Below, piece by piece: positions 1-64,000 of a DNA stretch of 64,000 bases. Source of the stretch: an uncultured virus (IMG/VR IMGVR_UViG_3300032282_002939). Its lineage: Duplodnaviria > Heunggongvirae > Uroviricota > Caudoviricetes. Both the position numbers and the translations under genes were made by a program. Under the pieces are notes generated by a model. It did no database searches, was not told the origin of the DNA, and worked only from the letters and a program-made list of their open reading frames with translations. The stretch is from positions 1 through 64,000 of IMG/VR virus record IMGVR_UViG_3300032282_002939; one strand, written 5' to 3'. The first letter of the stretch is position 1; each line of letters starts with the position of its first letter.

Positions 1-891
1 CGAGAAACTTCTGATTTCGAACGTCCTTGCACTCTTGTTGTTCGCGCTCTTGACGAATTACTCGATTATCAAGACTATCCAGTAATTGCTGCCAAAAATT
101 CTACAATGAAAAGAAGGCCATTGGGTGTTGGGATTATTAATTTGGCATATTGGCTTGCAAAGAATGATCTCAACTATCAAAATATAGATCAAACTGGTCT
201 AGAGAAAATTCACCAGTTTGCAGAAGCTTGGTCTTATTATTTGATTAAAGCTTCGGCTGATTTGGCTAAAGAAAAAACTGCTATCGAACTTCTTGACAAA
301 AACAAAGAATGTAAATACAGCCTTGGTATACTTCCAATCGATACATATAAAAAAGATATTGATTCTTTAGTAAACCCAGTATATAATATGGACTGGAGCG
401 GGTTACGAAGACAATTAATAGATAGTGGTATTCGTAATTCAACATTAATGGCATTAATGCCAGCCGAAACTTCTGCACAAATTTCTAACAGCACTAATGG
501 TATTGAGCCTCCTCGTTCTCTTGTTTCTGTTAAACAAAGTAAAGATGGAGTTCTGAAACAAGTTGTTCCGGAAGTTCGTCGTCTAAAAAATAAATATGAT
601 CTTTTGTGGGATCAAAAGTCCCCAGAAGGTTACTTGAAAATTTGCGCCGTTCTTCAAAAATTTATCGATCAAGGTATTTCTGTCAACACTTCATATAATC
701 CAAAGTTTTATGAAAACGAACAAATTCCAATGAGCGAAATGATTGGGCATATGCTGATGTTTTATAAGTTTGGTGGCAAACAATTATATTATTTTAACAC
801 AGCCGATGGCGCTGGCGAAATTGATGTTCAGTTACCGGAGCTAGAAGCTGGATCACAAGACGATGAAGAATGCGATAGCTGTACTATCTAA
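1..891 (+). CDS. nrdA: Class Ia ribonucleotide reductase alpha subunit, C-terminal part (5' end outside window)
   Basis: Frame is open from base 1; RRPLGVG, MPAETSAQISNSTNGIEP, QGISVN, LYY motifs and C-terminal CDSC redox pair. Confidence 0.97.
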   Translation, partial: RETSDFERPCTLVVRALDELLDYQDYPVIAAKNSTMKRRPLGVGIINLAYWLAKNDLNYQNIDQTGLEKIHQFAEAWSYYLIKASADLAKEKTAIELLDKNKECKYSLGILPIDTYKKDIDSLVNPVYNMDWSGLRRQLIDSGIRNSTLMALMPAETSAQISNSTNGIEPPRSLVSVKQSKDGVLKQVVPEVRRLKNKYDLLWDQKSPEGYLKICAVLQKFIDQGISVNTSYNPKFYENEQIPMSEMIGHMLMFYKFGGKQLYYFNTADGAGEIDVQLPELEAGSQDDEECDSCTI

Positions 892-909
892 TTATGAAAG
901 GATAGATAA

Positions 910-2019
910 ATGACTGTTTTCAACTACAAAAAACCAGAAAACATCAAAGCTTTTTTTGGCGATTCAAATGGTATCGTGAGATATGATCGTCAAAAATATC
1001 CTTTTCTAGAGAAATTAACAGAAAAACAATTAGGATTTTTCTGGCAACCACAAGAAGTAGATGTGTATCGCGACGCAAAAGATTTTAAAGATTTAACTGT
1101 TCATGAACAACACATTTTTACAGCAAATCTAAAGCGTCAAATTTTACTTGATTCTGTTCAAGGAAGAGCGCCAACTGCCGCATTTGGCCCCATTTGTTCT
1201 CTACCAGAATTAGAAACATGGATACAAACTTGGGCGTTTTCTGAAACAATTCACTCGCGTTCGTATACACATATCATTCGTAATGTATACCCAAACCCAT
1301 CAAAGGTGTTTGATGAGATGATGGATATTACTGAAATTGTTGATTGTGCTAATGATATCAGCAGGTATTATGATCAATTGATTGAAATGAATGGTGATAG
1401 AGAAAATCCCCATCAGCCATATGATTGGTATTACAATAAAAGTGATACACCCGAATACGAGCATAAAAAAACTCTTTGGCTTGCACTGATGTCAGTCAAC
1501 GTCCTTGAGGGCATCCGTTTTTACGTTAGCTTTGCTTGTTCCTGGGCATTTGCTGAAATGAAGAAAATGGAAGGTAATGCTAAGATTATCAAACTGATTT
1601 GTCGCGATGAAAATTTGCATCTGGCTGGAACACAACAGTTACTTAAGATTCTTCCTCAAGATGATCCCGATTTTATTCAAATCAAAAAGGAAACAGAACA
1701 AGAGTGTGTTGATCTGTTCAAGTCTGCTGTTGATCAGGAGAAACTATGGGCCAAATATCTGTTCAAAGACGGTTCAATGATTGGTCTTAATGAGAAACTT
1801 TTGAACGAATATATAGAGTGGATTGCAAACAAAAGAATGACAGCTATTGGTTTACCAAGTCTATATAAAGGGGGGTCAAATCCTCTGCCATGGACGCAAA
1901 AATGGATTAGTGGTAGTGATGTTCAAGTAGCGCCACAACAAACACAAATTTCTTCTTATATTTTGGGTGGAGTAAAGAAGGACGTAACCAATGAATCATT
2001 TAAAGGATTCTCTCTTTGA
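910..2019 (+). CDS. nrdB: Class Ia ribonucleotide reductase beta subunit
   Basis: FFWQPQEV, DSVQGR, ETIHSRSY, LEGIRFYVSF, RDENLH di-iron/tyrosyl motifs; tail reads VAPQQTQISSY. Confidence 0.97.
   Translation: MTVFNYKKPENIKAFFGDSNGIVRYDRQKYPFLEKLTEKQLGFFWQPQEVDVYRDAKDFKDLTVHEQHIFTANLKRQILLDSVQGRAPTAAFGPICSLPELETWIQTWAFSETIHSRSYTHIIRNVYPNPSKVFDEMMDITEIVDCANDISRYYDQLIEMNGDRENPHQPYDWYYNKSDTPEYEHKKTLWLALMSVNVLEGIRFYVSFACSWAFAEMKKMEGNAKIIKLICRDENLHLAGTQQLLKILPQDDPDFIQIKKETEQECVDLFKSAVDQEKLWAKYLFKDGSMIGLNEKLLNEYIEWIANKRMTAIGLPSLYKGGSNPLPWTQKWISGSDVQVAPQQTQISSYILGGVKKDVTNESFKGFSL
1940..2019 (+). repeat. Copy 1 of an 80-bp direct repeat (3' end of nrdB)
   Basis: 75/80 identical to 3100-3179 by manual alignment. 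Confidence 0.95.
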
Positions 2020-2360
2020 TTTGGAGTATACCAGAAAATGAAAATATAGGGTATAAAGTTACGGTGTTACCAGACCCAGACCTTATACCCTATTGTTGTG
2101 AATATAATTGCGATTCATATATACCAAGGTTTGGAGGAGAAAAAATTGAAGGAGTTTATGTTTTAAAACACAATTTTCTTCAATTATATCAATTAGTAAA
2201 ACATTTTATAATATTTGATGGTACAGATTATATTGATATTACCCCATTTGAAGACAATAGACAATATAATTGGTTTATACCCATACAAATAAATTTATAT
2301 AATACATTTGTTCAGTCTCTCGAATGTATAAATTTACAAAAAAAACAGGAGACTGAACAA
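2016..2360 (+). CDS. Hypothetical domain with C..N, H and DITP motifs, in frame with the downstream endonuclease
   Basis: TTG start overlaps the nrdB stop; no stop codon before the internal ATG at 2361. Confidence 0.5.
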
Positions 2361-2369
2361 ATGTATTAT
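2299..2369 (+). promoter_or_regulatory. 21-bp perfect hairpin covering the endonuclease RBS and ATG, with late-promoter-like TATAAATT in the loop
   Basis: ataatacatttgttcagtctc (2299-2319) is the reverse complement of 2349-2369; TATAAATT at 2327-2334. Confidence 0.85.
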
Positions 2370-3179
2370 GTATATTGTTATATAGACCCAACAACAAATA
2401 TGCCATTTTATGTTGGAAAGGGAAAACAAAATAGAGCTTTTATTCATATCAAACATGCGAAAAAAGAACGTAAAAATAAAAATAAAACAAGATTTTTAAA
2501 TAAACTTCGACGGTTAATTGATGAAGGACACGAGCCTAAAATTATATTTCTTGCTCAAAATATTCAAGATGAAAATATTGCATATGAAATTGAAGAATCT
2601 TTTATAAAAAAACATGGAAGATTTGGCTATGAAGAAAATGGAATATTACTAAACACATGTGAGGGGTCTAGACCTCCAAATCACAAAGGTAAAACTTATG
2701 AACAAATTTATGGAGAAAAAGCGGCAGATCAAAAAGAAAAACGCCATAAATTACAATTAGAATCTGGTGGATGGTTCAAAGGAAAAAAACATACCGATGA
2801 ATCGAAAAGAAAAATATCTGATAAAACAAAGGGTAATAAAAATCCTAGATATGGGCTTACTATAAAAGGAACAGAAACCGCCGACAAAATAGGTAAGGCA
2901 AACAAAGGAAAAAAACATTATAGCCGAGCAAAACTTTTATATATAGACGGTCTTGATGTGTGTATATATACAAATGATTTGAAAGATTTTTGTAAAATTA
3001 ATAATCTATCTCATAGTACTTTTTTGTTTCAATTAGATAAAAAATGGCCAAGAAGTAAAAGAGGAAAAAACACTGGATTATTAATTAGAGAAGCGACAGA
3101 AACAGAAATTTCTTCTTATATTTTGGGTGGAGTAAAGAAGGACGTAACTAATGAATCATTTAAAGGATTCTCCCTCTAA
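2361..3179 (+). mobile_element. GIY-YIG homing endonuclease with NUMOD3-like repeats, fused to a copy of the NrdB C-terminal tail
   Basis: YYVYCY..PFYVGKG..RAFIH, LLN, GKKHTDESKRKIS, GNKNPRYG; ends ETEISSYILGGVKKDVTNESFKGFSL; AGGAG RBS before the ATG. Confidence 0.85.
3100..3179 (+). repeat. Copy 2 of the 80-bp direct repeat
   Basis: Matches 1940-2019 with 5 mismatches. Confidence 0.95.
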
Positions 3180-3390
3180 AATCATATTACTAGATGATAT
3201 CTATGATCTTAGAAAACAAAAAGAACAAGAACTGAGATACTACAACGAACAGTTAGAAAAACTTCAGGAAAAAATGTTCTTTGTAAGAAAAGAGATAGAG
3301 TTAACAAGTTTTATTATTGATATTATTGAAAACGAGAAAGTCACTGATATCAAAAAACTTATAGCAGAAAAAAGGAAAAGAGATGGATAA
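3151..3390 (+). CDS. Hypothetical coiled-coil protein
   Basis: 79-aa ORF starting inside the repeat and overlapping the next gene. Confidence 0.65.
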   Translation: MNHLKDSPSKIILLDDIYDLRKQKEQELRYYNEQLEKLQEKMFFVRKEIELTSFIIDIIENEKVTDIKKLIAEKRKRDG

Positions 3391-3559
3391 AGAATTAACT
3401 TGTGATGATTGTTATGAATCGTTTGAGATATTAACAGAATCAGATTCTCAAATTTGTTATTGTCCATTTTGTGGTTCTGAAATGGATATAAATGATTCAG
3501 AAAATGATGATAATGATGATGAAGAATGGGATGATCAGGACAATAGTAGATTCAGATAA
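3383..3559 (+). CDS. Small zinc-ribbon protein with acidic tail (58 aa, not in ORF track)
   Basis: MDKELTCDDC...YCPFCGSEMDINDSENDDNDDEEWDD; AGGA RBS. Confidence 0.75.
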   Translation: MDKELTCDDCYESFEILTESDSQICYCPFCGSEMDINDSENDDNDDEEWDDQDNSRFR

Positions 3560-3564
3560 AATAA

Positions 3565-3597
3565 ATAACGGAGAACAAATTGTGGAGTCTCCGTTAT
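3565..3597 (+). promoter_or_regulatory. Hairpin overlapping the start codon of the GIY-YIG gene, next to a late-promoter-like AATAAATA
   Basis: ataacggaga (3565-3574) pairs with tctccgttat (3588-3597). Confidence 0.65.
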
Positions 3598-3994
3598 GTG
3601 GTTATATAATAATGAAGTGATTGACATCATTCCTGATAAAATCATAGGGTTTACCTATATAATAACAAATCTTACTAATAATAGAAAATATATCGGCAAG
3701 AAAAATTTTTACTTTTCAAAGACTAAACAGGTAAAAGGTAAGAAAAAAAGAATCAAAGTTGAATCAGATTGGCGTGATTATTTTGGTTCCAATGAAGAAT
3801 TAAAACAAGAAGTTGAAAAAATAGGGCAAGATAACTTCAAAAGAGAGATATTGAGGCTTTGTTCTTCAAAGGGCGAAATGAGTTATTTTGAGTTAAAAGA
3901 ACAGATGATTCAAGGAGTCTTAGAAAATAATGATTTCTATAATACCTGGGTTTCGGCAAAAATACACAGAAAACACTTGACCTTTCTAAAATAA
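3596..3994 (+). CDS. Small GIY-YIG family nuclease
   Basis: GFTYIITN..RKYIGKK, YFGS, FKREIL, FYN motifs. Confidence 0.8.
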   Translation: MWLYNNEVIDIIPDKIIGFTYIITNLTNNRKYIGKKNFYFSKTKQVKGKKKRIKVESDWRDYFGSNEELKQEVEKIGQDNFKREILRLCSSKGEMSYFELKEQMIQGVLENNDFYNTWVSAKIHRKHLTFLK

Positions 3995-4005
3995 AGTAGT
4001 ATACT
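3977..4005 (+). promoter_or_regulatory. Sigma70-type promoter upstream of tRNA-Leu
   Basis: TTGACC-17 nt-TATACT. Confidence 0.75.
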
Positions 4006-4013
4006 TCTAATAT

Positions 4014-4090
4014 GCCCGTGTAGCCCAATTGGTAGAGGCGTTTGACTTAAGATCAAAGAGTTGGGAGTTCGAGTCTCTCCACGGGTACCA
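4014..4090 (+). tRNA. tRNA-Leu(UAA), short variable loop
   Basis: Cloverleaf GCCCGTG/CACGGGT; anticodon arm TTTGA-CTTAAGA-TCAAA; encoded CCA. Confidence 0.92.
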
Positions 4091-4102
4091 AAGGGAAAAA
4101 AT

Positions 4103-4168
4103 ATGATAGAAATGTTAACCGTTTTAGGTCTAATGATCTTAGTATTAGCTAGTCTGAAAATTAAATAA
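4103..4168 (+). CDS. Possible 21-aa hydrophobic peptide
   Basis: MIEMLTVLGLMILVLASLKIK; purine-rich upstream sequence. Confidence 0.35.
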   Translation: MIEMLTVLGLMILVLASLKIK

Positions 4169-4173
4169 AATGA

Positions 4174-4473
4174 CGTATTCTTATAAAAAACTGTAAACTT
4201 ATTTCTGAAAAAAGAAAAGGAATGTGTTCTGGGGTCGAAAATCCATTTTTTGGTAAAAAACACAAAAAAGAAAGTATGGAAAAACGAACTTTAACTAGAA
4301 AAATTAAAGGTATAAAACCATTATTTACTGGAAAAGGTTGTAAACATTACAATAATGGTGAAAAATCTATATTTTGTTTGCCTGGGTCAGAACCAATCGG
4401 GTTTGTACCAGGAAGAATAATGAAAAACATGAAAGGTGATAAAAATGCATCCTGCAAAAAATCGACCACGTAA
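4174..4473 (+). pseudogene. Homing endonuclease remnant (NUMOD3-type C-terminal part, no nuclease domain)
   Basis: GVENPFFGKKHKKES and YNNG..F....EP.GFVPGR motifs; frame begins after a stop at 4171-4173. Confidence 0.6.
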
Positions 4474-4537
4474 AGGTCGTCGTAAAATCGGTTCTTCTAA
4501 GCGTAAAGCACGCCGGTTAAACCGTCAGAAGCGATGA
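4445..4537 (+). CDS. 30-aa Arg/Lys-rich peptide (not in ORF track)
   Basis: MHPAKNRPRKGRRKIGSSKRKARRLNRQKR; AAGGTG RBS; ATGA overlap with the next gene. Confidence 0.7.
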   Translation: MHPAKNRPRKGRRKIGSSKRKARRLNRQKR

Positions 4538-4965
4538 CAAACTGGGATGAAAGATTTCTTGATCTTTCCAAACATATTAGCACTTGGAGCAAAGACCCGT
4601 CAACTAAAGTCGGCGCCATTATTGTGGGCGATAGGCGGCGCGTTATTAGCATGGGTTATAATGGATTTCCTCGGGGAGTTGACGACTCACCAGATCGCTA
4701 CAATGATAGAGAAACAAAATATAAATTTGTCTGTCATGCAGAAAGAAATGCCCTTGACAATTGCAACGAGTCGGTAGTAAATGCAACCCTTTATGTATAT
4801 CCTTTACCTCCGTGTCCTGAATGTTGTAAATCAATTATTCAAAAAGGTATCTCAAAGGTTGTTCTTAAAAAATCTTCTGATACGCATTGGTACGAATCCT
4901 ATCGTACAATTTCTAAACCAATGCTTGATGAGGCTGGTATAATTTGTGAGGAATTAGAATGTTAA
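4534..4965 (+). CDS. cd: dCMP deaminase
   Basis: SKDPSTKVGA, GYNGFPRG, HAERNA, PCPEC zinc motifs. Confidence 0.95.
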   Translation: MTNWDERFLDLSKHISTWSKDPSTKVGAIIVGDRRRVISMGYNGFPRGVDDSPDRYNDRETKYKFVCHAERNALDNCNESVVNATLYVYPLPPCPECCKSIIQKGISKVVLKKSSDTHWYESYRTISKPMLDEAGIICEELEC

Positions 4966-5585
4966 TTGGTATGGTTGGTTTTGCTGGCTCTGGAAAGGGA
5001 ACAGTCTCTGATATTCTTGTTGGACAAGGATTTAAGAAAATGGCTTTTGCCGATCCTGTTAAAGATGCTGTTTCGGCAATCTTTGGTTGGAATAGATCTT
5101 TACTTGAGGGTGATACTAAAGAAAGTCGTGATTTTCGTGAAACATATGATCCATTTTGGGATGCAACACCACGTAAAATGTTACAGCTTATGGGAACAGA
5201 AGCTGGTAGAAATGTATTTCGTGATGATATTTGGATTCGTTCTATGGAAGCAAGAATGTCTCAATATAAAGATGTTGTGATTGCTGATGTTCGTTTTTCC
5301 AACGAAATTCAATTCATTAAATCTAAAGGTGGATTTATTGTTTGTGTAGCGCGTCAATTTCCTGAGTGGTTTGAAACTGCTAGAACACAAAATCTATTAA
5401 TGATGGACAATATTCCTTCAACACTTATGCAAACTAAATATCCAGAGGTCCATTATTCTGAATGGGCTTGGGTTGGTCATCATGTAGATTTTCTCATTGA
5501 TAACAACAGTAATCTTGATACATTGAAAATTAATGTAAAACATTGTCTTAAACAATTTTTAGGTCCTATTAAAGATGAAAGATAA
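4959..5585 (+). CDS. Deoxynucleoside monophosphate kinase (T4 gp1-like)
   Basis: GFAGSGKGT P-loop, FADPVK, TPRKMLQLMGTE, DVRF.NE, HYSE. Confidence 0.92.
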   Translation: MLIGMVGFAGSGKGTVSDILVGQGFKKMAFADPVKDAVSAIFGWNRSLLEGDTKESRDFRETYDPFWDATPRKMLQLMGTEAGRNVFRDDIWIRSMEARMSQYKDVVIADVRFSNEIQFIKSKGGFIVCVARQFPEWFETARTQNLLMMDNIPSTLMQTKYPEVHYSEWAWVGHHVDFLIDNNSNLDTLKINVKHCLKQFLGPIKDER

Positions 5586-5811
5586 TAAAGATTTCAGTGT
5601 ATCATCAGAACCAACTTGGTATATCTATGAACCAGGAGTTCTGTGTTGGGAAAATACACAATTTTCTATTCAATTAGAATTTGTTGGACCTCCTATATAT
5701 TATGTATTACACAAAAATAATAAAGTTGGCGTAGGTTTTACACTCAACACAGCCAAAGAAGTAGCAAAAAGTATAGCCAATGAAATGATAGAAATGGGTC
5801 TAGAAATTTAA
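5575..5811 (+). CDS. Hypothetical protein
   Basis: ORF fits operon spacing. Confidence 0.6.
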   Translation: MKDNKDFSVSSEPTWYIYEPGVLCWENTQFSIQLEFVGPPIYYVLHKNNKVGVGFTLNTAKEVAKSIANEMIEMGLEI

Positions 5812-5840
5812 ATAAATAACCTATCTTTAACAACATTAGG

Positions 5841-6224
5841 GTGGCCCATGAAATGTATTGCGGCAAGCATATTATTGTTGATTTTTGGGGAGATATAGAT
5901 TCTCGAATATTGACAGACGAAAATTTAATTAAGGAAGCTTTTATTACTGCTGCTGAAACAGCAGGAGCAACTGTTCTGGGATCAAATTGGCATCATTTTG
6001 GTGAAGGTTTTGGCGTCACAGGTGTTGTTATGTTATCAGAAAGTCATATGAGTATTCACACTTGGCCTGAACACGGTTTAGCAACAATTGATGTTTATAT
6101 GTGCGGAACCTGTGAACCAATGGACGCTGTAACAGTTCTGTCTGGGTATTTTAAACCAAATAGAATAACAACTAATGAAATATACAGAGGCGTAATGAGC
6201 GAAGCTTTTCATTTTAAGGACTGA
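5841..6224 (+). CDS. speD: S-adenosylmethionine decarboxylase proenzyme (pyruvoyl-dependent)
   Basis: GKHIIVD, GVTGVVMLSESHMSIHTWPE, DVYMCG. Confidence 0.92.
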   Translation: MAHEMYCGKHIIVDFWGDIDSRILTDENLIKEAFITAAETAGATVLGSNWHHFGEGFGVTGVVMLSESHMSIHTWPEHGLATIDVYMCGTCEPMDAVTVLSGYFKPNRITTNEIYRGVMSEAFHFKD

Positions 6225-6227
6225 GAC

Positions 6228-6572
6228 ATGGATTATCTTCATGGCTGTTTCTGTTCAATAGATAAAGAATGTCTTGATGTCTGTAAACAATATGGGATGG
6301 CAATAAATATGGCAAAATATGATCAAGGTGGTGGATGTTCTTGTGGGTTACAAAAACAATGTGATCCTGAGTGTCAGTGGTACACATATAATTCTAATAT
6401 GATGAAACTAGAATCATTCAAACCAAATAATGTTAAACTTGATATGAATAAAGTTAAATATGATTGGTGTTACGATGTTCTAATAAGAATTAATGAGGTT
6501 ATGCTTTCAAACAATTCTAATGAAGATAAACTCCATGCAATTGCTTGGCTTACTAAGCAAGGCTTAAAATAA
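6228..6572 (+). CDS. Hypothetical Cys-rich protein
   Basis: ORF with AAGGA RBS. Confidence 0.6.
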   Translation: MDYLHGCFCSIDKECLDVCKQYGMAINMAKYDQGGGCSCGLQKQCDPECQWYTYNSNMMKLESFKPNNVKLDMNKVKYDWCYDVLIRINEVMLSNNSNEDKLHAIAWLTKQGLK

Positions 6573-6575
6573 CTA

Positions 6576-6604
6576 TTGACTATTAATTGAAATGGAATTA
6601 TAAT
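6576..6604 (+). promoter_or_regulatory. Sigma70-type promoter
   Basis: TTGACT-17 nt-TATAAT. Confidence 0.65.
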
Positions 6605-6811
6605 ATGAATGTATTATGGAGAGTTTTTGCTGAAGAAAAACCAGACGACTTTCAGAATTGCATAACTAAAGCTCATAAGGGATATATTTCGGGTATGTAT
6701 GATCCCAGGGAAAAATGTTTCTTTAATACATATCCCCAGACTATGGGTGGTAATTGGAAAGAAATTCAGTGGACGGCCACACATTGGGCGCCAGTAGAAG
6801 AAATGGAATAG
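6587..6811 (+). CDS. Hypothetical protein (start uncertain)
   Basis: ORF ending in a THWAP motif. Confidence 0.55.
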   Translation: MKWNYNMNVLWRVFAEEKPDDFQNCITKAHKGYISGMYDPREKCFFNTYPQTMGGNWKEIQWTATHWAPVEEME

Positions 6812-6821
6812 GAGAAGAAAT

Positions 6822-6959
6822 ATGGACAGCGTAGGTTATCTAAGAAGAAAATATGAAATCAACAAAGACAATGTTTTTCTTTCAATTGCTGACTATATTG
6901 AACAGTTGGAAAAAACTGTCAAAGAATTAGAAAAAAATCAATGTAAATGTCCTGATTAA
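6822..6959 (+). CDS. Hypothetical 45-aa protein (not in ORF track)
   Basis: AGGAG RBS; MDSVGYLRRKYE...ADYIEQLEK. Confidence 0.6.
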   Translation: MDSVGYLRRKYEINKDNVFLSIADYIEQLEKTVKELEKNQCKCPD

Positions 6960-6975
6960 AATGTAAGTATTTGTC

Positions 6976-7446
6976 ATGAAATTTGATATCGAAGAAGTAC
7001 GTGAATTTATCAGTAATACCTCTCTTTCAACAAAAATATACATTGGATCAGACTCTGAGTGCTATTTTTCTAGCGGTGAATGGTTTGCTAAATATACCGT
7101 AGCCATTGTTATACACTACGATGGCTCTAGAGGATGTAAAATTTTTGGAGAATTCACATCTGAGCGAAATTTCGATAAACGCAAGAATCGTCCGACATAT
7201 CGGTTAATGAACGAAGTTTTTAAGGCGGCTCAGATGTATATGGACTTAGAAGAAGCAATAGGAGAACGTCACTGCGAAGTTCATCTTGACATTAACCCGA
7301 ACATACTGTATGCTTCATCTGCTGTTGTACAACAGGCTATTGGTTATATCAGAGGAACGTGTAATGTCACACCAATGATTAAACCAGAAGCTTTTGCCGC
7401 TTCATATGCAGCAGATCGCCTTAAGGATATTCTTGCCGCCGCCTGA
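6976..7446 (+). CDS. RNase H-like protein (YkuK family)
   Basis: IYIGSDS, RLMNEV, EVHLDIN, IKPEAFAASYAAD. Confidence 0.85.
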   Translation: MKFDIEEVREFISNTSLSTKIYIGSDSECYFSSGEWFAKYTVAIVIHYDGSRGCKIFGEFTSERNFDKRKNRPTYRLMNEVFKAAQMYMDLEEAIGERHCEVHLDINPNILYASSAVVQQAIGYIRGTCNVTPMIKPEAFAASYAADRLKDILAAA

Positions 7447-7459
7447 TACTATCAGGTTA

Positions 7460-7535
7460 GGTTCTGTAGCTCAATTGGCGGAGCTGTCCGCTCATAACGG
7501 ATCGGTTACAGGTTCGAGTCCTGTCGGAACCACCA
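7460..7535 (+). tRNA. tRNA with CAU anticodon (elongator Met or lysidine-type Ile2)
   Basis: GGTTCTG/CGGAACC acceptor stem; GTCCG-CTCATAA-CGGAT; CCA. Confidence 0.9.
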
Positions 7536-7556
7536 AAATAGAAAAGGAGTGCAGAA

Positions 7557-7916
7557 ATGCTATTCAAAGTTCTTATGTCTATAACACCATTAATTTTTGG
7601 TGGTGAATTAGCCGAAGCAAAAATGTACAAAAGAGAAGCTGTTGCTTCTTGGTACTCAACAGGAAGAATCACTGCTAGTGGTGAAACTTTTAACCCAAAA
7701 CATCTAACAGTTGCACATAAGACTTTGCCTTTTGGCACTGTATTGCGAGTGACTAATTTAAATAATAATAAATTTGTCTATGTTACTGTAAATGATAGAG
7801 GGCCATACATTCGAGGTAGAGAAATAGATTTATCTAAACGCGCAGCGGAAAGACTGGATTTTATCGAAAATGGCGTTGCAAAAACAAGGATTGAAATTAT
7901 AAAATTTAAATCATAA
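7557..7916 (+). CDS. rlpA: RlpA-like DPBB lytic transglycosylase
   Basis: ASWY, TASGE.F, AHKTLPFGT, VTVNDRGP, IDLS..AA. Confidence 0.92.
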   Translation: MLFKVLMSITPLIFGGELAEAKMYKREAVASWYSTGRITASGETFNPKHLTVAHKTLPFGTVLRVTNLNNNKFVYVTVNDRGPYIRGREIDLSKRAAERLDFIENGVAKTRIEIIKFKS

Positions 7917-7926
7917 TGGAGTAATT

Positions 7927-8475
7927 ATGGCAGAAGAGAAAATTCTTACATTAGAAGAAAACCACTATTATTTGTTCAATGATGAATTTGATAATAAATC
8001 ATGTGGTAGTGCTATCAAATTCATCATTGAACGCAATTTGATGACTAAAAATAAACCAAAGGTGGTCAAGATGATCATCAATTCTCCTGGTGGAGATGTG
8101 TCATCGGCTTTTGCTCTTATAGACACTATGAGGGGTTCAAAAATTCCTATTTACACTTATGGTCTTGGGCAAATAGCTTCTTCCGCTCTTATGACATTTA
8201 TTGCTGGTGAGAGAGGTCATAGATATGTGACTAGAAATACATCTATTCTTTCTCACCAGTTTTCATGGGGTTCTTGGGGCAAACAACACGAGTTAATGGC
8301 TCAAGTAAAAGAGTTGGAAAATACAAATTCAAGAGTATTAAATCACTATAAATATTGTACAGGTCTATCAGAAGCAATGGTTAAGAAATATCTTCTTCCT
8401 CCTGAAGATGTTTGGTTAACAGCCGAAGAAGCAGTTAAATATAAAATAGTGGATAAAATTGTTGACTTTTATTAA
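7927..8475 (+). CDS. clpP: ClpP-like serine protease
   Basis: INSPGG, G.IASSA (catalytic Ser), HQ, D.WLTAEEA. Confidence 0.9.
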   Translation: MAEEKILTLEENHYYLFNDEFDNKSCGSAIKFIIERNLMTKNKPKVVKMIINSPGGDVSSAFALIDTMRGSKIPIYTYGLGQIASSALMTFIAGERGHRYVTRNTSILSHQFSWGSWGKQHELMAQVKELENTNSRVLNHYKYCTGLSEAMVKKYLLPPEDVWLTAEEAVKYKIVDKIVDFY

Positions 8476-8490
8476 TTATTGGAGTATAAT
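8462..8490 (+). promoter_or_regulatory. Sigma70-type promoter
   Basis: TTGACT-17 nt-TATAAT. Confidence 0.6.
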
Positions 8491-8745
8491 ATGCACGTTG
8501 TAATATACACAAGACCAGAATGCAAATTCTGTAATAATGCCAAGTCTCTTCTAAACGCAAGAGGAATTGCGTTCAATGAACAAAGACTTGGCGAAGATTT
8601 CACCAGAGAATTTCTTAAAGAAAATTATCCAAACGCGATGACCTATCCAGTAGTAATAGTTGATGGTTTTCATATTGGTGGTTATGAAGAACTTCGATTG
8701 ATGCTAGAATCAAAACAAGATAATCGAAAATATTTGACTGAATAG
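8491..8745 (+). CDS. Glutaredoxin
   Basis: CKFC active site, TYPVV.VDG.HIGGY. Confidence 0.92.
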   Translation: MHVVIYTRPECKFCNNAKSLLNARGIAFNEQRLGEDFTREFLKENYPNAMTYPVVIVDGFHIGGYEELRLMLESKQDNRKYLTE

Positions 8746-8759
8746 AGGAAAAATATAAT

Positions 8760-9029
8760 ATGCAATATAAACGTGATAATCTTTTGAAAGATTTGAGAGA
8801 AAACGTCATTGAAGTATTTTTCACAAAGGTAAATGGTGAAGAAAGGGCTATGATTTGCACTCTTAAACCAGAAATGTTACCGCCTTCTTACCTAGAAGAA
8901 AAAGAACAAGAGAAGAAATTCCATAAAGAAAACAATAATGTAATTGCTGCATGGGATATCCAAAATAGAGGCTGGCGCTCATTTAGAATCGACAGTGTGA
9001 GTTACGTTCAAGTTAAAAATTATGGATAG
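8760..9029 (+). CDS. SH3/WYL-like conserved phage protein
   Basis: V.FTKVNGEER.M.CTL and WD....GWRSFR.DSV. Confidence 0.8.
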   Translation: MQYKRDNLLKDLRENVIEVFFTKVNGEERAMICTLKPEMLPPSYLEEKEQEKKFHKENNNVIAAWDIQNRGWRSFRIDSVSYVQVKNYG

Positions 9030-9669
9030 AGGAATTTTCAGATCAATCGTTCAACCGTATAGTATGACGACAGCCCCAAGAATAAATTGTTTATTTGATA
9101 GTATGGAATATGTAAGAAATAACAATATTCAGGGAGATTTCGTGGAATGTGGTGTGTGGCGGGGTGGCAATATTCTTGGCATTATGAAATATCTAGAATA
9201 TTATCAGAACACCAATCCTAATATTTGGTTATATGACACATTTTGTGGAATGACTCCTCCAGAAGATGTCGATGTAGATTTAATGAATAACAAAGCTTCT
9301 GATATTCTAGATCAAGTTTTCTGTTTGAATTCATTAGAAGAAGTCAAAAAGGCACTATCCTCAAGTAATTATCCAGAAGAAAAAGTTAAATATATTATAG
9401 GAGATATTTGTAAAACCCTTTTACTTAAAGAAAATGTTCCTGAAAAAATCGCTCTTTTGAGGTTGGATACCGATTGGTATAATTCAACAAAAATAGAATT
9501 AGATGTTCTTTGGGAAAAATTGGAAATTGGTTCGCCATGCATAATAGATGATTATGGTCATTGGCAGGGGTGCAAGAAAGCTGTTCATGAATTTTTCAAA
9601 AATATTGATTGTGTTCATGAAGTAGAACATGTAGATTATACATGTATTAGAATTTTTAAGAAATGTTAA
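9022..9669 (+). CDS. TylF/MycF/NovP-family O-methyltransferase
   Basis: GDFVECGVWRGG, YDTF.GM, LRLDTDWYNST, IIDDYGHWQG. Confidence 0.92.
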   Translation: MDRGIFRSIVQPYSMTTAPRINCLFDSMEYVRNNNIQGDFVECGVWRGGNILGIMKYLEYYQNTNPNIWLYDTFCGMTPPEDVDVDLMNNKASDILDQVFCLNSLEEVKKALSSSNYPEEKVKYIIGDICKTLLLKENVPEKIALLRLDTDWYNSTKIELDVLWEKLEIGSPCIIDDYGHWQGCKKAVHEFFKNIDCVHEVEHVDYTCIRIFKKC

Positions 9670-9673
9670 AAAA

Positions 9674-10249
9674 ATGTCAACACAAGTAAATTATGGTAAC
9701 ATCCTAACAGAAATATTGATGAGTTCTAAAGAACTATCTTATATAGAAAATCTAATAAACGAATTGCCAGAAAATGGATTAGTTGTAGAATGGGGTTCTG
9801 GGGGATCAACATGTAGATGGATCGAAAAACTCTCACATACACAGAAACTAATTACTATTGAGCATTCTGAATCTTGGCATTCTAGAGTACAAAGAGCCAT
9901 TAAAAATCATTTTGGTGATTCGAAAAATAATTTTGAATTAATGTGCGTTAAAGAGTTATATAGCACAGACCATGCATATGCTACTCCTATGGAAGAATTT
10001 CCAATCGGGGCTGATGACTACATTAATCCAAATGACAGTATCTGGGATGCAAATATTTACATCATTGATGGTATTGCTCGTGGAGCATGTTGTATTAGTG
10101 TCTTATTAAATCACAAAAAACCAAATCCAGTAATTCTTTTAAAAGATTATGTTGGAAGAGAAAATTGGTATAATTGGGCTTGTCAATTTTTTAACATTGA
10201 AGTCATTGGCGAAACTACAGCAAGATTAACAATTAAAGGAAAAGAATAA
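9674..10249 (+). CDS. Class I SAM-dependent methyltransferase-like protein
   Basis: VEWGSGGST, IEH...W, IIDGIAR. Confidence 0.75.
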   Translation: MSTQVNYGNILTEILMSSKELSYIENLINELPENGLVVEWGSGGSTCRWIEKLSHTQKLITIEHSESWHSRVQRAIKNHFGDSKNNFELMCVKELYSTDHAYATPMEEFPIGADDYINPNDSIWDANIYIIDGIARGACCISVLLNHKKPNPVILLKDYVGRENWYNWACQFFNIEVIGETTARLTIKGKE

Positions 10250-10602
10250 TGTCATATTGGGGTTATCATCTAATGATGGATTGTGCTGATTGCGATCCAT
10301 TTGCTATTAAAGATTATGATACTGTTTATCGTTTTGCAAAAGAATTAGTTGAAGCAATTGATATGGTCGCATATGGCGAACCACAAATTGTTAATTTTGG
10401 GACAGGAGACAAGGCTGGCTTCACTTTAGTGCAACTAATTGAGACAAGTAATATCTGTGCTCATTTTGTTAATGAGACTAATGCAATTTATCTAGACGTA
10501 TTTTCTTGCAAGAACTTCTTTCCTGAAACAGTTGAAGCTCTTGTTCGTAAATACTTTAAATGTAAAACTACCAGTCCTATGGTTAGAGTGAGGCAGGCTT
10601 GA
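10249..10602 (+). CDS. Second SpeD-like pyruvoyl decarboxylase (divergent)
   Basis: WGYHLMMD, GFTLVQLIETSNI.AHF, YLDVFSCK. Confidence 0.85.
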   Translation: MSYWGYHLMMDCADCDPFAIKDYDTVYRFAKELVEAIDMVAYGEPQIVNFGTGDKAGFTLVQLIETSNICAHFVNETNAIYLDVFSCKNFFPETVEALVRKYFKCKTTSPMVRVRQA

Positions 10603-10997
10603 TAACAGGTTTTACATGTGGTGCATTTGATTTTTTACATCCTGGGCATTTATATATGCTCAAGGAATGTAAAAATCATTGTGACTATTTGATAGTTGGT
10701 TTACACACAAATCCTAATTTGGATAGAAAAGAAAAAAATGTACCATTACAATCATCATATGAAAGATATGTTCAATTAAGAGAATGTAAACATGTTGATG
10801 CTATCATACCATATGATTATGAGAGAGATTTAATCAATATTCTTGCAACAGAAGAGATTGATATACGTTTTGTTGGTGAAGAATATAAAGATTTGGATAT
10901 TACTGGTATTGATATATGTAGAGAAAGAAATATAGAAATTTTCTACAATAAAAGACTACACAATATGAGTTCTTCAGAATTAAGGAAAAGAATATGA
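10599..10997 (+). CDS. HIGH-type nucleotidyltransferase (TagD / HldE C-terminal domain-like)
   Basis: GFTCGAFDFLHPGH, LIVGL, ER, R..NMSSSELR. Confidence 0.88.
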   Translation: MITGFTCGAFDFLHPGHLYMLKECKNHCDYLIVGLHTNPNLDRKEKNVPLQSSYERYVQLRECKHVDAIIPYDYERDLINILATEEIDIRFVGEEYKDLDITGIDICRERNIEIFYNKRLHNMSSSELRKRI

Positions 10998-11578
10998 GTT
11001 TTACAGATTTATTTTTTGGTGAAGTGATTTCTATTGCAGAATATATTGATAAAAATGCAATTGAAGATATTGTTGAAAATTTGGTTGATATCAGAGACAA
11101 CAATGGTAGAATGTTTATTCTTGGTGTTGGTGGTTCGGCTGGCAACGCTTCTCATATGACAAATGATTTTAGAAAGCTCTGTAATCTTGAAACGTATTGT
11201 CCGACTGATAATGTCAGTGAATTAACAGCAAGAACAAACGATGAAGGGTTTGATACCATCTTTGAAGAATATCTCAAGATAAGCAAATTCAATGACAAAG
11301 ATTGTATTTTTATTCTTTCTGTTGGTGGTGGCAATGAAGAAAAAAATGTATCTGTGGGCTTGATTAAAGCTATAAAGTATGCTAAAGTACAAAAGGGAAA
11401 GGTGTTTGGTATTGTTGGGCGTAAAGATGGCTATACAGCACAAAATGCTGATGTAGCTATTGTTATTCTTCCAGTTGAAGGTTCAAGAGTTACTCCTCAT
11501 TCCGAAGCTTTTCAATCCATTGTTTGGCATTGTATTGTTTCCCACCCAGCATTTCAAATTAATAAGACCAAATGGTAA
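10994..11578 (+). CDS. gmhA: SIS-domain phosphoheptose isomerase (GmhA-like)
   Basis: LGVGGSAGNASH..NDF, TARTND.G, LSVGGG, HSE.FQ. Confidence 0.82.
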   Translation: MSFTDLFFGEVISIAEYIDKNAIEDIVENLVDIRDNNGRMFILGVGGSAGNASHMTNDFRKLCNLETYCPTDNVSELTARTNDEGFDTIFEEYLKISKFNDKDCIFILSVGGGNEEKNVSVGLIKAIKYAKVQKGKVFGIVGRKDGYTAQNADVAIVILPVEGSRVTPHSEAFQSIVWHCIVSHPAFQINKTKW

Positions 11579-12117
11579 AATCTATATTTTTTGATCGTGA
11601 CGGAGTGATAAATAATCTTGTGAAGTATGACAAGGAATTTGTTGCTCCTAAATATTTTGACGATTTTGTTCTTAAACAAAACTCAGAAGAAGCCTTCCAA
11701 TTAATGAAAGACAATGGATTTTTAACTTTTATAGTTACAAATCAACCAGATGTCGTTCACAATGGAATGGATATCAAAGAATTAATCAAAATAAAAAAAT
11801 TCTTATTTGAAACTCTTGTAGTTGATGATATATTCGAAGCAATGGTAAGAGGATCAAAATTCTACAAACCAAATAATGGAATGGTAGAATATTTTATTGA
11901 AAAATATAAAATAGACAGAAATCAATCCTATCTTATTGGTGATAGATGGAAAGATATAGTATGTGGAAATTCTAGTGGATTGACCACTGTATTCATAGGA
12001 AATGAATATACTTCACCAAATAATTATAGTGCAATTAAACCAGATTATTTTGCTAATGATATTTTGGCAGCATGTAAAAAAATATTGGAGATTAAAAATG
12101 ATTCAATTATTCGCTGA
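11572..12117 (+). CDS. gmhB: HAD-family heptose 1,7-bisphosphate phosphatase (GmhB-like)
   Basis: FFDRDGVIN, VTNQPD, KP..GM, IGDRWKD. Confidence 0.85.
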   Translation: MVKSIFFDRDGVINNLVKYDKEFVAPKYFDDFVLKQNSEEAFQLMKDNGFLTFIVTNQPDVVHNGMDIKELIKIKKFLFETLVVDDIFEAMVRGSKFYKPNNGMVEYFIEKYKIDRNQSYLIGDRWKDIVCGNSSGLTTVFIGNEYTSPNNYSAIKPDYFANDILAACKKILEIKNDSIIR

Positions 12118-12811
12118 TGGCGCTGATACAAATGGAATAATTAAAGCTTCTCAAAACGAGAAGATTACAGGATTTACTACAAACCCAACTTTAATGAGAC
12201 AGGCTGGTGTTACGGATTATACTAGTTTTGCCAAAAATATAATTTCATATCTATCAGAAAATAGACCACAGACTTGTCTAAGTCTTGAAGTGTTTGCCGA
12301 TGATTTTGATCAAATGTTTGAACAGGCTATCAAAATTGATTCTTGGGGCCAGGAAAAGAATTATGACGTTTATGTGAAAATTCCAGTAACAAATACAAAA
12401 GGAGAATCATCAGGCGCTCTAATTAAAAAATTAGTTGATAATAACATAAAAGTTAATGTAACTGCTGTATTTACAATTGAACAGACTATTGGCGTTTTAG
12501 TGAATTTAAATAAAGAAGTTAAATCAATTATCTCTATTTTCGCAGGAAGAATTGCTGATACAGGAATTGATCCATTGCCAGTAATGCGGAAAATTGTTCG
12601 AATTAATGGTGGTCTGTCTCAAATTCTCTGGGCTTCTCCAAGAGAAGTATTAAATTATGTTCATGCAGAACAATCATCTTGTGATATCATCACAATGACT
12701 CCTGATCTAATAAAAAAATTGGATAATTTTGGTAAAGATATGAATACTTTTTCTCTAGAAACTGTAAAAATGTTTTATGACGATGCAACAAAATCAGGAT
12801 ATTCTATCTAA
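12098..12811 (+). CDS. tal: Transaldolase
   Basis: LFADGAD, GFTTNPTLM, YVKIP (Schiff-base Lys), VNVTAVF, SIFAGRIADTG; GGAG RBS before the ATG at 12098. Confidence 0.92.
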   Translation: MIQLFADGADTNGIIKASQNEKITGFTTNPTLMRQAGVTDYTSFAKNIISYLSENRPQTCLSLEVFADDFDQMFEQAIKIDSWGQEKNYDVYVKIPVTNTKGESSGALIKKLVDNNIKVNVTAVFTIEQTIGVLVNLNKEVKSIISIFAGRIADTGIDPLPVMRKIVRINGGLSQILWASPREVLNYVHAEQSSCDIITMTPDLIKKLDNFGKDMNTFSLETVKMFYDDATKSGYSI

Positions 12812-13812
12812 TGTTCGAAGAAAATGAAATTTCAAAAAACGCTAATGGCGGAACTGAAATTGCTAAAAGAACTTTACAAGATTTAATTGATCCAGAATTA
12901 AAGAAGCATTTTCAAATCATATCTTCAAGAGTAAGAGAACTGGATGAATCAAAGATTAGAGTATTTTTCGCACACGATCTTCCTGAAGACCCAGAATCTA
13001 AACAATTTGCATCTGCTGATTTTAGAAATAAATTTCATAAATTTGTTTTCATTAGTAACTGGCAGTATCAGAGATACCAACTAATCCATGGATTTCCATA
13101 TGATGAAAAATCTATTGTACTAGAATCTGGAATAGAGCCAGCACCAGAAGATGTTTTTGATCAAAAAGACAAAGAAAAAATGAGACTGGTATATACTTCT
13201 ACTCCACAAAGAGGATTAGAACTATTAGTTCCAGTATTCGATTTTCTTTCAAACAAATATCCAGATATTCATTTGGATGTGTTCTCCAGCTTCAAAATTT
13301 ATGGATGGGACGAAGCTGATAAAAATTTCGAACCTCTATATGACAGAATTAGAAATCATCCAAAAATGACATATCATGGGTTTGTACCAAATAAAGAATT
13401 GAAAGATCATCTAAACAAGTGTCATATATTTGCATATCCTTGCATATGGACAGAAACTAGTTGTAGAGCAATGCTAGAAGCCATGTCTGCTGGATTGGTT
13501 TGTGTTCATCCAAATAATGGTGCTTTACCAGAAACTTCTGGTTCTTTGAACGTTATGTATCAAGGCAATCAAGATATGGATAAACATGCTAGTATTTTTT
13601 CTTCTCATTTAGAAGCAGCTATCAATTTTGTTAAAAACGATAATCATAATCCAATGATTAAATTTAATAAAATATTTGTTGATAATAGATATAGTCTGAA
13701 TTCGATTGCTTATAAATGGGAAGCAATGTTAAGAGATTTATTGAAATTACATCCAACATCAGAATCTAGAGCTTTACCGAAACATCCAACATTTGTGTAT
13801 AGAACATCATGA
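12811..13812 (+). CDS. GT-B fold (GT4-like) glycosyltransferase
   Basis: GGTE, YTSTPQRGL, FAYPC.W.ETSC...LEAM.AG, GALPET. Confidence 0.88.
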   Translation: MFEENEISKNANGGTEIAKRTLQDLIDPELKKHFQIISSRVRELDESKIRVFFAHDLPEDPESKQFASADFRNKFHKFVFISNWQYQRYQLIHGFPYDEKSIVLESGIEPAPEDVFDQKDKEKMRLVYTSTPQRGLELLVPVFDFLSNKYPDIHLDVFSSFKIYGWDEADKNFEPLYDRIRNHPKMTYHGFVPNKELKDHLNKCHIFAYPCIWTETSCRAMLEAMSAGLVCVHPNNGALPETSGSLNVMYQGNQDMDKHASIFSSHLEAAINFVKNDNHNPMIKFNKIFVDNRYSLNSIAYKWEAMLRDLLKLHPTSESRALPKHPTFVYRTS

Positions 13813-14795
13813 TAATTTCTAAAACTCCATTACGTATAAGTTTTTTCTCTGGTGGTAGTGATATGCCTTCTTTCTATCAAAAGGAAGAAGGCGCTGCCTT
13901 TTCTGCTACAATAGACAAATATATCTATGTCATGGTTCATAAAACTCCTCATCTTGGCATAAAAGTGATGTATGATTCTATTGAAGAAGTTCCTGACGTA
14001 GAACAAATGCAACATCTTATCACAAAAGAGAGTTTGAAATATTTTAATTATAATAAAGAATTGACAGTAGCTTCTATTTCAGATATTCTTTCAAAGGGTT
14101 CTGGTTTGGGTTCTTCTTCTGCATTTACTGTTGGGTTGATAAATGCCCTTTCTAATTATAAATGGAATATGGCTACACCAAAATTCTTAGCTGATATTGC
14201 TTGTCAGATAGAAATGGACAAATGTGGTTATCCTGTTGGAAAACAGGATCAATATGCAGCCGCATTTGGAGGGTTTAATTTATTTAAATTTATGACCAAT
14301 GGAGAAGTACAAAATAATCGCTTAGAATTAGATCATGGTATTATATCTAAATTAGAAGAAAGAATATTGTTGGTTTATAGTGGGAAAGGAAGATCAGCCA
14401 ATCAAATACTACAAAAACAACAACAAGCCATGGAAGATAAGACTAAATTCAATTTAGTTAAAAGAGGCAGAGATAAAGCATATCTAGCTTACAAATATCT
14501 CCAATATGGTGATTTAGACAGTTTTGGAAATCTTTTACACGAATCTTGGATGGACAAGAAAAATGTAGTAAAAGAAATAACACAAGATTATTTTGATATG
14601 ATTTATAAAAAAGCCTTGACTTCGGGCGCAATAGGAGGTAAACTATTAGGGGCTGGTGGCGGAGGCTTTTTCATATTCTATGTACCTGTAGAAAAAAAGC
14701 AAGAAGTTATTCAATCTATAACTGCTGGAACAGAGTGTAAGGTGTACGACTTCAAATTTATAAATAGAGGCAGTCATATAACAACTGTTGATTAA
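13809..14795 (+). CDS. hddA: GHMP kinase, heptose-7-phosphate kinase HddA-like
   Basis: TPLRISFFSGGSD, GSGLGSSSA, GKQDQYAAAFGG, GGKLLGAGGGGF. Confidence 0.88.
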   Translation: MIISKTPLRISFFSGGSDMPSFYQKEEGAAFSATIDKYIYVMVHKTPHLGIKVMYDSIEEVPDVEQMQHLITKESLKYFNYNKELTVASISDILSKGSGLGSSSAFTVGLINALSNYKWNMATPKFLADIACQIEMDKCGYPVGKQDQYAAAFGGFNLFKFMTNGEVQNNRLELDHGIISKLEERILLVYSGKGRSANQILQKQQQAMEDKTKFNLVKRGRDKAYLAYKYLQYGDLDSFGNLLHESWMDKKNVVKEITQDYFDMIYKKALTSGAIGGKLLGAGGGGFFIFYVPVEKKQEVIQSITAGTECKVYDFKFINRGSHITTVD

Positions 14796-14816
14796 ATAAT
14801 TGTTTTAAGGTATAAT
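14788..14816 (+). promoter_or_regulatory. Sigma70-type promoter
   Basis: TTGATT-17 nt-TATAAT. Confidence 0.55.
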
Positions 14817-15195
14817 GATGAAATATTCGAATAATGTGGTTTCTTTTCCAAAAACGTCTATCGATCCGTCTAGAGTTGACGAAGAAGAAATAGAAGATCG
14901 TCTGGAATTGCTTAAACAATATCACATACAAGAAACGATAGAGATTGTTATACCTTCCTTATTTAATCAATTAGAAATTGCTGGTTTCTTATCGGAAGAT
15001 GATATACAAGATATGAAAGACGGAGCATTTATAGTTGAATCTATTAGATCTTTAATGTCTAAAAGATATGACTTATATCATCCTTTTCAAAAAATAGCTG
15101 ACAATTTGTTCTATAGCGAGCCTTCAGATCCGTTTTCGTTAAAGATCAAAGAATCTTTAACAATAAAATTTAACAGTAAAAAAGGTGAATCGTGA
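14815..15195 (+). CDS. Conserved hypothetical protein of T4-like phages
   Basis: NNVVSFP N-terminus; ESIRS......HP.Q motif. Confidence 0.7.
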   Translation: MMKYSNNVVSFPKTSIDPSRVDEEEIEDRLELLKQYHIQETIEIVIPSLFNQLEIAGFLSEDDIQDMKDGAFIVESIRSLMSKRYDLYHPFQKIADNLFYSEPSDPFSLKIKESLTIKFNSKKGES

Positions 15196-16049
15196 TTATT
15201 GTTGACTTACATCAGGTCATGCTTTCTAATTTGTTTATGCAGCTTGGCAAGCATACGAATGCAGAATTACAACCTCAAATGGTAAAGTATATGATCTTCA
15301 ATTCTTTGAAGTCATATCGTCAAAAATTTGGCGAAGAATATGGGGAACTTGTTATTGCTTGTGACAATACAAATTGTTGGCGCAAGAATATTTTTCCTTA
15401 TTACAAGGCAAATCGTAAAAAGAATATTGAAAATTCTGATCTAGATTGGAAAACATTGTTTGAATGTCTAGGTCAAATTCGTTCAGAATTAAAAGAATTT
15501 TTCCCTTATCGAGTGATTGACGTTGAAACAGCAGAAGCCGATGATATTATTGGTGTTCTGGTTTCTGAGTTCGGTCAAGGAGAATATGATGGAGAAAAGA
15601 TTCTTATTCTCTCTGGAGATAAAGACTTCATTCAGCTACATGTATATCCTATGGTAAAGCAATATGATCCAGTACGTAAAAAGTGGATTGAGAATGATAA
15701 TCCAGTGAATTATCTGAAAGAGCATATTCTTCGTGGAGATTCTGGTGATGGAGTTCCAAATGTTCTTTCCCCTGACAATTGTTTAGTTCTAGGAGAACGA
15801 CAGAAACCATTGACTGCCAGAAAAATAGATCAATATCTAAATACAGATATTGAAAACCTTGATAATGCAATCAAGAGAAACTACAAGAGGAACGAACAAC
15901 TAATTGATTTGTCTTTTACTCCGTCTTATATTCAAGAAACTGTTATGGAACAATTCGACCAACAGTCCGGTAAAGATAGATCAAAATTGTTAAACTATTT
16001 TATTGCTAATAAAATGAAAAATTTAACTGAACACATCATGGAGTTTTAA
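15192..16049 (+). CDS. rnh: T4-type RNase H (5'-3' exonuclease)
   Basis: WRK.IFPYYKANR, EADDII, SGDKDFIQL, GDSGDGVPN. Confidence 0.95.
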   Translation: MIIVDLHQVMLSNLFMQLGKHTNAELQPQMVKYMIFNSLKSYRQKFGEEYGELVIACDNTNCWRKNIFPYYKANRKKNIENSDLDWKTLFECLGQIRSELKEFFPYRVIDVETAEADDIIGVLVSEFGQGEYDGEKILILSGDKDFIQLHVYPMVKQYDPVRKKWIENDNPVNYLKEHILRGDSGDGVPNVLSPDNCLVLGERQKPLTARKIDQYLNTDIENLDNAIKRNYKRNEQLIDLSFTPSYIQETVMEQFDQQSGKDRSKLLNYFIANKMKNLTEHIMEF

Positions 16050-16475
16050 ATGGCTGTAGGTATTGCTGAATTTCTAGAAAAGGTTGGTAAACTCAAGACT
16101 AACCAAGAAAAAGCTGAGGCTCTTAAAGTAAACGATCACATTGCTATGAGAACAATTTTACAAGGTATTTTTGACCCAGGAATTGAATTCGAACTTCCGC
16201 CTGGAGAACCTCCTTACAAACCTAACACTCTTGTAGATCAACAAAGTGTTTTGTTTAGAGAAGCCAGGAAAATTCAATATTTTGTAAAAGGTGTTTACCC
16301 AGGTCTAAAACAAGTAAAAAGAGAACAAATGTTCATTGAACTATTAGAAAATGTAGACCCGCTTGATGCAAAAATGCTTATTGGGATGAAAGATAAGAAA
16401 ATGTTTTGCAAAGGCATTACCATTCAACACGTAAAAGAAGGACTTCCAGGGCTAATCAAAGATGATCAAGAATAA
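16050..16475 (+). CDS. Conserved hypothetical protein of T4-like phages
   Basis: LPPGEPPY and KREQMFIELLE motifs. Confidence 0.75.
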   Translation: MAVGIAEFLEKVGKLKTNQEKAEALKVNDHIAMRTILQGIFDPGIEFELPPGEPPYKPNTLVDQQSVLFREARKIQYFVKGVYPGLKQVKREQMFIELLENVDPLDAKMLIGMKDKKMFCKGITIQHVKEGLPGLIKDDQE

Positions 16476-16635
16476 AAAAACACGTTTCGAAGACCGTAAC
16501 AAGGACTGGGATGATGAAGAAGAGTATCGTCCCCGTCAACCAAAACAAAACAAACATAGAAAAAAACGGTTCGAGCAAGCTCTACGTACAAAAAACATCG
16601 ATGAATTATTAAACATGGAAGACGATTTAGAATAA
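16462..16635 (+). CDS. Hypothetical charged 57-aa protein (not in ORF track)
   Basis: MIKNKKTRFEDRNKDWDDEEE...; stop overlaps the next start (TAATG). Confidence 0.6.
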   Translation: MIKNKKTRFEDRNKDWDDEEEYRPRQPKQNKHRKKRFEQALRTKNIDELLNMEDDLE

Positions 16636-16877
16636 TGCCAACATATAAATTTGTAAATAATGAGACTGGTGAGGAGTTCGAAGACTTTATGTCGATTTCG
16701 GCTCTAAATGATTATTTGAAAGAAAATCCCAATATCGTTCAACTCTTAAATGGTGCTCCGCTCATACATTCTGGGCGAGGCATGGGAAAGCCGGACCAAG
16801 GATTCCGCGATTTACTTAAAGATATGAAAAAGAAACATTCGCGGGGTATTAGTAGGAGTAGCATCAATACATTTTAA
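16635..16877 (+). CDS. Conserved small protein of T4-like phages
   Basis: MPTYKF.N..TGEEFE, YLKENP, GFRDLL. Confidence 0.75.
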   Translation: MPTYKFVNNETGEEFEDFMSISALNDYLKENPNIVQLLNGAPLIHSGRGMGKPDQGFRDLLKDMKKKHSRGISRSSINTF

Positions 16878-16885
16878 AGGTAATC

Positions 16886-17629
16886 ATGCAAGAAAATAGA
16901 AAGCTATCTAGAAAAGAACGCAGAGCACAACGCAATCAGCAGAATGGCAATCAAGCTTCGGAGAAATTAAATTTCACACTAAAAAATATAGAACCTTTAA
17001 CTGAAAATCAAAAATTGTCGGTCCAAGCATACAATCAAGGAAAAAACCTTATGTTGCATGGAATAGCAGGGACCGGCAAATCATTTCTATCTATATATCT
17101 TGCATTGAATGAAATATTAAATAAGGAAAGCGATTATAAAAAACTTATCTTAGTAAGAAGCGTTGTACCCACAAGAGATATGGGGTTTCTCCCTGGTTCT
17201 CAAAAAGAAAAAGCAAAGGTTTATGAGGCTCCGTACTATGCTATATGTACGGAGCTTTTTGGTAGAGGTGATGCATATGAATATCTAAAATCAAAGAATA
17301 TTGTTGATTTTATAAGCACATCCTTTATTAGAGGTGTTACCCTCAATGATTGCATTATTATCGTAGATGAAATTGCAAACTGTACATTACACGAATTAGA
17401 TTCAGTTATCACTCGTGTGGGCAGAAATTGTAAGATTATTTTCTGTGGAGATTTCAGACAATCTGATTTTATAAGAGAAAACGATAAGAATGGATTACAT
17501 GATTTTATGAAAATCATACAGAGAATGAAATCCTTTGTCTTCATAGATTTTAATGAAAATGACATTGTTAGAAGCAATCTAGTGAAAGACTATATCATAC
17601 AGAAGGATAAATTGAAAATTGCAGCGTAA
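16886..17629 (+). CDS. phoH: PhoH-like ATPase
   Basis: PLTENQ, GIAGTGKS, MGFLPG, FIRG.T, DE, GD.RQSD, DIVRS. Confidence 0.95.
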   Translation: MQENRKLSRKERRAQRNQQNGNQASEKLNFTLKNIEPLTENQKLSVQAYNQGKNLMLHGIAGTGKSFLSIYLALNEILNKESDYKKLILVRSVVPTRDMGFLPGSQKEKAKVYEAPYYAICTELFGRGDAYEYLKSKNIVDFISTSFIRGVTLNDCIIIVDEIANCTLHELDSVITRVGRNCKIIFCGDFRQSDFIRENDKNGLHDFMKIIQRMKSFVFIDFNENDIVRSNLVKDYIIQKDKLKIAA

Positions 17630-18275
17630 ACACTTTAATCATAATCTTGTAACACCAATAAAATTGGTTCGTGAAAACATTGACGGCAAACGTCATTATG
17701 TTCTTCCTGATGGCGACAAACTAAGATCAGTGACCACAGTCTTATCCGAGAAATCGGATAAGACTTTTTTGTACGAATGGCGTAAAAGAGTTGGTGAAGA
17801 AGAAGCAACAAAGATATCTGTACAAGCAGGGAGAAGAGGAACTGCTGTCCATACTATAGCTGAGAGATATGTTTTAAACGAACAAGACTATTTCAAAGAT
17901 TCTATGCCAGCAAACAAATTTACATTTGAGATGATTAGACCTACATTAAATCAATATGTAGATAATATCTATGGCATTGAGCTTGGTTTGTTTTCAAAAG
18001 CACTAAAAGCTGCTGGCACAGCCGATCTTATAGCAGAGTTTGATTCTATACCTACTGTCATTGATTTCAAGACATCAAGAAAAACAAAGAAGAAAGAATG
18101 GATTGAAAATTATTTTCTTCAATCTACAACATATTCTATGATGTTTGAAAGATTATATGATATAAAAATTCCTCAGATAGCCATAATAATAGCTGTAGAT
18201 GATGACCAACCACAGCTATTTGTCGAGAACAGAAGTAAATATGTGAATAGGGTTCTTGAGGTGTTTACTCAATAA
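17619..18275 (+). CDS. PD-(D/E)XK exonuclease
   Basis: SVTTVL, WRKRVGEEEA, RGTAVH, GTAD, IDFKTS, YFLQ...Y. Confidence 0.88.
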   Translation: MQRKHFNHNLVTPIKLVRENIDGKRHYVLPDGDKLRSVTTVLSEKSDKTFLYEWRKRVGEEEATKISVQAGRRGTAVHTIAERYVLNEQDYFKDSMPANKFTFEMIRPTLNQYVDNIYGIELGLFSKALKAAGTADLIAEFDSIPTVIDFKTSRKTKKKEWIENYFLQSTTYSMMFERLYDIKIPQIAIIIAVDDDQPQLFVENRSKYVNRVLEVFTQ

Positions 18276-18300
18276 AAAAGGGAGCCAAGGCTCCCTTTTA
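18274..18300. terminator. Bidirectional intrinsic terminator between the convergent arms
   Basis: aaaagggagcc-aa-ggctccctttt. Confidence 0.88.
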
Positions 18301-18302
18301 AT

Positions 18303-18773
18303 TTAGAAACGGAAGTTTACGCCTAATGTAAAGCTATTATCTCCTGCTTTACGAAAGGCGTTTGCTCTAAACGTATCAGTATATCGATAACGAGTATCAA
18401 GCTCAACATTATCACTTACAGCAACCCTTAGACCTCCTCCTACGTTATAAGCCATTTCAGATTGTGTTCCTACGACAGAAATACCAGTACCAGCAAGAAC
18501 GTAAGGTGTAAATGGTGTTCCTGTTGGATATTGAACAATCGCATTAACCATGACATTATTCATTGAACGGTCAAATTTGCGATAATCATAGGTAAGCTCA
18601 CCACGAACAAATGGTGAAATCTGATAGCCCGTATTGAAACCTAAATCAACACGTTGTTTATTATTAATCGTTGTTCCAACATTTCCTCCAACGTAAAAAC
18701 CTGTATCGTCAGCAGCCTTTACAGCAGTAAATGTTGATAGAGTTAGAATAGCAGCAAGAATAATTTTTTTCAT
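18303..18773 (-). CDS. Outer-membrane beta-barrel protein (OmpA/Omp25-like) with signal peptide
   Basis: MKKIILAA..AVKA signal, GFYVGGNVG, TPYVLAGTG, C-terminal LGVNFRF; AGGAG RBS. Confidence 0.88.
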   Translation of the reverse strand: MKKIILAAILTLSTFTAVKAADDTGFYVGGNVGTTINNKQRVDLGFNTGYQISPFVRGELTYDYRKFDRSMNNVMVNAIVQYPTGTPFTPYVLAGTGISVVGTQSEMAYNVGGGLRVAVSDNVELDTRYRYTDTFRANAFRKAGDNSFTLGVNFRF

Positions 18774-18792
18774 ATTGTCTCCTATTAATAAA

Positions 18793-18869
18793 TGGTACCG
18801 GTAGTCGGATTTGAACCAACACTGAGCAGGTTTTGAATCTGCTGCCTCTGCCAATTGGGCTATACCGGC
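18793..18869 (-). tRNA. tRNA-Leu(CAA), short variable loop
   Basis: GCCGGTA/TACCGGT; loop TTCAAAA; CCA. Confidence 0.88.
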
Positions 18870-18872
18870 ATA

Positions 18873-18948
18873 TGGAAGCCCCTTCTGGGATCGAACCAGA
18901 AACCCACAGATTCAAAGTCTGTTGCTCTGCCAATTGAGCTAAGGAGCT
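18873..18948 (-). tRNA. tRNA-Gln(UUG)
   Basis: AGCTCCT/AGGGGCT; ACAGA-CTTTGAA-TCTGT; CCA. Confidence 0.9.
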
Positions 18949-18950
18949 AG

Positions 18951-19036
18951 TGGCGGAAGTTGATAGCATCGAACTATTGACCTTTCGGCCACCCTGGTTT
19001 TCAAGACCAGATGAGGAGCCAACCTCGGCAACTTCC
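18951..19036 (-). tRNA. tRNA-Ser(UGA) with 8/4 acceptor/T-stem fold
   Basis: GGAAGTTG/CAACTTCC 8 bp; T stem ATAG/CTAT; CTGGT-CTTGAAA-ACCAG; variable arm; G73-CCA. Confidence 0.85.
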
Positions 19037-19042
19037 AATTAA

Positions 19043-19654
19043 TTAAGTTCTGTAAGACCAGACTACTTCTGGAATTTCAGACATTTCTTTATGTTGTTTA
19101 GTAGTAAACCAACAAGTGGATGGGAATACCTGAACTTTTTCTTTAGAAAGAAGTCCATTTACTGCACGAATGATGCCTGGATATGGTTGAGCATAATCAT
19201 GACCACCAAAAAGACCACCAATTTTTACTTTTGGAAACCAAGCAGTGATATCTTTCTTGATGGATTCATAATCATGCGAAGCATCAATAAAAACGAAATC
19301 CAAACTTTCATCTTGATAAAGACTCGCTGTCTCAGCACTATCTCCTTGAATGGCAGTATAATGCCCTTCAACTGGCTTCATATTATTCACAAAAACATCA
19401 TACAGTCGTCCAGCTTGATTGTCTCTATCAAGCATTTGCCCAGGCTCAATCACAGAACCTGTAAAATTATCAATACAATCTAGTTTGATTTTCTTGCCAC
19501 TATTTATAATTTCGACAGCAAGAAATGCAGAACTTTGTCCTTTCCATGTTCCAATTTCTACAAAATGTGCTTCCTGTGGAGCATGTTGTACTGCATATGC
19601 AAACATGTCTGGATAATTGAACCAACCTTCTACTTTTTGATAAAAATGTTCCAT
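19043..19654 (-). CDS. Class I SAM-dependent methyltransferase (Methyltransf_24-like)
   Basis: VEIGTWKGQS, IDNF, GDS, DFVFIDASHDY, GGHDY. Confidence 0.9.
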   Translation of the reverse strand: MEHFYQKVEGWFNYPDMFAYAVQHAPQEAHFVEIGTWKGQSSAFLAVEIINSGKKIKLDCIDNFTGSVIEPGQMLDRDNQAGRLYDVFVNNMKPVEGHYTAIQGDSAETASLYQDESLDFVFIDASHDYESIKKDITAWFPKVKIGGLFGGHDYAQPYPGIIRAVNGLLSKEKVQVFPSTCWFTTKQHKEMSEIPEVVWSYRT

Positions 19655-19664
19655 ATTAATTTCC

Positions 19665-20345
19665 TTAATCAGTGTCCATTACAATATCACCAGAAACAGC
19701 AATTCTATATTCATCTGATGTATAGAATGGATTTACAGAATGCCCTAGACCTTTTGGAAATAGACAAATAATTCCTTCATAAGAGTGGTCTACTGGGACT
19801 GGATGACTTCTAACTTGACCAAGAATATCAGTGTAATAGAATGTGAACATAGAAGCGCATTTATATGTAGCATTAGGAAATACTGCAATTTCATCTTCTA
19901 CATTATATGGAATTCTTGTCCAGATAACAAACGAATAAACCCCGCCATGAATATGGTGAGGATGGAATTCGTGTTTCTTTTGAAAATTTGCCCAAACATC
20001 TTTAAATTTAAAATTTCTTGGATGTGAAGCAACATTTACAACTTGACCAACATGGTGTGGTTGAGAACGCTGATCATGAACGGCTATCAAACTATTGATA
20101 TAATCCAAAAGAACCGGAGCCAATTCTACTGTAAAATCATATTCCCTCTGAATATTAGCAGTAATATGTTTTTCAACAGCGCCTTCGAAATTTTTAGCAA
20201 CAGCTCCATCTGTAACTTCATGAACCTTATTCATGATATCATCAGGAACTCTACTAAAAAGTACTCCACTATTTGGAAACGTATAGAATACAGCTTGATC
20301 GCTTGTTAGATTTGAAATTTGATCTGCCATAGTTTTATCTTTCAT
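19665..20345 (-). CDS. 2OG-Fe(II) oxygenase-like protein
   Basis: WANFQKKHEFHPHH.H.GVYSFVIW, FP..L.HSV.PF, RIAVSG. Confidence 0.85.
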   Translation of the reverse strand: MKDKTMADQISNLTSDQAVFYTFPNSGVLFSRVPDDIMNKVHEVTDGAVAKNFEGAVEKHITANIQREYDFTVELAPVLLDYINSLIAVHDQRSQPHHVGQVVNVASHPRNFKFKDVWANFQKKHEFHPHHIHGGVYSFVIWTRIPYNVEDEIAVFPNATYKCASMFTFYYTDILGQVRSHPVPVDHSYEGIICLFPKGLGHSVNPFYTSDEYRIAVSGDIVMDTD

Positions 20346-20363
20346 CAATTAACATTAAAAATT

Positions 20364-20445
20364 TGGAGCGGACAGGGAGAGTCGAACTCCGCCCTTTCGG
20401 ATCAGCTTGGAAGGCTGTTGGTGGCCCCTTCACCTGTCTGTCCGC
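20364..20445 (-). tRNA. Atypical tRNA-Gly(UCC): 8/4 fold with variable-arm hairpin
   Basis: GCGGACAG/CTGTCCGC; D stem GGTG/CACC; CAGC-CTTCCAA-GCTG; TCC-GAAA-GGG; GGAG-TTCGACT-CTCC; U73-CCA. Confidence 0.8.
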
Positions 20446-20449
20446 AGAA

Positions 20450-20600
20450 TATTGAGTATTGATTTGCTACGCTGGCTCAATTACTCAAAGCCTCGATAGA
20501 TCTATGCTTACATAGACTCAAAAAGCTGAACCTCACGAATTGGCTCGAATGAAGTTTGAAATCACGACGACCGGGTAATTCCCAATCGTATTCAAATCTT
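20450..20600 (-). ncRNA. Candidate structured RNA A
   Basis: No long ORF; stems TTTGAA/TTCAAA, ACGAT/GTCGT, CTATG/CATAG, TTGAGTA/TACTCAA; preceded by TATAAATA. Confidence 0.5.
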
Positions 20601-20607
20601 ACACTGG

Positions 20608-20615
20608 TATTTATA
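20608..20615 (-). promoter_or_regulatory. T4-type late promoter
   Basis: TATAAATA. Confidence 0.7.
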
Positions 20616-20616
20616 T

Positions 20617-20694
20617 TGGTGCCCCAAACGAGACTCGAACTCGCATCTCACAGGTTGAAAGCCTGTTGCTCTATTCCAATTAAGCTATTGGGGC
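20617..20694 (-). tRNA. tRNA-Glu(UUC)
   Basis: GCCCCAA/TTGGGGC; ACAGG-CTTTCAA-CCTGT; CCA. Confidence 0.88.
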
Positions 20695-20699
20695 TTAAT

Positions 20700-20862
20700 T
20701 GCCCGACTCACTACGTATTGGGTTAGGACTTGTCGAGTGTAAGGAATCTCGACCAACACCAGCATCAAAGACCAAAGCCCTGTAAACCATGGGTGGGTTT
20801 ATCGGTTTTACCAACAGTCATTTTGAAGTCGGGTACCCCATTTGCTCCGACTAGTCTTTGAA
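20700..20862 (-). ncRNA. Candidate structured RNA B
   Basis: TCAAAGAC/GTCTTTGA closing stem around AGTCGG/CCGACT, TTGGT/ACCGA and TAAACC/GGTTTA; then GTCGAG/CTCGAC. Confidence 0.55.
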
Positions 20863-20864
20863 AA

Positions 20865-20939
20865 TGGTGCCCACGGAGAGATTTGAACTCCCAACCTACT
20901 GATTACAAATCAGTTGCACTACCGTTGTGCTACATGGGC
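20865..20939 (-). tRNA. tRNA-Thr(UGU)
   Basis: GCCCATG/CGTGGGC; CTGA-TTTGTAA-TCAG; CCA. Confidence 0.92.
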
Positions 20940-20942
20940 AAA

Positions 20943-21018
<76 letters not shown>

Positions 21019-21023
21019 ATAAT

Positions 21024-21101
21024 TGGTAGCGAGGGTAGGATTCGAACCTACGACCTTCTGGGTATGAACCAGACGAGCTAACCAGACTGATCTACCCGTC
21101 C
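21024..21101 (-). tRNA. tRNA-Met(CAU), fMet-like body, mispaired acceptor stem
   Basis: TCTGG-TTCATAC-CCAGA; GTAGG-TTCGAAT-CCTAC; CCA; 5' GGACGGG versus 3' CCTCGCT. Confidence 0.7.
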
Positions 21102-21110
21102 GTATATGAA

Positions 21111-21186
21111 TATCATCGTATAGGATTTGCACCTATCTCTCATCTCATTCCGCAGATGTGTCCTAACTTATAGACGAACGATGATA
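21111..21186 (-). ncRNA. tRNA-like element with 8-nt anticodon loop and no CCA
   Basis: TATCATCGT/ACGATGATA; D-like arm; CATCT-GCGGAATG-AGATG; ATAGG-TGCAAAT-CCTAT. Confidence 0.65.
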
Positions 21187-21194
21187 ACTGTATT

Positions 21195-21310
21195 CTTTAC
21201 ACCTTATCGGTTTAGCCCTTTAGCTAATGAAGTCAGCAATCCGATATTCGCAAGCATTCCCTTCTGTTAGTCTTGCTAGGTCTCTCCTGCGTATCTAGAA
21301 AGCAGGATAA
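21195..21310 (-). ncRNA. Candidate structured RNA C
   Basis: Stems TCCTGC/GCAGGA, GCAAG/CTTGC, TATCGG/CCGATA enclosing TTAGC/GCTAA. Confidence 0.45.
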
Positions 21311-21312
21311 TT

Positions 21313-21390
21313 TGGCGCTCCGCGTCGGACTCGAACCGACATTGCACTCATTGAAAGCGAGGGTTCCTATTCCAATTAGAAGAACGGAGC
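21313..21390 (-). tRNA. Second tRNA-Glu(UUC)
   Basis: GCTCCGT/GCGGAGC; CTCG-CTTTCAA-TGAG; CCA. Confidence 0.85.
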
Positions 21391-21441
21391 AAAACTTCGG
21401 ACCCGTAACTTGTTAAGACGCCACGGAGTCACGGGCGCAAA

Positions 21442-21515
21442 TGGTTGTCCCTACTGGTATCGATCCAGTGTCTCCGTCTTATCAGGACGATGCTCTGCCT
21501 CTGAGCTACCGGTCC
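21442..21515 (-). tRNA. tRNA-Ile(GAU) with mispaired acceptor stem
   Basis: GCTC/GAGC D stem; CGTC-CTGATAA-GACG; ACTGG-ATCGATA-CCAGT; CCA; 5' GGACCGG versus 3' AGGGACA. Confidence 0.65.
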
Positions 21516-21522
21516 AGAATCT

Positions 21523-21538
21523 GGGAGCTTTCGCTCCC
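21523..21538 (-). other. GC-rich GNRA hairpin ahead of the tRNA cluster (no U tract on the - strand)
   Basis: GGGAGC-GAAA-GCTCCC. Confidence 0.6.
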
Positions 21539-21543
21539 TTATT

Positions 21544-21801
21544 TTAGCGAGAAGAAGCTAGTGCCTTATAACCAGCAGCAATAACTTCACGAGAAGGCTG
21601 ACCAAGGAAATACTTATTAGTCACGCGACCCTTTGAGTCAACACATTCACGCTGATTGATAGGCCAACCAGACATACGAAGCTGATAAACAGCATCATAT
21701 GGATTTGCAATACTAAACCGAGAACGGATTTGCTTTGCTGTTAGCCAATCGCCCTTAACAACTAGGGCATCGAATACACGCTTCGCTTGATTTGTCATCA
21801 T
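21544..21801 (-). CDS. Small winged-helix-like DNA-binding protein
   Basis: LTAKQIRSRF.IANP...V..LR..G and LG.PSREVIAAGY; AAGGAG RBS. Confidence 0.78.
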   Translation of the reverse strand: MMTNQAKRVFDALVVKGDWLTAKQIRSRFSIANPYDAVYQLRMSGWPINQRECVDSKGRVTNKYFLGQPSREVIAAGYKALASSR

Positions 21802-21820
21802 ATTTTCATACTCCTTTAAA

Positions 21821-22000
21821 TTATAAAATATCAACAAGTCTACCGTTAGTATCCACTGCACGAATTCTCCGTTCCGGAAAGTTTTCTTGCAGCTCACGCA
21901 TTGCAGAAGAAACCATAAAACTATTGTTAATAGTTCTCCGATAAGTCCTCCACAAACCAGAAGAATCCAAAGATTGAATATCGATCATATCTTCCATCAT
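21821..22000 (-). CDS. Hypothetical 59-aa protein (not in ORF track)
   Basis: GAGGAGG RBS; MMEDMIDIQSLDSSGLWRTY...RIRAVDTNGRLVDIL. Confidence 0.7.
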   Translation of the reverse strand: MMEDMIDIQSLDSSGLWRTYRRTINNSFMVSSAMRELQENFPERRIRAVDTNGRLVDIL

Positions 22001-22027
22001 TGTATCCTCCTCAATTTCAACACCATT

Positions 22028-22056
22028 AGTATAGCCTATAATTTGGTCTAGGTCAA
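22028..22056 (-). promoter_or_regulatory. Sigma70-type promoter
   Basis: TTGACC-17 nt-TATACT, same hexamers as 3977-4005. Confidence 0.75.
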
Positions 22057-22242
22057 GCTTTTATTGAAGGCTTCTTCAATTTTTTTCTTGAGATTTTCTT
22101 TTTCTTCTTCTATCTTTTTGTTTAGCTGCAAACAAGCTCTGTAGTTTGAAGATATTTTCTTTTCTATCAACATCTCTGCTTTTAAACCTGTTAAGAAATC
22201 AATAGACTCAACAATCTCATTTATCAGCTGCTTCGATATCAT
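22048..22242 (-). CDS. Hypothetical protein
   Basis: 64-aa ORF in operon. Confidence 0.55.
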   Translation of the reverse strand: MISKQLINEIVESIDFLTGLKAEMLIEKKISSNYRACLQLNKKIEEEKENLKKKIEEAFNKSLT

Positions 22243-22573
22243 CCAAACCCCCCAAATCTAGATTATCAACGATTATATATTTTGAATCTTTATCAATGTT
22301 TGAATAGGCTTCAAGAATATGTCTAACTTGAAACAGTTGTTTCATAACTATAGCTATAGTGTCTTGGACAATTTTATCGTTTTTTCCATCTTGTAGATCT
22401 GTAAGAGCAGAATCTAGATTTGAGTCCACAGCTCTATCAATTTGAATTTTAAACAATTTGCCTTGATTGTCTAAGGTTTCTTGAGTTTCTAATTCTGGAA
22501 ACAGAATACTTTTTATTTTTTCCAGTCTGATTTCATCTGGAGTCTTATCTCTTTTTTTTAACCAAGAAAACAT
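22217..22573 (-). CDS. Hypothetical protein
   Basis: 118-aa ORF in operon. Confidence 0.65.
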   Translation of the reverse strand: MFSWLKKRDKTPDEIRLEKIKSILFPELETQETLDNQGKLFKIQIDRAVDSNLDSALTDLQDGKNDKIVQDTIAIVMKQLFQVRHILEAYSNIDKDSKYIIVDNLDLGGLDDIEAADK

Positions 22574-22590
22574 AATATAAACCCTTCAAA

Positions 22591-22983
22591 TTATTTCTTT
22601 TTACGACCCATATTATATTTGGTTTCTAGAATCCACTCAATTTTTTCTTTATGGTTAAGAATTTTAATTTGATTCATTGATGCCAGAGGAGAACTAATTT
22701 CTTCCGAATTGACAACTGTCAATAAACCCCATTCTTTTAACAATTCAACAATTTTGTTTCGCCTTGCTTTATCTTCTTCGGTAAAATTAGAAGGTTTACC
22801 ATCAATAGCAAACATTTCTTTAAAATGAACAATATAATATTTCCCTTGTTTATGGAAAATATGGCATGATTGGAATAATCTTTTCTCTTTTCTTGAAGCA
22901 ACACCAATTCTAGTTAATGTTTCTTTAATTTTTAAGAAATCTTCCTCCTCTGCAATCTTCACTTCGATTAAATTTTCTATCAT
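22591..22983 (-). CDS. regA: RegA translational repressor
   Basis: DFLKIKETLTRIGVAS, QSCHI.HKQGKYYIVHFKE; position after gene 62. Confidence 0.95.
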   Translation of the reverse strand: MIENLIEVKIAEEEDFLKIKETLTRIGVASRKEKRLFQSCHIFHKQGKYYIVHFKEMFAIDGKPSNFTEEDKARRNKIVELLKEWGLLTVVNSEEISSPLASMNQIKILNHKEKIEWILETKYNMGRKKK

Positions 22984-23465
22984 TTAACCCCACCTTTTTC
23001 TTGTTTTTTTCTAATAAACTCAATCTGTTCCTTTGTAAGAATTTTTAGAACTTCTTTGCTTCTCACAATATTGTATTTATAATATTCTGAAATTAGTTCT
23101 ATTAATTTTTCTTCTTCTTTACGCCGGTCCAGTTCTTCCTGGGGTGTCTTTTTACTGAAGCGTTTATGTTTACGAACAGAATAAAAAAGATAATCGTATT
23201 GCATCTGGAACGGAAGATGATACATCATATTAACAATATTAGCATCAAATACCGTTTCTGGGTAATTAGATAGGATATTATTTGTTCTCCAAGGATTATA
23301 TTTCTCATCTTGATCGGAAAGGATCAAACGCTCCTTTCCGGTATTGATGCTGTTTTCGTACCTCCAATCATATCTTTTATCTGTTGTTTGTTTCTTTTCT
23401 ACAGAAGGCTCTTCTCGATCTTCAAGAAGAACATTAACAAATTTCTTTTTTACAGGAACTCGCAT
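22980..23465 (-). CDS. 62: Clamp loader small subunit gp62
   Basis: MQYDYL..SVRK.KRF, YYKYN...KE.LKILT.EQ; synteny. Confidence 0.85.
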   Translation of the reverse strand: MRVPVKKKFVNVLLEDREEPSVEKKQTTDKRYDWRYENSINTGKERLILSDQDEKYNPWRTNNILSNYPETVFDANIVNMMYHLPFQMQYDYLFYSVRKHKRFSKKTPQEELDRRKEEEKLIELISEYYKYNIVRSKEVLKILTKEQIEFIRKKQEKGGVK

Positions 23466-24388
23466 TCTTGCATTACCTTCAGGAGAAAAGCTACAAAATT
23501 AATCTCTTGATTGGCCACAAACGCATTTTGATATTGATATGTAGCAACCTCAAGAATCAAAACGGGAACGCTTGATTTTGCAAAATAGTCATATGCAGTT
23601 TCGTAGAACTCTGTATATAGATCAGAAACATCTGAATCCATATTGTTCTTGACCCATTTACGAACTTCTGTTAGATTTTTATCCTTCATGAATTGAATCA
23701 ATTCCTTAAGATTAGTTTCTCGCATATTAGCAAGAATACCAGAATCGATCTTACCGGTGGCTGAATATCTCTGAAGCTCATTGATAACACGGCGCCAATC
23801 TGGAAAATATTTATTGATTAGTTCCGCTACTACAGGCTTTTCATATTGGACGTTTTCTTTGTCGAGAATATAGAGAATTCTCTTCATAAATTGGGAAGCT
23901 AACTTCGCCATGTCCTTTTTTGAAATATTAAAATCAATAACAGAACACCTAGAATGTAGGGGCGAGATTAGCTTATTCTTATAATTACAAGTCAGAATAA
24001 ACCCACAATTCCGAGAAAACTCCTCCATAAAATTGCGAAGAGCAGGTTGTGTTGAGTTTGGATTAAGGTAATCCGCCTCGTCAAGAATTACATATTTACG
24101 ACCACCAGAAAGGGAAACGCTCGAGGCGAAAGTTTGAATTTCATTCCTAAGCGTATCAATGTTTCTATCTTTTGAACCGTTGATGATGATATAATCACAA
24201 CCAATTTGTTCTAACATAGCACGAGCAACTGTGGTTTTACCCACACCTGCAGAGCCAGTCAAAAGGAGATTTGGAATATTTTTCTGATCGACAAATTGTT
24301 GAAACACAACTTTCAAATTTGTAGGAAGAATAGTATCTTCAATAGTTTTTGGCCTATAAACTTCAACCCAAAGAAAATCTTCAATCAT
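23450..24388 (-). CDS. 44: Clamp loader large subunit gp44
   Basis: LWVE.YRP, GSAGVGKTT, ILDEAD, LHSRC. Confidence 0.95.
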   Translation of the reverse strand: MIEDFLWVEVYRPKTIEDTILPTNLKVVFQQFVDQKNIPNLLLTGSAGVGKTTVARAMLEQIGCDYIIINGSKDRNIDTLRNEIQTFASSVSLSGGRKYVILDEADYLNPNSTQPALRNFMEEFSRNCGFILTCNYKNKLISPLHSRCSVIDFNISKKDMAKLASQFMKRILYILDKENVQYEKPVVAELINKYFPDWRRVINELQRYSATGKIDSGILANMRETNLKELIQFMKDKNLTEVRKWVKNNMDSDVSDLYTEFYETAYDYFAKSSVPVLILEVATYQYQNAFVANQEINFVAFLLKVMQECEFL

Positions 24389-24404
24389 TTTATATCTCCA
24401 TAAC

Positions 24405-24431
24405 GAAAAGAAATGGGGGAATTACCCCCAC
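24405..24431 (-). terminator. Intrinsic terminator-like hairpin after gene 45
   Basis: TGGGGG-TAATT-CCCCCA followed by TTTCTTTT. Confidence 0.6.
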
Positions 24432-24434
24432 ATA

Positions 24435-25088
24435 TTAAAATTCAGAGTTGCTTTCTACTGCAATCCAGTATTCAGCTTCCTTTCCAACAAAATGTGAAAT
24501 TCCCCTAGAACAAATAGATACCTGATAATCACCAGGAAGAATTTTAATATTGTCAGATTTAAAAATCGCTTTGAAAATTTTGTCAGTTTCTCCAATATCG
24601 ATTGAAAAATAATCTTCTGTAGTATTTTTAGTATCTGCTGCTTGTAGAGCAATAACATTTTCAGCTCCAAGAATAACCAGTTCTGGCAAACCAAGAACTC
24701 CAAGAGCTTTTTCAACATCCTTTAGATGATCGTTTGATAGAAAAAACGAGGCATCAATTGATGGGAGAACTAGATCTTTTTCTGGAGACTTTTTAATTGT
24801 GCTTTCGTCAGCATAAGCATAATTTGTTGTCCTTTTTCCATCTGTAATCTTAACAGATTTTTCCCCAAAAATTAGCTCTGGATCGGAAAAAAGACTTAGG
24901 ATTGAAATGAACCGATCTAAATTATAGATAGCAAAACGATTAGGAAATGCAGTGCTAACTACTGCCTTTGCCATGATTGTTTTTGCTGGAGAAATAGTTT
25001 TAATCACATTTCCTTCTTCAATCAAGATAGAAGGATTAATTTTCGCGAAATTCTTTAGAACATTGATAGTGTTTGTGTCGATTTTCAT
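24435..25088 (-). CDS. 45: Sliding clamp gp45
   Basis: LKNFAKINPSI, FAIYNL..F, KILPGDY.V, YWIA.E. Confidence 0.93.
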   Translation of the reverse strand: MKIDTNTINVLKNFAKINPSILIEEGNVIKTISPAKTIMAKAVVSTAFPNRFAIYNLDRFISILSLFSDPELIFGEKSVKITDGKRTTNYAYADESTIKKSPEKDLVLPSIDASFFLSNDHLKDVEKALGVLGLPELVILGAENVIALQAADTKNTTEDYFSIDIGETDKIFKAIFKSDNIKILPGDYQVSICSRGISHFVGKEAEYWIAVESNSEF

Positions 25089-25103
25089 AATATATCTCCT
25101 AGT

Positions 25104-25955
25104 TTATTTTCTTTTACCACCAAGTTGAGAAGGATCGGCTGTGGCGGAAACGCCGATAGAAGCCAAGTCTGCCAGAGAACCACCAAAGATATAGCTACCA
25201 ACGTGATTCATTTTCATCCAAGGACATAGCCAAGTACGTAGTCCAATTTCTTGTGCTTTTTGACAGAACCAATAATCTTCTGATAGATAACGCTTTGATA
25301 CTGGATCAACTTCTGCCTGAAAGAACATCATAATTTCACGCGAACCATCAAAATGTTCTGTGCGAACGTGATCTGGTTTGTACATATACTGTTGATATGA
25401 ATCAAAGAATTTCTGCATAGCGTTCTTTGTTACCATCATGAATCCAGTACCAATTTCAAGAACTTCACAAGGATCGCTGATGGCGATTTGAGATTGACCT
25501 GATTTGGGATTAAAAACATAATCACCAACAAAACGCTCAAGAACATTTGGGTCTTGGTCTGCAATACCCTTATCTACAGCAACTTTAATTTTTTCCCATG
25601 AAATACATTTTTTAGGATATGGACCACCAATAATATCATATTTCTCTGGTTCCATAGTTTGTAGAGCCATTAGTGCAATGACATCTTGTGCATTGAATCC
25701 AATGTCAGAATCGATAAACATTAGATGTGTTGCATCAGAACGCATAAACTCATCACAACAATAATTTCGAGCACGAGTAATCAGTGATTCATTAAAGAGA
25801 AAATAGAATTGTAGTGGAATACCATATTGAGCACATGTGGCTGATAGATCAGAAATAGACCTAGCAAACATACCAGCACATTGACCACCATACATTGGGG
25901 TCGCCACAAACAATTTACCTTTTCTTAGTTCTTCTACAGATACATTAATTTCCAT
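25104..25955 (-). CDS. GT-A fold glycosyltransferase-like protein
   Basis: FVATPMYGG, NESLITRARN, FIDSDI (DxD), GTGFM, YLSEDYWFC, H.G. Confidence 0.75.
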   Translation of the reverse strand: MEINVSVEELRKGKLFVATPMYGGQCAGMFARSISDLSATCAQYGIPLQFYFLFNESLITRARNYCCDEFMRSDATHLMFIDSDIGFNAQDVIALMALQTMEPEKYDIIGGPYPKKCISWEKIKVAVDKGIADQDPNVLERFVGDYVFNPKSGQSQIAISDPCEVLEIGTGFMMVTKNAMQKFFDSYQQYMYKPDHVRTEHFDGSREIMMFFQAEVDPVSKRYLSEDYWFCQKAQEIGLRTWLCPWMKMNHVGSYIFGGSLADLASIGVSATADPSQLGGKRK

Positions 25956-25999
25956 CTTTTAATCATCCTTTGTAATTGTGTATAAGTCAAGCTTTTTAT

Positions 26000-26533
26000 T
26001 TATCCAATCATAGAACAAATTTTGTTGAAAACTACTTCTTGATCGGAAAAATTATTATTGTCAAATTTGTCTACACTAAACATCAAAACGAAATTTGATA
26101 AAATATTAGATATTTTGCTTTCTCGGCCAGCTAGCCAAGTTTCGTTTTGTTCGCTGCCTCGTTCTTTGTATCGCTCTTGGCGAACTGGTTTATCTGTTCG
26201 TAGATAGATAATCTGCAATTCGTATTTATCCAAACAGTCTTCCAGAAAAGAAGCTGTGAATAATCTATCTCCCTCGTAAAGAACAATAGAATCTTTTGGT
26301 AAAGTCTCAAGGAATTTAATAGCTTCTGGTTGCACAGCCATACTCATGCGATCTGTTCCTTGGGCGTATCCACCTTCTTCATATTTACCTAATACGTAAA
26401 TATTGTTATGCTGTAGATAAGGCACCAGTTTTACTGATTCATATTTGGGTAACATATTATATTTTTCAATAATTTTCTTCATAAGAGTGGTTTTACCACA
26501 CCCTGGTTCTCCACCAATTGCAATTACAAGCAT
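26000..26533 (-). CDS. P-loop nucleotide kinase-like protein associated with base modification
   Basis: GGEPGCGKTT, LGKY, GTDRMSMAVQ, EGDRL, RGS.Q. Confidence 0.82.
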   Translation of the reverse strand: MLVIAIGGEPGCGKTTLMKKIIEKYNMLPKYESVKLVPYLQHNNIYVLGKYEEGGYAQGTDRMSMAVQPEAIKFLETLPKDSIVLYEGDRLFTASFLEDCLDKYELQIIYLRTDKPVRQERYKERGSEQNETWLAGRESKISNILSNFVLMFSVDKFDNNNFSDQEVVFNKICSMIG

Positions 26534-26534
26534 T

Positions 26535-27521
26535 TCAATTCTCCAAATATGCCAATAAATCATTATTGAAGTCGTTTTTTTGGAACAACCCTGTAGCGTC
26601 TAGTATATTTTTGTTGAGGTATAGAGACATTTTACTATTGTTTATGCTATTAGTCAACAACTTTTTTTCTAAACTTTCGTTTCTAAAATCCCAAAGAGGT
26701 TGCCAATCAATTCCATCCCAATTATCTTTTTCACAGGCTTTAATTTCTTCGGCTTGTCTATCTAGATAATATCCCAAATACCTTCCATGAGATACTCTAA
26801 AAAGCTTCTTGAAACTACAAAGAACTGTTTCCATATCAAAGTAATCAGTATTAGGATACTCTTTCTTGACCTCTTCAAGAATATAATAAGCCTGACCGTC
26901 TAGGTATTCTATTTCTTTATTGTTTAATTTTTTATCATACCATTCATCAAGACCAAGAGCCATGACAAGACCGTTACGATGTGAACGACTGCCTTCGTGA
27001 TCATCTAACATCAAATGAGATGGTTCTATGGGCAAGTTACAACATTGTTTTAATGTTTGTAAATAAAACCAAGTTGAATAACGACCAAATTTGTGAAATT
27101 TGTTTTTTACTTCTTGCCAAAGTAAATCAAAATTCTCTTTTACTGATCCTTGGAGGAATTCCGCAAAAGCTTCTGATTGAGAACTATCACCAACCCATTG
27201 TTTGTAACTTTCGAACTGCTTTGGAAGATGACCTTTGTTCCATTTGGTGTCAGTTTGATAACGGAGCCGTTTGTAATTGTTATTGTTCCATTCGCGGAGT
27301 CTTTCGATTCCGACGAGTTCCATATCTGGGAATTCATTCCATATCACCCATGTAGTTGGAAAATAATATGTTGTTCCATAAATCCAAGCAATCCATAATT
27401 TTTGCTCGATATTGTGTTCAAATCTTTCAAAAAGATAATTTGTCATATGTATAGCTGGATCGCAGTCCCTTATTTCAAGGGACCACTTATACCAATTTAT
27501 AAAATCTTTTTTACGATTCAT
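26535..27521 (-). CDS. aGPT-pyrophosphorylase clade 2 / amino acid:DNA transferase-like protein (HhH-glycosylase fold)
   Basis: DCDP, KFGRYSTWFYLQ, ETVLCSFKK, RYLGYYLDRQ. Confidence 0.8.
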   Translation of the reverse strand: MNRKKDFINWYKWSLEIRDCDPAIHMTNYLFERFEHNIEQKLWIAWIYGTTYYFPTTWVIWNEFPDMELVGIERLREWNNNNYKRLRYQTDTKWNKGHLPKQFESYKQWVGDSSQSEAFAEFLQGSVKENFDLLWQEVKNKFHKFGRYSTWFYLQTLKQCCNLPIEPSHLMLDDHEGSRSHRNGLVMALGLDEWYDKKLNNKEIEYLDGQAYYILEEVKKEYPNTDYFDMETVLCSFKKLFRVSHGRYLGYYLDRQAEEIKACEKDNWDGIDWQPLWDFRNESLEKKLLTNSINNSKMSLYLNKNILDATGLFQKNDFNNDLLAYLEN

Positions 27522-27966
27522 AAAAATTTCTTAAATCGTTTGTCTTTAAGTCAATAAGAAAACGAATATTTTTATTTAAATCTCTATCCGCCAAAAACAA
27601 ATCTTTATCTTTTGGTTGTGGTTCTGTATTTTCCATCCAGGAATCAGCCGTTTCTATTAAAGATTGCGGTAGTTGAGAAAAACTATACATCTTTGCACCA
27701 CCACCATTGCTTTGATTATACCAAGCGTCATTAGTAACAGCATTATTTTTCGAAAGAATATAGTGTTCTAGAGTCATACAATCATCAACAGCGCCTCGAT
27801 GAATTACTGTTTTACGCAGAAGTCCATGAGACCATGCATGGCGCAAAGGATAATTGTCAGAGGAGAAAACATAACCATCATTTTCTTCATTGGTTTTATG
27901 ATAACCAACATAGCGCATTCCGTTTTCAACATTGATATATCCATAAACAATAGCTTCGTATTTCAC
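27511..27966 (-). CDS. GIY-YIG-like protein, possibly truncated
   Basis: AIVY...RYVGYHK..DGYVFSS, E, WYNQSNG. Confidence 0.6.
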   Translation of the reverse strand: MKYEAIVYGYINVENGMRYVGYHKTNEENDGYVFSSDNYPLRHAWSHGLLRKTVIHRGAVDDCMTLEHYILSKNNAVTNDAWYNQSNGGGAKMYSFSQLPQSLIETADSWMENTEPQPKDKDLFLADRDLNKNIRFLIDLKTNDLRNFYES

Positions 27967-28010
27967 AATTTTATCCCTTTTACACGAAAAATTCAGAACA
28001 TATTATAACA

Positions 28011-28547
28011 TTATTCAGAGTAAAAATCAACACCTTTATACTCCACAAAACACTCTATACATCCACCCTTTCCTTTTCTATTCATCTGTTTCCATATATA
28101 AGAATCTATTTCCATATTATTCATTTTTATGTGTGAATTTGTCAATTTAAACATAGACAATTGTGCTGTTTTTTGCCGACAAACAAATTTGAAACCGTAT
28201 TTTTCATAAAATCCTACCGCGTCTAATTCTGCAGAAACGCGAAAGTAATCAGACTGCATTTCGTGTGCAAAAGCTAATCCCCAATCGCATAAGATACTAG
28301 CCACACCATTACCTCTAAATTCATGAAATGTATGGAGTAATTGTAGATTTGCAACCTTTGGGTTTCTCTTTGAAATAGTAACAACTATAGCGCCAGCTAA
28401 TTTGTCATCAATGATGACACCTCTGCAACCCTCCCAACCATTTAGCATATCACATTTAGCCACAAAAGTTTTAGCAAAACGATCTTCTTTTTTATCTGTT
28501 AATGCTGAAACAAATTCTTGCCTATCAATTTTTCTCATATACTTCAT
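28011..28547 (-). CDS. GNAT N-acetyltransferase
   Basis: FRGNGVAS acetyl-CoA loop and AVGFYEKYGF. Confidence 0.85.
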   Translation of the reverse strand: MKYMRKIDRQEFVSALTDKKEDRFAKTFVAKCDMLNGWEGCRGVIIDDKLAGAIVVTISKRNPKVANLQLLHTFHEFRGNGVASILCDWGLAFAHEMQSDYFRVSAELDAVGFYEKYGFKFVCRQKTAQLSMFKLTNSHIKMNNMEIDSYIWKQMNRKGKGGCIECFVEYKGVDFYSE

Positions 28548-29409
28548 AAAATTCTCGTTGTTTCTTGCCTCTTGATTTGTCGTATTTTGTCTTTTCCCAT
28601 CCAATATACATATCGTGATCGTATTCAAACTTAGGAAATTGGAATTTATCTTCTAATAATATTTCATCAACATTAGGTCCATCGTTCAAAGCCGCAGATA
28701 TAAATTTCTCAACAAATTTAAAAGAATCAGCAATTTCCTGTTCATTGACCGAAGAACGAAAACAACGAAATTCAATAGTTCCTGTGTGCTTCATACAATA
28801 AGTATTAATAGCGTATCGAAATGGTCTTCCCATAGAAACACCATCTTTACCTGCTGCATGCAGCCTAATAAAGTCGTCAAAATTATTGGCTAGTTTAGTT
28901 ATATTATCACACATATAATCTGGCATTGGTCTACCACCATCCCATTTTAAATATGTTTTGGCTGTTTTTGAGCTATTCATCAAAGGAGATAGACGAAATT
29001 GATAACATTTTTCAATAGTAATATGTTGATTTTCTTTAATGTATCTGATTAGTTTCTTTAGAGATTCTATATCTTCTTTTAATCCAGGAACAAAAACGTG
29101 TAAATGTCCGTGATTAACACAACTAGCTGTCGGTTCTTGTTTTAAATCACGAAACAGAGAAATGATTTCATTAATACGATCAACTTGCTCTTTCCAAGTC
29201 TTGGTTGGTTTTGTGTTAATTTCTCCACCGACGGGTGGAGAAATACCTAGAGGATCACAAGCCAAACCTCTATATGGATCTGTTAGATTAACAATATCAG
29301 TTTCCGCATATTCCCATTTACCTAAATGATCTGGAATAACAACATCTCTGCCTATATCTCCAAACTCTAATTCATAACCCCATGTAAATTTAGAAGAGTC
29401 ATATTTCAT
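28525..29409 (-). CDS. Amidoligase (COOH-NH2 ligase family)
   Basis: TWGYELEFGD, GGEINTKP, HGHLHV, RYAIN, GTIEFRCF. Confidence 0.82.
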   Translation of the reverse strand: MKYDSSKFTWGYELEFGDIGRDVVIPDHLGKWEYAETDIVNLTDPYRGLACDPLGISPPVGGEINTKPTKTWKEQVDRINEIISLFRDLKQEPTASCVNHGHLHVFVPGLKEDIESLKKLIRYIKENQHITIEKCYQFRLSPLMNSSKTAKTYLKWDGGRPMPDYMCDNITKLANNFDDFIRLHAAGKDGVSMGRPFRYAINTYCMKHTGTIEFRCFRSSVNEQEIADSFKFVEKFISAALNDGPNVDEILLEDKFQFPKFEYDHDMYIGWEKTKYDKSRGKKQREFYEVYEKN

Positions 29410-30083
29410 TGTAAATCCTCTGCATTAGAACTGAAAAGTTTATCGGTTATATTAAAATCTATAATAGTGTATTCTCTGTACATTTCTGTAGGAACTGAAA
29501 AACTCAACCCAGACCTTTTTGCTATATCAGAAGTAGACGTAAAAACAAACCCGTTCGCACCATAGGAATAATATAAAGGTCTTGCTTCGTTTCGAAAAGC
29601 AGTAAATTTCTTTTGATGATCAATAGTGCAAACAGCCATACTAGAGGGTCTAAATTTTTCTAAAGGATGTTCATTGTTTTCTAATGCTCTCAATATCAAT
29701 TCACTGTCATTAGAAGTAATTGTTTTATACCCATATAATTCTTCCCATAGATCTTTACTTTCTTGAGAAATCACACCATTGTGGGCAATAGCTAATTTTT
29801 CGGTAGAAATTGGTTGATTGTATCTAAGGTCGCTAGTAGAATACCTTATGTGACCAATACAATACAAATTACCATCTTCATTTTTCCAAGAAAGTATATC
29901 TTGTTTTGATATAAATTCGTTCGCCGGGACAGGTTCTTTTATTGTATTTACAATATTATTTTTAACATACGAAACACCAGTAGCGTGTTTACCTCTTATC
30001 ATAGATTGTAGAAAAAGATCGCGAATCAATCCACAATCTTTTTCTTTAAAATCTTTAATCAATATTCCTAGAACACCACACAT
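29406..30083 (-). CDS. Class II (Ntn) glutamine amidotransferase
   Basis: N-terminal MCG, RG.HATG, GHIRYST, NQP, AHNGVI, NDSE. Confidence 0.9.
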   Translation of the reverse strand: MCGVLGILIKDFKEKDCGLIRDLFLQSMIRGKHATGVSYVKNNIVNTIKEPVPANEFISKQDILSWKNEDGNLYCIGHIRYSTSDLRYNQPISTEKLAIAHNGVISQESKDLWEELYGYKTITSNDSELILRALENNEHPLEKFRPSSMAVCTIDHQKKFTAFRNEARPLYYSYGANGFVFTSTSDIAKRSGLSFSVPTEMYREYTIIDFNITDKLFSSNAEDLQ

Positions 30084-31411
30084 TAAAAGAAAGTTTCTAA
30101 ACTAGAAGTTTTTTCTATTTCCCCAAAAACGTCCACTAGACCATCTTCGTCTATGTGATTGTGTTTACGAAGAAAGTCTCTCCACTCTTCGATTTTAAAA
30201 CAGCCCGGCGACACTCCATTCCAAAGCGGACGATAGTACTTATGATCTTTGTTGGCTCGGCGTTCTTCGATGTATTGCTTACGAAGCTGCTCATAATCCC
30301 AAGATTTTAGATCCATCATTTTCTCTCTAAAATAAGCGACAATTGTCATACGATCATTATTTTCGCCGATCAATGCATCATTGCCATGGATACCACCGTG
30401 ATTATTTACCAGCAACATATCACCTGGTTGTAGATTGATAGCAATTTTAAATTCAGGAAGAATGAATTGACCGCCTTGCCAGCCTTTTCCTTCTGGTCCG
30501 GTAACTCCACAAATATTAGAAAACCCTTCATGAAGATCTCCTGCGTCTCTATGGCAAGCAGTTCTCCAATTATGATTTACAGTCAATGTTGTGAACACAG
30601 TATCATCAATACGAAACCGAGGATCAAGCTTTTGTGCGCAATTGTTTTGTGAAGCCCATCTAACGGGAAGAAGCTCTTTAAATTGTTGATTTAATTTACG
30701 CAGATAAGGAAAACATTTCTGAAATAAATCATAATGTTTTTCTGTGTAAGAAGTTGCACGACCATAAGGAATTCGTGGGTAACGATCAAAATATCCTGCA
30801 ATACCAGACATAACTGATTGAGCGTAATTTGTGTCAGAAACATAATATTTCAGAACATGTTCTGCTTCTTTTCTTTGTTCTTCTCTGGAATAGTTATGGA
30901 TGGAGTCCACCCACTTATCAAACCATCCATGATATTCTGGATATCGTTTAGTTACTTCTGAACGAAGCCAAACTTGACCACGAGTCTCTTCTTTTTTTAG
31001 GCACGATTGATGGTAACGTCTAATCGACTCAATAGTTTCGTCTTGGATAATGATATTATCTGGTCTAATCAAATAATCTAGAACGTCTAGATGATATCCA
31101 GTCACCCAATCTCTACCGCCGCGTCCAGCAGAACCGAGAAACTCACCACGGGGACCGGCAGCAAGACCTCTGTTTTGAGATTCTGTTGCCGCTCCGATAA
31201 GACCTTCATAAGCAAGATCGCATTCCTCTTTTGTAAAGATATTTTTGCGATATTTAAAAATAATATTTGCTTCTGAAATATCACCATCAAGAGATTCAGC
31301 GTACAGATCACAGTCCTCTTCAAGAATAGTATCTGTATACTCAGCACAAGTAATAAATTTTCCCAGGACATGTTCACAATCTGCTTTTTTTCTAACTAGA
31401 ACTTTAACCAT
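30083..31411 (-). CDS. TET/JBP-family 2OG-Fe(II) dioxygenase
   Basis: SGIAGYFDRYPR, FTTLTVNHNWRTACHRDAGD (HxD), HGN, RMTIVAYFRE. Confidence 0.85.
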   Translation of the reverse strand: MVKVLVRKKADCEHVLGKFITCAEYTDTILEEDCDLYAESLDGDISEANIIFKYRKNIFTKEECDLAYEGLIGAATESQNRGLAAGPRGEFLGSAGRGGRDWVTGYHLDVLDYLIRPDNIIIQDETIESIRRYHQSCLKKEETRGQVWLRSEVTKRYPEYHGWFDKWVDSIHNYSREEQRKEAEHVLKYYVSDTNYAQSVMSGIAGYFDRYPRIPYGRATSYTEKHYDLFQKCFPYLRKLNQQFKELLPVRWASQNNCAQKLDPRFRIDDTVFTTLTVNHNWRTACHRDAGDLHEGFSNICGVTGPEGKGWQGGQFILPEFKIAINLQPGDMLLVNNHGGIHGNDALIGENNDRMTIVAYFREKMMDLKSWDYEQLRKQYIEERRANKDHKYYRPLWNGVSPGCFKIEEWRDFLRKHNHIDEDGLVDVFGEIEKTSSLETFF

Positions 31412-31438
31412 ATCAATCTCCTATCTCGATAATATACT

Positions 31439-31467
31439 AGTATATAGTAAGAATACTGTTGTGTCAA
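31439..31467 (-). promoter_or_regulatory. Near-consensus sigma70-type promoter upstream of the modification operon
   Basis: TTGACA-17 nt-TATACT; AGGAG RBS downstream. Confidence 0.78.
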
Positions 31468-31847
31468 GTCCTACTTTTTAGAATACCTGCAATGTCGGGA
31501 GGAGTCCATCCTTCTGGTTTTAGAACTTTACCATCAGCGCGACGAATAACCTTACCATCAACAAGTTTTGCCATATTAGAACGATGTACTTCGTCAAATA
31601 CTTTATCTAAAGGAATACCGTAAGCAACAGCTGTTCCACATGCGATATAAATTACATCAGCAAGAGCATCAGCAATTCCAACAATATCTGCCTTTTCTTC
31701 CGCTTCTAGATACTCATTAAATTCTTCTTGAAGAAGATCAATTCTTAAATCCCTAATAGAGACATCTTCTGGCACTTCAGGATTTGATCCTATTGTTAGG
31801 TCAAAAGCTTTGTGAAATTCAAAAACATCTTTGTACATATTGCTCAT
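31464..31847 (-). CDS. MazG-like all-alpha NTP pyrophosphohydrolase
   Basis: LLQEEFNE, DALADVIY, EVHRSNMAK, DGKVLKP. Confidence 0.88.
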   Translation of the reverse strand: MSNMYKDVFEFHKAFDLTIGSNPEVPEDVSIRDLRIDLLQEEFNEYLEAEEKADIVGIADALADVIYIACGTAVAYGIPLDKVFDEVHRSNMAKLVDGKVIRRADGKVLKPEGWTPPDIAGILKSRT

Positions 31848-31848
31848 G

Positions 31849-32385
31849 TTAAATTATCCATTCTGGGGGGTTGCGGTTTTTCCAGGAATGCATTCTAGCC
31901 TTTCCTAGTTTGTAATAGTTTCTATAATTAACGATTGGGTCGTTGCTTATAATATATTGTTTATCCATGGCAGATGGTGGAGTAGTCCAATCCCATTTTT
32001 CTAAGTTTTTAGGAGGGGATTGAAGCATATAACTCAATTCTCCAAAACAAGAATGTTGTTTGCTATAACGAAAAGTATATTCGCTCATCAAAGCAAAGAA
32101 ATGATCAACAAGCCAATTGTAATTTTCAATTGACTCTCTACACCAAACAGCAGAAGGATGATTGGTGTGCGTCGCTGAATATAAAACATTTTCTCGTGAA
32201 TCGCTGAGAACCCAGCGGCGAGCTTTTCTACCAGAAAGAGTTTTCCCTTCAATTTCTTTGCCATCAAGAAATCGATGCGCTGTGGACAACAGTTGGGCGG
32301 ATTCTAGAACCATTTTCACAACATGACGATCAACGAGACAACGGGCTGCAGTCTGCGCGCATCGGTCAACATAGAAAATATTAAT
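31849..32385 (-). CDS. Pyrimidine-dimer DNA glycosylase/DenV-related protein; inferred ATT start
   Basis: (I)NIFYVD...DRHVVKMVLESAQLLSTAH, H.NHPSAVW, YRNYY; GGAG RBS before ATT. Confidence 0.82.
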   Translation of the reverse strand: MNIFYVDRCAQTAARCLVDRHVVKMVLESAQLLSTAHRFLDGKEIEGKTLSGRKARRWVLSDSRENVLYSATHTNHPSAVWCRESIENYNWLVDHFFALMSEYTFRYSKQHSCFGELSYMLQSPPKNLEKWDWTTPPSAMDKQYIISNDPIVNYRNYYKLGKARMHSWKNRNPPEWII

Positions 32386-32386
32386 G

Positions 32387-33094
32387 TTAGCTCTCCTTCA
32401 AAGAACAGTTATCAAAATGATAACGTCTCATAGCAAATGCACCTCCATTTTTACCACAGTGTGGGCATGCTGTCAATTCTTGTTTATAACCTTTTTCTCT
32501 TACTGGAGAGAAAGCTTCGTTAAACGCTTTGACTTGTCTGATAAGTCCTTCAGGTGAGATTGACTGTCTAGATCTTTTACCATGTTCTTTAAGTTCATCG
32601 GCATTCATCTTTGAAAATCTTGCTTTTTGAGCTTTACTTTTTAATTGTCTGGAATGTTCACTTTCTTTGCTGCCTTTCTTATTTTTATTGGCAGATGATG
32701 TCAGTGCTTTCTTTTGTTCCTTTGTCATCTTTGATCTCTGAAGCTTTAAGCTCTCTGACATTTTAAGAAGTGTTTCTTCAGAATACTCACGATCTACACA
32801 ACCTTCACCGCCAGCAGTCATGTTATATCCATAACCGTAATCATTTGATCTATAATGTTTTATCCATTTTTGTTCAGCTTCATATATTTTACCACTTTCA
32901 CATTCTTCTAACATTTCGATTTTAAAGTTCTCAGAACCGTATTTCTTCATAGCTTGATATAACAGTCGTCTTTCTTTATTGAGACTTTTGCTACATCTAA
33001 CATGATCTTCAAACCTAGATTCGATTGAATGTTTTGTTATTCCAACGTACTTTTTATTATTAACTTCATTTTTGATTAGATATACGTATGACAT
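32387..33094 (-). mobile_element. Free-standing GIY-YIG (Seg-like) homing endonuclease
   Basis: YVYLIKN..KYVGIT..RF..H, GYNMTAGGEG, C-terminal CPHC...RYHFDNC. Confidence 0.88.
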
Positions 33095-33150
33095 ATGTTA
33101 CTCCTTACTTGACCACATGCTTATTTATCTTTACAGAGTGTTCAAGATAT

Positions 33151-33627
33151 TCATCGCTTCCACTTTTTAAAAGCCTGTTGACGATGATAAGGATTCGCTC
33201 TGCGGAAAAACAATTCTCCATTAAGATGATCTAATTCGTGTTGAAAAATTCTCGCTGTCATTCCAACAAATTGTTTTGTCATTACATCTCCATTAGGAGT
33301 ATTGAATCTTACTCTGATCTGTTGTGGACGCTTTATTTTAACGTACAGATTTGGAAAAGTCAAACATCCTTCTTCAAGGAGAATTTGTTGTTCAGAAAAA
33401 TGAACAATTCTAGGATTTATACAAACAAAATTTTCTGGCTGACCTCTCATAGCAAAAATACGATATGGAACACCAACCTGATTGGCGGCAATACCTATAC
33501 CATTGTTATCATACATAAATTTAACAAGGTCTTTTGAAAATTCAATTAAATCAAAAGGTGGATTAAGAAAATCCACTTCTTGACAAGGAGTTTTTAAAAT
33601 AGAGTCTTTGTCAGATACTAATTCCAT
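33151..33627 (-). CDS. def: Peptide deformylase
   Basis: GIGIAANQVG, EGCLT, QHELDHL. Confidence 0.95.
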   Translation of the reverse strand: MELVSDKDSILKTPCQEVDFLNPPFDLIEFSKDLVKFMYDNNGIGIAANQVGVPYRIFAMRGQPENFVCINPRIVHFSEQQILLEEGCLTFPNLYVKIKRPQQIRVRFNTPNGDVMTKQFVGMTARIFQHELDHLNGELFFRRANPYHRQQAFKKWKR

Positions 33628-35333
33628 TATACAATCCTCGAGAAATTTTTATGTTTTTCAAAACGAATTACTTTATCAAATTTGTCATAAAGCTGATCTG
33701 TTTTATGACTTATTATAAACGTGTTTGTGTCGGAAGTCAAGTCATTTATTAGTTTGAGAAATTCTTCGGTCCCGTTTGAGTCAAGAGAAGAATCAAACAC
33801 CTCATCCATAATTAAAATATTTGTATTGATTGAGTTACGCAGTTTTGCTACTGCTCTCCAAGTAAACAAAATAGCAAGATTAATTCTCATCTTCTCGCCT
33901 TCTGAAAAAGACTCATAGGAGAATTCGTCTCTGTATCTGGATTTAATTGTTTCTTTGAATGTTTCATCCAATTCAAATTGACACATAAATTCCATTGATG
34001 AAAGATATTTGTTTATCAACTTGTTTATGATTGGAATATACTGTTTGATAATTCTTGATTTAATCCCACCATCTTTAAGTAACAAAGAAGCAGCATTCAA
34101 CACCAATTTTTCTTCTATCAAATCAATATGTTTCTTTTTTAACTCGTCATAATCTTGTTCTAATTGAACTATTTTAGAGGAATCTTCTTTTTTATCATCA
34201 ATTTTTAAATTATTAATTTCTTCTATTAAAGTTTCCTTGTAATCGTTCAATGAATTCATTCTAGTTTTTAACTGATGTATTTCTATTTTTTTATCATTTA
34301 TCTCATCGTTCACAGAAAGTATCTGTTTGATTTTTTCTTGTATTTCATTTTGCTGTTCTAGAAGCTTTGGTAAACCTTCATCTATCTCTGATATTTGTGA
34401 ATCTCTTTCTCTAATAGCTTCTGCTTTGAAATTTTTTTCAATAGACTGTTTGCAAATTGGGCAGTCATCATTTTCATGAAAAAAATTCAATTCTTTTTTA
34501 AGAACTGCTCTGTTGGCTTCTATTCTATGTTGTAGAGTTTCAAGAGTTTTTAATTTCTTCTTTATAGAATCTTGATCTTCGGTTTTCAAAGATAATTCTC
34601 TTATCATATTTTCATAATATAATACATCTTTGTATAAGTCTTTTATTTGTATATCTGTTTCTTGTATTCTTAGTTTTTTATCTTCTACGAGCTGTGTATT
34701 GTTATTCTGTAGTTGTGAAATGTGTTCTTTTATTAGTTTTATTTTCTCCTCAACTAGTCTTTTATCGGCTTCACAAGTATATATTTTTTCGTTATTACCA
34801 GAAATTTTATCTTTCAATAGAGTATTCATTGTTGTAAAAATCTGCAGATCAAGCAAATCTTCAATAATATCTCTGCGTTGCCCAGCTGCCAACTGCATAA
34901 AAGGTTGAAATGTAGCTGTGCCAAGAACAACCACTTGACAGAAAGATTTATGGTTTACTTTAATAATCTGTTTTTCTAAAATTTCTTGATAGTCTTTCAT
35001 TTCAGCAGATTGATTAAGAAGCGAACCATTTTGATACACTTCAAATATATTTGGTTTTATTCCACGAATAATTCTATATTTGTTAGAACCTATAGAAAAT
35101 TCAACCTCAACGACCATATTTTTCTGCGTAATGGTATTAATAAGTTGAGGCTTATTAATTTTTCTAAAAGCTTTACCAAACAGAGAAAATGAAAGAGCGT
35201 CGAGAATAGTCGATTTGCCCGCGCCATTCTCTCCAACAATCAATGTGGTATTATTTTTATTCAAATCGATTTCAGTGAAAATATTACCTGTTGAAAGAAA
35301 ATTCATCCATCTAAGTTTTTCAAACAAAATCAT
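33627..35333 (-). CDS. 46: Recombination endonuclease ATPase subunit gp46 (Rad50/SbcC-like)
   Basis: GENGAGKST, CPIC hook, coiled coil, FSEGEK, MDEVFD, SH. Confidence 0.96.
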   Translation of the reverse strand: MILFEKLRWMNFLSTGNIFTEIDLNKNNTTLIVGENGAGKSTILDALSFSLFGKAFRKINKPQLINTITQKNMVVEVEFSIGSNKYRIIRGIKPNIFEVYQNGSLLNQSAEMKDYQEILEKQIIKVNHKSFCQVVVLGTATFQPFMQLAAGQRRDIIEDLLDLQIFTTMNTLLKDKISGNNEKIYTCEADKRLVEEKIKLIKEHISQLQNNNTQLVEDKKLRIQETDIQIKDLYKDVLYYENMIRELSLKTEDQDSIKKKLKTLETLQHRIEANRAVLKKELNFFHENDDCPICKQSIEKNFKAEAIRERDSQISEIDEGLPKLLEQQNEIQEKIKQILSVNDEINDKKIEIHQLKTRMNSLNDYKETLIEEINNLKIDDKKEDSSKIVQLEQDYDELKKKHIDLIEEKLVLNAASLLLKDGGIKSRIIKQYIPIINKLINKYLSSMEFMCQFELDETFKETIKSRYRDEFSYESFSEGEKMRINLAILFTWRAVAKLRNSINTNILIMDEVFDSSLDSNGTEEFLKLINDLTSDTNTFIISHKTDQLYDKFDKVIRFEKHKNFSRIV

Positions 35334-36397
35334 TCCAATGACAAAGCCTCTTCATATAATTGATTAATTTTAATTTCTAATTTATCTCTAGGAACATTCT
35401 TTAGGTCATAATTTTGAATATATTTCTTAAAAATATCCAAAGTGCTTTCAGCTTCGTTGATTATATCCTCATCATTCTCGACATCTAAATTGAAATGATC
35501 TTCTACAATTTGCATATCAACAGGATTTTCTTTTTCAAGATTTTCAATAAACCTATCAAACCAATATGGATTTGATTTATTTGTGACAATAACCTTTAGA
35601 ATACAATTAGAATACTGAGAATAATCTATTTTATTTTTGATGAAATTTTCATCTGTGTCGTTATACCAAATTTTTTTGAACATCCTATAAGGATTTTCAA
35701 CAAATTTTATTTCTCTTGTTTCCGTGTCAAATATATGGAATCCTTTCGGATCATCATAATCAGACCAAGTAAACTCAGCATGAGACCCGAGATAAAAGAT
35801 TTGTCCATCACTGGAACGATGATGAAAATGACCGCTAAAAACCATATCAAATTTATTAAAAAGTTTCCTATCGTCTCCATGAGAAACGATCGATCCTTTA
35901 TACATCTCAAATCCCTGAATCTCAAGATGCCCCATACAAATTTGTGCATTGGTCCGCTCCATCTCTTGCAATATTTGATCTCTGTTTTCATCGCAAATCC
36001 AAGGAACAAATAAAATTGGTAGTCCATCAAATTCTATAGTTTCAGCGTTATTAGTATAGGATATGATGTTAGGATAAACTCCAGTAATAAATTCATCAAT
36101 ACTATTAATTTTATTAGTATTTTTATAGTATGTATCGTGATTACCTGCAATAAGGTGCATCTCGATTTGCATAACATGCAATACCTCTAAAAAATCTTTT
36201 CTTAGCCTATTTGCAGTTTGAATGTTTACTTGTTTCCTCTTATCAAAGATATCTCCAAGATGGACAACAGTTGTTATATTGTTCTCTTTCAGATAAGGAA
36301 AAAAACTATTATCTAAAAATTTCTTTGTATAATCATGAAATATTGGGGAGTCGTTCCTTATCCCCCAATGAGTGTCTGTAATAAGAGCTAGTTTCAT
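35330..36397 (-). CDS. 47: Recombination nuclease subunit gp47 (Mre11/SbcD-like)
   Basis: TDTHWG, HLGD.FD, GNHD, GH, SGHFH. Confidence 0.95.
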   Translation of the reverse strand: MKLALITDTHWGIRNDSPIFHDYTKKFLDNSFFPYLKENNITTVVHLGDIFDKRKQVNIQTANRLRKDFLEVLHVMQIEMHLIAGNHDTYYKNTNKINSIDEFITGVYPNIISYTNNAETIEFDGLPILFVPWICDENRDQILQEMERTNAQICMGHLEIQGFEMYKGSIVSHGDDRKLFNKFDMVFSGHFHHRSSDGQIFYLGSHAEFTWSDYDDPKGFHIFDTETREIKFVENPYRMFKKIWYNDTDENFIKNKIDYSQYSNCILKVIVTNKSNPYWFDRFIENLEKENPVDMQIVEDHFNLDVENDEDIINEAESTLDIFKKYIQNYDLKNVPRDKLEIKINQLYEEALSLE

Positions 36398-36558
36398 TTT
36401 CTTTTTTTACTATTGCGTTCAATCACAGCTGTTGTGAAATCTCTAACAGCCTCGAGCCTCTGTAATAGATATTCTTTCTCGGAAGAATATTCTTTACAAT
36501 TTTCTAACTGTTTAGCTATGTCAACTATATTGACAGGTATCAAATGTTCTAATTTCAT
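36394..36558 (-). CDS. Hypothetical 54-aa protein (not in ORF track)
   Basis: GGAG RBS; MKLEHLIPVNIVDIAKQL...RLEAVRDF; ATGA overlap with gene 47. Confidence 0.7.
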   Translation of the reverse strand: MKLEHLIPVNIVDIAKQLENCKEYSSEKEYLLQRLEAVRDFTTAVIERNSKKRK

Positions 36559-36560
36559 TT

Positions 36561-37064
36561 CTATTCTCCAGAAAATTTATTTAACCCTATTATACTAGGT
36601 TTTTTATCTTTAGTCAATTTATTTTCGAAGTTTTCGACAATTCTAGAAGAAATATCATTTGTTTTTAAATGCATATTGTCGGAGTCTTGCCATAATTCAT
36701 TCATCAAAAAACTGTTTTCAAAATTTTTGTGTTTGATATAACTCTGTTTATGTTCTTTTTGAATACGTCGTATAAACGCATTCCAAGCAATTTGTGTGAA
36801 ATATGCAAATGGGTTGTTTGTTTTTTCTGGATCAAAATTGCTAATTGCTGCCAAGCAATCCACTATTCCATCAGAGATCAATTCTTGTTTATACGAATAC
36901 CCAGAGAAATTAGGACGTTTAGCTAAATTATTACATATCAGGAGAATCGATTGACCAATATAGTTAGAAACTTGTGTGTTTGGATTTTCTTTCAATTTAT
37001 TTTTAAAATCAATCATAGCTTCATATAAATCTTTGTTGTTGATATAATTTTTCACTTTTGCCAT
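36561..37064 (-). CDS. 55: Late transcription sigma factor gp55
   Basis: YINNK, PNFSGYSY..E.ISDG, NPFAYFTQI.WNAF.RRI.KE. Confidence 0.95.
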   Translation of the reverse strand: MAKVKNYINNKDLYEAMIDFKNKLKENPNTQVSNYIGQSILLICNNLAKRPNFSGYSYKQELISDGIVDCLAAISNFDPEKTNNPFAYFTQIAWNAFIRRIQKEHKQSYIKHKNFENSFLMNELWQDSDNMHLKTNDISSRIVENFENKLTKDKKPSIIGLNKFSGE

Positions 37065-37123
37065 AAAATAGCCCTTTACTTAATTTTGAATATGCATTAT
37101 AATCAGTAATGCTGAATTGATAA

Positions 37124-38572
37124 TTAGATAGATAGCTCTACATTGTAGATCTTGTAGTTGAACTTCTCCTCGTTATAGATCTTTACTCTTTCCATGAAAT
37201 GTAGTAAGGTAAAGTTCTTCTTTGTCTTCCAGCTCAGATCATCAGCAATGTCAAATAGAGTAGATTCTGTCTTTGTTTCTGACTTTCTAAGTCCTCTACC
37301 GATAGACTGTAAGTTTCTAATCCTTGACTTTGATGGGCTAGAAAATATAATATTGTGAAGATTCCTAATATTGACTCCTGTAGAAAACGTGCCATAACTT
37401 GCAACAATAATAGCATTTTCTTCCTTTTCTACAATTTTTCGTATCTCTTCTCTTTCTTCACCAGAAACAGATCCAGAAACGAAAAATACCTTTCTATCCG
37501 GAGCTTCTGCTGCTATATTTTTATATAGTTCTTTTCCATGTTTCTCAACAAACTGAAAAAGCAAAAGAGTATTGCCTTGTAAAGATAAAGCTAAGTTACG
37601 TATAAATTTGTTTCTAGCTTCTAATCTCACAAGAAAATCAATTTCTGATTGAAAATCAGAATTGGAAATGGTTTTTCTCTCATGATCTGGATATTTTAAA
37701 ACAATCGCTTTGATTTTAAAGTCTGCTAGATGTTTTTTCTCAATTAGTTCTGCCGTTGAGATTATTTTTCTAACAGGACCAAAAAGTCCTTCTAGAACCA
37801 ATTTATGTGTTTGACTGCCATCTAAAGTTCCTGTGAAACCGAATCTATATTGACAATCTTCTAGTTTTGTTAGAATATTTGTTAGAGATTTAGCTTTGAA
37901 TAAATGAGCTTCGTCGCCAATTACTACATTAAACTGTTTGAAAAATTCTTTAGGCATTTTGTAAATTGACTGCCACGTAGAAATGGTAATTGGTTTAGTA
38001 GATAACTTGTCTTGTCCAGAATATATCCTATGCACCAAAGCATCAGAATTAAAACCATAATCAGCAAAATCGGAAGCCAACTGAGACACAAGAGAAGTAG
38101 TAGGAACAATAATGAGAGTACGTTCAGCATAATACCTCACGAGTAAATAGATAATGAATGATTTGCCAGAAGCGGTGGGTGAAAGTAATAAAGATCTTTT
38201 GTTTCTGACAGCGTGAATAAATGCGTCCATCTGATAGTCTCTTGGTTGCATTTTTGGATTTAGTGCCTTGATGAAATCTTCAGCTTCTTTTATTGAAAAC
38301 TCTTCATCAGGAAATTCTGTCAAATATTCTACAACATAATCTCTTTTTTTAGCAAATTCTTCAATATAACGATTTAAACCTGCATACAGTAAACAATTAA
38401 GGGGGCTTAAAAGTCTTAACTTACCATCCCAAAATTTGTTTCTATATGCAGGCATAAATTTTGCACCGGGAACGTCAAATGTAAAATATTCGCTAAGTTC
38501 CATTACAATTGAAGGTTCTGCAATGATTTTATTATATACTTCGTTTATTTTTTGTATTTGTATTATATCCAT
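37124..38572 (-). CDS. uvsW: UvsW DNA/RNA helicase
   Basis: PRDYQ, SPTASGKS, DEAH, TGT, QSIGRGLR. Confidence 0.96.
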   Translation of the reverse strand: MDIIQIQKINEVYNKIIAEPSIVMELSEYFTFDVPGAKFMPAYRNKFWDGKLRLLSPLNCLLYAGLNRYIEEFAKKRDYVVEYLTEFPDEEFSIKEAEDFIKALNPKMQPRDYQMDAFIHAVRNKRSLLLSPTASGKSFIIYLLVRYYAERTLIIVPTTSLVSQLASDFADYGFNSDALVHRIYSGQDKLSTKPITISTWQSIYKMPKEFFKQFNVVIGDEAHLFKAKSLTNILTKLEDCQYRFGFTGTLDGSQTHKLVLEGLFGPVRKIISTAELIEKKHLADFKIKAIVLKYPDHERKTISNSDFQSEIDFLVRLEARNKFIRNLALSLQGNTLLLFQFVEKHGKELYKNIAAEAPDRKVFFVSGSVSGEEREEIRKIVEKEENAIIVASYGTFSTGVNIRNLHNIIFSSPSKSRIRNLQSIGRGLRKSETKTESTLFDIADDLSWKTKKNFTLLHFMERVKIYNEEKFNYKIYNVELSI

Positions 38573-39009
38573 TATCCACCATTAGTAAATTTTATGAAAT
38601 CTATCGCTGCTCTGATATTATAACCTCTGTTATTCAATGTTTTAATTATAGATTCTAATAATTCAATTTTTTCTTGTTGTATTCCTATTTTCAAAGATAA
38701 TTCTATTATTTCTTTATCAGCTTCCATATACATGGGGATATCTGCTTTTAATATCATCCCTTTGGCTGGCATTCTCCAACCCTTTGTTTTAGTTTCTTCG
38801 TTTGGTCCTTGTGTATAAAACTCGTATTTATCTAGTTTAAGAGATTTCATTTCGTTTTCTAGATTGCGTAATCTTACTCTTTCACCTACCAAAATTTGAT
38901 AATATTTATGATGTAGTTTTGGAATTTTTAAAGATTCATCAGCTAGTTCTGTTTTATCGATAAAGGAGTCTTTTTCCCATATTTGAAATATTTCTTCTGT
39001 TTTCATCAC
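38572..39009 (-). CDS. uvsY: UvsY recombination mediator
   Basis: W.KDS.ID, SLKIPKLH.KY, RGYNIR.AIDF. Confidence 0.9.
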   Translation of the reverse strand: MMKTEEIFQIWEKDSFIDKTELADESLKIPKLHHKYYQILVGERVRLRNLENEMKSLKLDKYEFYTQGPNEETKTKGWRMPAKGMILKADIPMYMEADKEIIELSLKIGIQQEKIELLESIIKTLNNRGYNIRAAIDFIKFTNGG

Positions 39010-39065
39010 AACGTCCCCGATACATAATAATTGGAATTATACTATATTTTAAGTATAAAGTAAAA

Positions 39066-39587
39066 TTAAATTTTGGTAATATCAAACAATGTATACTTAA
39101 ATGTTGCTGACGCTTCTATGTAGTTTACAGACGAATCAGTAGTCAGAAATGTTAGCGCCGAAAGTGATATTGGAAAAGCGTCACGGTAAGTAATGTCGTA
39201 ATTTGGTGTTTTGGTACTTGATAAAATCAATAATGAAATATCTGAATATATTCCATCTCCAGTATATGGTTTTACATCTTGAATTGTCTTATATTCTTCG
39301 TATTTTTCTGGGAATCCTAGTGCTCTGATCCAGTTGTGTATTTCTAGATAATTTGTTAAATCTTCATCTACTTTGAATGTTATATCTAAAGAGCCATATG
39401 TTATATGATCGCCTGGGTATGGTAAATTAACAAAGGGATTTGGTGTATCAACGTTTCTTAATTGAATTGATGGTATATTTACTTTTTGTATGAAAAAGTT
39501 GACATGAGGAGCTTTCTTAATTTGGAAACGAAAATTAAGCGGACTAAGAAAGTTTTTGTTTGATGGCGTATTGTCAATCGCAGACAT
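39066..39587 (-). CDS. 3: Tail tube terminator / completion protein gp3
   Basis: NFLSPLNF, F.VDED..NY.EI..W, AFPISLS. Confidence 0.88.
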   Translation of the reverse strand: MSAIDNTPSNKNFLSPLNFRFQIKKAPHVNFFIQKVNIPSIQLRNVDTPNPFVNLPYPGDHITYGSLDITFKVDEDLTNYLEIHNWIRALGFPEKYEEYKTIQDVKPYTGDGIYSDISLLILSSTKTPNYDITYRDAFPISLSALTFLTTDSSVNYIEASATFKYTLFDITKI

Positions 39588-39606
39588 AGAGTTCCTCCAT
39601 TTCAAC

Positions 39607-39614
39607 TATTTATA
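39607..39614 (-). promoter_or_regulatory. T4-type late promoter
   Basis: TATAAATA upstream of gene 3. Confidence 0.75.
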
Positions 39615-39615
39615 T

Positions 39616-39644
39616 AAAAAAAGAGGGATCCGAAGACCCCTCTT
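39616..39644 (-). terminator. Intrinsic terminator
   Basis: AAGAGGGGTC-TTCG-GATCCCTCTT followed by a T run. Confidence 0.88.
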
Positions 39645-39682
39645 AAAGTTTGCGGCTTGAAACCGTCTTATGTACTTTGCCT

Positions 39683-40294
39683 TCATTGCACAAGTTCAAT
39701 AGTATTTAGTTCTTTTTGTTTTCTAAACTCTTCCCATCTTTTTTTAGATGCAGCAGAAACAGCCAATTTTCTTTTGTTATTGGGATCCGACCATTGTTCT
39801 TTCATACGTTTAGAATTTTCTTGTTTCCATTCAGCTGTATGTGGAGCCTTTTTAATTCCTGTAAGAGCAGCTTTATGTTCTTCGGTTAGAGCTTTACCTT
39901 TTTTAGCAGCAGAAATCGCTGATCCTCGGCTTGGTGGTGCTGGAACGCTTTTACCTTTTTTAGAGAATGATATTTTTTGACCAATAGTTTTTACGGATTC
40001 TGGGTAAGCATGCCAAGCTGTTGTATTTGATTTATTTAAGTTATAATAACGTAATTTTATTTCTTCTGGCTTTATCATGTCTAAATAACGCTGTTCTTCT
40101 TCGTACATATTAATTCTAGATAAATTTGTTTTTAATATACGTCTTTTAAAATCTTCTGACCTAATTCTCCACGCTTGTTTCATCCAAGAAGAACTACATA
40201 TATATCCATCTTCAACAGTTCCCCAATGACAACCGATATAATATCTTTTATGTTTACGATCAAACCAAAGATAAACAAATCCGTATTTTTCCAT
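39683..40294 (-). mobile_element. Free-standing GIY-YIG (Seg-like) homing endonuclease downstream of gene 23
   Basis: GFVYLW..RYYIGCH, DGYICSS, FKRRIL, YYNL, NUMOD3-like repeats. Confidence 0.88.
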
Positions 40295-40308
40295 ATTAAC
40301 CTCCAAAG

Positions 40309-40336
40309 AAAAAGCCAGGAGTTTCCCCCTGACTTT
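40309..40336 (-). terminator. Intrinsic terminator-like hairpin after gene 23
   Basis: AAAGTCAGGGG-GAAA-CTCCTGGCTTT-TT. Confidence 0.7.
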
Positions 40337-40378
40337 ATTTAGTAAAGTTATTATGAATAACTTAATAAAATATATATT

Positions 40379-41737
40379 TTACATCAAATTATTAACAATT
40401 ACGCGACGGTAATAAACGTTTGTTGATGTTGTCAACGCACCTTGTGTGGTAGCAGCAGAACCATCGGCGAATGGATTTGATACCATACCATAACGTGTCT
40501 TGAAGCCAATTTTTGGTTGGAAGCTAGACTGATCAACGGCGCGCACCATTTGTAGTGGTACATATGGGCAGTAGAACAAACCAGCATCAAAAGAAGAAGA
40601 GCCTTTGTAACCAACTGTTAGATAGTTACCACCGATAGCATATGGATCGATGTAAACTTTTAGACGACCATTTAGAACACCAGCAAATGTATTACCAGTA
40701 TCGTCAACTTCAAGTTTGTTGCTGTTTAGAGCAGGAGCGTAGTCAAGAACACCAGCCATTTGAAGAGCAGAAGCTACGTCAGAAGAGCAGATAACAATGT
40801 TACCCTTACCTCTACGAGTTTCACGAGCAATTTTATTAGCTTCACGTTCTAGTTGGAACATAAGACCTTTGAATTTTTCAACTGTCCAACGACCATTGGA
40901 GTCAGTGTCAAGGTCGAATACGCCAGCAGTTGTTGTATTATCTTGAGCACCGGCTTTAGCTGTGATGTTGATTGTACGAACCACTTCACGATTGATTTCA
41001 GATAGAATTTCAGCAGAAAGAATGTTAGCTAGTTCGGTTTCAGCATCTAGACCATGAATTGCTTTTAGGTCTTGTGCTAGTTCCATGGTGTATTCGGCTT
41101 TTAGAGCACGAGATTGAGCAGTTACTGTAACTTTCTCAATTGAGAATGCCATCTGTGCGAAAGCTGAGTTTGAATCTGTGCCAAGGGCTTCAGCTTGTGC
41201 TGTTGACATACCAAAAGCAGTGTTATAGTTGGCTGTATTAACAAGTGGTGTTGTATTTGTTTGACCAGGGATACCGGCACCTGCTGTAAAGCTTTCACCA
41301 AAAGTAGAGTTACCAGCTCTAACAGAGGAGAATGCTGTATTAACTTCGTCGTAAAATGTTTCTGATCCGGAGTTGTTACCATAGCGTGAACGCATGGCAA
41401 AGATCAATCCTGTTGGACCGGACATTGGTTGAACGCCACAAATATCATAGGCAATCAAGTTTGGCATTGCGCGACGAACCAATGAAATCAACACTGGATC
41501 GAATGTGTCAATGTTTGAAGAACCACCAGAAGCTTGAATAGCGTTAACTGGAATTACAGAAGAAGTTTCTGTAATTGTTTGATATTGGCCATGAGAAGCA
41601 GCTTCGGTCAAAGCTTTTTCTGTGTTTTCGAGAACAATCGCTGTAACAGAACGGCGATGTTGATCTTTAATTGATCCTAGGGCATCATGATCAAGAATTG
41701 GTGCCCACTTTTTTTGAATTTCCTCAGCTAGATACAT
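40379..41737 (-). CDS. 23: Major capsid protein gp23
   Basis: KWAPILDH, LVRRAMPNLIAYDICGVQPM.GPTGLIFAMR, SRALKAEYT, YCPYVPL, GFKTRYG. Confidence 0.98.
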   Translation of the reverse strand: MYLAEEIQKKWAPILDHDALGSIKDQHRRSVTAIVLENTEKALTEAASHGQYQTITETSSVIPVNAIQASGGSSNIDTFDPVLISLVRRAMPNLIAYDICGVQPMSGPTGLIFAMRSRYGNNSGSETFYDEVNTAFSSVRAGNSTFGESFTAGAGIPGQTNTTPLVNTANYNTAFGMSTAQAEALGTDSNSAFAQMAFSIEKVTVTAQSRALKAEYTMELAQDLKAIHGLDAETELANILSAEILSEINREVVRTINITAKAGAQDNTTTAGVFDLDTDSNGRWTVEKFKGLMFQLEREANKIARETRRGKGNIVICSSDVASALQMAGVLDYAPALNSNKLEVDDTGNTFAGVLNGRLKVYIDPYAIGGNYLTVGYKGSSSFDAGLFYCPYVPLQMVRAVDQSSFQPKIGFKTRYGMVSNPFADGSAATTQGALTTSTNVYYRRVIVNNLM

Positions 41738-41773
41738 TTAATTTCCCTTTCTAATTTTCTTTGGGTTTAGGTA

Positions 41774-41781
41774 TATTTATA
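41774..41781 (-). promoter_or_regulatory. T4-type late promoter
   Basis: TATAAATA upstream of gene 23. Confidence 0.78.
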
Positions 41782-41786
41782 AAAAA

Positions 41787-43037
41787 CTAAACTTTAACGG
41801 TTCTTGAAATTGCTTGTAGATAACGATTTACTTGTGGATCGACATTCTCAACATTATTGTTGATTTGGCCTTCAAAAGTTTCTTCGTTAATATTTGAAGA
41901 GCGTGTTGTTGATTCGCCCTTGAAATAATTTTCTTTTACAATTTTCAATTTTTTCTCGTATGTTTCAAGATTGCCATCAAAATCAATGCCTTCAACAAGA
42001 GCTAAAAACTTCTCTTTTTGTGTTAGTGCAAGATCAGCTGACACGGACTCAAATACATCTCGCATTTGAGCTTCGTATACAACAGATTTTAGCTCATTAT
42101 TTTCAGTAATTGATTCGTCAAGTTTTTGTTCTAATTCTTCAACTTTTGAAGCCATGGCTTCTAGAACATCAACTTTTGTTTGTGGAACATTGATATAATG
42201 TTCTGTAAACAAACCTTTTAGGCCATCAATAAACTCTTCCATGAGTTCGTTACGTAGAGTAGATTCGATGGCGACTTCGTTTTCTTTCATCCAGTTTTCA
42301 ACAACATAGTCTAGATAAGCATCTAGTTTTGTTGTCAATTGTTCTGTTAGATCGGAAACTTGTTCTTGCAATTCTTGTTCAAATTGTTCTTGAAGAGAAG
42401 CAACTTCTAAAGTTATACGAGCATTTACTGCTGCTTCAAAAATTGTTGAAGCTTTTTCTTTGAAGTCTTCAGAAAGTTCTTGGCCGTTGAACATTTCTTC
42501 AACATCTTCTTTGACATTAATTTTTGGCATTGGCATTTTTGTTTTTGGACCTTTAGAAGCAACAGCAGCAGAAGCATTCATATCAATTGAAGAAGCGTTT
42601 TGTGCTGATTTATCAGTAGCTCCTGGCATTTTATTGGGGCCAAATTGAGCAATAGTTGCACGGAAATGATTGAGGTCAGTTGTATTCATTGAAGCCATCA
42701 TATTAACAACATTTTTCATCGTTGAAGCACGAGATTCAGCAGGAATTTTTACATCAGCAGTTTTGTGTGCTTTGATGCTGGAGGCAGCAATGGTTTCTTC
42801 TTCCATTTTCTTTTTCTTCATGGAACGTTTACCACCTTCTTCCTCTTCTTCCTCTTCACCTTTTCCTTTTCTATCATCGTCTTCAGTATCGCCATCATCG
42901 TCATCATCTTCTTTTCCGTCATCGTCATCGTCTTTCTTTGAAGATTCTTCCTCTTCTTCTTCACGGCGACGACGAGCTTCTTGTAGAGAAATCTTGAAAA
43001 TATCTTCAAGTTCTGATTGTTCTTTTCTTTCAGTCAT
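41787..43037 (-). CDS. 22: Prohead core scaffold gp22
   Basis: LSEDFKEKASTIFEAAV, YLDYVVENWMKENEVAIE; long acidic N-terminus. Confidence 0.93.
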   Translation of the reverse strand: MTERKEQSELEDIFKISLQEARRRREEEEEESSKKDDDDDGKEDDDDDGDTEDDDRKGKGEEEEEEEGGKRSMKKKKMEEETIAASSIKAHKTADVKIPAESRASTMKNVVNMMASMNTTDLNHFRATIAQFGPNKMPGATDKSAQNASSIDMNASAAVASKGPKTKMPMPKINVKEDVEEMFNGQELSEDFKEKASTIFEAAVNARITLEVASLQEQFEQELQEQVSDLTEQLTTKLDAYLDYVVENWMKENEVAIESTLRNELMEEFIDGLKGLFTEHYINVPQTKVDVLEAMASKVEELEQKLDESITENNELKSVVYEAQMRDVFESVSADLALTQKEKFLALVEGIDFDGNLETYEKKLKIVKENYFKGESTTRSSNINEETFEGQINNNVENVDPQVNRYLQAISRTVKV

Positions 43038-43068
43038 TGTAGGGTTTCCCTTTGTTAGATTTTAAAAA

Positions 43069-43076
43069 TATTTATA
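43069..43076 (-). promoter_or_regulatory. T4-type late promoter
   Basis: TATAAATA upstream of gene 22. Confidence 0.75.
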
Positions 43077-43080
43077 TCAA

Positions 43081-43746
43081 TTAAAATTTTACTGTAAGAG
43101 AAGCAATATAATTCTCAAACAACGCAAGACTGTTTTCCTCTAATTGACGAGTACTCATTTTTCTCATGCCTTTTTTCATATTATCAAGTTTCTCTTCATG
43201 CCATGTATGTTTGACTGGATCATAAATCCACTCTACGTTTTCCATAATTCCTTGAACAAAAGCTCCTGGAGCGGATGGATCAGCAACAATATCAGCAGCA
43301 GTTGCTAAACGAAAATCGTCTTTGACCATCATTCCTCTTGCAGTTTCTTGTAATGTTCCAAGACCTCTTGAAGAAACACCTAAATTTGCACCAGATTCTA
43401 GAAGACCTCTAGCAATATTGCCCATTGGTGTTTCTGTAATTACTGCTTTACCAACAAAAACATTTCCATCTCTTTTTAATTCTTTGATGATATGTGAAAC
43501 ACGATCAAGATTAATTTGTGGACCTGATGGATGGCCCAATTCACCATAAGCTCTGTTTTCTTTGATAACTTCTTTTACATATCTATTAACTTCTGATTCC
43601 AAAACAGAAATGGGATAAACTCTACCATTTTTGTTTTTTTGTTCAGCAACAAGAAATGTTCCTTGAATATAATGTTTTTTATTACCGTTTTCTGTTGCTT
43701 CGGTAATATACTCTACTGATTCTATTTCTTCTCTAATAAGTTTCAT
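43081..43746 (-). CDS. 21: Prohead protease gp21
   Basis: NKNGRVY, GELGHP, GVSSRGLG, DIVADPSAP.AFV. Confidence 0.96.
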   Translation of the reverse strand: MKLIREEIESVEYITEATENGNKKHYIQGTFLVAEQKNKNGRVYPISVLESEVNRYVKEVIKENRAYGELGHPSGPQINLDRVSHIIKELKRDGNVFVGKAVITETPMGNIARGLLESGANLGVSSRGLGTLQETARGMMVKDDFRLATAADIVADPSAPGAFVQGIMENVEWIYDPVKHTWHEEKLDNMKKGMRKMSTRQLEENSLALFENYIASLTVKF

Positions 43747-43747
43747 A

Positions 43748-43990
43748 TTAGTGCCTATAAGCTACAGGAGCAGCTTTCATATTTGCTCCGGTTAAAAGAT
43801 CGGTTGTGGTTTTTTGTAAAATCACACTTTCTGTGTTTGAAATAGAAACATTTGCATAAACAGTGCCATTTGAATAAGCAATATTTGCTGTAGCAAGAGC
43901 ACCAGTATTGATTATTCTTACCAAACCAGAATTAGCAACATTATTAGCGGTGGCGATTGATACTTCTGCACCAAGAACTTTAATTATCAT
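43748..43990 (-). CDS. Small hypothetical protein in the head module
   Basis: 80-aa ORF with GAGGAG RBS. Confidence 0.7.
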   Translation of the reverse strand: MIIKVLGAEVSIATANNVANSGLVRIINTGALATANIAYSNGTVYANVSISNTESVILQKTTTDLLTGANMKAAPVAYRH

Positions 43991-44045
43991 AGTATTGCTC
44001 CTCTACTTGGCATATCACCTATATTTCCACTGGGATAACTTAGAT

Positions 44046-44687
44046 TCATTGGGCTGTCTGGTCCTGATTCTTTTTCAGATCTTTTTTTTTATTCTTCTTG
44101 CCATCTTCAAGCATCGGCATGGCCAAATCTTCTTCCATTTTTTTAGATTTTTCAGGATGCATGCCATAATATGCACCAAGAGCCATGCGTTTACGTTCTT
44201 CTTTAGATTTACCAGCAAACTTTGGGTCTTTTGAATGAATGAAATCAGAAATGACTTCTCCAGCAGATGTTTTTTTGGTTAATACTTCTTGAAGTTTTTT
44301 CTTTCCACCAAAAAGCATGCCCTTTTTTCCTGGCCTTGCTTCTTTGGTAGTGCATTTACAAAGAGATTCACCACATGTTTCACACTTCATTTGCTTGGCT
44401 TCATAGACATTTTTAGATTGTCTAGGATATTTTGCTACTTTTGTGCCGCCCTTATAAGGAAATTCTGTGTTTCCGGCGCGGTCAGCAAATTCTGCTGTTT
44501 TATGTATTTTAACAAAATCTTGTTCATCTTTTGACTTGGGCATGTAATCAACATAGGGATCAGAGCCTGTTGAACCGGGTCTAACAGTTGATTTATTTGA
44601 ACCTTCTAGTTCCTTTTTATACATAACAAATTTATTGTCTGTTTGACCGGGTGTGGCTTTTACAATATCCCTTAGAGATTTTGACAT
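44046..44687 (-). CDS. Hypothetical basic head-module protein (possible -1 frame extension to 43987)
   Basis: GAGG RBS; SDF..SKDPKFAGKSKEERKRMALGAYY motif; A9 run near the 3' end. Confidence 0.72.
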   Translation of the reverse strand: MSKSLRDIVKATPGQTDNKFVMYKKELEGSNKSTVRPGSTGSDPYVDYMPKSKDEQDFVKIHKTAEFADRAGNTEFPYKGGTKVAKYPRQSKNVYEAKQMKCETCGESLCKCTTKEARPGKKGMLFGGKKKLQEVLTKKTSAGEVISDFIHSKDPKFAGKSKEERKRMALGAYYGMHPEKSKKMEEDLAMPMLEDGKKNKKKDLKKNQDQTAQ

Positions 44688-44691
44688 TTGT

Positions 44692-44868
44692 TTATTCCTC
44701 TGATGAATCTTCTAGACCATTAAACATCGATTTTGCGATTTCAATTTTTTTATTTTCAACTGCTGAAGATAATCTATCAATAATCAAATCGTTGAAAATA
44801 TGAGAAAAATCGCTTGGTTTTTGTTCTAATGTTGCGGAAATTAATCCTTCAATATCATATTTATCCAT
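44692..44868 (-). CDS. Small prohead core protein (gp67-like position; not in ORF track)
   Basis: MDKYDIEGLISA...AVENKKIEIAKSMF; immediately after the portal gene; GAGG RBS. Confidence 0.7.
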   Translation of the reverse strand: MDKYDIEGLISATLEQKPSDFSHIFNDLIIDRLSSAVENKKIEIAKSMFNGLEDSSEE

Positions 44869-44877
44869 TTTTACCTC

Positions 44878-46695
44878 TTATTGTGTCATGCCTAATTGAG
44901 CCGCCAAATCTCTATTTTTTGCTAGAATTTGCACTGCTGCTTTATATTTTGATTGATCTTGAATTGAACGACCAGCTGGAGTTGTGCCTTTCAGCTTGTC
45001 AACAATCATTTTTGCGTTTCTAATTTCTTGCATTTTTTGTTGCATTTGTGGATCTTGTGTTGCTCCAACATTAGGATCAATAGGAGCGCCGCCTTGTTGC
45101 TGTGGCTGTGCATTTTGCTGCGCCATTTGTTGATTTTGTTGGACCATAGATTGAGTCTGCAATTCCATTTGCAAATTTTGATCTATTGCTGGATTAATCC
45201 ATCTAGGATCATCAGAACTCTTTTCTTTTTGAATTTGAGAATCCATGGTCTTCATATCATCGTCAGTTTGACGAAGGATATTTCTTCTGACCCATTCGTG
45301 TGAATAATATTTACCAGTAAAGTTTTGATAAGAACCTGCCAAAGAAAGTCTATTGTTATATATTTCGGCATTTTTCAGTTCTGTGAAATAATTATCTCTA
45401 GCATAATCAAACTTTATATCTTGTCTGATTTGTTCCCAATCTTCTAATGTCATAATTCCTTTTAGAACAAGCTGTTTTTCTAACATTTTAATGAAAAGAT
45501 CGGAAAATTTTGTTCTAAGACGAATAATGAAACGAGCAAATTTTAGTTCGTCTCTAGTAATTTCTGTTGCTCTACCAATAGAAAATACTGCATCACTATT
45601 TAAACGACTAACAGGAACATTTAGTGTTTGAAGAAATTTCTTTTGAAAATATAAAACGTCGTCCATTTGACCAAGAGTTTGACCACCAGGTAGTGTTGTT
45701 ACTTCTGTACCACGACCACCTTCTCTTCTTGGAAGCCAATAATCTTCCAACATAGTCATAAATTTACGATCGTCTCTGATCTCACCACTTTGTGCATCAT
45801 AGATTAAACGGTTTTTGTGTTTGACCATAATATCACGAAAGTATTGTTCAGCTTTCATTTTTGGGAGATTACCAACATCAATATACCAAATTCTACGTTC
45901 TGGCGCTCTTGCTAAACGATAGATAACCAATGAGTCTTCAAGAGTTCTTAATTGATTTAGTGCTTTAATTGCTTTGTGAAGATAAGAAAGAACCATAGTT
46001 CCTTGATTATCTGTCAATCCAGAAGTTACGTGGACAATAGAATCTTTTGCAATTTTCAATCCAGCAGTTGTTGGCCCAGTAACTTTATTACCGTAATTAA
46101 ATCCTTTATCATTAAAAATAAAATATTCATTTACAGTTTTAGTAGTAACTGCATCCATGGGATTTCCGTGTTGAATACGTTTCCTAGTTATTTCTCTTAC
46201 TTTACGAATTTTTCTAGGATCAATATATCTAACGTCTTTAATGCCTTCTTTGGGAGAATTTTCATCTATAACTGCATGATAATAAAGTCTTCCGTCTACA
46301 TACCAACGTCTATAGATATCGTAAGCGTGTCTTTTAAAATCTAATAATTGTAAACAAGTTTGAAATTCTGTTTTAATTGCGTTCTTTATATTTTCCGAAA
46401 CTTTTAAATCTTCTAAATTTATGTTAATTACATCTTCTTCATCAATAGAAATTGATTCGTTTACTATTTCTTCAACAGCAGAATCACATTCTGGATGAAG
46501 AGACATTTCTCTATATTTTGTGACTAATTCTGCTTCAGTTCTTACAGTGCCGTCTAAATCAACATATGTTCCAAAGGAACCACCAGCAGCAATAACAACT
46601 GCGCCATCATCAGTTTCCTTTTGAGAAAAAGAAGGAAGCTGTGATGTATCTTCTTTAGATTTTCTTTTAAACTCAAAACCAAAAAGTTCTGCCAT
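44878..46695 (-). CDS. 20: Portal protein gp20 with Gln-rich C-terminal extension
   Basis: WYVDGR, YIDPRK, SYLHKAIK, RAPERR..YIDVGNLP, EDYWLPRREGGRGTE. Confidence 0.97.
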   Translation of the reverse strand: MAELFGFEFKRKSKEDTSQLPSFSQKETDDGAVVIAAGGSFGTYVDLDGTVRTEAELVTKYREMSLHPECDSAVEEIVNESISIDEEDVININLEDLKVSENIKNAIKTEFQTCLQLLDFKRHAYDIYRRWYVDGRLYYHAVIDENSPKEGIKDVRYIDPRKIRKVREITRKRIQHGNPMDAVTTKTVNEYFIFNDKGFNYGNKVTGPTTAGLKIAKDSIVHVTSGLTDNQGTMVLSYLHKAIKALNQLRTLEDSLVIYRLARAPERRIWYIDVGNLPKMKAEQYFRDIMVKHKNRLIYDAQSGEIRDDRKFMTMLEDYWLPRREGGRGTEVTTLPGGQTLGQMDDVLYFQKKFLQTLNVPVSRLNSDAVFSIGRATEITRDELKFARFIIRLRTKFSDLFIKMLEKQLVLKGIMTLEDWEQIRQDIKFDYARDNYFTELKNAEIYNNRLSLAGSYQNFTGKYYSHEWVRRNILRQTDDDMKTMDSQIQKEKSSDDPRWINPAIDQNLQMELQTQSMVQQNQQMAQQNAQPQQQGGAPIDPNVGATQDPQMQQKMQEIRNAKMIVDKLKGTTPAGRSIQDQSKYKAAVQILAKNRDLAAQLGMTQ

Positions 46696-46705
46696 TTAGA
46701 TCTCC

Positions 46706-46731
46706 AAAATTGGGGAGAAAATCTCCCCAAA
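46706..46731 (-). terminator. Hairpin/terminator between genes 19 and 20
   Basis: TTGGGGAGA-TTT-TCTCCCCAA-TTTT. Confidence 0.6.
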
Positions 46732-46747
46732 TTCATCAAATATTATA

Positions 46748-47359
46748 TTAAGGACCTTGTGGGCCATCGATAAGTGCTGCTGCGCCATAAACATTAGTAC
46801 CACCAGCTAGTTTATCTGAAGTTTCTACTGTTGGAATCCAGTAATCATATGAGAAATTGACAGGGAACATTTCAATAGAATTTTGAGAACCCCAGTCTAA
46901 AGCAATTGCACCAACTTCTGTTGGGAAAGCCCCAACAATTTGATATGCTCTTAAGATAGATCCATCTTTTGAATATTGGATTACATCTAGATCTGTTTTA
47001 TATTGTTCTGCTGAGATGTTTGGATCACGAACGTTTGAGACTAGACGATTTAAAGCATTTGACCAAGATTCAAACATTGATCTGACAGAAAAATCTTCGT
47101 CGTTCATAACGCTTACGTTCCAATCAGCAAATGTTCTATCGCCAGCAAGCTTTATTTGTCTTCCAAAATAAGGCACGGCAAAGTTTCCAACTGAAGAAGC
47201 TGGTAAAGCTGCTGATTGGCAAACAAAACTGAATTTACTGACTGATGTTGTTGAGATACCAATATTCTGTGGAACAGATAGAACAACATTAAATAGTGAT
47301 GGTCTAGCGCCACCATAAACAAGAGCGTTTTGTTTAAAACTATTAATATTAAAAGGCAT
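46748..47359 (-). CDS. 19: Tail tube protein gp19
   Basis: GGARPSLF, LP.S, YFGR..KLAGDRTF..W, F.YDYW. Confidence 0.95.
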   Translation of the reverse strand: MPFNINSFKQNALVYGGARPSLFNVVLSVPQNIGISTTSVSKFSFVCQSAALPASSVGNFAVPYFGRQIKLAGDRTFADWNVSVMNDEDFSVRSMFESWSNALNRLVSNVRDPNISAEQYKTDLDVIQYSKDGSILRAYQIVGAFPTEVGAIALDWGSQNSIEMFPVNFSYDYWIPTVETSDKLAGGTNVYGAAALIDGPQGP

Positions 47360-47398
47360 TTTTTACTCCTATGAGTTTTATATTATTTAGTGTTCTTT

Positions 47399-47437
47399 TC
47401 AAACTCTCTCTTTGATATTATCTCGGAGAGAGTTTGA
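47399..47437. other. 12-bp inverted repeat between genes 18 and 19
   Basis: tcaaactctctc ... gagagagtttga. Confidence 0.6.
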
Positions 47438-47450
47438 CAGAGTAAATAAA

Positions 47451-49721
47451 TTAGAATTTACCTACAACCTCACTAAATTGTACCCCAGTTCCAACAGCTA
47501 CGAAGTTCAACTGAATGAAATTGATGCTTCTTGCTGGTTTAATGTATATATCGCCAACAAATTGATTTGTATCGATGATTTGTGCAGTATTATTGGTATC
47601 ATCACACACAACCAAGAAATCAGTAATACCACGACGCCCTTGAATTTGACGAAGATAAGGTGTTACTAGATTTTTAAATTGTGCTCTTGTGAACGCATCA
47701 TTGAACTCAAACAGAGAGTATTTTGCAGCAGTGGAAATTGCTTTTTCAAGAACAATGAATAGACGACGAACATTAATTCTATCGAATGCAGATGGTTTTG
47801 CTTGTAGAGTTTTATCGCCATAAAGAATAGTGCCTTGACCTGGGAAGGACACAACAGGATTTACACCATTTTTATATAGAATATCTCTATCTGCTTGTGT
47901 TGGATTAAAGGCAAGTTTAACAAGATTTTTAATCTGGCCACGATTGAAACCAGCGGGAGACCACCATGCATCGTTTGTATTATCTGTTCTTACACAAAGA
48001 CCAGCAACGTCGCCATTCATTGGAATCCAGCGGTATAGATCATTGTAGCGGTCGTATTGATATTTGTAACCACTGTCCATCACAGCATAAGAAGAACTGT
48101 GAAGAACATTTCTCCAAGCTACTGTATTTGTTGCTTGTGTACCAAAAGCGTTTAGAGTCAAGCTTTTTTCAGGAGAAATTAGAGCAATACAATCTTTTCT
48201 TTTTTCACAAATATTATCAATGATGTAATTAGCAAGTTGATATCCTGTAACAGTTACACCACCAGAGCTTGTTGATCCACCAAGCGGTTTACCTTGAAGA
48301 ACAAGAGAAATATCAACTTGTTCAGCAGAAGCAAAAAGATCATATGCAGCAGCAATAACAGAGAACGCGCTTGTATTTGATTCATTATAACCATCGGCGC
48401 CTAGTGAGAAAGTAATATTTTTTGGCGCTGTTGCAGTAGAAGATGCCAAAGAAGCAGCAGTTTTATTAACTGAAATTGTGGTTGGATCGTTTGTCCACCA
48501 CATATATGGTGAATTGTCATTGATAACATTTTTATAATAGTTTGTCGAACCATCAAGATTTTGAGAATCTGTTGCCGCAGATAAACCTTTGTAAACTTCA
48601 AGAACAGTTCCTGGCGTACCAGTGAATTTACCGCCATTATCAACTACAACAATGTGCAATTCATCGTTTGCTGATGTATTACCGTTGTTTAATTGATATG
48701 ATGATTGGCCAGGAGCAACATCGACTACATTGAAGAATTCCCAATTTCTTTGAATAGTATTTGATGAGAATGCAGTATGGAGTCTATATGTCTCAGTTAA
48801 AGAAAAAGTCAATAGAGTATTGCTGTTATAGCTATTATTAACAGAAATAGCAGCAATTTTTAAATATTGATTACCAATAGAAGAATTACCTGCCAAAATT
48901 TGATCACCAACAGAGAAACTAGCTGCTGCGGTTGTAGCAGAAGCATTAGAGAGACCAGAATATTCTGCTGTGGCTGTGTTGCTTCCAATTGTAAAATTGA
49001 TATTTGGAGTTATAGAAACGTTTGATTGAAAAGATGATGAAGTTTCACACATGGAAACTCTTAGAGAATTACCAATTTCACCTGGATATTTGGCTGCAAA
49101 AATAACATCGGTATCAAAATTACCATCTTTTGAAGTATAATCATCTTGATTTTTTATAATTTGATTTACAAGATTTCCCACAAATGCACCAGAAGGAAAT
49201 GCAAGAGCATTATATGCAGTTTGTGGATTAGCTAGATACAATGTAGCAGTATTACCAGCAACAGCATTTGAGCTTAATTGAATCGCTGTTGTATTAGTAA
49301 TTGCTGTAATTGTAAGTGTGTTGGCTGGAGCAAAAACTGATGTGTTAGAAGATTGATATACATACATACCTGCTGTAAGCCCAGATGTATTTCCTGAAGT
49401 CAAAACAACTACGTTGCTGGAAGTATTTCCAGTTAATGCAACTGATGGTGTTGATCCACCAGTATTTGCAGCTCTGGACACATATAAGCGATTACCATAA
49501 TTCAAAAAGTTTGCGGCAGTAAAAAATGTTTCTGGGTTTAAATTTGTTGGTTTTCCAAATTGGCTGACCAATTTATTTTCACTATCAACTAAAACTCTTT
49601 CACCAACAGGTCCCCAGCGGAAAATTCCTGCAAAAGCGCCATCTGATGAGGCTACTGCTGGTACAACTGTTGTTAAATCTACTTCTGTGACATTTACGCC
49701 TGGACTTAATTGAAAAGCCAT
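47451..49721 (-). CDS. 18: Tail sheath protein gp18
   Basis: MAFQLSPGV...E.D, F.WGP, WWSPAG.NRG, FDRINVRRL, KPARSINFI.LNF. Confidence 0.97.
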   Translation of the reverse strand: MAFQLSPGVNVTEVDLTTVVPAVASSDGAFAGIFRWGPVGERVLVDSENKLVSQFGKPTNLNPETFFTAANFLNYGNRLYVSRAANTGGSTPSVALTGNTSSNVVVLTSGNTSGLTAGMYVYQSSNTSVFAPANTLTITAITNTTAIQLSSNAVAGNTATLYLANPQTAYNALAFPSGAFVGNLVNQIIKNQDDYTSKDGNFDTDVIFAAKYPGEIGNSLRVSMCETSSSFQSNVSITPNINFTIGSNTATAEYSGLSNASATTAAASFSVGDQILAGNSSIGNQYLKIAAISVNNSYNSNTLLTFSLTETYRLHTAFSSNTIQRNWEFFNVVDVAPGQSSYQLNNGNTSANDELHIVVVDNGGKFTGTPGTVLEVYKGLSAATDSQNLDGSTNYYKNVINDNSPYMWWTNDPTTISVNKTAASLASSTATAPKNITFSLGADGYNESNTSAFSVIAAAYDLFASAEQVDISLVLQGKPLGGSTSSGGVTVTGYQLANYIIDNICEKRKDCIALISPEKSLTLNAFGTQATNTVAWRNVLHSSSYAVMDSGYKYQYDRYNDLYRWIPMNGDVAGLCVRTDNTNDAWWSPAGFNRGQIKNLVKLAFNPTQADRDILYKNGVNPVVSFPGQGTILYGDKTLQAKPSAFDRINVRRLFIVLEKAISTAAKYSLFEFNDAFTRAQFKNLVTPYLRQIQGRRGITDFLVVCDDTNNTAQIIDTNQFVGDIYIKPARSINFIQLNFVAVGTGVQFSEVVGKF

Positions 49722-49766
49722 TTTTAATCTCCCTAAAAATGAAAACAAATTATTTTTTGATATTTA

Positions 49767-50948
49767 TTAAAAGGACTCTCTTACGGAAAACATCCAATTA
49801 TCAGGCACAAATTTTTCATATTCATCGTCAAAATCTTCCCTTCCATCAAAAACAAATCCAAATGGAGCGAGATCTTGCTCTATATCTTCTTCAGTCTTGT
49901 CTCTCAGAGACATCAAAGTATTAATGTTTGTATAATCTTTAAAGTATTGTTGGTCTGAAAGCCAAGCAAACAAAACCAAACACATCACTAGGTCATCGTG
50001 TTTTTGTGGTTCCGCTTCGTATGAATTTCCTTTTTTAGAAAACGTTGAAAATTCGTTAATTGTATTAAAATCGTTAATAACTAATTGATTTTGTTCAATT
50101 AATAATTTAAGAATAGAACAACCAATTGTTTTGACAACCTTAGTTGTTCTAATACCTTTATCAATTTGTGTCGAGCTTACTCCAAAACCACTAGTAATTC
50201 TTTTACCACTTCTGCCGGCATTTTCAGTAAAGAGCACATTTTCATAGCCAAAATCGTAGTGAAGGCTATGAGATACTTGTTCGCCTATGTCGTTTACCTC
50301 AACTAGAACAGAAGCATTGTTGTAGCTTTTGGCGGTTCTATGAATAATACTTGCATAATCAATTGGTGATACTGAGTTATTACGGAATACACATACCTGC
50401 TGATATGGCATAGAAGTAACATCTAAAAGCTGAAAAGCCGAATAATCAAGTCCTTTACCTCTTGATACGTCACAAACCATCATGTATACTCTGTCTTTGA
50501 CGGGTGGAAAATATTGAATCATGCCATCTTTTTCCATAATAGGATTTTGATGGACCATTTCTTTCAATTTCCAGCCAGCAATAAGAGTACCAGAACTACC
50601 AAGAAATTCACAATTGTGGTTAACAATATCATTACCATAATAACAATATTCTTTTTTGACTTCCAGAGGATCGTAAAAAAATTGTTTTTCGTTGACAAAT
50701 TCAAAACTTAAAATTTCACGATTGCCTTGTTTGGTAACAATGAAATCAGATGAATTGATTTCAGCCGCTGTTTTGAATCCGTTTATTGTTAATAATAAAT
50801 GCTCGGGTGTACAAATTATTTCTTTGAAATCTTCGAGTATAATACGAACATTTTCTTGTCTTTTAATCTTTCGTATGCCATCAAAATCACTCCATCCGTG
50901 AGGAGTTAAGATTTCATATTGACTATTTTTTCGAACAGTGATTTCCAT
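49767..50948 (-). CDS. 17: Terminase large subunit gp17, C-terminal fragment preceded by the split-intein C-fragment
   Basis: 112-aa IntC (TPEH block B, ends HN) then CEFLGS, DVSRG.G.DYS, HDDLVM nuclease motifs. Confidence 0.93.
   Translation of the reverse strand: MEITVRKNSQYEILTPHGWSDFDGIRKIKRQENVRIILEDFKEIICTPEHLLLTINGFKTAAEINSSDFIVTKQGNREILSFEFVNEKQFFYDPLEVKKEYCYYGNDIVNHNCEFLGSSGTLIAGWKLKEMVHQNPIMEKDGMIQYFPPVKDRVYMMVCDVSRGKGLDYSAFQLLDVTSMPYQQVCVFRNNSVSPIDYASIIHRTAKSYNNASVLVEVNDIGEQVSHSLHYDFGYENVLFTENAGRSGKRITSGFGVSSTQIDKGIRTTKVVKTIGCSILKLLIEQNQLVINDFNTINEFSTFSKKGNSYEAEPQKHDDLVMCLVLFAWLSDQQYFKDYTNINTLMSLRDKTEEDIEQDLAPFGFVFDGREDFDDEYEKFVPDNWMFSVRESF
50613..50948 (-). other. Split intein C-fragment (112 aa)
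   Basis: ILTPHGWSDF, CTPEH, YD, terminal HN followed by Cys+1. Confidence 0.9.
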
Positions 50949-51559
50949 ACTATGTTATTGCCCTTGATTATTTTTTTTAAATTTGGTATAGACATATTAA
51001 ATTTTTCTGCATATTGTATACAGAAAGCCGAATCATAATCTATAGTTTTCCCGTTTTTTCTTTTGAAATCTAAATTTAAAATTGGTTTGGAAACATACAA
51101 ATTTAATATATTTTCTATACACTGTTCGTTAAATTTTTTACTATGAACCTTTCCTTTTCTTTTTTGTGACCACATGATTTTTGTTTCTTGGCTATGATGT
51201 TTATTTAACATGGGGGGAATATAATTTTCTTTTTTAGAATAGTGATTTAATCTCATTTTTTGCTTAGATTCGTCCGAAAATTTAAATCCATGTGTTGTGA
51301 ATTTTTCCGTATAATTGTTGCCAGAACCATCGGGTGTTTCGTTCAATCCGTTGTTGTAAGTATCATACAGTGATATAAAAAATTTTTCAGCACAACTGAT
51401 CATTTCGTGATCTTCGGAATAAAATAGAACTTCGTATGAAAAATTATAGTCAAGAAACCTTTTAGTTTTTTTATGACTAGACATTCTGTTTTTTATATTT
51501 TTGGCTTTACCAATATATTTTTTTCCGTCTTCTCTGGTTATACAGTAAACACAATACAT
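50906..51559 (-). mobile_element. GIY-YIG homing endonuclease between the terminase halves
   Basis: CVYCI..KYIG..R...H, E, GLNETPDG, NUMOD3-like HSQETK. Confidence 0.88.
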
Positions 51560-51563
51560 TTTA

Positions 51564-51602
51564 TTTTCCTAGAAATTTACATTTATTTATATATTCTAGA
51601 AA
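51564..51602 (-). promoter_or_regulatory. RBS-covering hairpin with late promoter in the loop
   Basis: TTTCTAGAA ... TTCTAGGAA arms; TATAAATA at 51584-51591. Confidence 0.65.
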
Positions 51603-52510
51603 TTCTCATTATTCATAAGATCATATGCTTCTTCTATGGATAAATTCAATATTTCACCCGTATTTTTGTTTCTTAGGGTTATTTTTGCATTTCCATAAAC
51701 ACAATTATATTCCTGTTCAAACTTCTCAAGGTCAAAATTCATTGCAGCAAGAGTGTTCTGTTTCCAGTTATCATCTCTGCCAGGAACATCTTGCCATCTA
51801 ACCATAATATTGTTATATCCATTTCTATTTTCTTTGGAATTTACCCAAATACTATAGAAGTGGTTTAGACCATTAGGAGTTGATACAAGAATAATTTTAG
51901 TTTCCGAACCAGAAGAAATGGTAGGATACACTGATGTGAAAAAATCGTCCCAGTTTTCAATAAATGCAGCTTCGTCAATGAATAGAAGGTTAACAGAGAA
52001 ACCACGAATGTTATTTGAAGAAGTCGCCGTAGCAATAACACGAGATTGGTTTTCTAGAACGAATGAACCTTTGTTCCATTCAACAACACCTTGCTGAAGC
52101 CATTTTGGAAGATGCTGGTATGCTAACTGAATACGACTTAGAATTTCTCTAGCGGTGTCTCCTTTATTGGCCAAAAGAGCCACTGTTTTTTCTGGATGAA
52201 ATATGATATACCATAAAATAAAAGCACAAGTTGTTGTTGATTTGCCTGCCTGACGAGCAGTTGTGATAATATTAAATCTACCATTAGCAAAAGCTCGTAA
52301 CATATCTTTTTGATATGGATATAGTTCGAAATTAACTAGACCTTTATCAATATTGATGATTTTCATATAAGTTTCAGTAAAATAAATTACATCCTGCGAA
52401 CACTTAATATATTCTTGAACAAGATCAGGGGTCCAATCTATAGATTGATTGGCTCTTTTTAGATTTATATTACCGTTATAACCACCAAGATTATTGAATT
52501 GATCCATCAC
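51596..52510 (-). CDS. 17: Terminase large subunit gp17, N-terminal ATPase fragment followed by the split-intein N-fragment
   Basis: LYPYQ, ARQAGKST, FIDEAAF, STPNG, FEQEYN then CVYGNAKITL (35-aa IntN). Confidence 0.93.
   Translation of the reverse strand: MMDQFNNLGGYNGNINLKRANQSIDWTPDLVQEYIKCSQDVIYFTETYMKIINIDKGLVNFELYPYQKDMLRAFANGRFNIITTARQAGKSTTTCAFILWYIIFHPEKTVALLANKGDTAREILSRIQLAYQHLPKWLQQGVVEWNKGSFVLENQSRVIATATSSNNIRGFSVNLLFIDEAAFIENWDDFFTSVYPTISSGSETKIILVSTPNGLNHFYSIWVNSKENRNGYNNIMVRWQDVPGRDDNWKQNTLAAMNFDLEKFEQEYNCVYGNAKITLRNKNTGEILNLSIEEAYDLMNNENF
51599..51703 (-). other. Split intein N-fragment (35 aa)
   Basis: CVYGNAKITLRNKNTGEILNLSIEEAYDLMNNENF, block A. Confidence 0.88.
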
Positions 52511-52904
52511 CTTCTCTAATATTCTTTATCATTTTTTGCAATTCTGCTGTAGAACCAACAAAAAGATTGTTGTTGATAGTTCTTGCGCCATTTATTGGTT
52601 GATCAATAGCCTTAATTTCTCTGACCTTACTTTGTAAATCCATCAAATCTCTATTGGCCTGGAGCATAGTTTCCATCAATTTTGACAATACTTCGTATGC
52701 TCTCGGATGTTGAGAACTATCGGCAATCAACGCTAATTTATCCATAGCATCTTTGCCATTTTCAATTAAATCATGAATATTGGCTCGTGCCTGTTCAAAA
52801 TCTTTTTTTGCACTATCGTCCAAAGCGGTTTCAATAATACCATTGACTGTTTTAGTGATATTACTTAATTCTGGAAGATTTGGTTCGTCTTCTTCTTCAT
52901 TCAT
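52491..52904 (-). CDS. 16: Terminase small subunit gp16
   Basis: DFEQARAN, HPRAYEV, NNNLFVGSTAELQ. Confidence 0.93.
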   Translation of the reverse strand: MNEEEDEPNLPELSNITKTVNGIIETALDDSAKKDFEQARANIHDLIENGKDAMDKLALIADSSQHPRAYEVLSKLMETMLQANRDLMDLQSKVREIKAIDQPINGARTINNNLFVGSTAELQKMIKNIREGDGSIQ

Positions 52905-53779
52905 TAGATCAATTGCTCTTCGTCATAAATTTGTGTTAAATAACCAAAGTCATCATTTATATCAATTTCTGTATAAGCTACAGACTGTGCTGCTAAAGTG
53001 GTATTTGCTGCACCATAATAATTTAAAGGTGAATTGTTTGCAGAGTATATTCCTGGCTGTATTGTTACTCTACTTATAGCTTCTGTATTACCAACAGCAG
53101 ATTGTAATTCACCATCAGCAACGTTTGGAGTATAAAAATTAGTATCAACGAATTTGATAATTCCTGACTTCTTAACTGGACCATAGAAATAACCTTTTAA
53201 TACCAAATCAAGAGTCCAAATTATAGCTCTTCTTTTAGTAAAATCACCTTGATCGTAGTTATCCTCATATCTAATATCATTTAATATTATAGGAATATCC
53301 ATAATGATATTCATTTCTGGTATTAAATTGACTGTGGTTGTCCAATCGGGTGTAAAATATGGCAAAACTTGCTCAAGTATTTTGGTTCCATCTTCTACAT
53401 TTTTAGCATAGATATAAAGTTTAAAATCAATATTATATGGTACAGGATTATATTGATATGCAAATTTGCTTGTATTTGCTGAATCTCTTACAACACTTCT
53501 ATTAATTGTTGGTAGTTTTCTTGAACCATCATATTTCATTTGACCCATTTCGAAGGAAATAAGTGGAAGCGGTGCAGTCGCTGTAGGTCGGTCAATATTG
53601 GGGTCTTGTGTAACACGAGCCAACATCTTATCTTTTGGAGCATATGTAATAGGAACCTTTAAACGAGCAACTGTATTGTTTGCAGAATTTGTTCTGGTTA
53701 TATGAATGTCGTTAAATAATGTTCCGACCAATACAACATATTTTCTTATTGTTCTGAAATAAAACGTTGAACCAAACAT
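52904..53779 (-). CDS. 15: Tail sheath stabilizer / terminator gp15
   Basis: FY..TIRKYV...GTLFN, VPI.Y.PK, PVPY, EQ.LPYF.P. Confidence 0.93.
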   Translation of the reverse strand: MFGSTFYFRTIRKYVVLVGTLFNDIHITRTNSANNTVARLKVPITYAPKDKMLARVTQDPNIDRPTATAPLPLISFEMGQMKYDGSRKLPTINRSVVRDSANTSKFAYQYNPVPYNIDFKLYIYAKNVEDGTKILEQVLPYFTPDWTTTVNLIPEMNIIMDIPIILNDIRYEDNYDQGDFTKRRAIIWTLDLVLKGYFYGPVKKSGIIKFVDTNFYTPNVADGELQSAVGNTEAISRVTIQPGIYSANNSPLNYYGAANTTLAAQSVAYTEIDINDDFGYLTQIYDEEQLI

Positions 53780-54502
53780 TTAAATGTTCCCTTCTGAGAA
53801 AGGATCACGAACTGTAAAGTCAACGAACTGATCTGATTCAACTTGGAATTCATCGCTATCATCCATAGCAACCAAATCACCAACACCTTTTCCTTCAAGA
53901 ATTAAATAATTTCCATCTTCGTCTGTCAAATAATCACCGTTTTCATCTTTAATTCCCCAAGTAAGTATGTTTGTATCAAATTTCTTTTGAATAGAATCAA
54001 TTTCTGGTATGCCAGTATTAAATGTTTCATTAGAATATTCAAACAATTCTGTTGTCATTTCCCAGGTCTGAAGAGCGCCTAGTTGATAGAACATCTCATA
54101 TTTGTTCACAAATTTAATTTGAAAACATTTTTTATTTAAAGGAAAATATATTAAATCGCCTTCGTTTGGTCTTACTTGTGTTGTAAAGTTTCCAACCTCT
54201 TCATTGAATATTCTTTGAGCAACAGACCAAATAACTTGATCTCTGATTTCAAGACCAAACTTAGACATGAAATTACCATCACCCTGAAACCCATCAAAGC
54301 TTTTGATATACATTTCAATAGGATAGGCGTTTTCATATGACGATTGATCATCGGCTCCATAGATATCATCGTAATTGTTTAGTTTACGAGGAATATAGAA
54401 AACGTCATGACCGTAAATACGTATTGCCTCGATAACTAGGTTTTCGAGGAGAAGCTGTTCCTGTGACGATTGAAAATTATTGAAGAAAAAATTTGTGGCG
54501 AT
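53780..54502 (-). CDS. 14: Neck protein gp14; inferred ATC start
   Basis: (I)ATNFFFNN..EQLLLENLVIEAIRIYGHDVFYIPR, SKFGL, PNEGDLIYFP, DF...DPFSE; AGGAGG RBS before ATC. Confidence 0.9.
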   Translation of the reverse strand: MATNFFFNNFQSSQEQLLLENLVIEAIRIYGHDVFYIPRKLNNYDDIYGADDQSSYENAYPIEMYIKSFDGFQGDGNFMSKFGLEIRDQVIWSVAQRIFNEEVGNFTTQVRPNEGDLIYFPLNKKCFQIKFVNKYEMFYQLGALQTWEMTTELFEYSNETFNTGIPEIDSIQKKFDTNILTWGIKDENGDYLTDEDGNYLILEGKGVGDLVAMDDSDEFQVESDQFVDFTVRDPFSEGNI

Positions 54503-54503
54503 G

Positions 54504-55103
54504 TTATCCTCCTATATCTTTTTGAGGAGGATTATATCCGGTCACTATTTTCATTCTTCCTATTTTTTGCTGTTCTGGATCTTTTGAGCCATACGGTATA
54601 TGAGTAATCATATCAGAAGTTAATGGTTGAGCGAAACCATTAGAGTGTAAACCATGCACTCTCATTTCTGGATCACTCATCATTCTATTTAAAGATTTTT
54701 GCATGCCTTCGGAATTTTTAGTCCATTCTATAGACGCATTATGAGTTCTTGAAATAGATTTAATAACATCATTCATTCTAACAGGAGAACTTTTTCTGCC
54801 CTGCGTGGTTGGAAATTGATATGTTATTGATTTATCAGGATTATTTATTTGACCAGCAAATCTAACAGTATGATGTATTTTCTTATCTTCTGGATTATAT
54901 GTGAAATAAGAAGCTCCGCTTCCTGGGGAAGAAGAATGGTATAAATGTAAACCGCCTACTTCTCCAATTTTGTTAGCGTTTTTATCAAATTTATTTGGAT
55001 CGTCATAAGTTATAGGTTTTGTGTCGCTGACAATTGGATCTCTTTTTGTTTGAGATATATCGGCGGACCAAGCTTCTTTTATGTATTTTTTAAATGTCAG
55101 CAT
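54504..55103 (-). CDS. Hypothetical protein, possibly a packaged head protein
   Basis: N-terminus MLTFKKYIKEA resembles a T4-type capsid-targeting sequence (inference). Confidence 0.6.
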   Translation of the reverse strand: MLTFKKYIKEAWSADISQTKRDPIVSDTKPITYDDPNKFDKNANKIGEVGGLHLYHSSSPGSGASYFTYNPEDKKIHHTVRFAGQINNPDKSITYQFPTTQGRKSSPVRMNDVIKSISRTHNASIEWTKNSEGMQKSLNRMMSDPEMRVHGLHSNGFAQPLTSDMITHIPYGSKDPEQQKIGRMKIVTGYNPPQKDIGG

Positions 55104-55833
55104 TTTTTAATCTACATTTCTCGTTGTGGTATCTATAAACATTGCCTTTATTTCCCCAAAAATCACAATAAACACATTTTATTTTAGTATTATTTATAAG
55201 AGAAAATGCTCCAGCGTTTTTGATTTTTTGTTTGTGTTCTTCTGTTAATGGTGCTCGTTTTATACCTTTAGACGCTGCAATTAATTCACCCGAAATCCAT
55301 TTTGGATCATCATGCGTTGTATGAAAAATATTGCCATCAGAATCTTTAACTGTAATTTTACCTTTATTTCTATTATTTTCTAACATAGTATTTCTACGTT
55401 TAATTTTAGTTTCAATATTAGACGACTTTGTATCTCTTGTTTTTAATCCTTCAATATATTTTTCACGAATTTCTGGTCGCTGCATTGCTTCTTTAGTACG
55501 AATAGAGATTTTTTCTTTTCTAGATAATAAGTTACTTTCATCTAGCCATGTATCATTTACATTTTTTGAAAGATTATAATAACGAATTTTAAGTTCTTCA
55601 TCTTTCACTAAAGAAAGCCAATATTTTTCACGTTCATATAATTCTTTACGGTTGATATAAACACGTTCTAAAATTCTACGTTTAAAATCTTTAGGGCGGT
55701 GCTTATGTGCTTGTCGCATCCACGGAGATGAACAAATATACCCATCATTTTCTGTTCCCCAGTGCATACCAATATAATATCTTTTTTGTTTACGATCTAA
55801 CCAGATATAAACAAAACCATATTTTTCTTGCAT
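55090..55833 (-). mobile_element. Free-standing GIY-YIG (Seg-like) homing endonuclease between genes 13 and 14
   Basis: GFVYIW..RYYIGMH, DGYICSS, FKRRIL, YYNL; C-terminal CVYC...RYHNEKC. Confidence 0.88.
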
Positions 55834-55834
55834 T

Positions 55835-55871
55835 TAAATACTCCTTTGAAGTTATCTCTAGAGTATTTATA
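55835..55871 (-). promoter_or_regulatory. Late promoter overlapping an RBS-sequestering hairpin
   Basis: TATAAATA at 55864-55871; TAAATACTC pairs with GAGTATTTA over the GGAG. Confidence 0.75.
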
Positions 55872-55884
55872 TAAAGTATATATT

Positions 55885-56625
55885 TCAGCCGATCATATCG
55901 CTGACGGGCAACGAATAAGACGTAATCATATCTCTTTCTAATTCTGCACGTTCTTGATTGGCGTCAGCTAAAATTTGCAAACCATTAAACTCGATACCAC
56001 CAGGAAGTTTCATACCACGAAACTTTGAAAGATTAGCTCCCCATTGTTGCTTAATTAAACACGTAGCATATCTAAGCAACCAACGATCTCCCCATGCTTT
56101 TGTATAAACTTCTGGGTCGACTACTTGATATACTTCTGCTATTAAATAATTACCAGCGTCAAATTTATTCCAATCCATATCAAGATAAAGTTTATTGATG
56201 TGGCGATTGTATCTAAGTGGTTGTTTACCAACCAACATCATTTCAAGAAACTGAATATGTTGTAGAGCCATATAATATGGCACCATAGAAACAGAGGTAA
56301 GAGTGTATAAATCATTCAAAGCAATTTGATAACGAATATTGAATAGATTGTTTGTATTCAAAGCCTGACCGACCTCAAATACATTAACAGCGCCGATCAC
56401 GTTATCTGGAAGAGTAATGTATTTGTTTGTTATATCGGTTTGAGTGACCTGATGCTTATAGTATATTTTCTCAGCGCCCTCAAAATGATAATCCCAAAAA
56501 TAACGAAGAGCTTCGTCGACGCGATCATCAACTTGATCATCATCGACGTTAATTTCAATTACAGGTTTGCCTAAACGACGTAGGCAGTACTCTTTGAATT
56601 CGCTCTTTGTGGTAGGTATTGCCAA
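55885..56625 (-). CDS. 13: Neck protein gp13
   Basis: YCLRRLGKPVIEINV, K.QWG.NL.KF....LPGG. Confidence 0.94.
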   Translation of the reverse strand: MAIPTTKSEFKEYCLRRLGKPVIEINVDDDQVDDRVDEALRYFWDYHFEGAEKIYYKHQVTQTDITNKYITLPDNVIGAVNVFEVGQALNTNNLFNIRYQIALNDLYTLTSVSMVPYYMALQHIQFLEMMLVGKQPLRYNRHINKLYLDMDWNKFDAGNYLIAEVYQVVDPEVYTKAWGDRWLLRYATCLIKQQWGANLSKFRGMKLPGGIEFNGLQILADANQERAELERDMITSYSLPVSDMIG

Positions 56626-56626
56626 T

Positions 56627-56743
56627 TTAGTTACCTTTGAATTTTGCTATTACTTTATCAACATTATCTTTAACAAATTGTGGTTGAGGAAGAAAATTCC
56701 AACCGACAATAAGACCAATAACAAAAGAAATAAGTGTTAGCAT
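56627..56743 (-). CDS. 38-aa membrane peptide in the lysis cassette (not in ORF track)
   Basis: AAGGAG RBS; MLTLISFVIGLIVGWNFLPQPQFV. Confidence 0.65.
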   Translation of the reverse strand: MLTLISFVIGLIVGWNFLPQPQFVKDNVDKVIAKFKGN

Positions 56744-56764
56744 TTTTCTCTCCTTTTATTCTAT

Positions 56765-57217
56765 TTATTGAAATGGACCACCTTTTCTTGGTGGATCAGG
56801 TTCGTCATCAACAGTTACAGTTTGTGTTGTTGATGGTCTATTATAACTGGGTGTATACTGAGAAGAAGATGGCGAATAAGATGATCCAGAAGATTGACCA
56901 TATGACATTGAAGAAGATGATCCGTATGGAGATTGAGTTGTTGTAGTAGATACTGAAATTTTCTCTTGACCTCTGGACCAAGCAGAAACACCAATAATTG
57001 CACCCATGGCAATATGATATAATCCAGCGCCCTTTAGTGTCATTGGGTCCCACTGCTGAAATTTAGTTGCATTGAATAGTGCAAAGAAAACAGCATTTAG
57101 AATGGGTGCAATTAGAAAATCAAATAAACAGATAATAAAATAAGACCAACCCATTGCTGGTCGCCAATACGATTTAAGCCAATGTTCTTCTTCTTTTTTT
57201 TCTGTATTATCTGACAT
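56765..57217 (-). CDS. Holin-like membrane protein (3TM family)
   Basis: WRPAMGW.Y..IC.FDF..P, W.P.TL.G.GLYH.AMGAI.G; adjacent to the endolysin. Confidence 0.78.
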   Translation of the reverse strand: MSDNTEKKEEEHWLKSYWRPAMGWSYFIICLFDFLIAPILNAVFFALFNATKFQQWDPMTLKGAGLYHIAMGAIIGVSAWSRGQEKISVSTTTTQSPYGSSSSMSYGQSSGSSYSPSSSQYTPSYNRPSTTQTVTVDDEPDPPRKGGPFQ

Positions 57218-57839
57218 TGAATTGCTCTTGAACTTGTGGATACAATAGGTGGAAATGGTGTTTTCTATCATCAAGGCCGATGGTGCCACCATTAATTTTC
57301 TTTGTTATCATAACAATATCGTCGTGATCAGCATCTGGATTAATGTTTCTTGATTTCCAGTATTCACAGGCTACTTGAAGAGAAACAACAGGATCATATG
57401 CTGCTTCTGGATCGTTGATAAGATCAATACCAATAGCATTTCCATAACGATTGTAATTATCTTTACCAGTTAACTGGAATATGCCTCTGCCACGATATCT
57501 CCAACCATCACCAGATTCTTCTGATCCATTTCCCATACGATTAGAATAAACTCTATTGGCAATCATTTCTGGTTTACGAGCGTATTGTTCTGCCAATTGC
57601 ATTGACGGAAAATATCTTGGAAATACTCTAGTAAGACCTTGTGCAGAATAATTAAGATTTTCTACATTGATAGAAAACTCTCCTGATTCGTGCATGGCCT
57701 GTGCAAGAAAATGCGCGATTCTTAATGGAGTATTGATTTCATAAATCTCAAATATTTGATTCATATTATCGACCATGCCTTGTTGAAATTCTGGCTTGGC
57801 TCTTCTTGTAATACGTCTAATAAATTCTTCTGAGAGCAT
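57207..57839 (-). CDS. GH19 endolysin
   Basis: AHFLAQ..HES, ENLNYS, RMGN, YRGRG.FQLTGK.NY, INGG..GL.DR. Confidence 0.94.
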   Translation of the reverse strand: MLSEEFIRRITRRAKPEFQQGMVDNMNQIFEIYEINTPLRIAHFLAQAMHESGEFSINVENLNYSAQGLTRVFPRYFPSMQLAEQYARKPEMIANRVYSNRMGNGSEESGDGWRYRGRGIFQLTGKDNYNRYGNAIGIDLINDPEAAYDPVVSLQVACEYWKSRNINPDADHDDIVMITKKINGGTIGLDDRKHHFHLLYPQVQEQFNVR

Positions 57840-57849
57840 GTGTGTTTTC

Positions 57850-58437
57850 CTAATATTGATAGTTTATATGTAGAATGACAGAATCTACATCTAAAGATGG
57901 TGGAAGAGATTTTTGATCTGAACCATCGTGGATACCTGGAATCATATCTCCGCTATAATATGGTAATCTTTTATTTATTAAATTATTTTGTATGATACCA
58001 TTAGCTGGTATTTTTTCTACAATAGATATTACATTGTCTTCTACAAATTTCTGAGTTTGTCTGGAAATCCATTCATTATAAAATGTTTCTGAAGTGTATA
58101 CGTAAGCTACTTTAAATTCTCTAATGATCATATCATTTATTGTATAGATTATTAAATCATCATATTCATTTTTATAACTATCATTATGAATGGGAGGAAA
58201 ATGATCTATGTGGTATGCAAAATTATTGATTTCACTGATACTAGTGACTGCTTGTAAAGAGTTGTCTATATACAGCCCATAAGCTTGTTTGTTGATTTCA
58301 GGTTTGCCGATTTCTTTTTTTATCCGCATTTTTAAAATATTTGCAGAATTTTTAAAATTAATTTTAGTATTTTCAATGAAATTCAAATATTCTTTTGAAT
58401 CAAATACATCTATATTAAGATTTTTAATTTCTATCAT
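57850..58437 (-). CDS. Hypothetical protein
   Basis: GGAG RBS before the ATG at 58437. Confidence 0.6.
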   Translation of the reverse strand: MIEIKNLNIDVFDSKEYLNFIENTKINFKNSANILKMRIKKEIGKPEINKQAYGLYIDNSLQAVTSISEINNFAYHIDHFPPIHNDSYKNEYDDLIIYTINDMIIREFKVAYVYTSETFYNEWISRQTQKFVEDNVISIVEKIPANGIIQNNLINKRLPYYSGDMIPGIHDGSDQKSLPPSLDVDSVILHINYQY

Positions 58438-58441
58438 ATTT

Positions 58442-59146
58442 TTATCTCCATCTAGGACCGCTAAACCAAGCCACAAGAGAATTTCTCTTTCCTGATGTTA
58501 CCGGATTTACTTTATGAAGAGCAAATGATGGGAATATTATCGCTTCACCTTTATCCATTTTAAAACTACATATAGGATAATTATCTGGTGCTGTAGAAAA
58601 ATCATAAAAAAGAAATTCACCACCTTCATATTCTTCGTGTGAGCTTAACATTAATACAGTTGTTAATTTTCTAAATTTAGTCGATTCTGTTATGGAAGAA
58701 TTGTCTGGAATGTCATACCCAAAATGTTCGTCCATGTGCCAGTCGATGTGATTTTTATCTTGACCGGTATATCTAAGAAGATTAAATCTAAATAAGCTAT
58801 CAAGATCTAAATTAAAATATTTTTGATTTATATTCAAAGATTTCTCAATTATTTCATCAGCAAAGTATATATCATCTTTTTTATCGAATCTACTTATAGT
58901 AAAATGAATGCGGTCTATATTATTATAATTTTCACCAATTAAAGAGCCTTTCTTTTTATCCAAAGTGGGTTCTAATGTAAACAATTTATAATTAATCTCA
59001 TCAACTTTTTCTTTTGAAAGAAAATTTTCATCGTAATAATGAGTAACTCCTTTTGTATTATATCCATTTTTAGATAATTTTTCTTGGTGTATAGGCATTA
59101 CATCAGTATTTTTTTCTGATCCCAAACCATATTTTATATCAATCAT
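58442..59146 (-). CDS. 2OG-Fe(II) oxygenase (prolyl-hydroxylase-like)
   Basis: DWHMD, RKLT, YEGGEF, FPS..LHKV.PVTSG.RNSLV.W. Confidence 0.9.
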   Translation of the reverse strand: MIDIKYGLGSEKNTDVMPIHQEKLSKNGYNTKGVTHYYDENFLSKEKVDEINYKLFTLEPTLDKKKGSLIGENYNNIDRIHFTISRFDKKDDIYFADEIIEKSLNINQKYFNLDLDSLFRFNLLRYTGQDKNHIDWHMDEHFGYDIPDNSSITESTKFRKLTTVLMLSSHEEYEGGEFLFYDFSTAPDNYPICSFKMDKGEAIIFPSFALHKVNPVTSGKRNSLVAWFSGPRWR

Positions 59147-59163
59147 TTCAAACCCCTTCACAT

Positions 59164-59415
59164 TTATCCTCCTATAGAGCAAACACCAACACCAACTGGC
59201 GCTGTATAACTATACAAAACAGTCGAAGCATTTGCTGAAATACTTCCAGTGCTGCTTGACATATTAAGTCTTTTAAATCTTAAATAAGAGGTATTTGCTC
59301 CGTCTGCAATTGCACCATTTCCAGAGGCTAAATTGGTAACATTAGCAATAGCTACAGTATTTTGAGATGTAGAATCATTAAAAATAATAGCTGTTGCATT
59401 AATAGAAACGGTCAT
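59164..59415 (-). CDS. Small tail-associated protein (paralog 3)
   Basis: Shared N-terminus MTVSINATAIIFNDSTSQNT. Confidence 0.65.
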   Translation of the reverse strand: MTVSINATAIIFNDSTSQNTVAIANVTNLASGNGAIADGANTSYLRFKRLNMSSSTGSISANASTVLYSYTAPVGVGVCSIGG

Positions 59416-59425
59416 TGATTTCCCT

Positions 59426-59635
59426 TTAAATTGTAAAAGTTATAACATTAGCATTTTGAGTTATAGAACCAGTAGTCGTTTCAAATAATATTCTACATTC
59501 AGCATTAGAACCAGATTTAGAATAATAAACTGTGTTTCCAGAACCTAAATTTGTTATTGTCGTTATCCCCGCTGAATTTTGAGATGTAGAATCATTATTA
59601 AAAATGATAGCGGTTGAATTTATAGAAACAGTCAT
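59426..59635 (-). CDS. Small tail-associated protein (paralog 2)
   Basis: Shared N-terminus MTVSINSTAIIFNNDSTSQNS. Confidence 0.65.
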   Translation of the reverse strand: MTVSINSTAIIFNNDSTSQNSAGITTITNLGSGNTVYYSKSGSNAECRILFETTTGSITQNANVITFTI

Positions 59636-59641
59636 TTTTAT

Positions 59642-60673
59642 TTATCCGATGGTTATATGAGTAGAATTACCAGAAATAGTCAAATCTCCAGAAACTGCTA
59701 TACTTCTCAAAGACGGAGTATTTTCCAAAGTAAATTGTTGTATTCTTGAATCATTAATATCACTTAAATACATTTTATGACCATTAGAAGAATATGCTAT
59801 TCCAGAAACATTTCCTAGACCAGCAGTTCTTCCTGCACTAGTGGAAATGCTTATATTTGCCACTAATGTAGCCGTATTAACTTGCCATGGGGTTGATAAA
59901 TTATATTCATATATAATATCACTTGTATAGTCACCAATATACATTTTTGAACCAGTATTATTAAATTCTAATGCATTTGGTGATGTATTAGAAACAGAAA
60001 CGTTTCCAACCAAAGTCGCTGTCGATAAAGTCCAGGCAGAAGACAAGTCGTATTCATGTACTTTATCTAAAGTTAAACCAAGTACATACATCTTGGTACC
60101 ATCTGATTTAAATTTCAAACTTGTTGGATTGGTTTCGCCTGGAGTAACACCAATTACTAAATTACTTGTCATTGAGACAGTTGCTGTATTTACTTCCCAT
60201 GCACTAGAAACAGCATATTGAACTATTTTTGAACTTGATCCTGCTTGATTTGTTAAAAATAATTTACTTCCATCAGAACTAAAATCCATTCCATATGAAT
60301 TTGTCATTGCTCCCAAACTAGAACCAGTAAAATCCGCTATACCTGAAGTATATACTTGAGTTGCAGTATCTATTTGCCAAGCAGTTGACAAATTAAATTG
60401 TAACACTTGATCTGGACTGGAATCAAGTATATACATTTTTGTACCATCTGTTTTAAATCTTATTTCTTCTAAAGTTGTTCCATTACCACTTTTTTGTGTT
60501 TGTAGATATATTGTATTGGTTTGATATGCTACACCGTCTCCCGGAATAGAAATAATAGATACACCAGCAGTGCATGCAGTATTAGAATCAGCTAAGAAAC
60601 GTTGTGTTACCGCAGTATTTTGATAAGTTCCATCACTAAAAATTAACGCAGTAGAATTAATGGATACTGCCAT
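59642..60673 (-). CDS. Tail-associated protein with beta-propeller-like repeats (paralog 1)
   Basis: MAVSINSTALIFSDGTYQNT; repeats F..DGTKMY...Y.LS.AW...TAT. Confidence 0.75.
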   Translation of the reverse strand: MAVSINSTALIFSDGTYQNTAVTQRFLADSNTACTAGVSIISIPGDGVAYQTNTIYLQTQKSGNGTTLEEIRFKTDGTKMYILDSSPDQVLQFNLSTAWQIDTATQVYTSGIADFTGSSLGAMTNSYGMDFSSDGSKLFLTNQAGSSSKIVQYAVSSAWEVNTATVSMTSNLVIGVTPGETNPTSLKFKSDGTKMYVLGLTLDKVHEYDLSSAWTLSTATLVGNVSVSNTSPNALEFNNTGSKMYIGDYTSDIIYEYNLSTPWQVNTATLVANISISTSAGRTAGLGNVSGIAYSSNGHKMYLSDINDSRIQQFTLENTPSLRSIAVSGDLTISGNSTHITIG

Positions 60674-61463
60674 TCTTTATTTCCTCAATTTCTTTTCTTA
60701 ATTCTTTAATGGATTCGACTAATAATCCAACAATATTTCCATAAGCAACAAATTTCATACCATTTTCATTTATACTGACCGCTTCTGGTAATACTTTTTC
60801 TACTTCTTGAGCTATCAATCCTGTACTGATAACATCAGTATTGATGAATTTAAATGTTATACCATTTATAGCATTTATTTTTTCTAATGGATTTTCAATG
60901 ATTTTTATGTCAGACTTTAATCTTTCATCTGAAGATGAAGAAATAACACCAAGAGAAGTCACATTTCCGTTAAAATAACCAGTACCATTGACTGACAATT
61001 TATCGGCAGGCGCATTATTAGAAATACCAAAATTACCATTAGATACAAAATATGCTGCTGTGCCAATGGTTGCTGTGTTTGTTTGTAGAGTTAAAGCATA
61101 TGCGTTCACAAGAGAAGAATTTGCAGTGAACAGAGTTCCTGTTGAAACCGTTGTCGCATTAACAGTGCCAGTTGTATAAACGCCAGAAGTATTGGCTATT
61201 ACTGATGTCCCAACAGTATGCGAAGCGGCGTTGATAGTTCCAGTATGATATGCTCCAGTTGTATTAGCTATGAATGATGTGCTAATATTATAAGCAACTG
61301 CATTAACAACACTAGAATTGGCGGTAAAAGAAGTACCAACAGTATGTGATGCAGCATTAATCACTCCTGTTGTGTTCGCTATATACAACCCAGAACTGTT
61401 GGCTACTATATTAGAAGAAGCTACTTGAAGTCCGTTTTTGACTAAAAAATCTCTATCTGCCAT
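60657..61463 (-). CDS. Tail fibre protein with intramolecular chaperone (peptidase S74) domain
   Basis: DFLVKNGL N-terminus, INAASHTVGTS repeats, SDERLK, GLIAQEVE.VLPEAV, coiled-coil end. Confidence 0.88.
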   Translation of the reverse strand: MADRDFLVKNGLQVASSNIVANSSGLYIANTTGVINAASHTVGTSFTANSSVVNAVAYNISTSFIANTTGAYHTGTINAASHTVGTSVIANTSGVYTTGTVNATTVSTGTLFTANSSLVNAYALTLQTNTATIGTAAYFVSNGNFGISNNAPADKLSVNGTGYFNGNVTSLGVISSSSDERLKSDIKIIENPLEKINAINGITFKFINTDVISTGLIAQEVEKVLPEAVSINENGMKFVAYGNIVGLLVESIKELRKEIEEIKNGSIH

Positions 61464-61498
61464 CTGGTTCCCTTTCCCACAGAGGTTTTATTTTATTT

Positions 61499-61506
61499 TA
61501 TTTATA
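61499..61506 (-). promoter_or_regulatory. T4-type late promoter
   Basis: TATAAATA upstream of the tail fibre gene. Confidence 0.72.
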
Positions 61507-61512
61507 TAATTC

Positions 61513-62406
61513 TTACCACCAAGAAACTATAATAACTCCTGGACCACCATCACCACCCCTACCACCTCCTAATGAACCTCCAGCACCTCCGCCACCACCC
61601 CCAGAACCAAAAGCACCAGCGCCGCCAGCACCCCCAACAAATATTGTGCTTGCACCCGCACCACCTCCGCCTGAACCTCCACAAGACATGAATGGTTTTG
61701 TGAACATTACACCAGCATTACCATTTGTTTGAGAAGCACCACCAGGAATAGTAGGTATAAATCCTGCACCTGTTATAGCACCACCAGCACCTGTGCTAGC
61801 ACCACCTGTTCCACCTGCGCCACCTGATACTATAATATTAGCTATAGCACCCCAAGTAACCGCTGAAGGGCTAACGGCTGAGCTTTCATTCTGCGCACCT
61901 CCAGCGGTACCTACTTGACCAATAGAAGTAGTGTATAGACCATAGTTATTCCATCTATCAGAAGTAGAGGCTGAACCAGCAGTGCCAGCAGCACCTAATG
62001 CAATAGAACTTCCACCACCTCCTGCACCACCACCACTTGCACTTAAAACATAATCTCCTGTTGGACCTATGAGAGCAACATAGCTTACAGTTCCTGCTGT
62101 TCCGCCAGTAGAAGCAGCACCACCCGGACCTCCAGGTCCTGGTGAGACGTAAAGGGTATCTGGAATATAACTAGCAGGTAACATAAGAGTCGTTATTGCA
62201 CCAGAACCTCCGCCACCACCGCCGCCTCTAGCAGTAGTAGATGAGTTAGTATGACCACCTCCACCTCCACCACCACCTCCAACAAGATAGAAATTGAAGT
62301 AACTTACACCTCTTGGTTTTATGAAAGTATAGACGTTTGTTGCTTCAGCAAAATAGATCGCATAGTTACCATCCATTGATCTCGGTAGATGTGAAAAATC
62401 ACTCAT
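61513..62406 (-). CDS. Glycine-rich tail-fibre/adhesin-like protein (tandem paralog)
   Basis: DFSH, KPRGV, GGGGGGG, IPD.LY, G.GGPG.III.W. Confidence 0.78.
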   Translation of the reverse strand: MSDFSHLPRSMDGNYAIYFAEATNVYTFIKPRGVSYFNFYLVGGGGGGGGGHTNSSTTARGGGGGGGSGAITTLMLPASYIPDTLYVSPGPGGPGGAASTGGTAGTVSYVALIGPTGDYVLSASGGGAGGGGSSIALGAAGTAGSASTSDRWNNYGLYTTSIGQVGTAGGAQNESSAVSPSAVTWGAIANIIVSGGAGGTGGASTGAGGAITGAGFIPTIPGGASQTNGNAGVMFTKPFMSCGGSGGGGAGASTIFVGGAGGAGAFGSGGGGGGAGGSLGGGRGGDGGPGVIIVSWW

Positions 62407-62407
62407 G

Positions 62408-63316
62408 TTAAAACCCCCAGATCATTACTAAACCAGAACCACCTCGTCCTCCTAAAGAAGAATTTCCAGAGTTGTTGATATAAGTACCGCCACCGCCGCC
62501 GCCAGAACCAATACCCGCATCACCTCCAGTTCCGCCATTACCAGTAGCGGCTCTACAACCTCCACCACCGGAACCTCCACAAGACATAAAAGGCTGCATA
62601 TAAGTAAGCCCAGATTGACCATTAGTTGCAGTTGAACTTGTGCTTCCAGCACCCCCACTGATTGTCGGCATAAAACCAGCACCAGTTATAGAACCTCCTG
62701 TACGCGCTGTTGGCGTTGTAGTACTACCACCACCGCTAGCACCACCGGATAAAATTATAGAACCCCATGTAATACCCGCAGATGGCTCTGATGTAGTTCC
62801 TGTAGCGCCCGCTTGCCCCGCAAATAAAGAATAACTTCCATAAGACCCAAGAATCATATTTGTAGCAGTTGCAGCAGCTCCCGCCGAACCACCGGCTGCG
62901 CTTCCGGCGCCACCGCCACTTGCATAACATATTACATACGCGGCAGTAGTATTTGGTTGTACAGAAATATAAGACGCGCCTCCGCTACCACCGGATGTAC
63001 CATGCGATCCATCGATCGTGCCAGTGTTAATTCCTGCTGATCCTCCAGCGCCTGAATTGACATATAGAATATCAGGAATTAGACTAGCATGGATTAACAT
63101 AGTAGTAATTCCTCCTGAACCACCGCCTCCACCGCCAAAACCATTACTAGCTGAAGCTACTGAGCGTCCAGCACCGCCGCCTCCACCGCCACCTATACAT
63201 ACAATATAGATGCTTGTTATTCCTCTAGGCTTATTCCAGACTTGCCATTGAGAAATACTATAATATACTGAAAAGTTTGATCTGAGATTTTGTGAAATAT
63301 GTGAGAAGTCTAACAT
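62408..63316 (-). CDS. Glycine-rich tail-fibre/adhesin-like protein (tandem paralog)
   Basis: MLDFSH, W.KPRGI, IGGGGGGG, IPDILY, GGSGLVMI. Confidence 0.78.
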   Translation of the reverse strand: MLDFSHISQNLRSNFSVYYSISQWQVWNKPRGITSIYIVCIGGGGGGGAGRSVASASNGFGGGGGGSGGITTMLIHASLIPDILYVNSGAGGSAGINTGTIDGSHGTSGGSGGASYISVQPNTTAAYVICYASGGGAGSAAGGSAGAAATATNMILGSYGSYSLFAGQAGATGTTSEPSAGITWGSIILSGGASGGGSTTTPTARTGGSITGAGFMPTISGGAGSTSSTATNGQSGLTYMQPFMSCGGSGGGGCRAATGNGGTGGDAGIGSGGGGGGTYINNSGNSSLGGRGGSGLVMIWGF

Positions 63317-63320
63317 GTTA

Positions 63321-64000
63321 CTACCATGATGTTATTATTACCAAGCCAGGACCGCCGTTACCGCCAGCACCACCGCCACTTGTACCTCCAGCACCGCCAC
63401 CACCGCCGCCGCATCCATATGTTGCATTACCACCTCTAGCACCTGCTGTTGTCGTTGAGTTAGATGAACCCCCACCTGACCCTCCAAGAAAAACTAAAGG
63501 GACTAAAAAACCAGATCCGGCTACTCCAGCACCCGGAGAAGCGCCACCAGAACCACCAGAAATTATGGTACTTTGAAAAACTGAAGGTAGTGGTGCACCA
63601 CCAGTTCCCAAGTTACCTCCCGCAACACCAGAACCGCCTCCACCACCAGCACCGCCAATAGTTATGTCACCTCCCATGGTTGTGGAACCCGCAGCAGTAC
63701 CGCTTACAGCACCACCAGCTCCACCAGTATTTCCCGCAACAGCGGTAAATATTGCAAAATTTGAAAAAGTAGCAGAAGTTGAAACCATAGCAACAGCAGC
63801 AGCACCACCAGCAGCATTGAGGGTAGTTGGACCTGCTGCACCCCCACCACCACCATTAGCATAAGCAAGTAAATATGCTGCTGTGGTGCTTGGATATAAA
63901 CTTACATAACTAGCCCCGCCGTCAGAACCATTAACTCCTGAGCCAGTTGAACCAGCACCTCCTCGACCAACTTGAATGTATAATAAATCAGGTAATAAAA
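63321..64000 (-). CDS. Glycine-rich tail-fibre/adhesin-like protein (tandem paralog; 5' end outside window)
   Basis: Frame open to the window edge: LPDLLYIQVG...GGNGGPGLVIITSW. Confidence 0.75.
   Translation of the reverse strand, partial: LLPDLLYIQVGRGGAGSTGSGVNGSDGGASYVSLYPSTTAAYLLAYANGGGGGAAGPTTLNAAGGAAAVAMVSTSATFSNFAIFTAVAGNTGGAGGAVSGTAAGSTTMGGDITIGGAGGGGGSGVAGGNLGTGGAPLPSVFQSTIISGGSGGASPGAGVAGSGFLVPLVFLGGSGGGSSNSTTTAGARGGNATYGCGGGGGGAGGTSGGGAGGNGGPGLVIITSW

Follow-up and report, generated by a model that had tools for sequence, protein, structure and literature searches.

Which product is encoded by a compact run of eight genes standing directly upstream of the replication genes of an uncultured T4-like phage? 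The locus belongs to a 64,000-nucleotide stretch of DNA analyzed as a whole (hereafter, the window), taken from a source record of 73.9 kb which represents a 44%-complete fragment. As judged from sequence comparisons, six of the eight ORFs make up a predicted thymidine-hypermodification set comprising a TET/JBP dioxygenase (TET), a glutamine amidotransferase (GATase), an amidoligase, a GNAT acyltransferase, an amino acid:DNA transferase (AADT), and a P-loop kinase. Most likely, this gene set oxidizes thymine in finished DNA and builds a nitrogen-bearing acylated side chain. The overall reading, which we consider probable, is that of a post-replicative thymidine-hypermodification cassette operating with GATase-derived ammonia and subsequent acylation, with the adjacent GT-A-like gene left outside the cassette.

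Organization of the Locus

The eight co-oriented ORFs of the ORF list occupy positions 25104–31411 of the minus strand and overlap or abut each other, save for two 44-nt gaps. Downstream of them reside the genes for gp45 (24435–25088), gp44 (23450–24388), and the clamp-loader A subunit (22980–23465), so the packed arrangement directly upstream of gp45-44-62, as described in the original prediction, was confirmed. The same is true for the TTGACA-17-TATACT element claimed to precede the operon. This candidate sigma-70-like promoter (31467–31439, minus strand) agrees with the consensus in 11 of 12 positions and is the tied best site of this kind within 24300–33200; it overlaps the stop codon of MazG, the preceding gene, and is followed by GGAGA and an ATG. 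At the same time, this region shows no enrichment in the general class of promoter-like sites (39 observed vs. 37.0 ± 6.7 in shuffles); of 70 distinct upstream regions from relatives, 16 contain a comparable site (TTGAC[AT]-N16-18-TAnnnT).

The −10 hexamer is overlapped by the palindrome ATATACTAGTATAT (31432–31445), located just 5′ of the TET gene and represented by a single perfect match in the whole 64-kb window. Among 68 distinct relatives, 41 have a TATATAC/GTATATA/CATATATA motif no more than 70 nt away from the start of the TET gene; for 11 other genes, the corresponding figures are 0–3 of 34–60. The cassette would be transcribed together with the replication genes.

The Predicted Oxidation, Activation, and Transfer Core

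The gene at 30083–31411 (minus strand, 442 aa) encodes a TET/JBP-type Fe(II)/2OG dioxygenase (5mYOX), retrieved in the Pfam profile search by PF12851 Tet_JBP (67.1 bits at a cut-off of 34.9, residues 206–363) and matched to phrog_24024 with E = 6.8e-135. Its H287, D289, H338/H342, and R354, including the run H287-R288-D289, are invariant in 27 aligned sequences; in view of this fold, we take them to be the HxD…H iron triad and the arginine for 2-oxoglutarate. The protein ends with SSLETFF, and the consensus of this tail in 82 ORFs resembles the C-terminus of gp43 from a related phage; the C-terminal tails of the GNAT and AADT also resemble the polymerase tail. Beyond the Pfam domain, there are 79 residues, which may or may not correspond to the extended C-terminus of the ParB-dependent 5mYOX subclass.

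The TET is predicted to be a thymine-to-5hmU oxidase of finished DNA. The original prediction allowed either T or 5mC as the base oxidized after replication; the T variant is now favored, and 5mC seems to be the less likely substrate, since neither a C5-methyltransferase (PF00145) nor a thymidylate-synthase-type hydroxymethylase (PF00303) was found on the 73.9-kb record, a 44%-complete fragment, and since the downstream enzymes act on 5hmU. According to the available sections of O’Toole et al. (2026, PNAS, PMC13229309), the 5mYOXs of phage clades C1/C2 were shown to be T-dioxygenases.

The AADT (formerly aGPT-Pplase2; 26535–27521, minus strand, 328 aa) is recognized by PF18724 ADDT (90.9 bits, cut-off 26.2). 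All 25 sequences compared, divergent classes included, share its E231 and C235, and a conserved Cys with a nearby Glu is described as essential in M6 gp51 and ViI gp247 (PMC8989533, available part). The predicted 5-hmdU DNA kinase (26000–26563, minus strand, 187 aa) is a P-loop protein with the Walker A motif GEPGCGKT, retrieved by PF18751 Ploopntkinase3 (37.5 bits, cut-off 27) as well as by PF13238. Its gene overlaps the AADT stop, and its start is probably Met11 (position 26533); in the related loci, the kinase is always situated 3′ of the AADT or of a gene near it. Judging by family membership and conserved residues, the TET, kinase, and AADT are present and seem catalytically intact. Their order of action as originally proposed, i.e., oxidation, activation by the kinase, and substitution by the transferase, fits the biochemistry and the metavirome clusters published so far, as far as the available parts of these reports go (PMC8989533; PMC13229309).

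The GATase, Amidoligase, and GNAT

The ORF at 29406–30083 (minus strand, 225 aa) is a stand-alone class-II (Ntn) glutamine amidotransferase domain with a Met-Cys start, matched by PF13522 GATase_6 (46.4 bits, cut-off 27) and PF13537. In 23 sequences, C2 (preceded by Met1), R80, N102-G103, and D126 are invariant; presumably, they are equivalent to the glutaminase residues of PurF. The C-terminal EDLQ is invariant, too. The earlier statement on intact catalytic motifs is upheld by the invariance of the catalytic residues of the TET, GATase, and AADT among the relatives.

The amidoligase (28525–29409, minus strand, 294 aa), putatively an ATP-dependent carboxylate-amine ligase, is matched by PF12224 Amidoligase_2 below the cut-off (18.3 vs. 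22 bits) and over residues 202–236 only. The same profile weakly matches 18 of its 25 relatives (best E = 3.3e-4), and Atlas clusters with PF12224 score 0.96–0.98. The AF2 model (pLDDT 90.8) displays a predicted glutamine synthetase (GS)/gamma-glutamylcysteine ligase fold: all 26 Foldseek matches listed among ranks 1–50 are YbdK, GshF, GS, GmaS, or gamma-GCS, although with weak E-values (1.3e-3 for the best one). They include gamma-glutamylmethylamide synthetase, an enzyme acylating methylamine.

The GNAT acyltransferase (28011–28547, minus strand, ~175–178 aa) is matched by PF13673 (35 bits, cut-off 23.6), PF00583 (30.5, 20.7), and PF13508 (28.6, 27). As suggested by the N-termini of its relatives, its start is likely the ATG at 28547 or 28538, not the mechanical TTG at 28628 which opens the listed ORF 28011–28628. 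Overall, the profile searches placed the TET, GATase, GNAT, AADT, and kinase above the cut-offs, the amidoligase below, and left the GT-A-like protein without a Pfam match at E ≤ 0.01. The families named originally largely stand, but seven functions had been given for eight genes, and the eighth ORF, a truncated ParB-like gene (see below), had been missed.

Interchangeable Cassettes and the GT-A-like Gene

The census of the related loci encompassed 52 distinct TET-to-GT-A intervals. In these loci, the slot behind the TET is swappable and harbors a TET-associated glycosyltransferase (TAGT), divergent AADT sets, or GATase sets. The GATase was encountered in 28 of the 52 intervals, each time with an AADT of the window class (73–84% identical) and the kinase; none of the 7 cassettes with divergent AADTs (21–33% identical) possesses it. 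The amidoligase is present in 26 of the 28 GATase cassettes, and two cassettes, represented by several loci each, lack the amidoligase of either class and read TET-GAT-GNAT-AADT-kinase. In three cassettes, the amidoligase belongs to another class (~30% identical), and a further gene lies between it and the GATase. The TET tree (52 rows) features 23 changes of the cassette label, and near-identical TETs head different cassettes (e.g., L077/L140 and L046/L101). Such a distribution suggests a TET gene passed on vertically, with the cassette behind it being one of several that can replace each other.

The GT-A-like glycosyltransferase candidate (25104–25955, minus strand, 283 aa, phrog_1574) bears a Lys-rich tail and has no Pfam match at E ≤ 0.01. 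Its 26 relatives yielded matches below the cut-offs (Anp1 in 26, GT21 in 18, GT2 in 7), its neighbors among the Atlas models are GT2-like, and its D82 and D84 are invariant. The gene adjoins gp45 in 52 of 52 intervals, whatever the cassette type. In Sinorhizobium phage phiM12, with no cassette annotated in the 11-kb neighborhood, the gene lies between gp46 and gp45, and in Ochrobactrum phage OC it adjoins gp45; neither phage was retrieved by the TET search. Judging by this constancy under every cassette and its presence in phiM12 and OC, it is a core gene of the phage group, not a cassette-specific one. Hence, its candidacy as a pathway member was rejected, and the suggestion that the base is “perhaps glycosylated” by this protein was not borne out.

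Proposed Pathway and Order of the Steps

By analogy with the published biochemistry of these families, T in finished DNA would be converted by the TET into 5-hydroxymethyl-U, whose hydroxyl would be phosphorylated by the kinase; the AADT would then swap the phosphate for a nitrogen nucleophile via an exocyclic methylene intermediate. The following steps are suggested by gene co-occurrence. The nucleophile would be glutamine-derived ammonia furnished by the stand-alone GATase, giving rise to 5-aminomethyl-dU; the amidoligase would join a carboxylate, probably of an amino acid, to the amine of the latter, and the GNAT would cap a remaining amine. Formation of 5-aminomethyl-dU from ammonia followed by acylation is favored because the GATase tracks the AADT class in 28 of 28 cases, twice in the absence of the amidoligase. 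Acetylated aminomethyl-dU has a precedent in phage PaMx11, as documented in the available parts of PMC8989533 and PMC13458397.

The same enzymes could operate in another order, which we regard as a tentative alternative of clearly lower probability. In this case, the AADT would add a free amino acid (e.g., glycine or glutamate) via its alpha-amine, the amidoligase would activate the carboxylate with ATP, ammonia from the GATase would turn it into a carboxamide, and the GNAT would acetylate the secondary amine. At the carboxamide step, the amidoligase and GATase would together resemble an asparagine or glutamine synthetase split in two. Indeed, the characterized AADTs named in the available parts of PMC8989533 and PMC13458397 all use an amino acid or a polyamine, not ammonia, and the fold relatives of the amidoligase include the ammonia-using glutamine synthetase. 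In addition to the frequent co-occurrence of the amidoligase with the GATase (26 of 28), class-II amidotransferase and amidoligase genes are adjacent in phages with no TET or AADT annotated in the neighborhood, namely tf (amidoligase tf_21, then GAT tf_22) and Vibrio phage 1.262.O (GAT, then COOH-NH2 ligase), so they may be an imported pair working together instead of a GATase working with the AADT. Still, the two amidoligase-less cassettes keep the GATase, AADT, and kinase; the presence of the GATase tracks the AADT class perfectly and does not track the amidoligase; and in the three cassettes with the other-class amidoligase, the putative pair is split by another gene. On balance, the co-occurrence pattern favors a GATase that works together with the transferase and not at a later step.

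The Truncated ParB-like Gene and Possible Decay of the Cassette

Between the GNAT and AADT genes lies ORF 27511–27966 (minus strand, 151 aa), a remnant of a nuclease-like/ParB-like protein retaining its N-terminal domain, which is GIY-YIG-like. It matches the homing endonuclease family phrog_314 (E = 8.6e-10) and is 70% identical to residues 1–137 of a 426-aa protein from the closest relative, L085, of which ~880 bp are absent between window positions 27563 and 27515. The alignment indicates a truncated gene with its ParB-like part deleted; the deletion is clean, and the AADT start is retained. The intact protein comprises 425–500 aa in the relatives and is kept in 18 of the 28 related GATase cassettes; its gene is absent from the interval in 9 of the 28 (the window arrangement included) and in 12 of 12 TAGT cassettes. 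No match to the ParB profile PF02195 was found on the 73.9-kb record (44%-complete fragment). A second deletion junction (25970–26025), revealed by blastn against L085 (~370 bp missing), corresponds to the absence of the DUF3310 gene, which resides between the kinase and GT-A-like genes in 51 of 52 related intervals and was not found elsewhere in the 64-kb window. Both junctions are bridged by independently assembled Logan contigs of run X1 (0 differences at the ParB junction), although this run may be the source sample of the window.

As reported in the available sections of O’Toole et al. 2026 (PMC13229309), 5mYOXs of the subclass associated with GATase/kinase/AADT depend on their own ParB to act on double-stranded DNA: the enzymes alone show minimal activity, and both ParB domains are required. 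Of the cognate ParB homologue (NBD + CTD) by which this subclass is recognized, the window has neither part, only the N-terminal nuclease-like domain being left; therefore, the cassette could be impaired. Taken further, the TET-initiated modification would have been disabled once the ParB-like activator domain and DUF3310 were lost, and the remaining genes would be in the process of disappearing. This scenario, which we deem improbable, accounts for the two deletions relative to L085, for the arrangement seen in just 1 of 52 related intervals, and for the long terminal TET branch (0.39 vs. a median of 0.083). However, the seven other ORFs are all intact with invariant catalytic residues, the deletion has spared the AADT start, and TETs from the ParB-less cassettes, GATase and TAGT types alike, interleave with the ParB-associated ones on the TET tree. 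The long branch reflects a distinct lineage, given that the best identity of the TET to its relatives (77%) is on par with the values for gp44 (77%) and gp45 (71%). Since the record is 44% complete, the ParB, methyltransferase, and hydroxymethylase partners may be encoded elsewhere.

The least probable possibility, to which we give very little credence, is that DNA is the target of the TET, kinase, and AADT alone and the GATase, amidoligase, and GNAT make a small metabolite or modify a protein. Such a role was reportedly proposed by Iyer et al. in 2009 for LUZ24-like phages with their amidoligase/GAT-II/ATP-grasp systems, and it is reminiscent of phage tf, where GAT-II and amidoligase genes stand beside ATP-grasp and AIG2/GGCT-like genes with no DNA-hypermodification genes annotated in the neighborhood. 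In the lineage studied here, however, none of the three genes occurs outside the TET-to-kinase interval, in which they sit between the TET and AADT genes, their stops overlapping the next starts; the GNAT and AADT have polymerase-like tails, and there is no accompanying ATP-grasp or GGCT-like gene.

Comparison with Known Systems

In the TAGT (PF20691) cassettes, following the logic of base J, the glycosyltransferase gene is located right behind an orthologous TET, i.e., in the same slot, in 12 related loci. The window lacks a TAGT; its GT-A-like gene belongs to another family, is devoid of the polymerase-like tail of TAGT, and is not TET-linked. Phage tf (tf_19–tf_25) and Vibrio phage 1.262.O, standing for the modules of LUZ24-like and other phages, share with the window an Amidoligase_2/COOH-NH2 ligase adjoining a class-II amidotransferase, in the early region. 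Their GAT proteins are 25–30% identical to the window GATase but larger (480–530 aa, with a C-terminal extension) and have ATP-grasp and AIG2-like neighbors; no TET, AADT, or 5-hmdU-type kinase is annotated in the 10–13-kb neighborhoods.

This type of cluster is already in print (Lee 2021; O’Toole 2026), and the window copy differs by its truncated ParB-like gene. The clusters of Lee et al. 2021 (NAR, PMC8989533, Fig. 2, sequences 22–25) share the TET_JBP replacing dUMP hydroxymethylase, the 5-hmdU kinase, and the clade-2 AADT. Amidoligase and glutamine amidotransferase domains, left unexplained, likewise occur on their metavirome contigs in a modular combinatorial organization, neither domain being assigned a product or role in the available part of the paper. 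The original prediction knew of no chemically defined base made by this combination; our literature search found no such product either, but the combination itself is not novel, being preceded by that report. In clade C1 of O’Toole et al. 2026 (PMC13229309, available sections), the 5mYOX is, as in the window, linked with a GATase, P-loop kinase, and AADT. A ParB homologue is nearby both there and in the window’s relatives, whose ParB-like protein has its best structural matches in the M. xanthus and C. crescentus ParB named in that paper. Unlike that system, the protein of the relatives begins with a domain of the GIY-YIG-like or HNH-like kind and is placed between the GNAT and AADT, and the window retains this N-terminal domain only.

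The 5-acetylaminomethyl-dU pathway of PaMx11, as outlined in the available parts of PMC8989533 and PMC11472151, shares with the window the kinase (gp49), the AADT (gp46, glycine:DNA transferase), the acetyltransferase (gp48), and an aminomethyl-dU intermediate, the latter as proposed for the window. In PaMx11, 5-hmdU is incorporated at replication, and the amine arises via glycine and the FAD lyase gp47. In the window, there is no lyase; the hydroxyl would come from the TET, the GATase is the candidate nitrogen source, and an extra amidoligase is present. The relatives with the TET-GAT-GNAT-AADT-kinase arrangement could arrive at the PaMx11 product.

Genomic Setting and Enzyme Families

The record behind the window is 73.9 kb long, viral, and judged 44% complete. 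The window itself belongs to a T4-like myovirus encoding gp23, gp20, gp18, terminase, UvsW/UvsY, gp46/47, RegA, and the clamp and clamp-loader genes. Eight head-to-tail ORFs are situated on its minus strand between MazG (31464–31847) and gp45 (24435–25088). Five of the eight exceed the curated Pfam cut-offs, i.e., the TET/JBP dioxygenase (PF12851, 67.1 bits, cut-off 34.9), the class-II glutamine amidotransferase or GATase (PF13522, 46.4 bits, cut-off 27), the GNAT (PF13673, 35 bits, cut-off 23.6), the amino acid:DNA transferase or AADT (PF18724, 90.9 bits, cut-off 26.2), and the P-loop kinase (PF18751, 37.5 bits, cut-off 27). The catalytic residues of TET, GATase, and AADT are invariant across the relatives.

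The amidoligase scored 18.3 bits, under its Pfam cut-off of 22, and 18 of 25 relatives gave weak matches to the same family; against the Atlas clusters, it scored 0.96–0.98. All Foldseek matches listed for its AF2 model (pLDDT 90.8) are carboxylate-amine ligases of the glutamine synthetase (GS)/gamma-glutamylcysteine ligase fold (YbdK, GshF, GS, GmaS, gamma-GCS), with weak E-values, the best being 1.3e-3. In the PDB, single-sequence searches with the GT-A-like protein, amidoligase, AADT, TET, or GATase gave no usable match, and profile searches built on the amidoligase and GT-A alignments gave none either. Neither a C5-methyltransferase nor a ThyA-type gene was found on the 44%-complete record.

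The promoter proposed in the original prediction is a real pattern: TTGACA-17-TATACT is present at 31467–31439, with 11 of 12 positions matched, tied for the best in the region, where sigma-70-like sites as a class are no commoner than in shuffles. Its -10 hexamer is overlapped by a TA-rich palindrome, ATATAC-TA-GTATAT (31432–31445), located 20–45 nt upstream of the TET start and found in a GTATATATAC-like form in the TET upstream regions of relatives (loci L005–L155). A TATATAC/GTATATA/CATATATA motif occurs at most 70 nt upstream of TET in 41 of 68 distinct relatives; upstream of 11 other genes, it was encountered in 0–3 of 34–60. The palindrome may serve as an operator or as part of a phage-specific promoter.

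Elsewhere, the plus strand carries two S-adenosylmethionine decarboxylase-like genes away from the cassette (5841–6224 and 10249–10602) and a sugar-metabolism block (9022–14795) comprising TylF O-methyltransferase, cytidylyltransferase, SIS, transaldolase, GT1, and GHMP kinase. The large terminase gene (49767–52510) is apparently split by a GIY-YIG gene (50906–51559), and its downstream part (49767–50948) shows a weak intein-splicing match (31.3 bits, under the cut-off of 35.8). More GIY-YIG-type homing-endonuclease-like genes reside at 2016–3179, 3596–3994, 55090–55833, and, two genes upstream of the cassette, 32387–33094.

A Swap Site behind the TET Gene

The cluster type is widespread, with relatives confirmed in at least 134 viral contigs for TET and in 155 for AADT. 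Sequences were fetched for the best 80 of the 134 and the best 80 of the 155. The census drawn from them counts each distinct TET protein once, giving 52 distinct TET-to-GT-A intervals; it omits the three GenBank loci as well as the window, whose identical twin is retained. GATase sets follow TET in 28 of the 52 intervals, the TET-associated glycosyltransferase (TAGT, PF20691) in 12, divergent transferases accompanied by other genes (N6/N4 methylase, inositol-1-phosphate synthase) in 7, and an unexplained 1.4-kb gene pair in 5. The slot is flanked by DUF3310 in 51/52 intervals and by the GT-A-like gene in 52/52, the sole interval lacking DUF3310 being the window's twin.

Mapping the seven cassette labels onto a quick maximum-likelihood tree of the 52 TETs takes 23 changes, against a theoretical minimum of 6; shuffled labels required 30.4 on average, and none of 200 shuffles went down to 23. 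The window's TET clusters with TAGT-type loci (SH-aLRT 95), and different cassettes are found behind near-identical TETs. These label changes, together with the near-identical TETs preceding different cassettes, show that the slot behind the vertically inherited TET is a swap site.

The unexplained pair (L063:1766–3186, and at L047, L049, L062, and L064) consists of a gene of about 325 aa that matches no Pfam family and one of 147 aa with a HAD-like DxDG start and likewise no match at E ≤ 0.01. Pfam scans of the unexplained genes in the other cassette types likewise gave mostly no match. Some divergent-transferase cassettes harbor a myo-inositol-1-phosphate synthase gene (L077:3401–4531, L015, L083), and the same function is encoded in the cultured Caulobacter phage Cr30 (KF301602, 54208–55389) a few kb from TET, a divergent AADT, and kinase. 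An inositol-derived thymine adduct is conceivable. A literature search on Cr30 DNA modification gave no paper among the matches listed. Another cultured relative, Stenotrophomonas phage DLP6, encodes TET and the GT-A-like gene, whereas neither AADT nor kinase was matched in the 19-kb stretch analyzed; an 18-enzyme RFLP panel is reported for this phage (PMC5349666).

The GT-A-like Gene Outside the Pathway

The gene beside gp45 (25104–25955) had been taken for a pathway member, possibly glycosylating the product, but it is constant whatever the cassette type, including loci with a dedicated TAGT, and is thus independent of the cassette. Two phages absent from the 9 records returned by the TET search have it as well: Sinorhizobium phage phiM12, with gp46 and gp45 on either side, and Ochrobactrum phage OC, next to gp45. 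The protein ends in lysines, without the C-terminal tail of the DNA-acting enzymes. Its GT-A character is plausible, judging from weak matches among 26 relatives (Anp1 in 26, GT21 in 18, GT2 in 7), the invariant D82 and D84, and GT2-like structural neighbors. The gene list thus needs two corrections: the GT-A-like gene does not belong in a clone of the pathway, and the eighth ORF is a remnant.

A Truncated ParB-like Gene

This ORF (27511–27966, 151 aa) had been left unnamed in a list of seven functions for eight genes; it represents what is left of a ParB-like gene. PHROGs labels it a homing endonuclease; a free-standing enzyme of this kind was dropped as a candidate, the full-length relatives having a ParB-like body. 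In the relatives, the gene between GNAT and AADT encodes a product of 425–500 aa with a GIY-YIG-like N-terminus, HNH-like in a second class, and a body with a DGNH(T/R) motif (e.g., L085:812–2092, L033:13393–14670, L155:8517–10001, and similar loci). A profile of 18 such proteins hit a PDB entry of Noc, a member of the ParB family (E = 7e-4), and hhalign aligned the second class with the first over the ParB-like region with a probability of 84.7%. The 426-aa protein of L085, the closest full-length relative, yielded an AF2 model (pLDDT 86.7) best matched by B. subtilis ParB, Noc, M. xanthus ParB, and C. crescentus ParB. According to O'Toole (PMC13229309), M. xanthus and C. crescentus ParB are the nearest structures to the ParB activators of phage T-dioxygenases. 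That paper also describes these activators as having no obvious DNA-binding domain; the nuclease-like domain of the relatives' ParB-like proteins might therefore supply one.

The window retains residues 1–137 only. About 880 bp of L085 are absent between window positions 27563 and 27515, and a second deletion, about 370 bp long and located where the kinase gives way to the GT-A-like gene, has eliminated the DUF3310 gene; neither the displaced ParB-like part nor DUF3310 was found elsewhere in the window. Contigs of sequencing run X1, built by another assembly pipeline, bridge both junctions with 0 differences, although X1 may be the source sample; runs X2 and X3 held small shares of the stretch only.

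C-Terminal Tails

The TET proteins share a tail with the consensus ssLdfFF (82 ORFs), represented in the window by SSLETFF (30083–31411), and F442 is invariant in 27 sequences. The TAGT consensus is tll.FF, with TL[E/D]xFF in most copies, and that of AADT is gl.efF, from which the window's own LLAYLEN departs as atypical. These (S/T/G)L(E/D)xFF tails resemble the C-terminus of gp43 in a related, 98%-complete phage, which ends SNLEDFFND (L160:472–2955), a likeness that may extend to the T4/RB69 clamp-binding peptide. The GATases end in an invariant EDLQ, and the kinase C-termini, when compared, displayed no conserved tail. The sequences suggest docking tails, which would bring TET, AADT, and TAGT to the clamp (gp45) and the GATase to an enzyme partner.

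Proposed Route to the Modified Base

The initial steps follow from published work: among phage 5mYOXs, clades C1 and C2 act on finished DNA, oxidising T (PMC13229309), P-loop kinases phosphorylate 5-hmdU, and clade-2 transferases displace the phosphate via a Cys-dependent exocyclic methylene intermediate (PMC8989533). The TET of the cassette would likewise oxidise T in finished DNA, the kinase would phosphorylate 5-hmdU, and the AADT would displace the phosphate through the exocyclic methylene intermediate. For the tailoring, the favored nucleophile is ammonia, derived from glutamine via the GATase and giving 5-aminomethyl-dU, whose amine the GS-fold ligase would acylate before the GNAT caps it. 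Ammonia is favored because the GATase tracks the AADT class perfectly, window-class AADT and kinase being present in 28/28 GATase cassettes, and occurs twice without an amidoligase (window-class amidoligase in 23/28, a ~30%-identical class in 3/28, none in 2/28).

Both observations speak against the main alternative, in which an amino acid stays the AADT nucleophile and GATase and amidoligase amidate its carboxylate; this option gains weight from phage tf and a Vibrio phage, where GAT-II adjoins an amidoligase in neighborhoods annotated without TET or transferase. Decay of the window's cassette after the loss of the ParB-like part is improbable: according to O'Toole (PMC13229309), 5mYOXs of the GATase/kinase/AADT-linked subclass need ParB on double-stranded DNA, but the ParB-like gene occurs in 18/28 GATase cassettes (with an unlabelled 483-aa ORF at that position in one more) and is absent from the interval in 9/28, the window's arrangement included, and in 12/12 TAGT cassettes, the TETs of ParB-less cassettes interleave with the ParB-associated ones on the tree, and the window's seven other ORFs are intact.

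The ammonia route, in its complete form, is put forward tentatively. The product would be an undescribed thymine derivative: a stand-alone glutaminase would feed ammonia to the AADT, a new way of reaching 5-aminomethyl-dU; acylation of the DNA-borne amine would then fall to the GS-fold ligase and its capping to the GNAT. TET and AADT (TAGT in relatives) would ride the clamp via a polymerase-like (S/T)LExFF tail, and the ParB-like partner would be dispensable for the TET lineage, the window being a natural deletion. If so, the window, as a natural knockout of the partner, would show that this lineage can dispense with the helper.

Significance and Comparison with Known Systems

Hypermodified thymines guard phage DNA against restriction enzymes; they also offer DNA chemistry a supply of new enzymes. 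Three elements of the proposal are accessible at the bench, i.e., glutamine-derived ammonia as the possible AADT nucleophile, a GS-fold ligase that may work on DNA, and the possible dispensability of the ParB-like partner, with the window as the natural knockout. Lee 2021 (PMC8989533) and O'Toole 2026 (PMC13229309) have already published the gene combination as a cluster type without an explanation. The literature search found no defined product for it; the supplementary datasets of the two papers may already include these contigs. The window contributes a naturally truncated ParB-like gene, a lost DUF3310 gene, and the evidence placing the GT-A-like gene outside the pathway.

As to known systems, the proposed ligase step is comparable to that of gamma-glutamylmethylamide synthetase, which acylates methylamine. 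Under the ammonia scheme, relatives with the TET-GAT-GNAT-AADT-kinase set could make acetylaminomethyl-dU, the known base of PaMx11, arriving at it by a route other than that of PaMx11.
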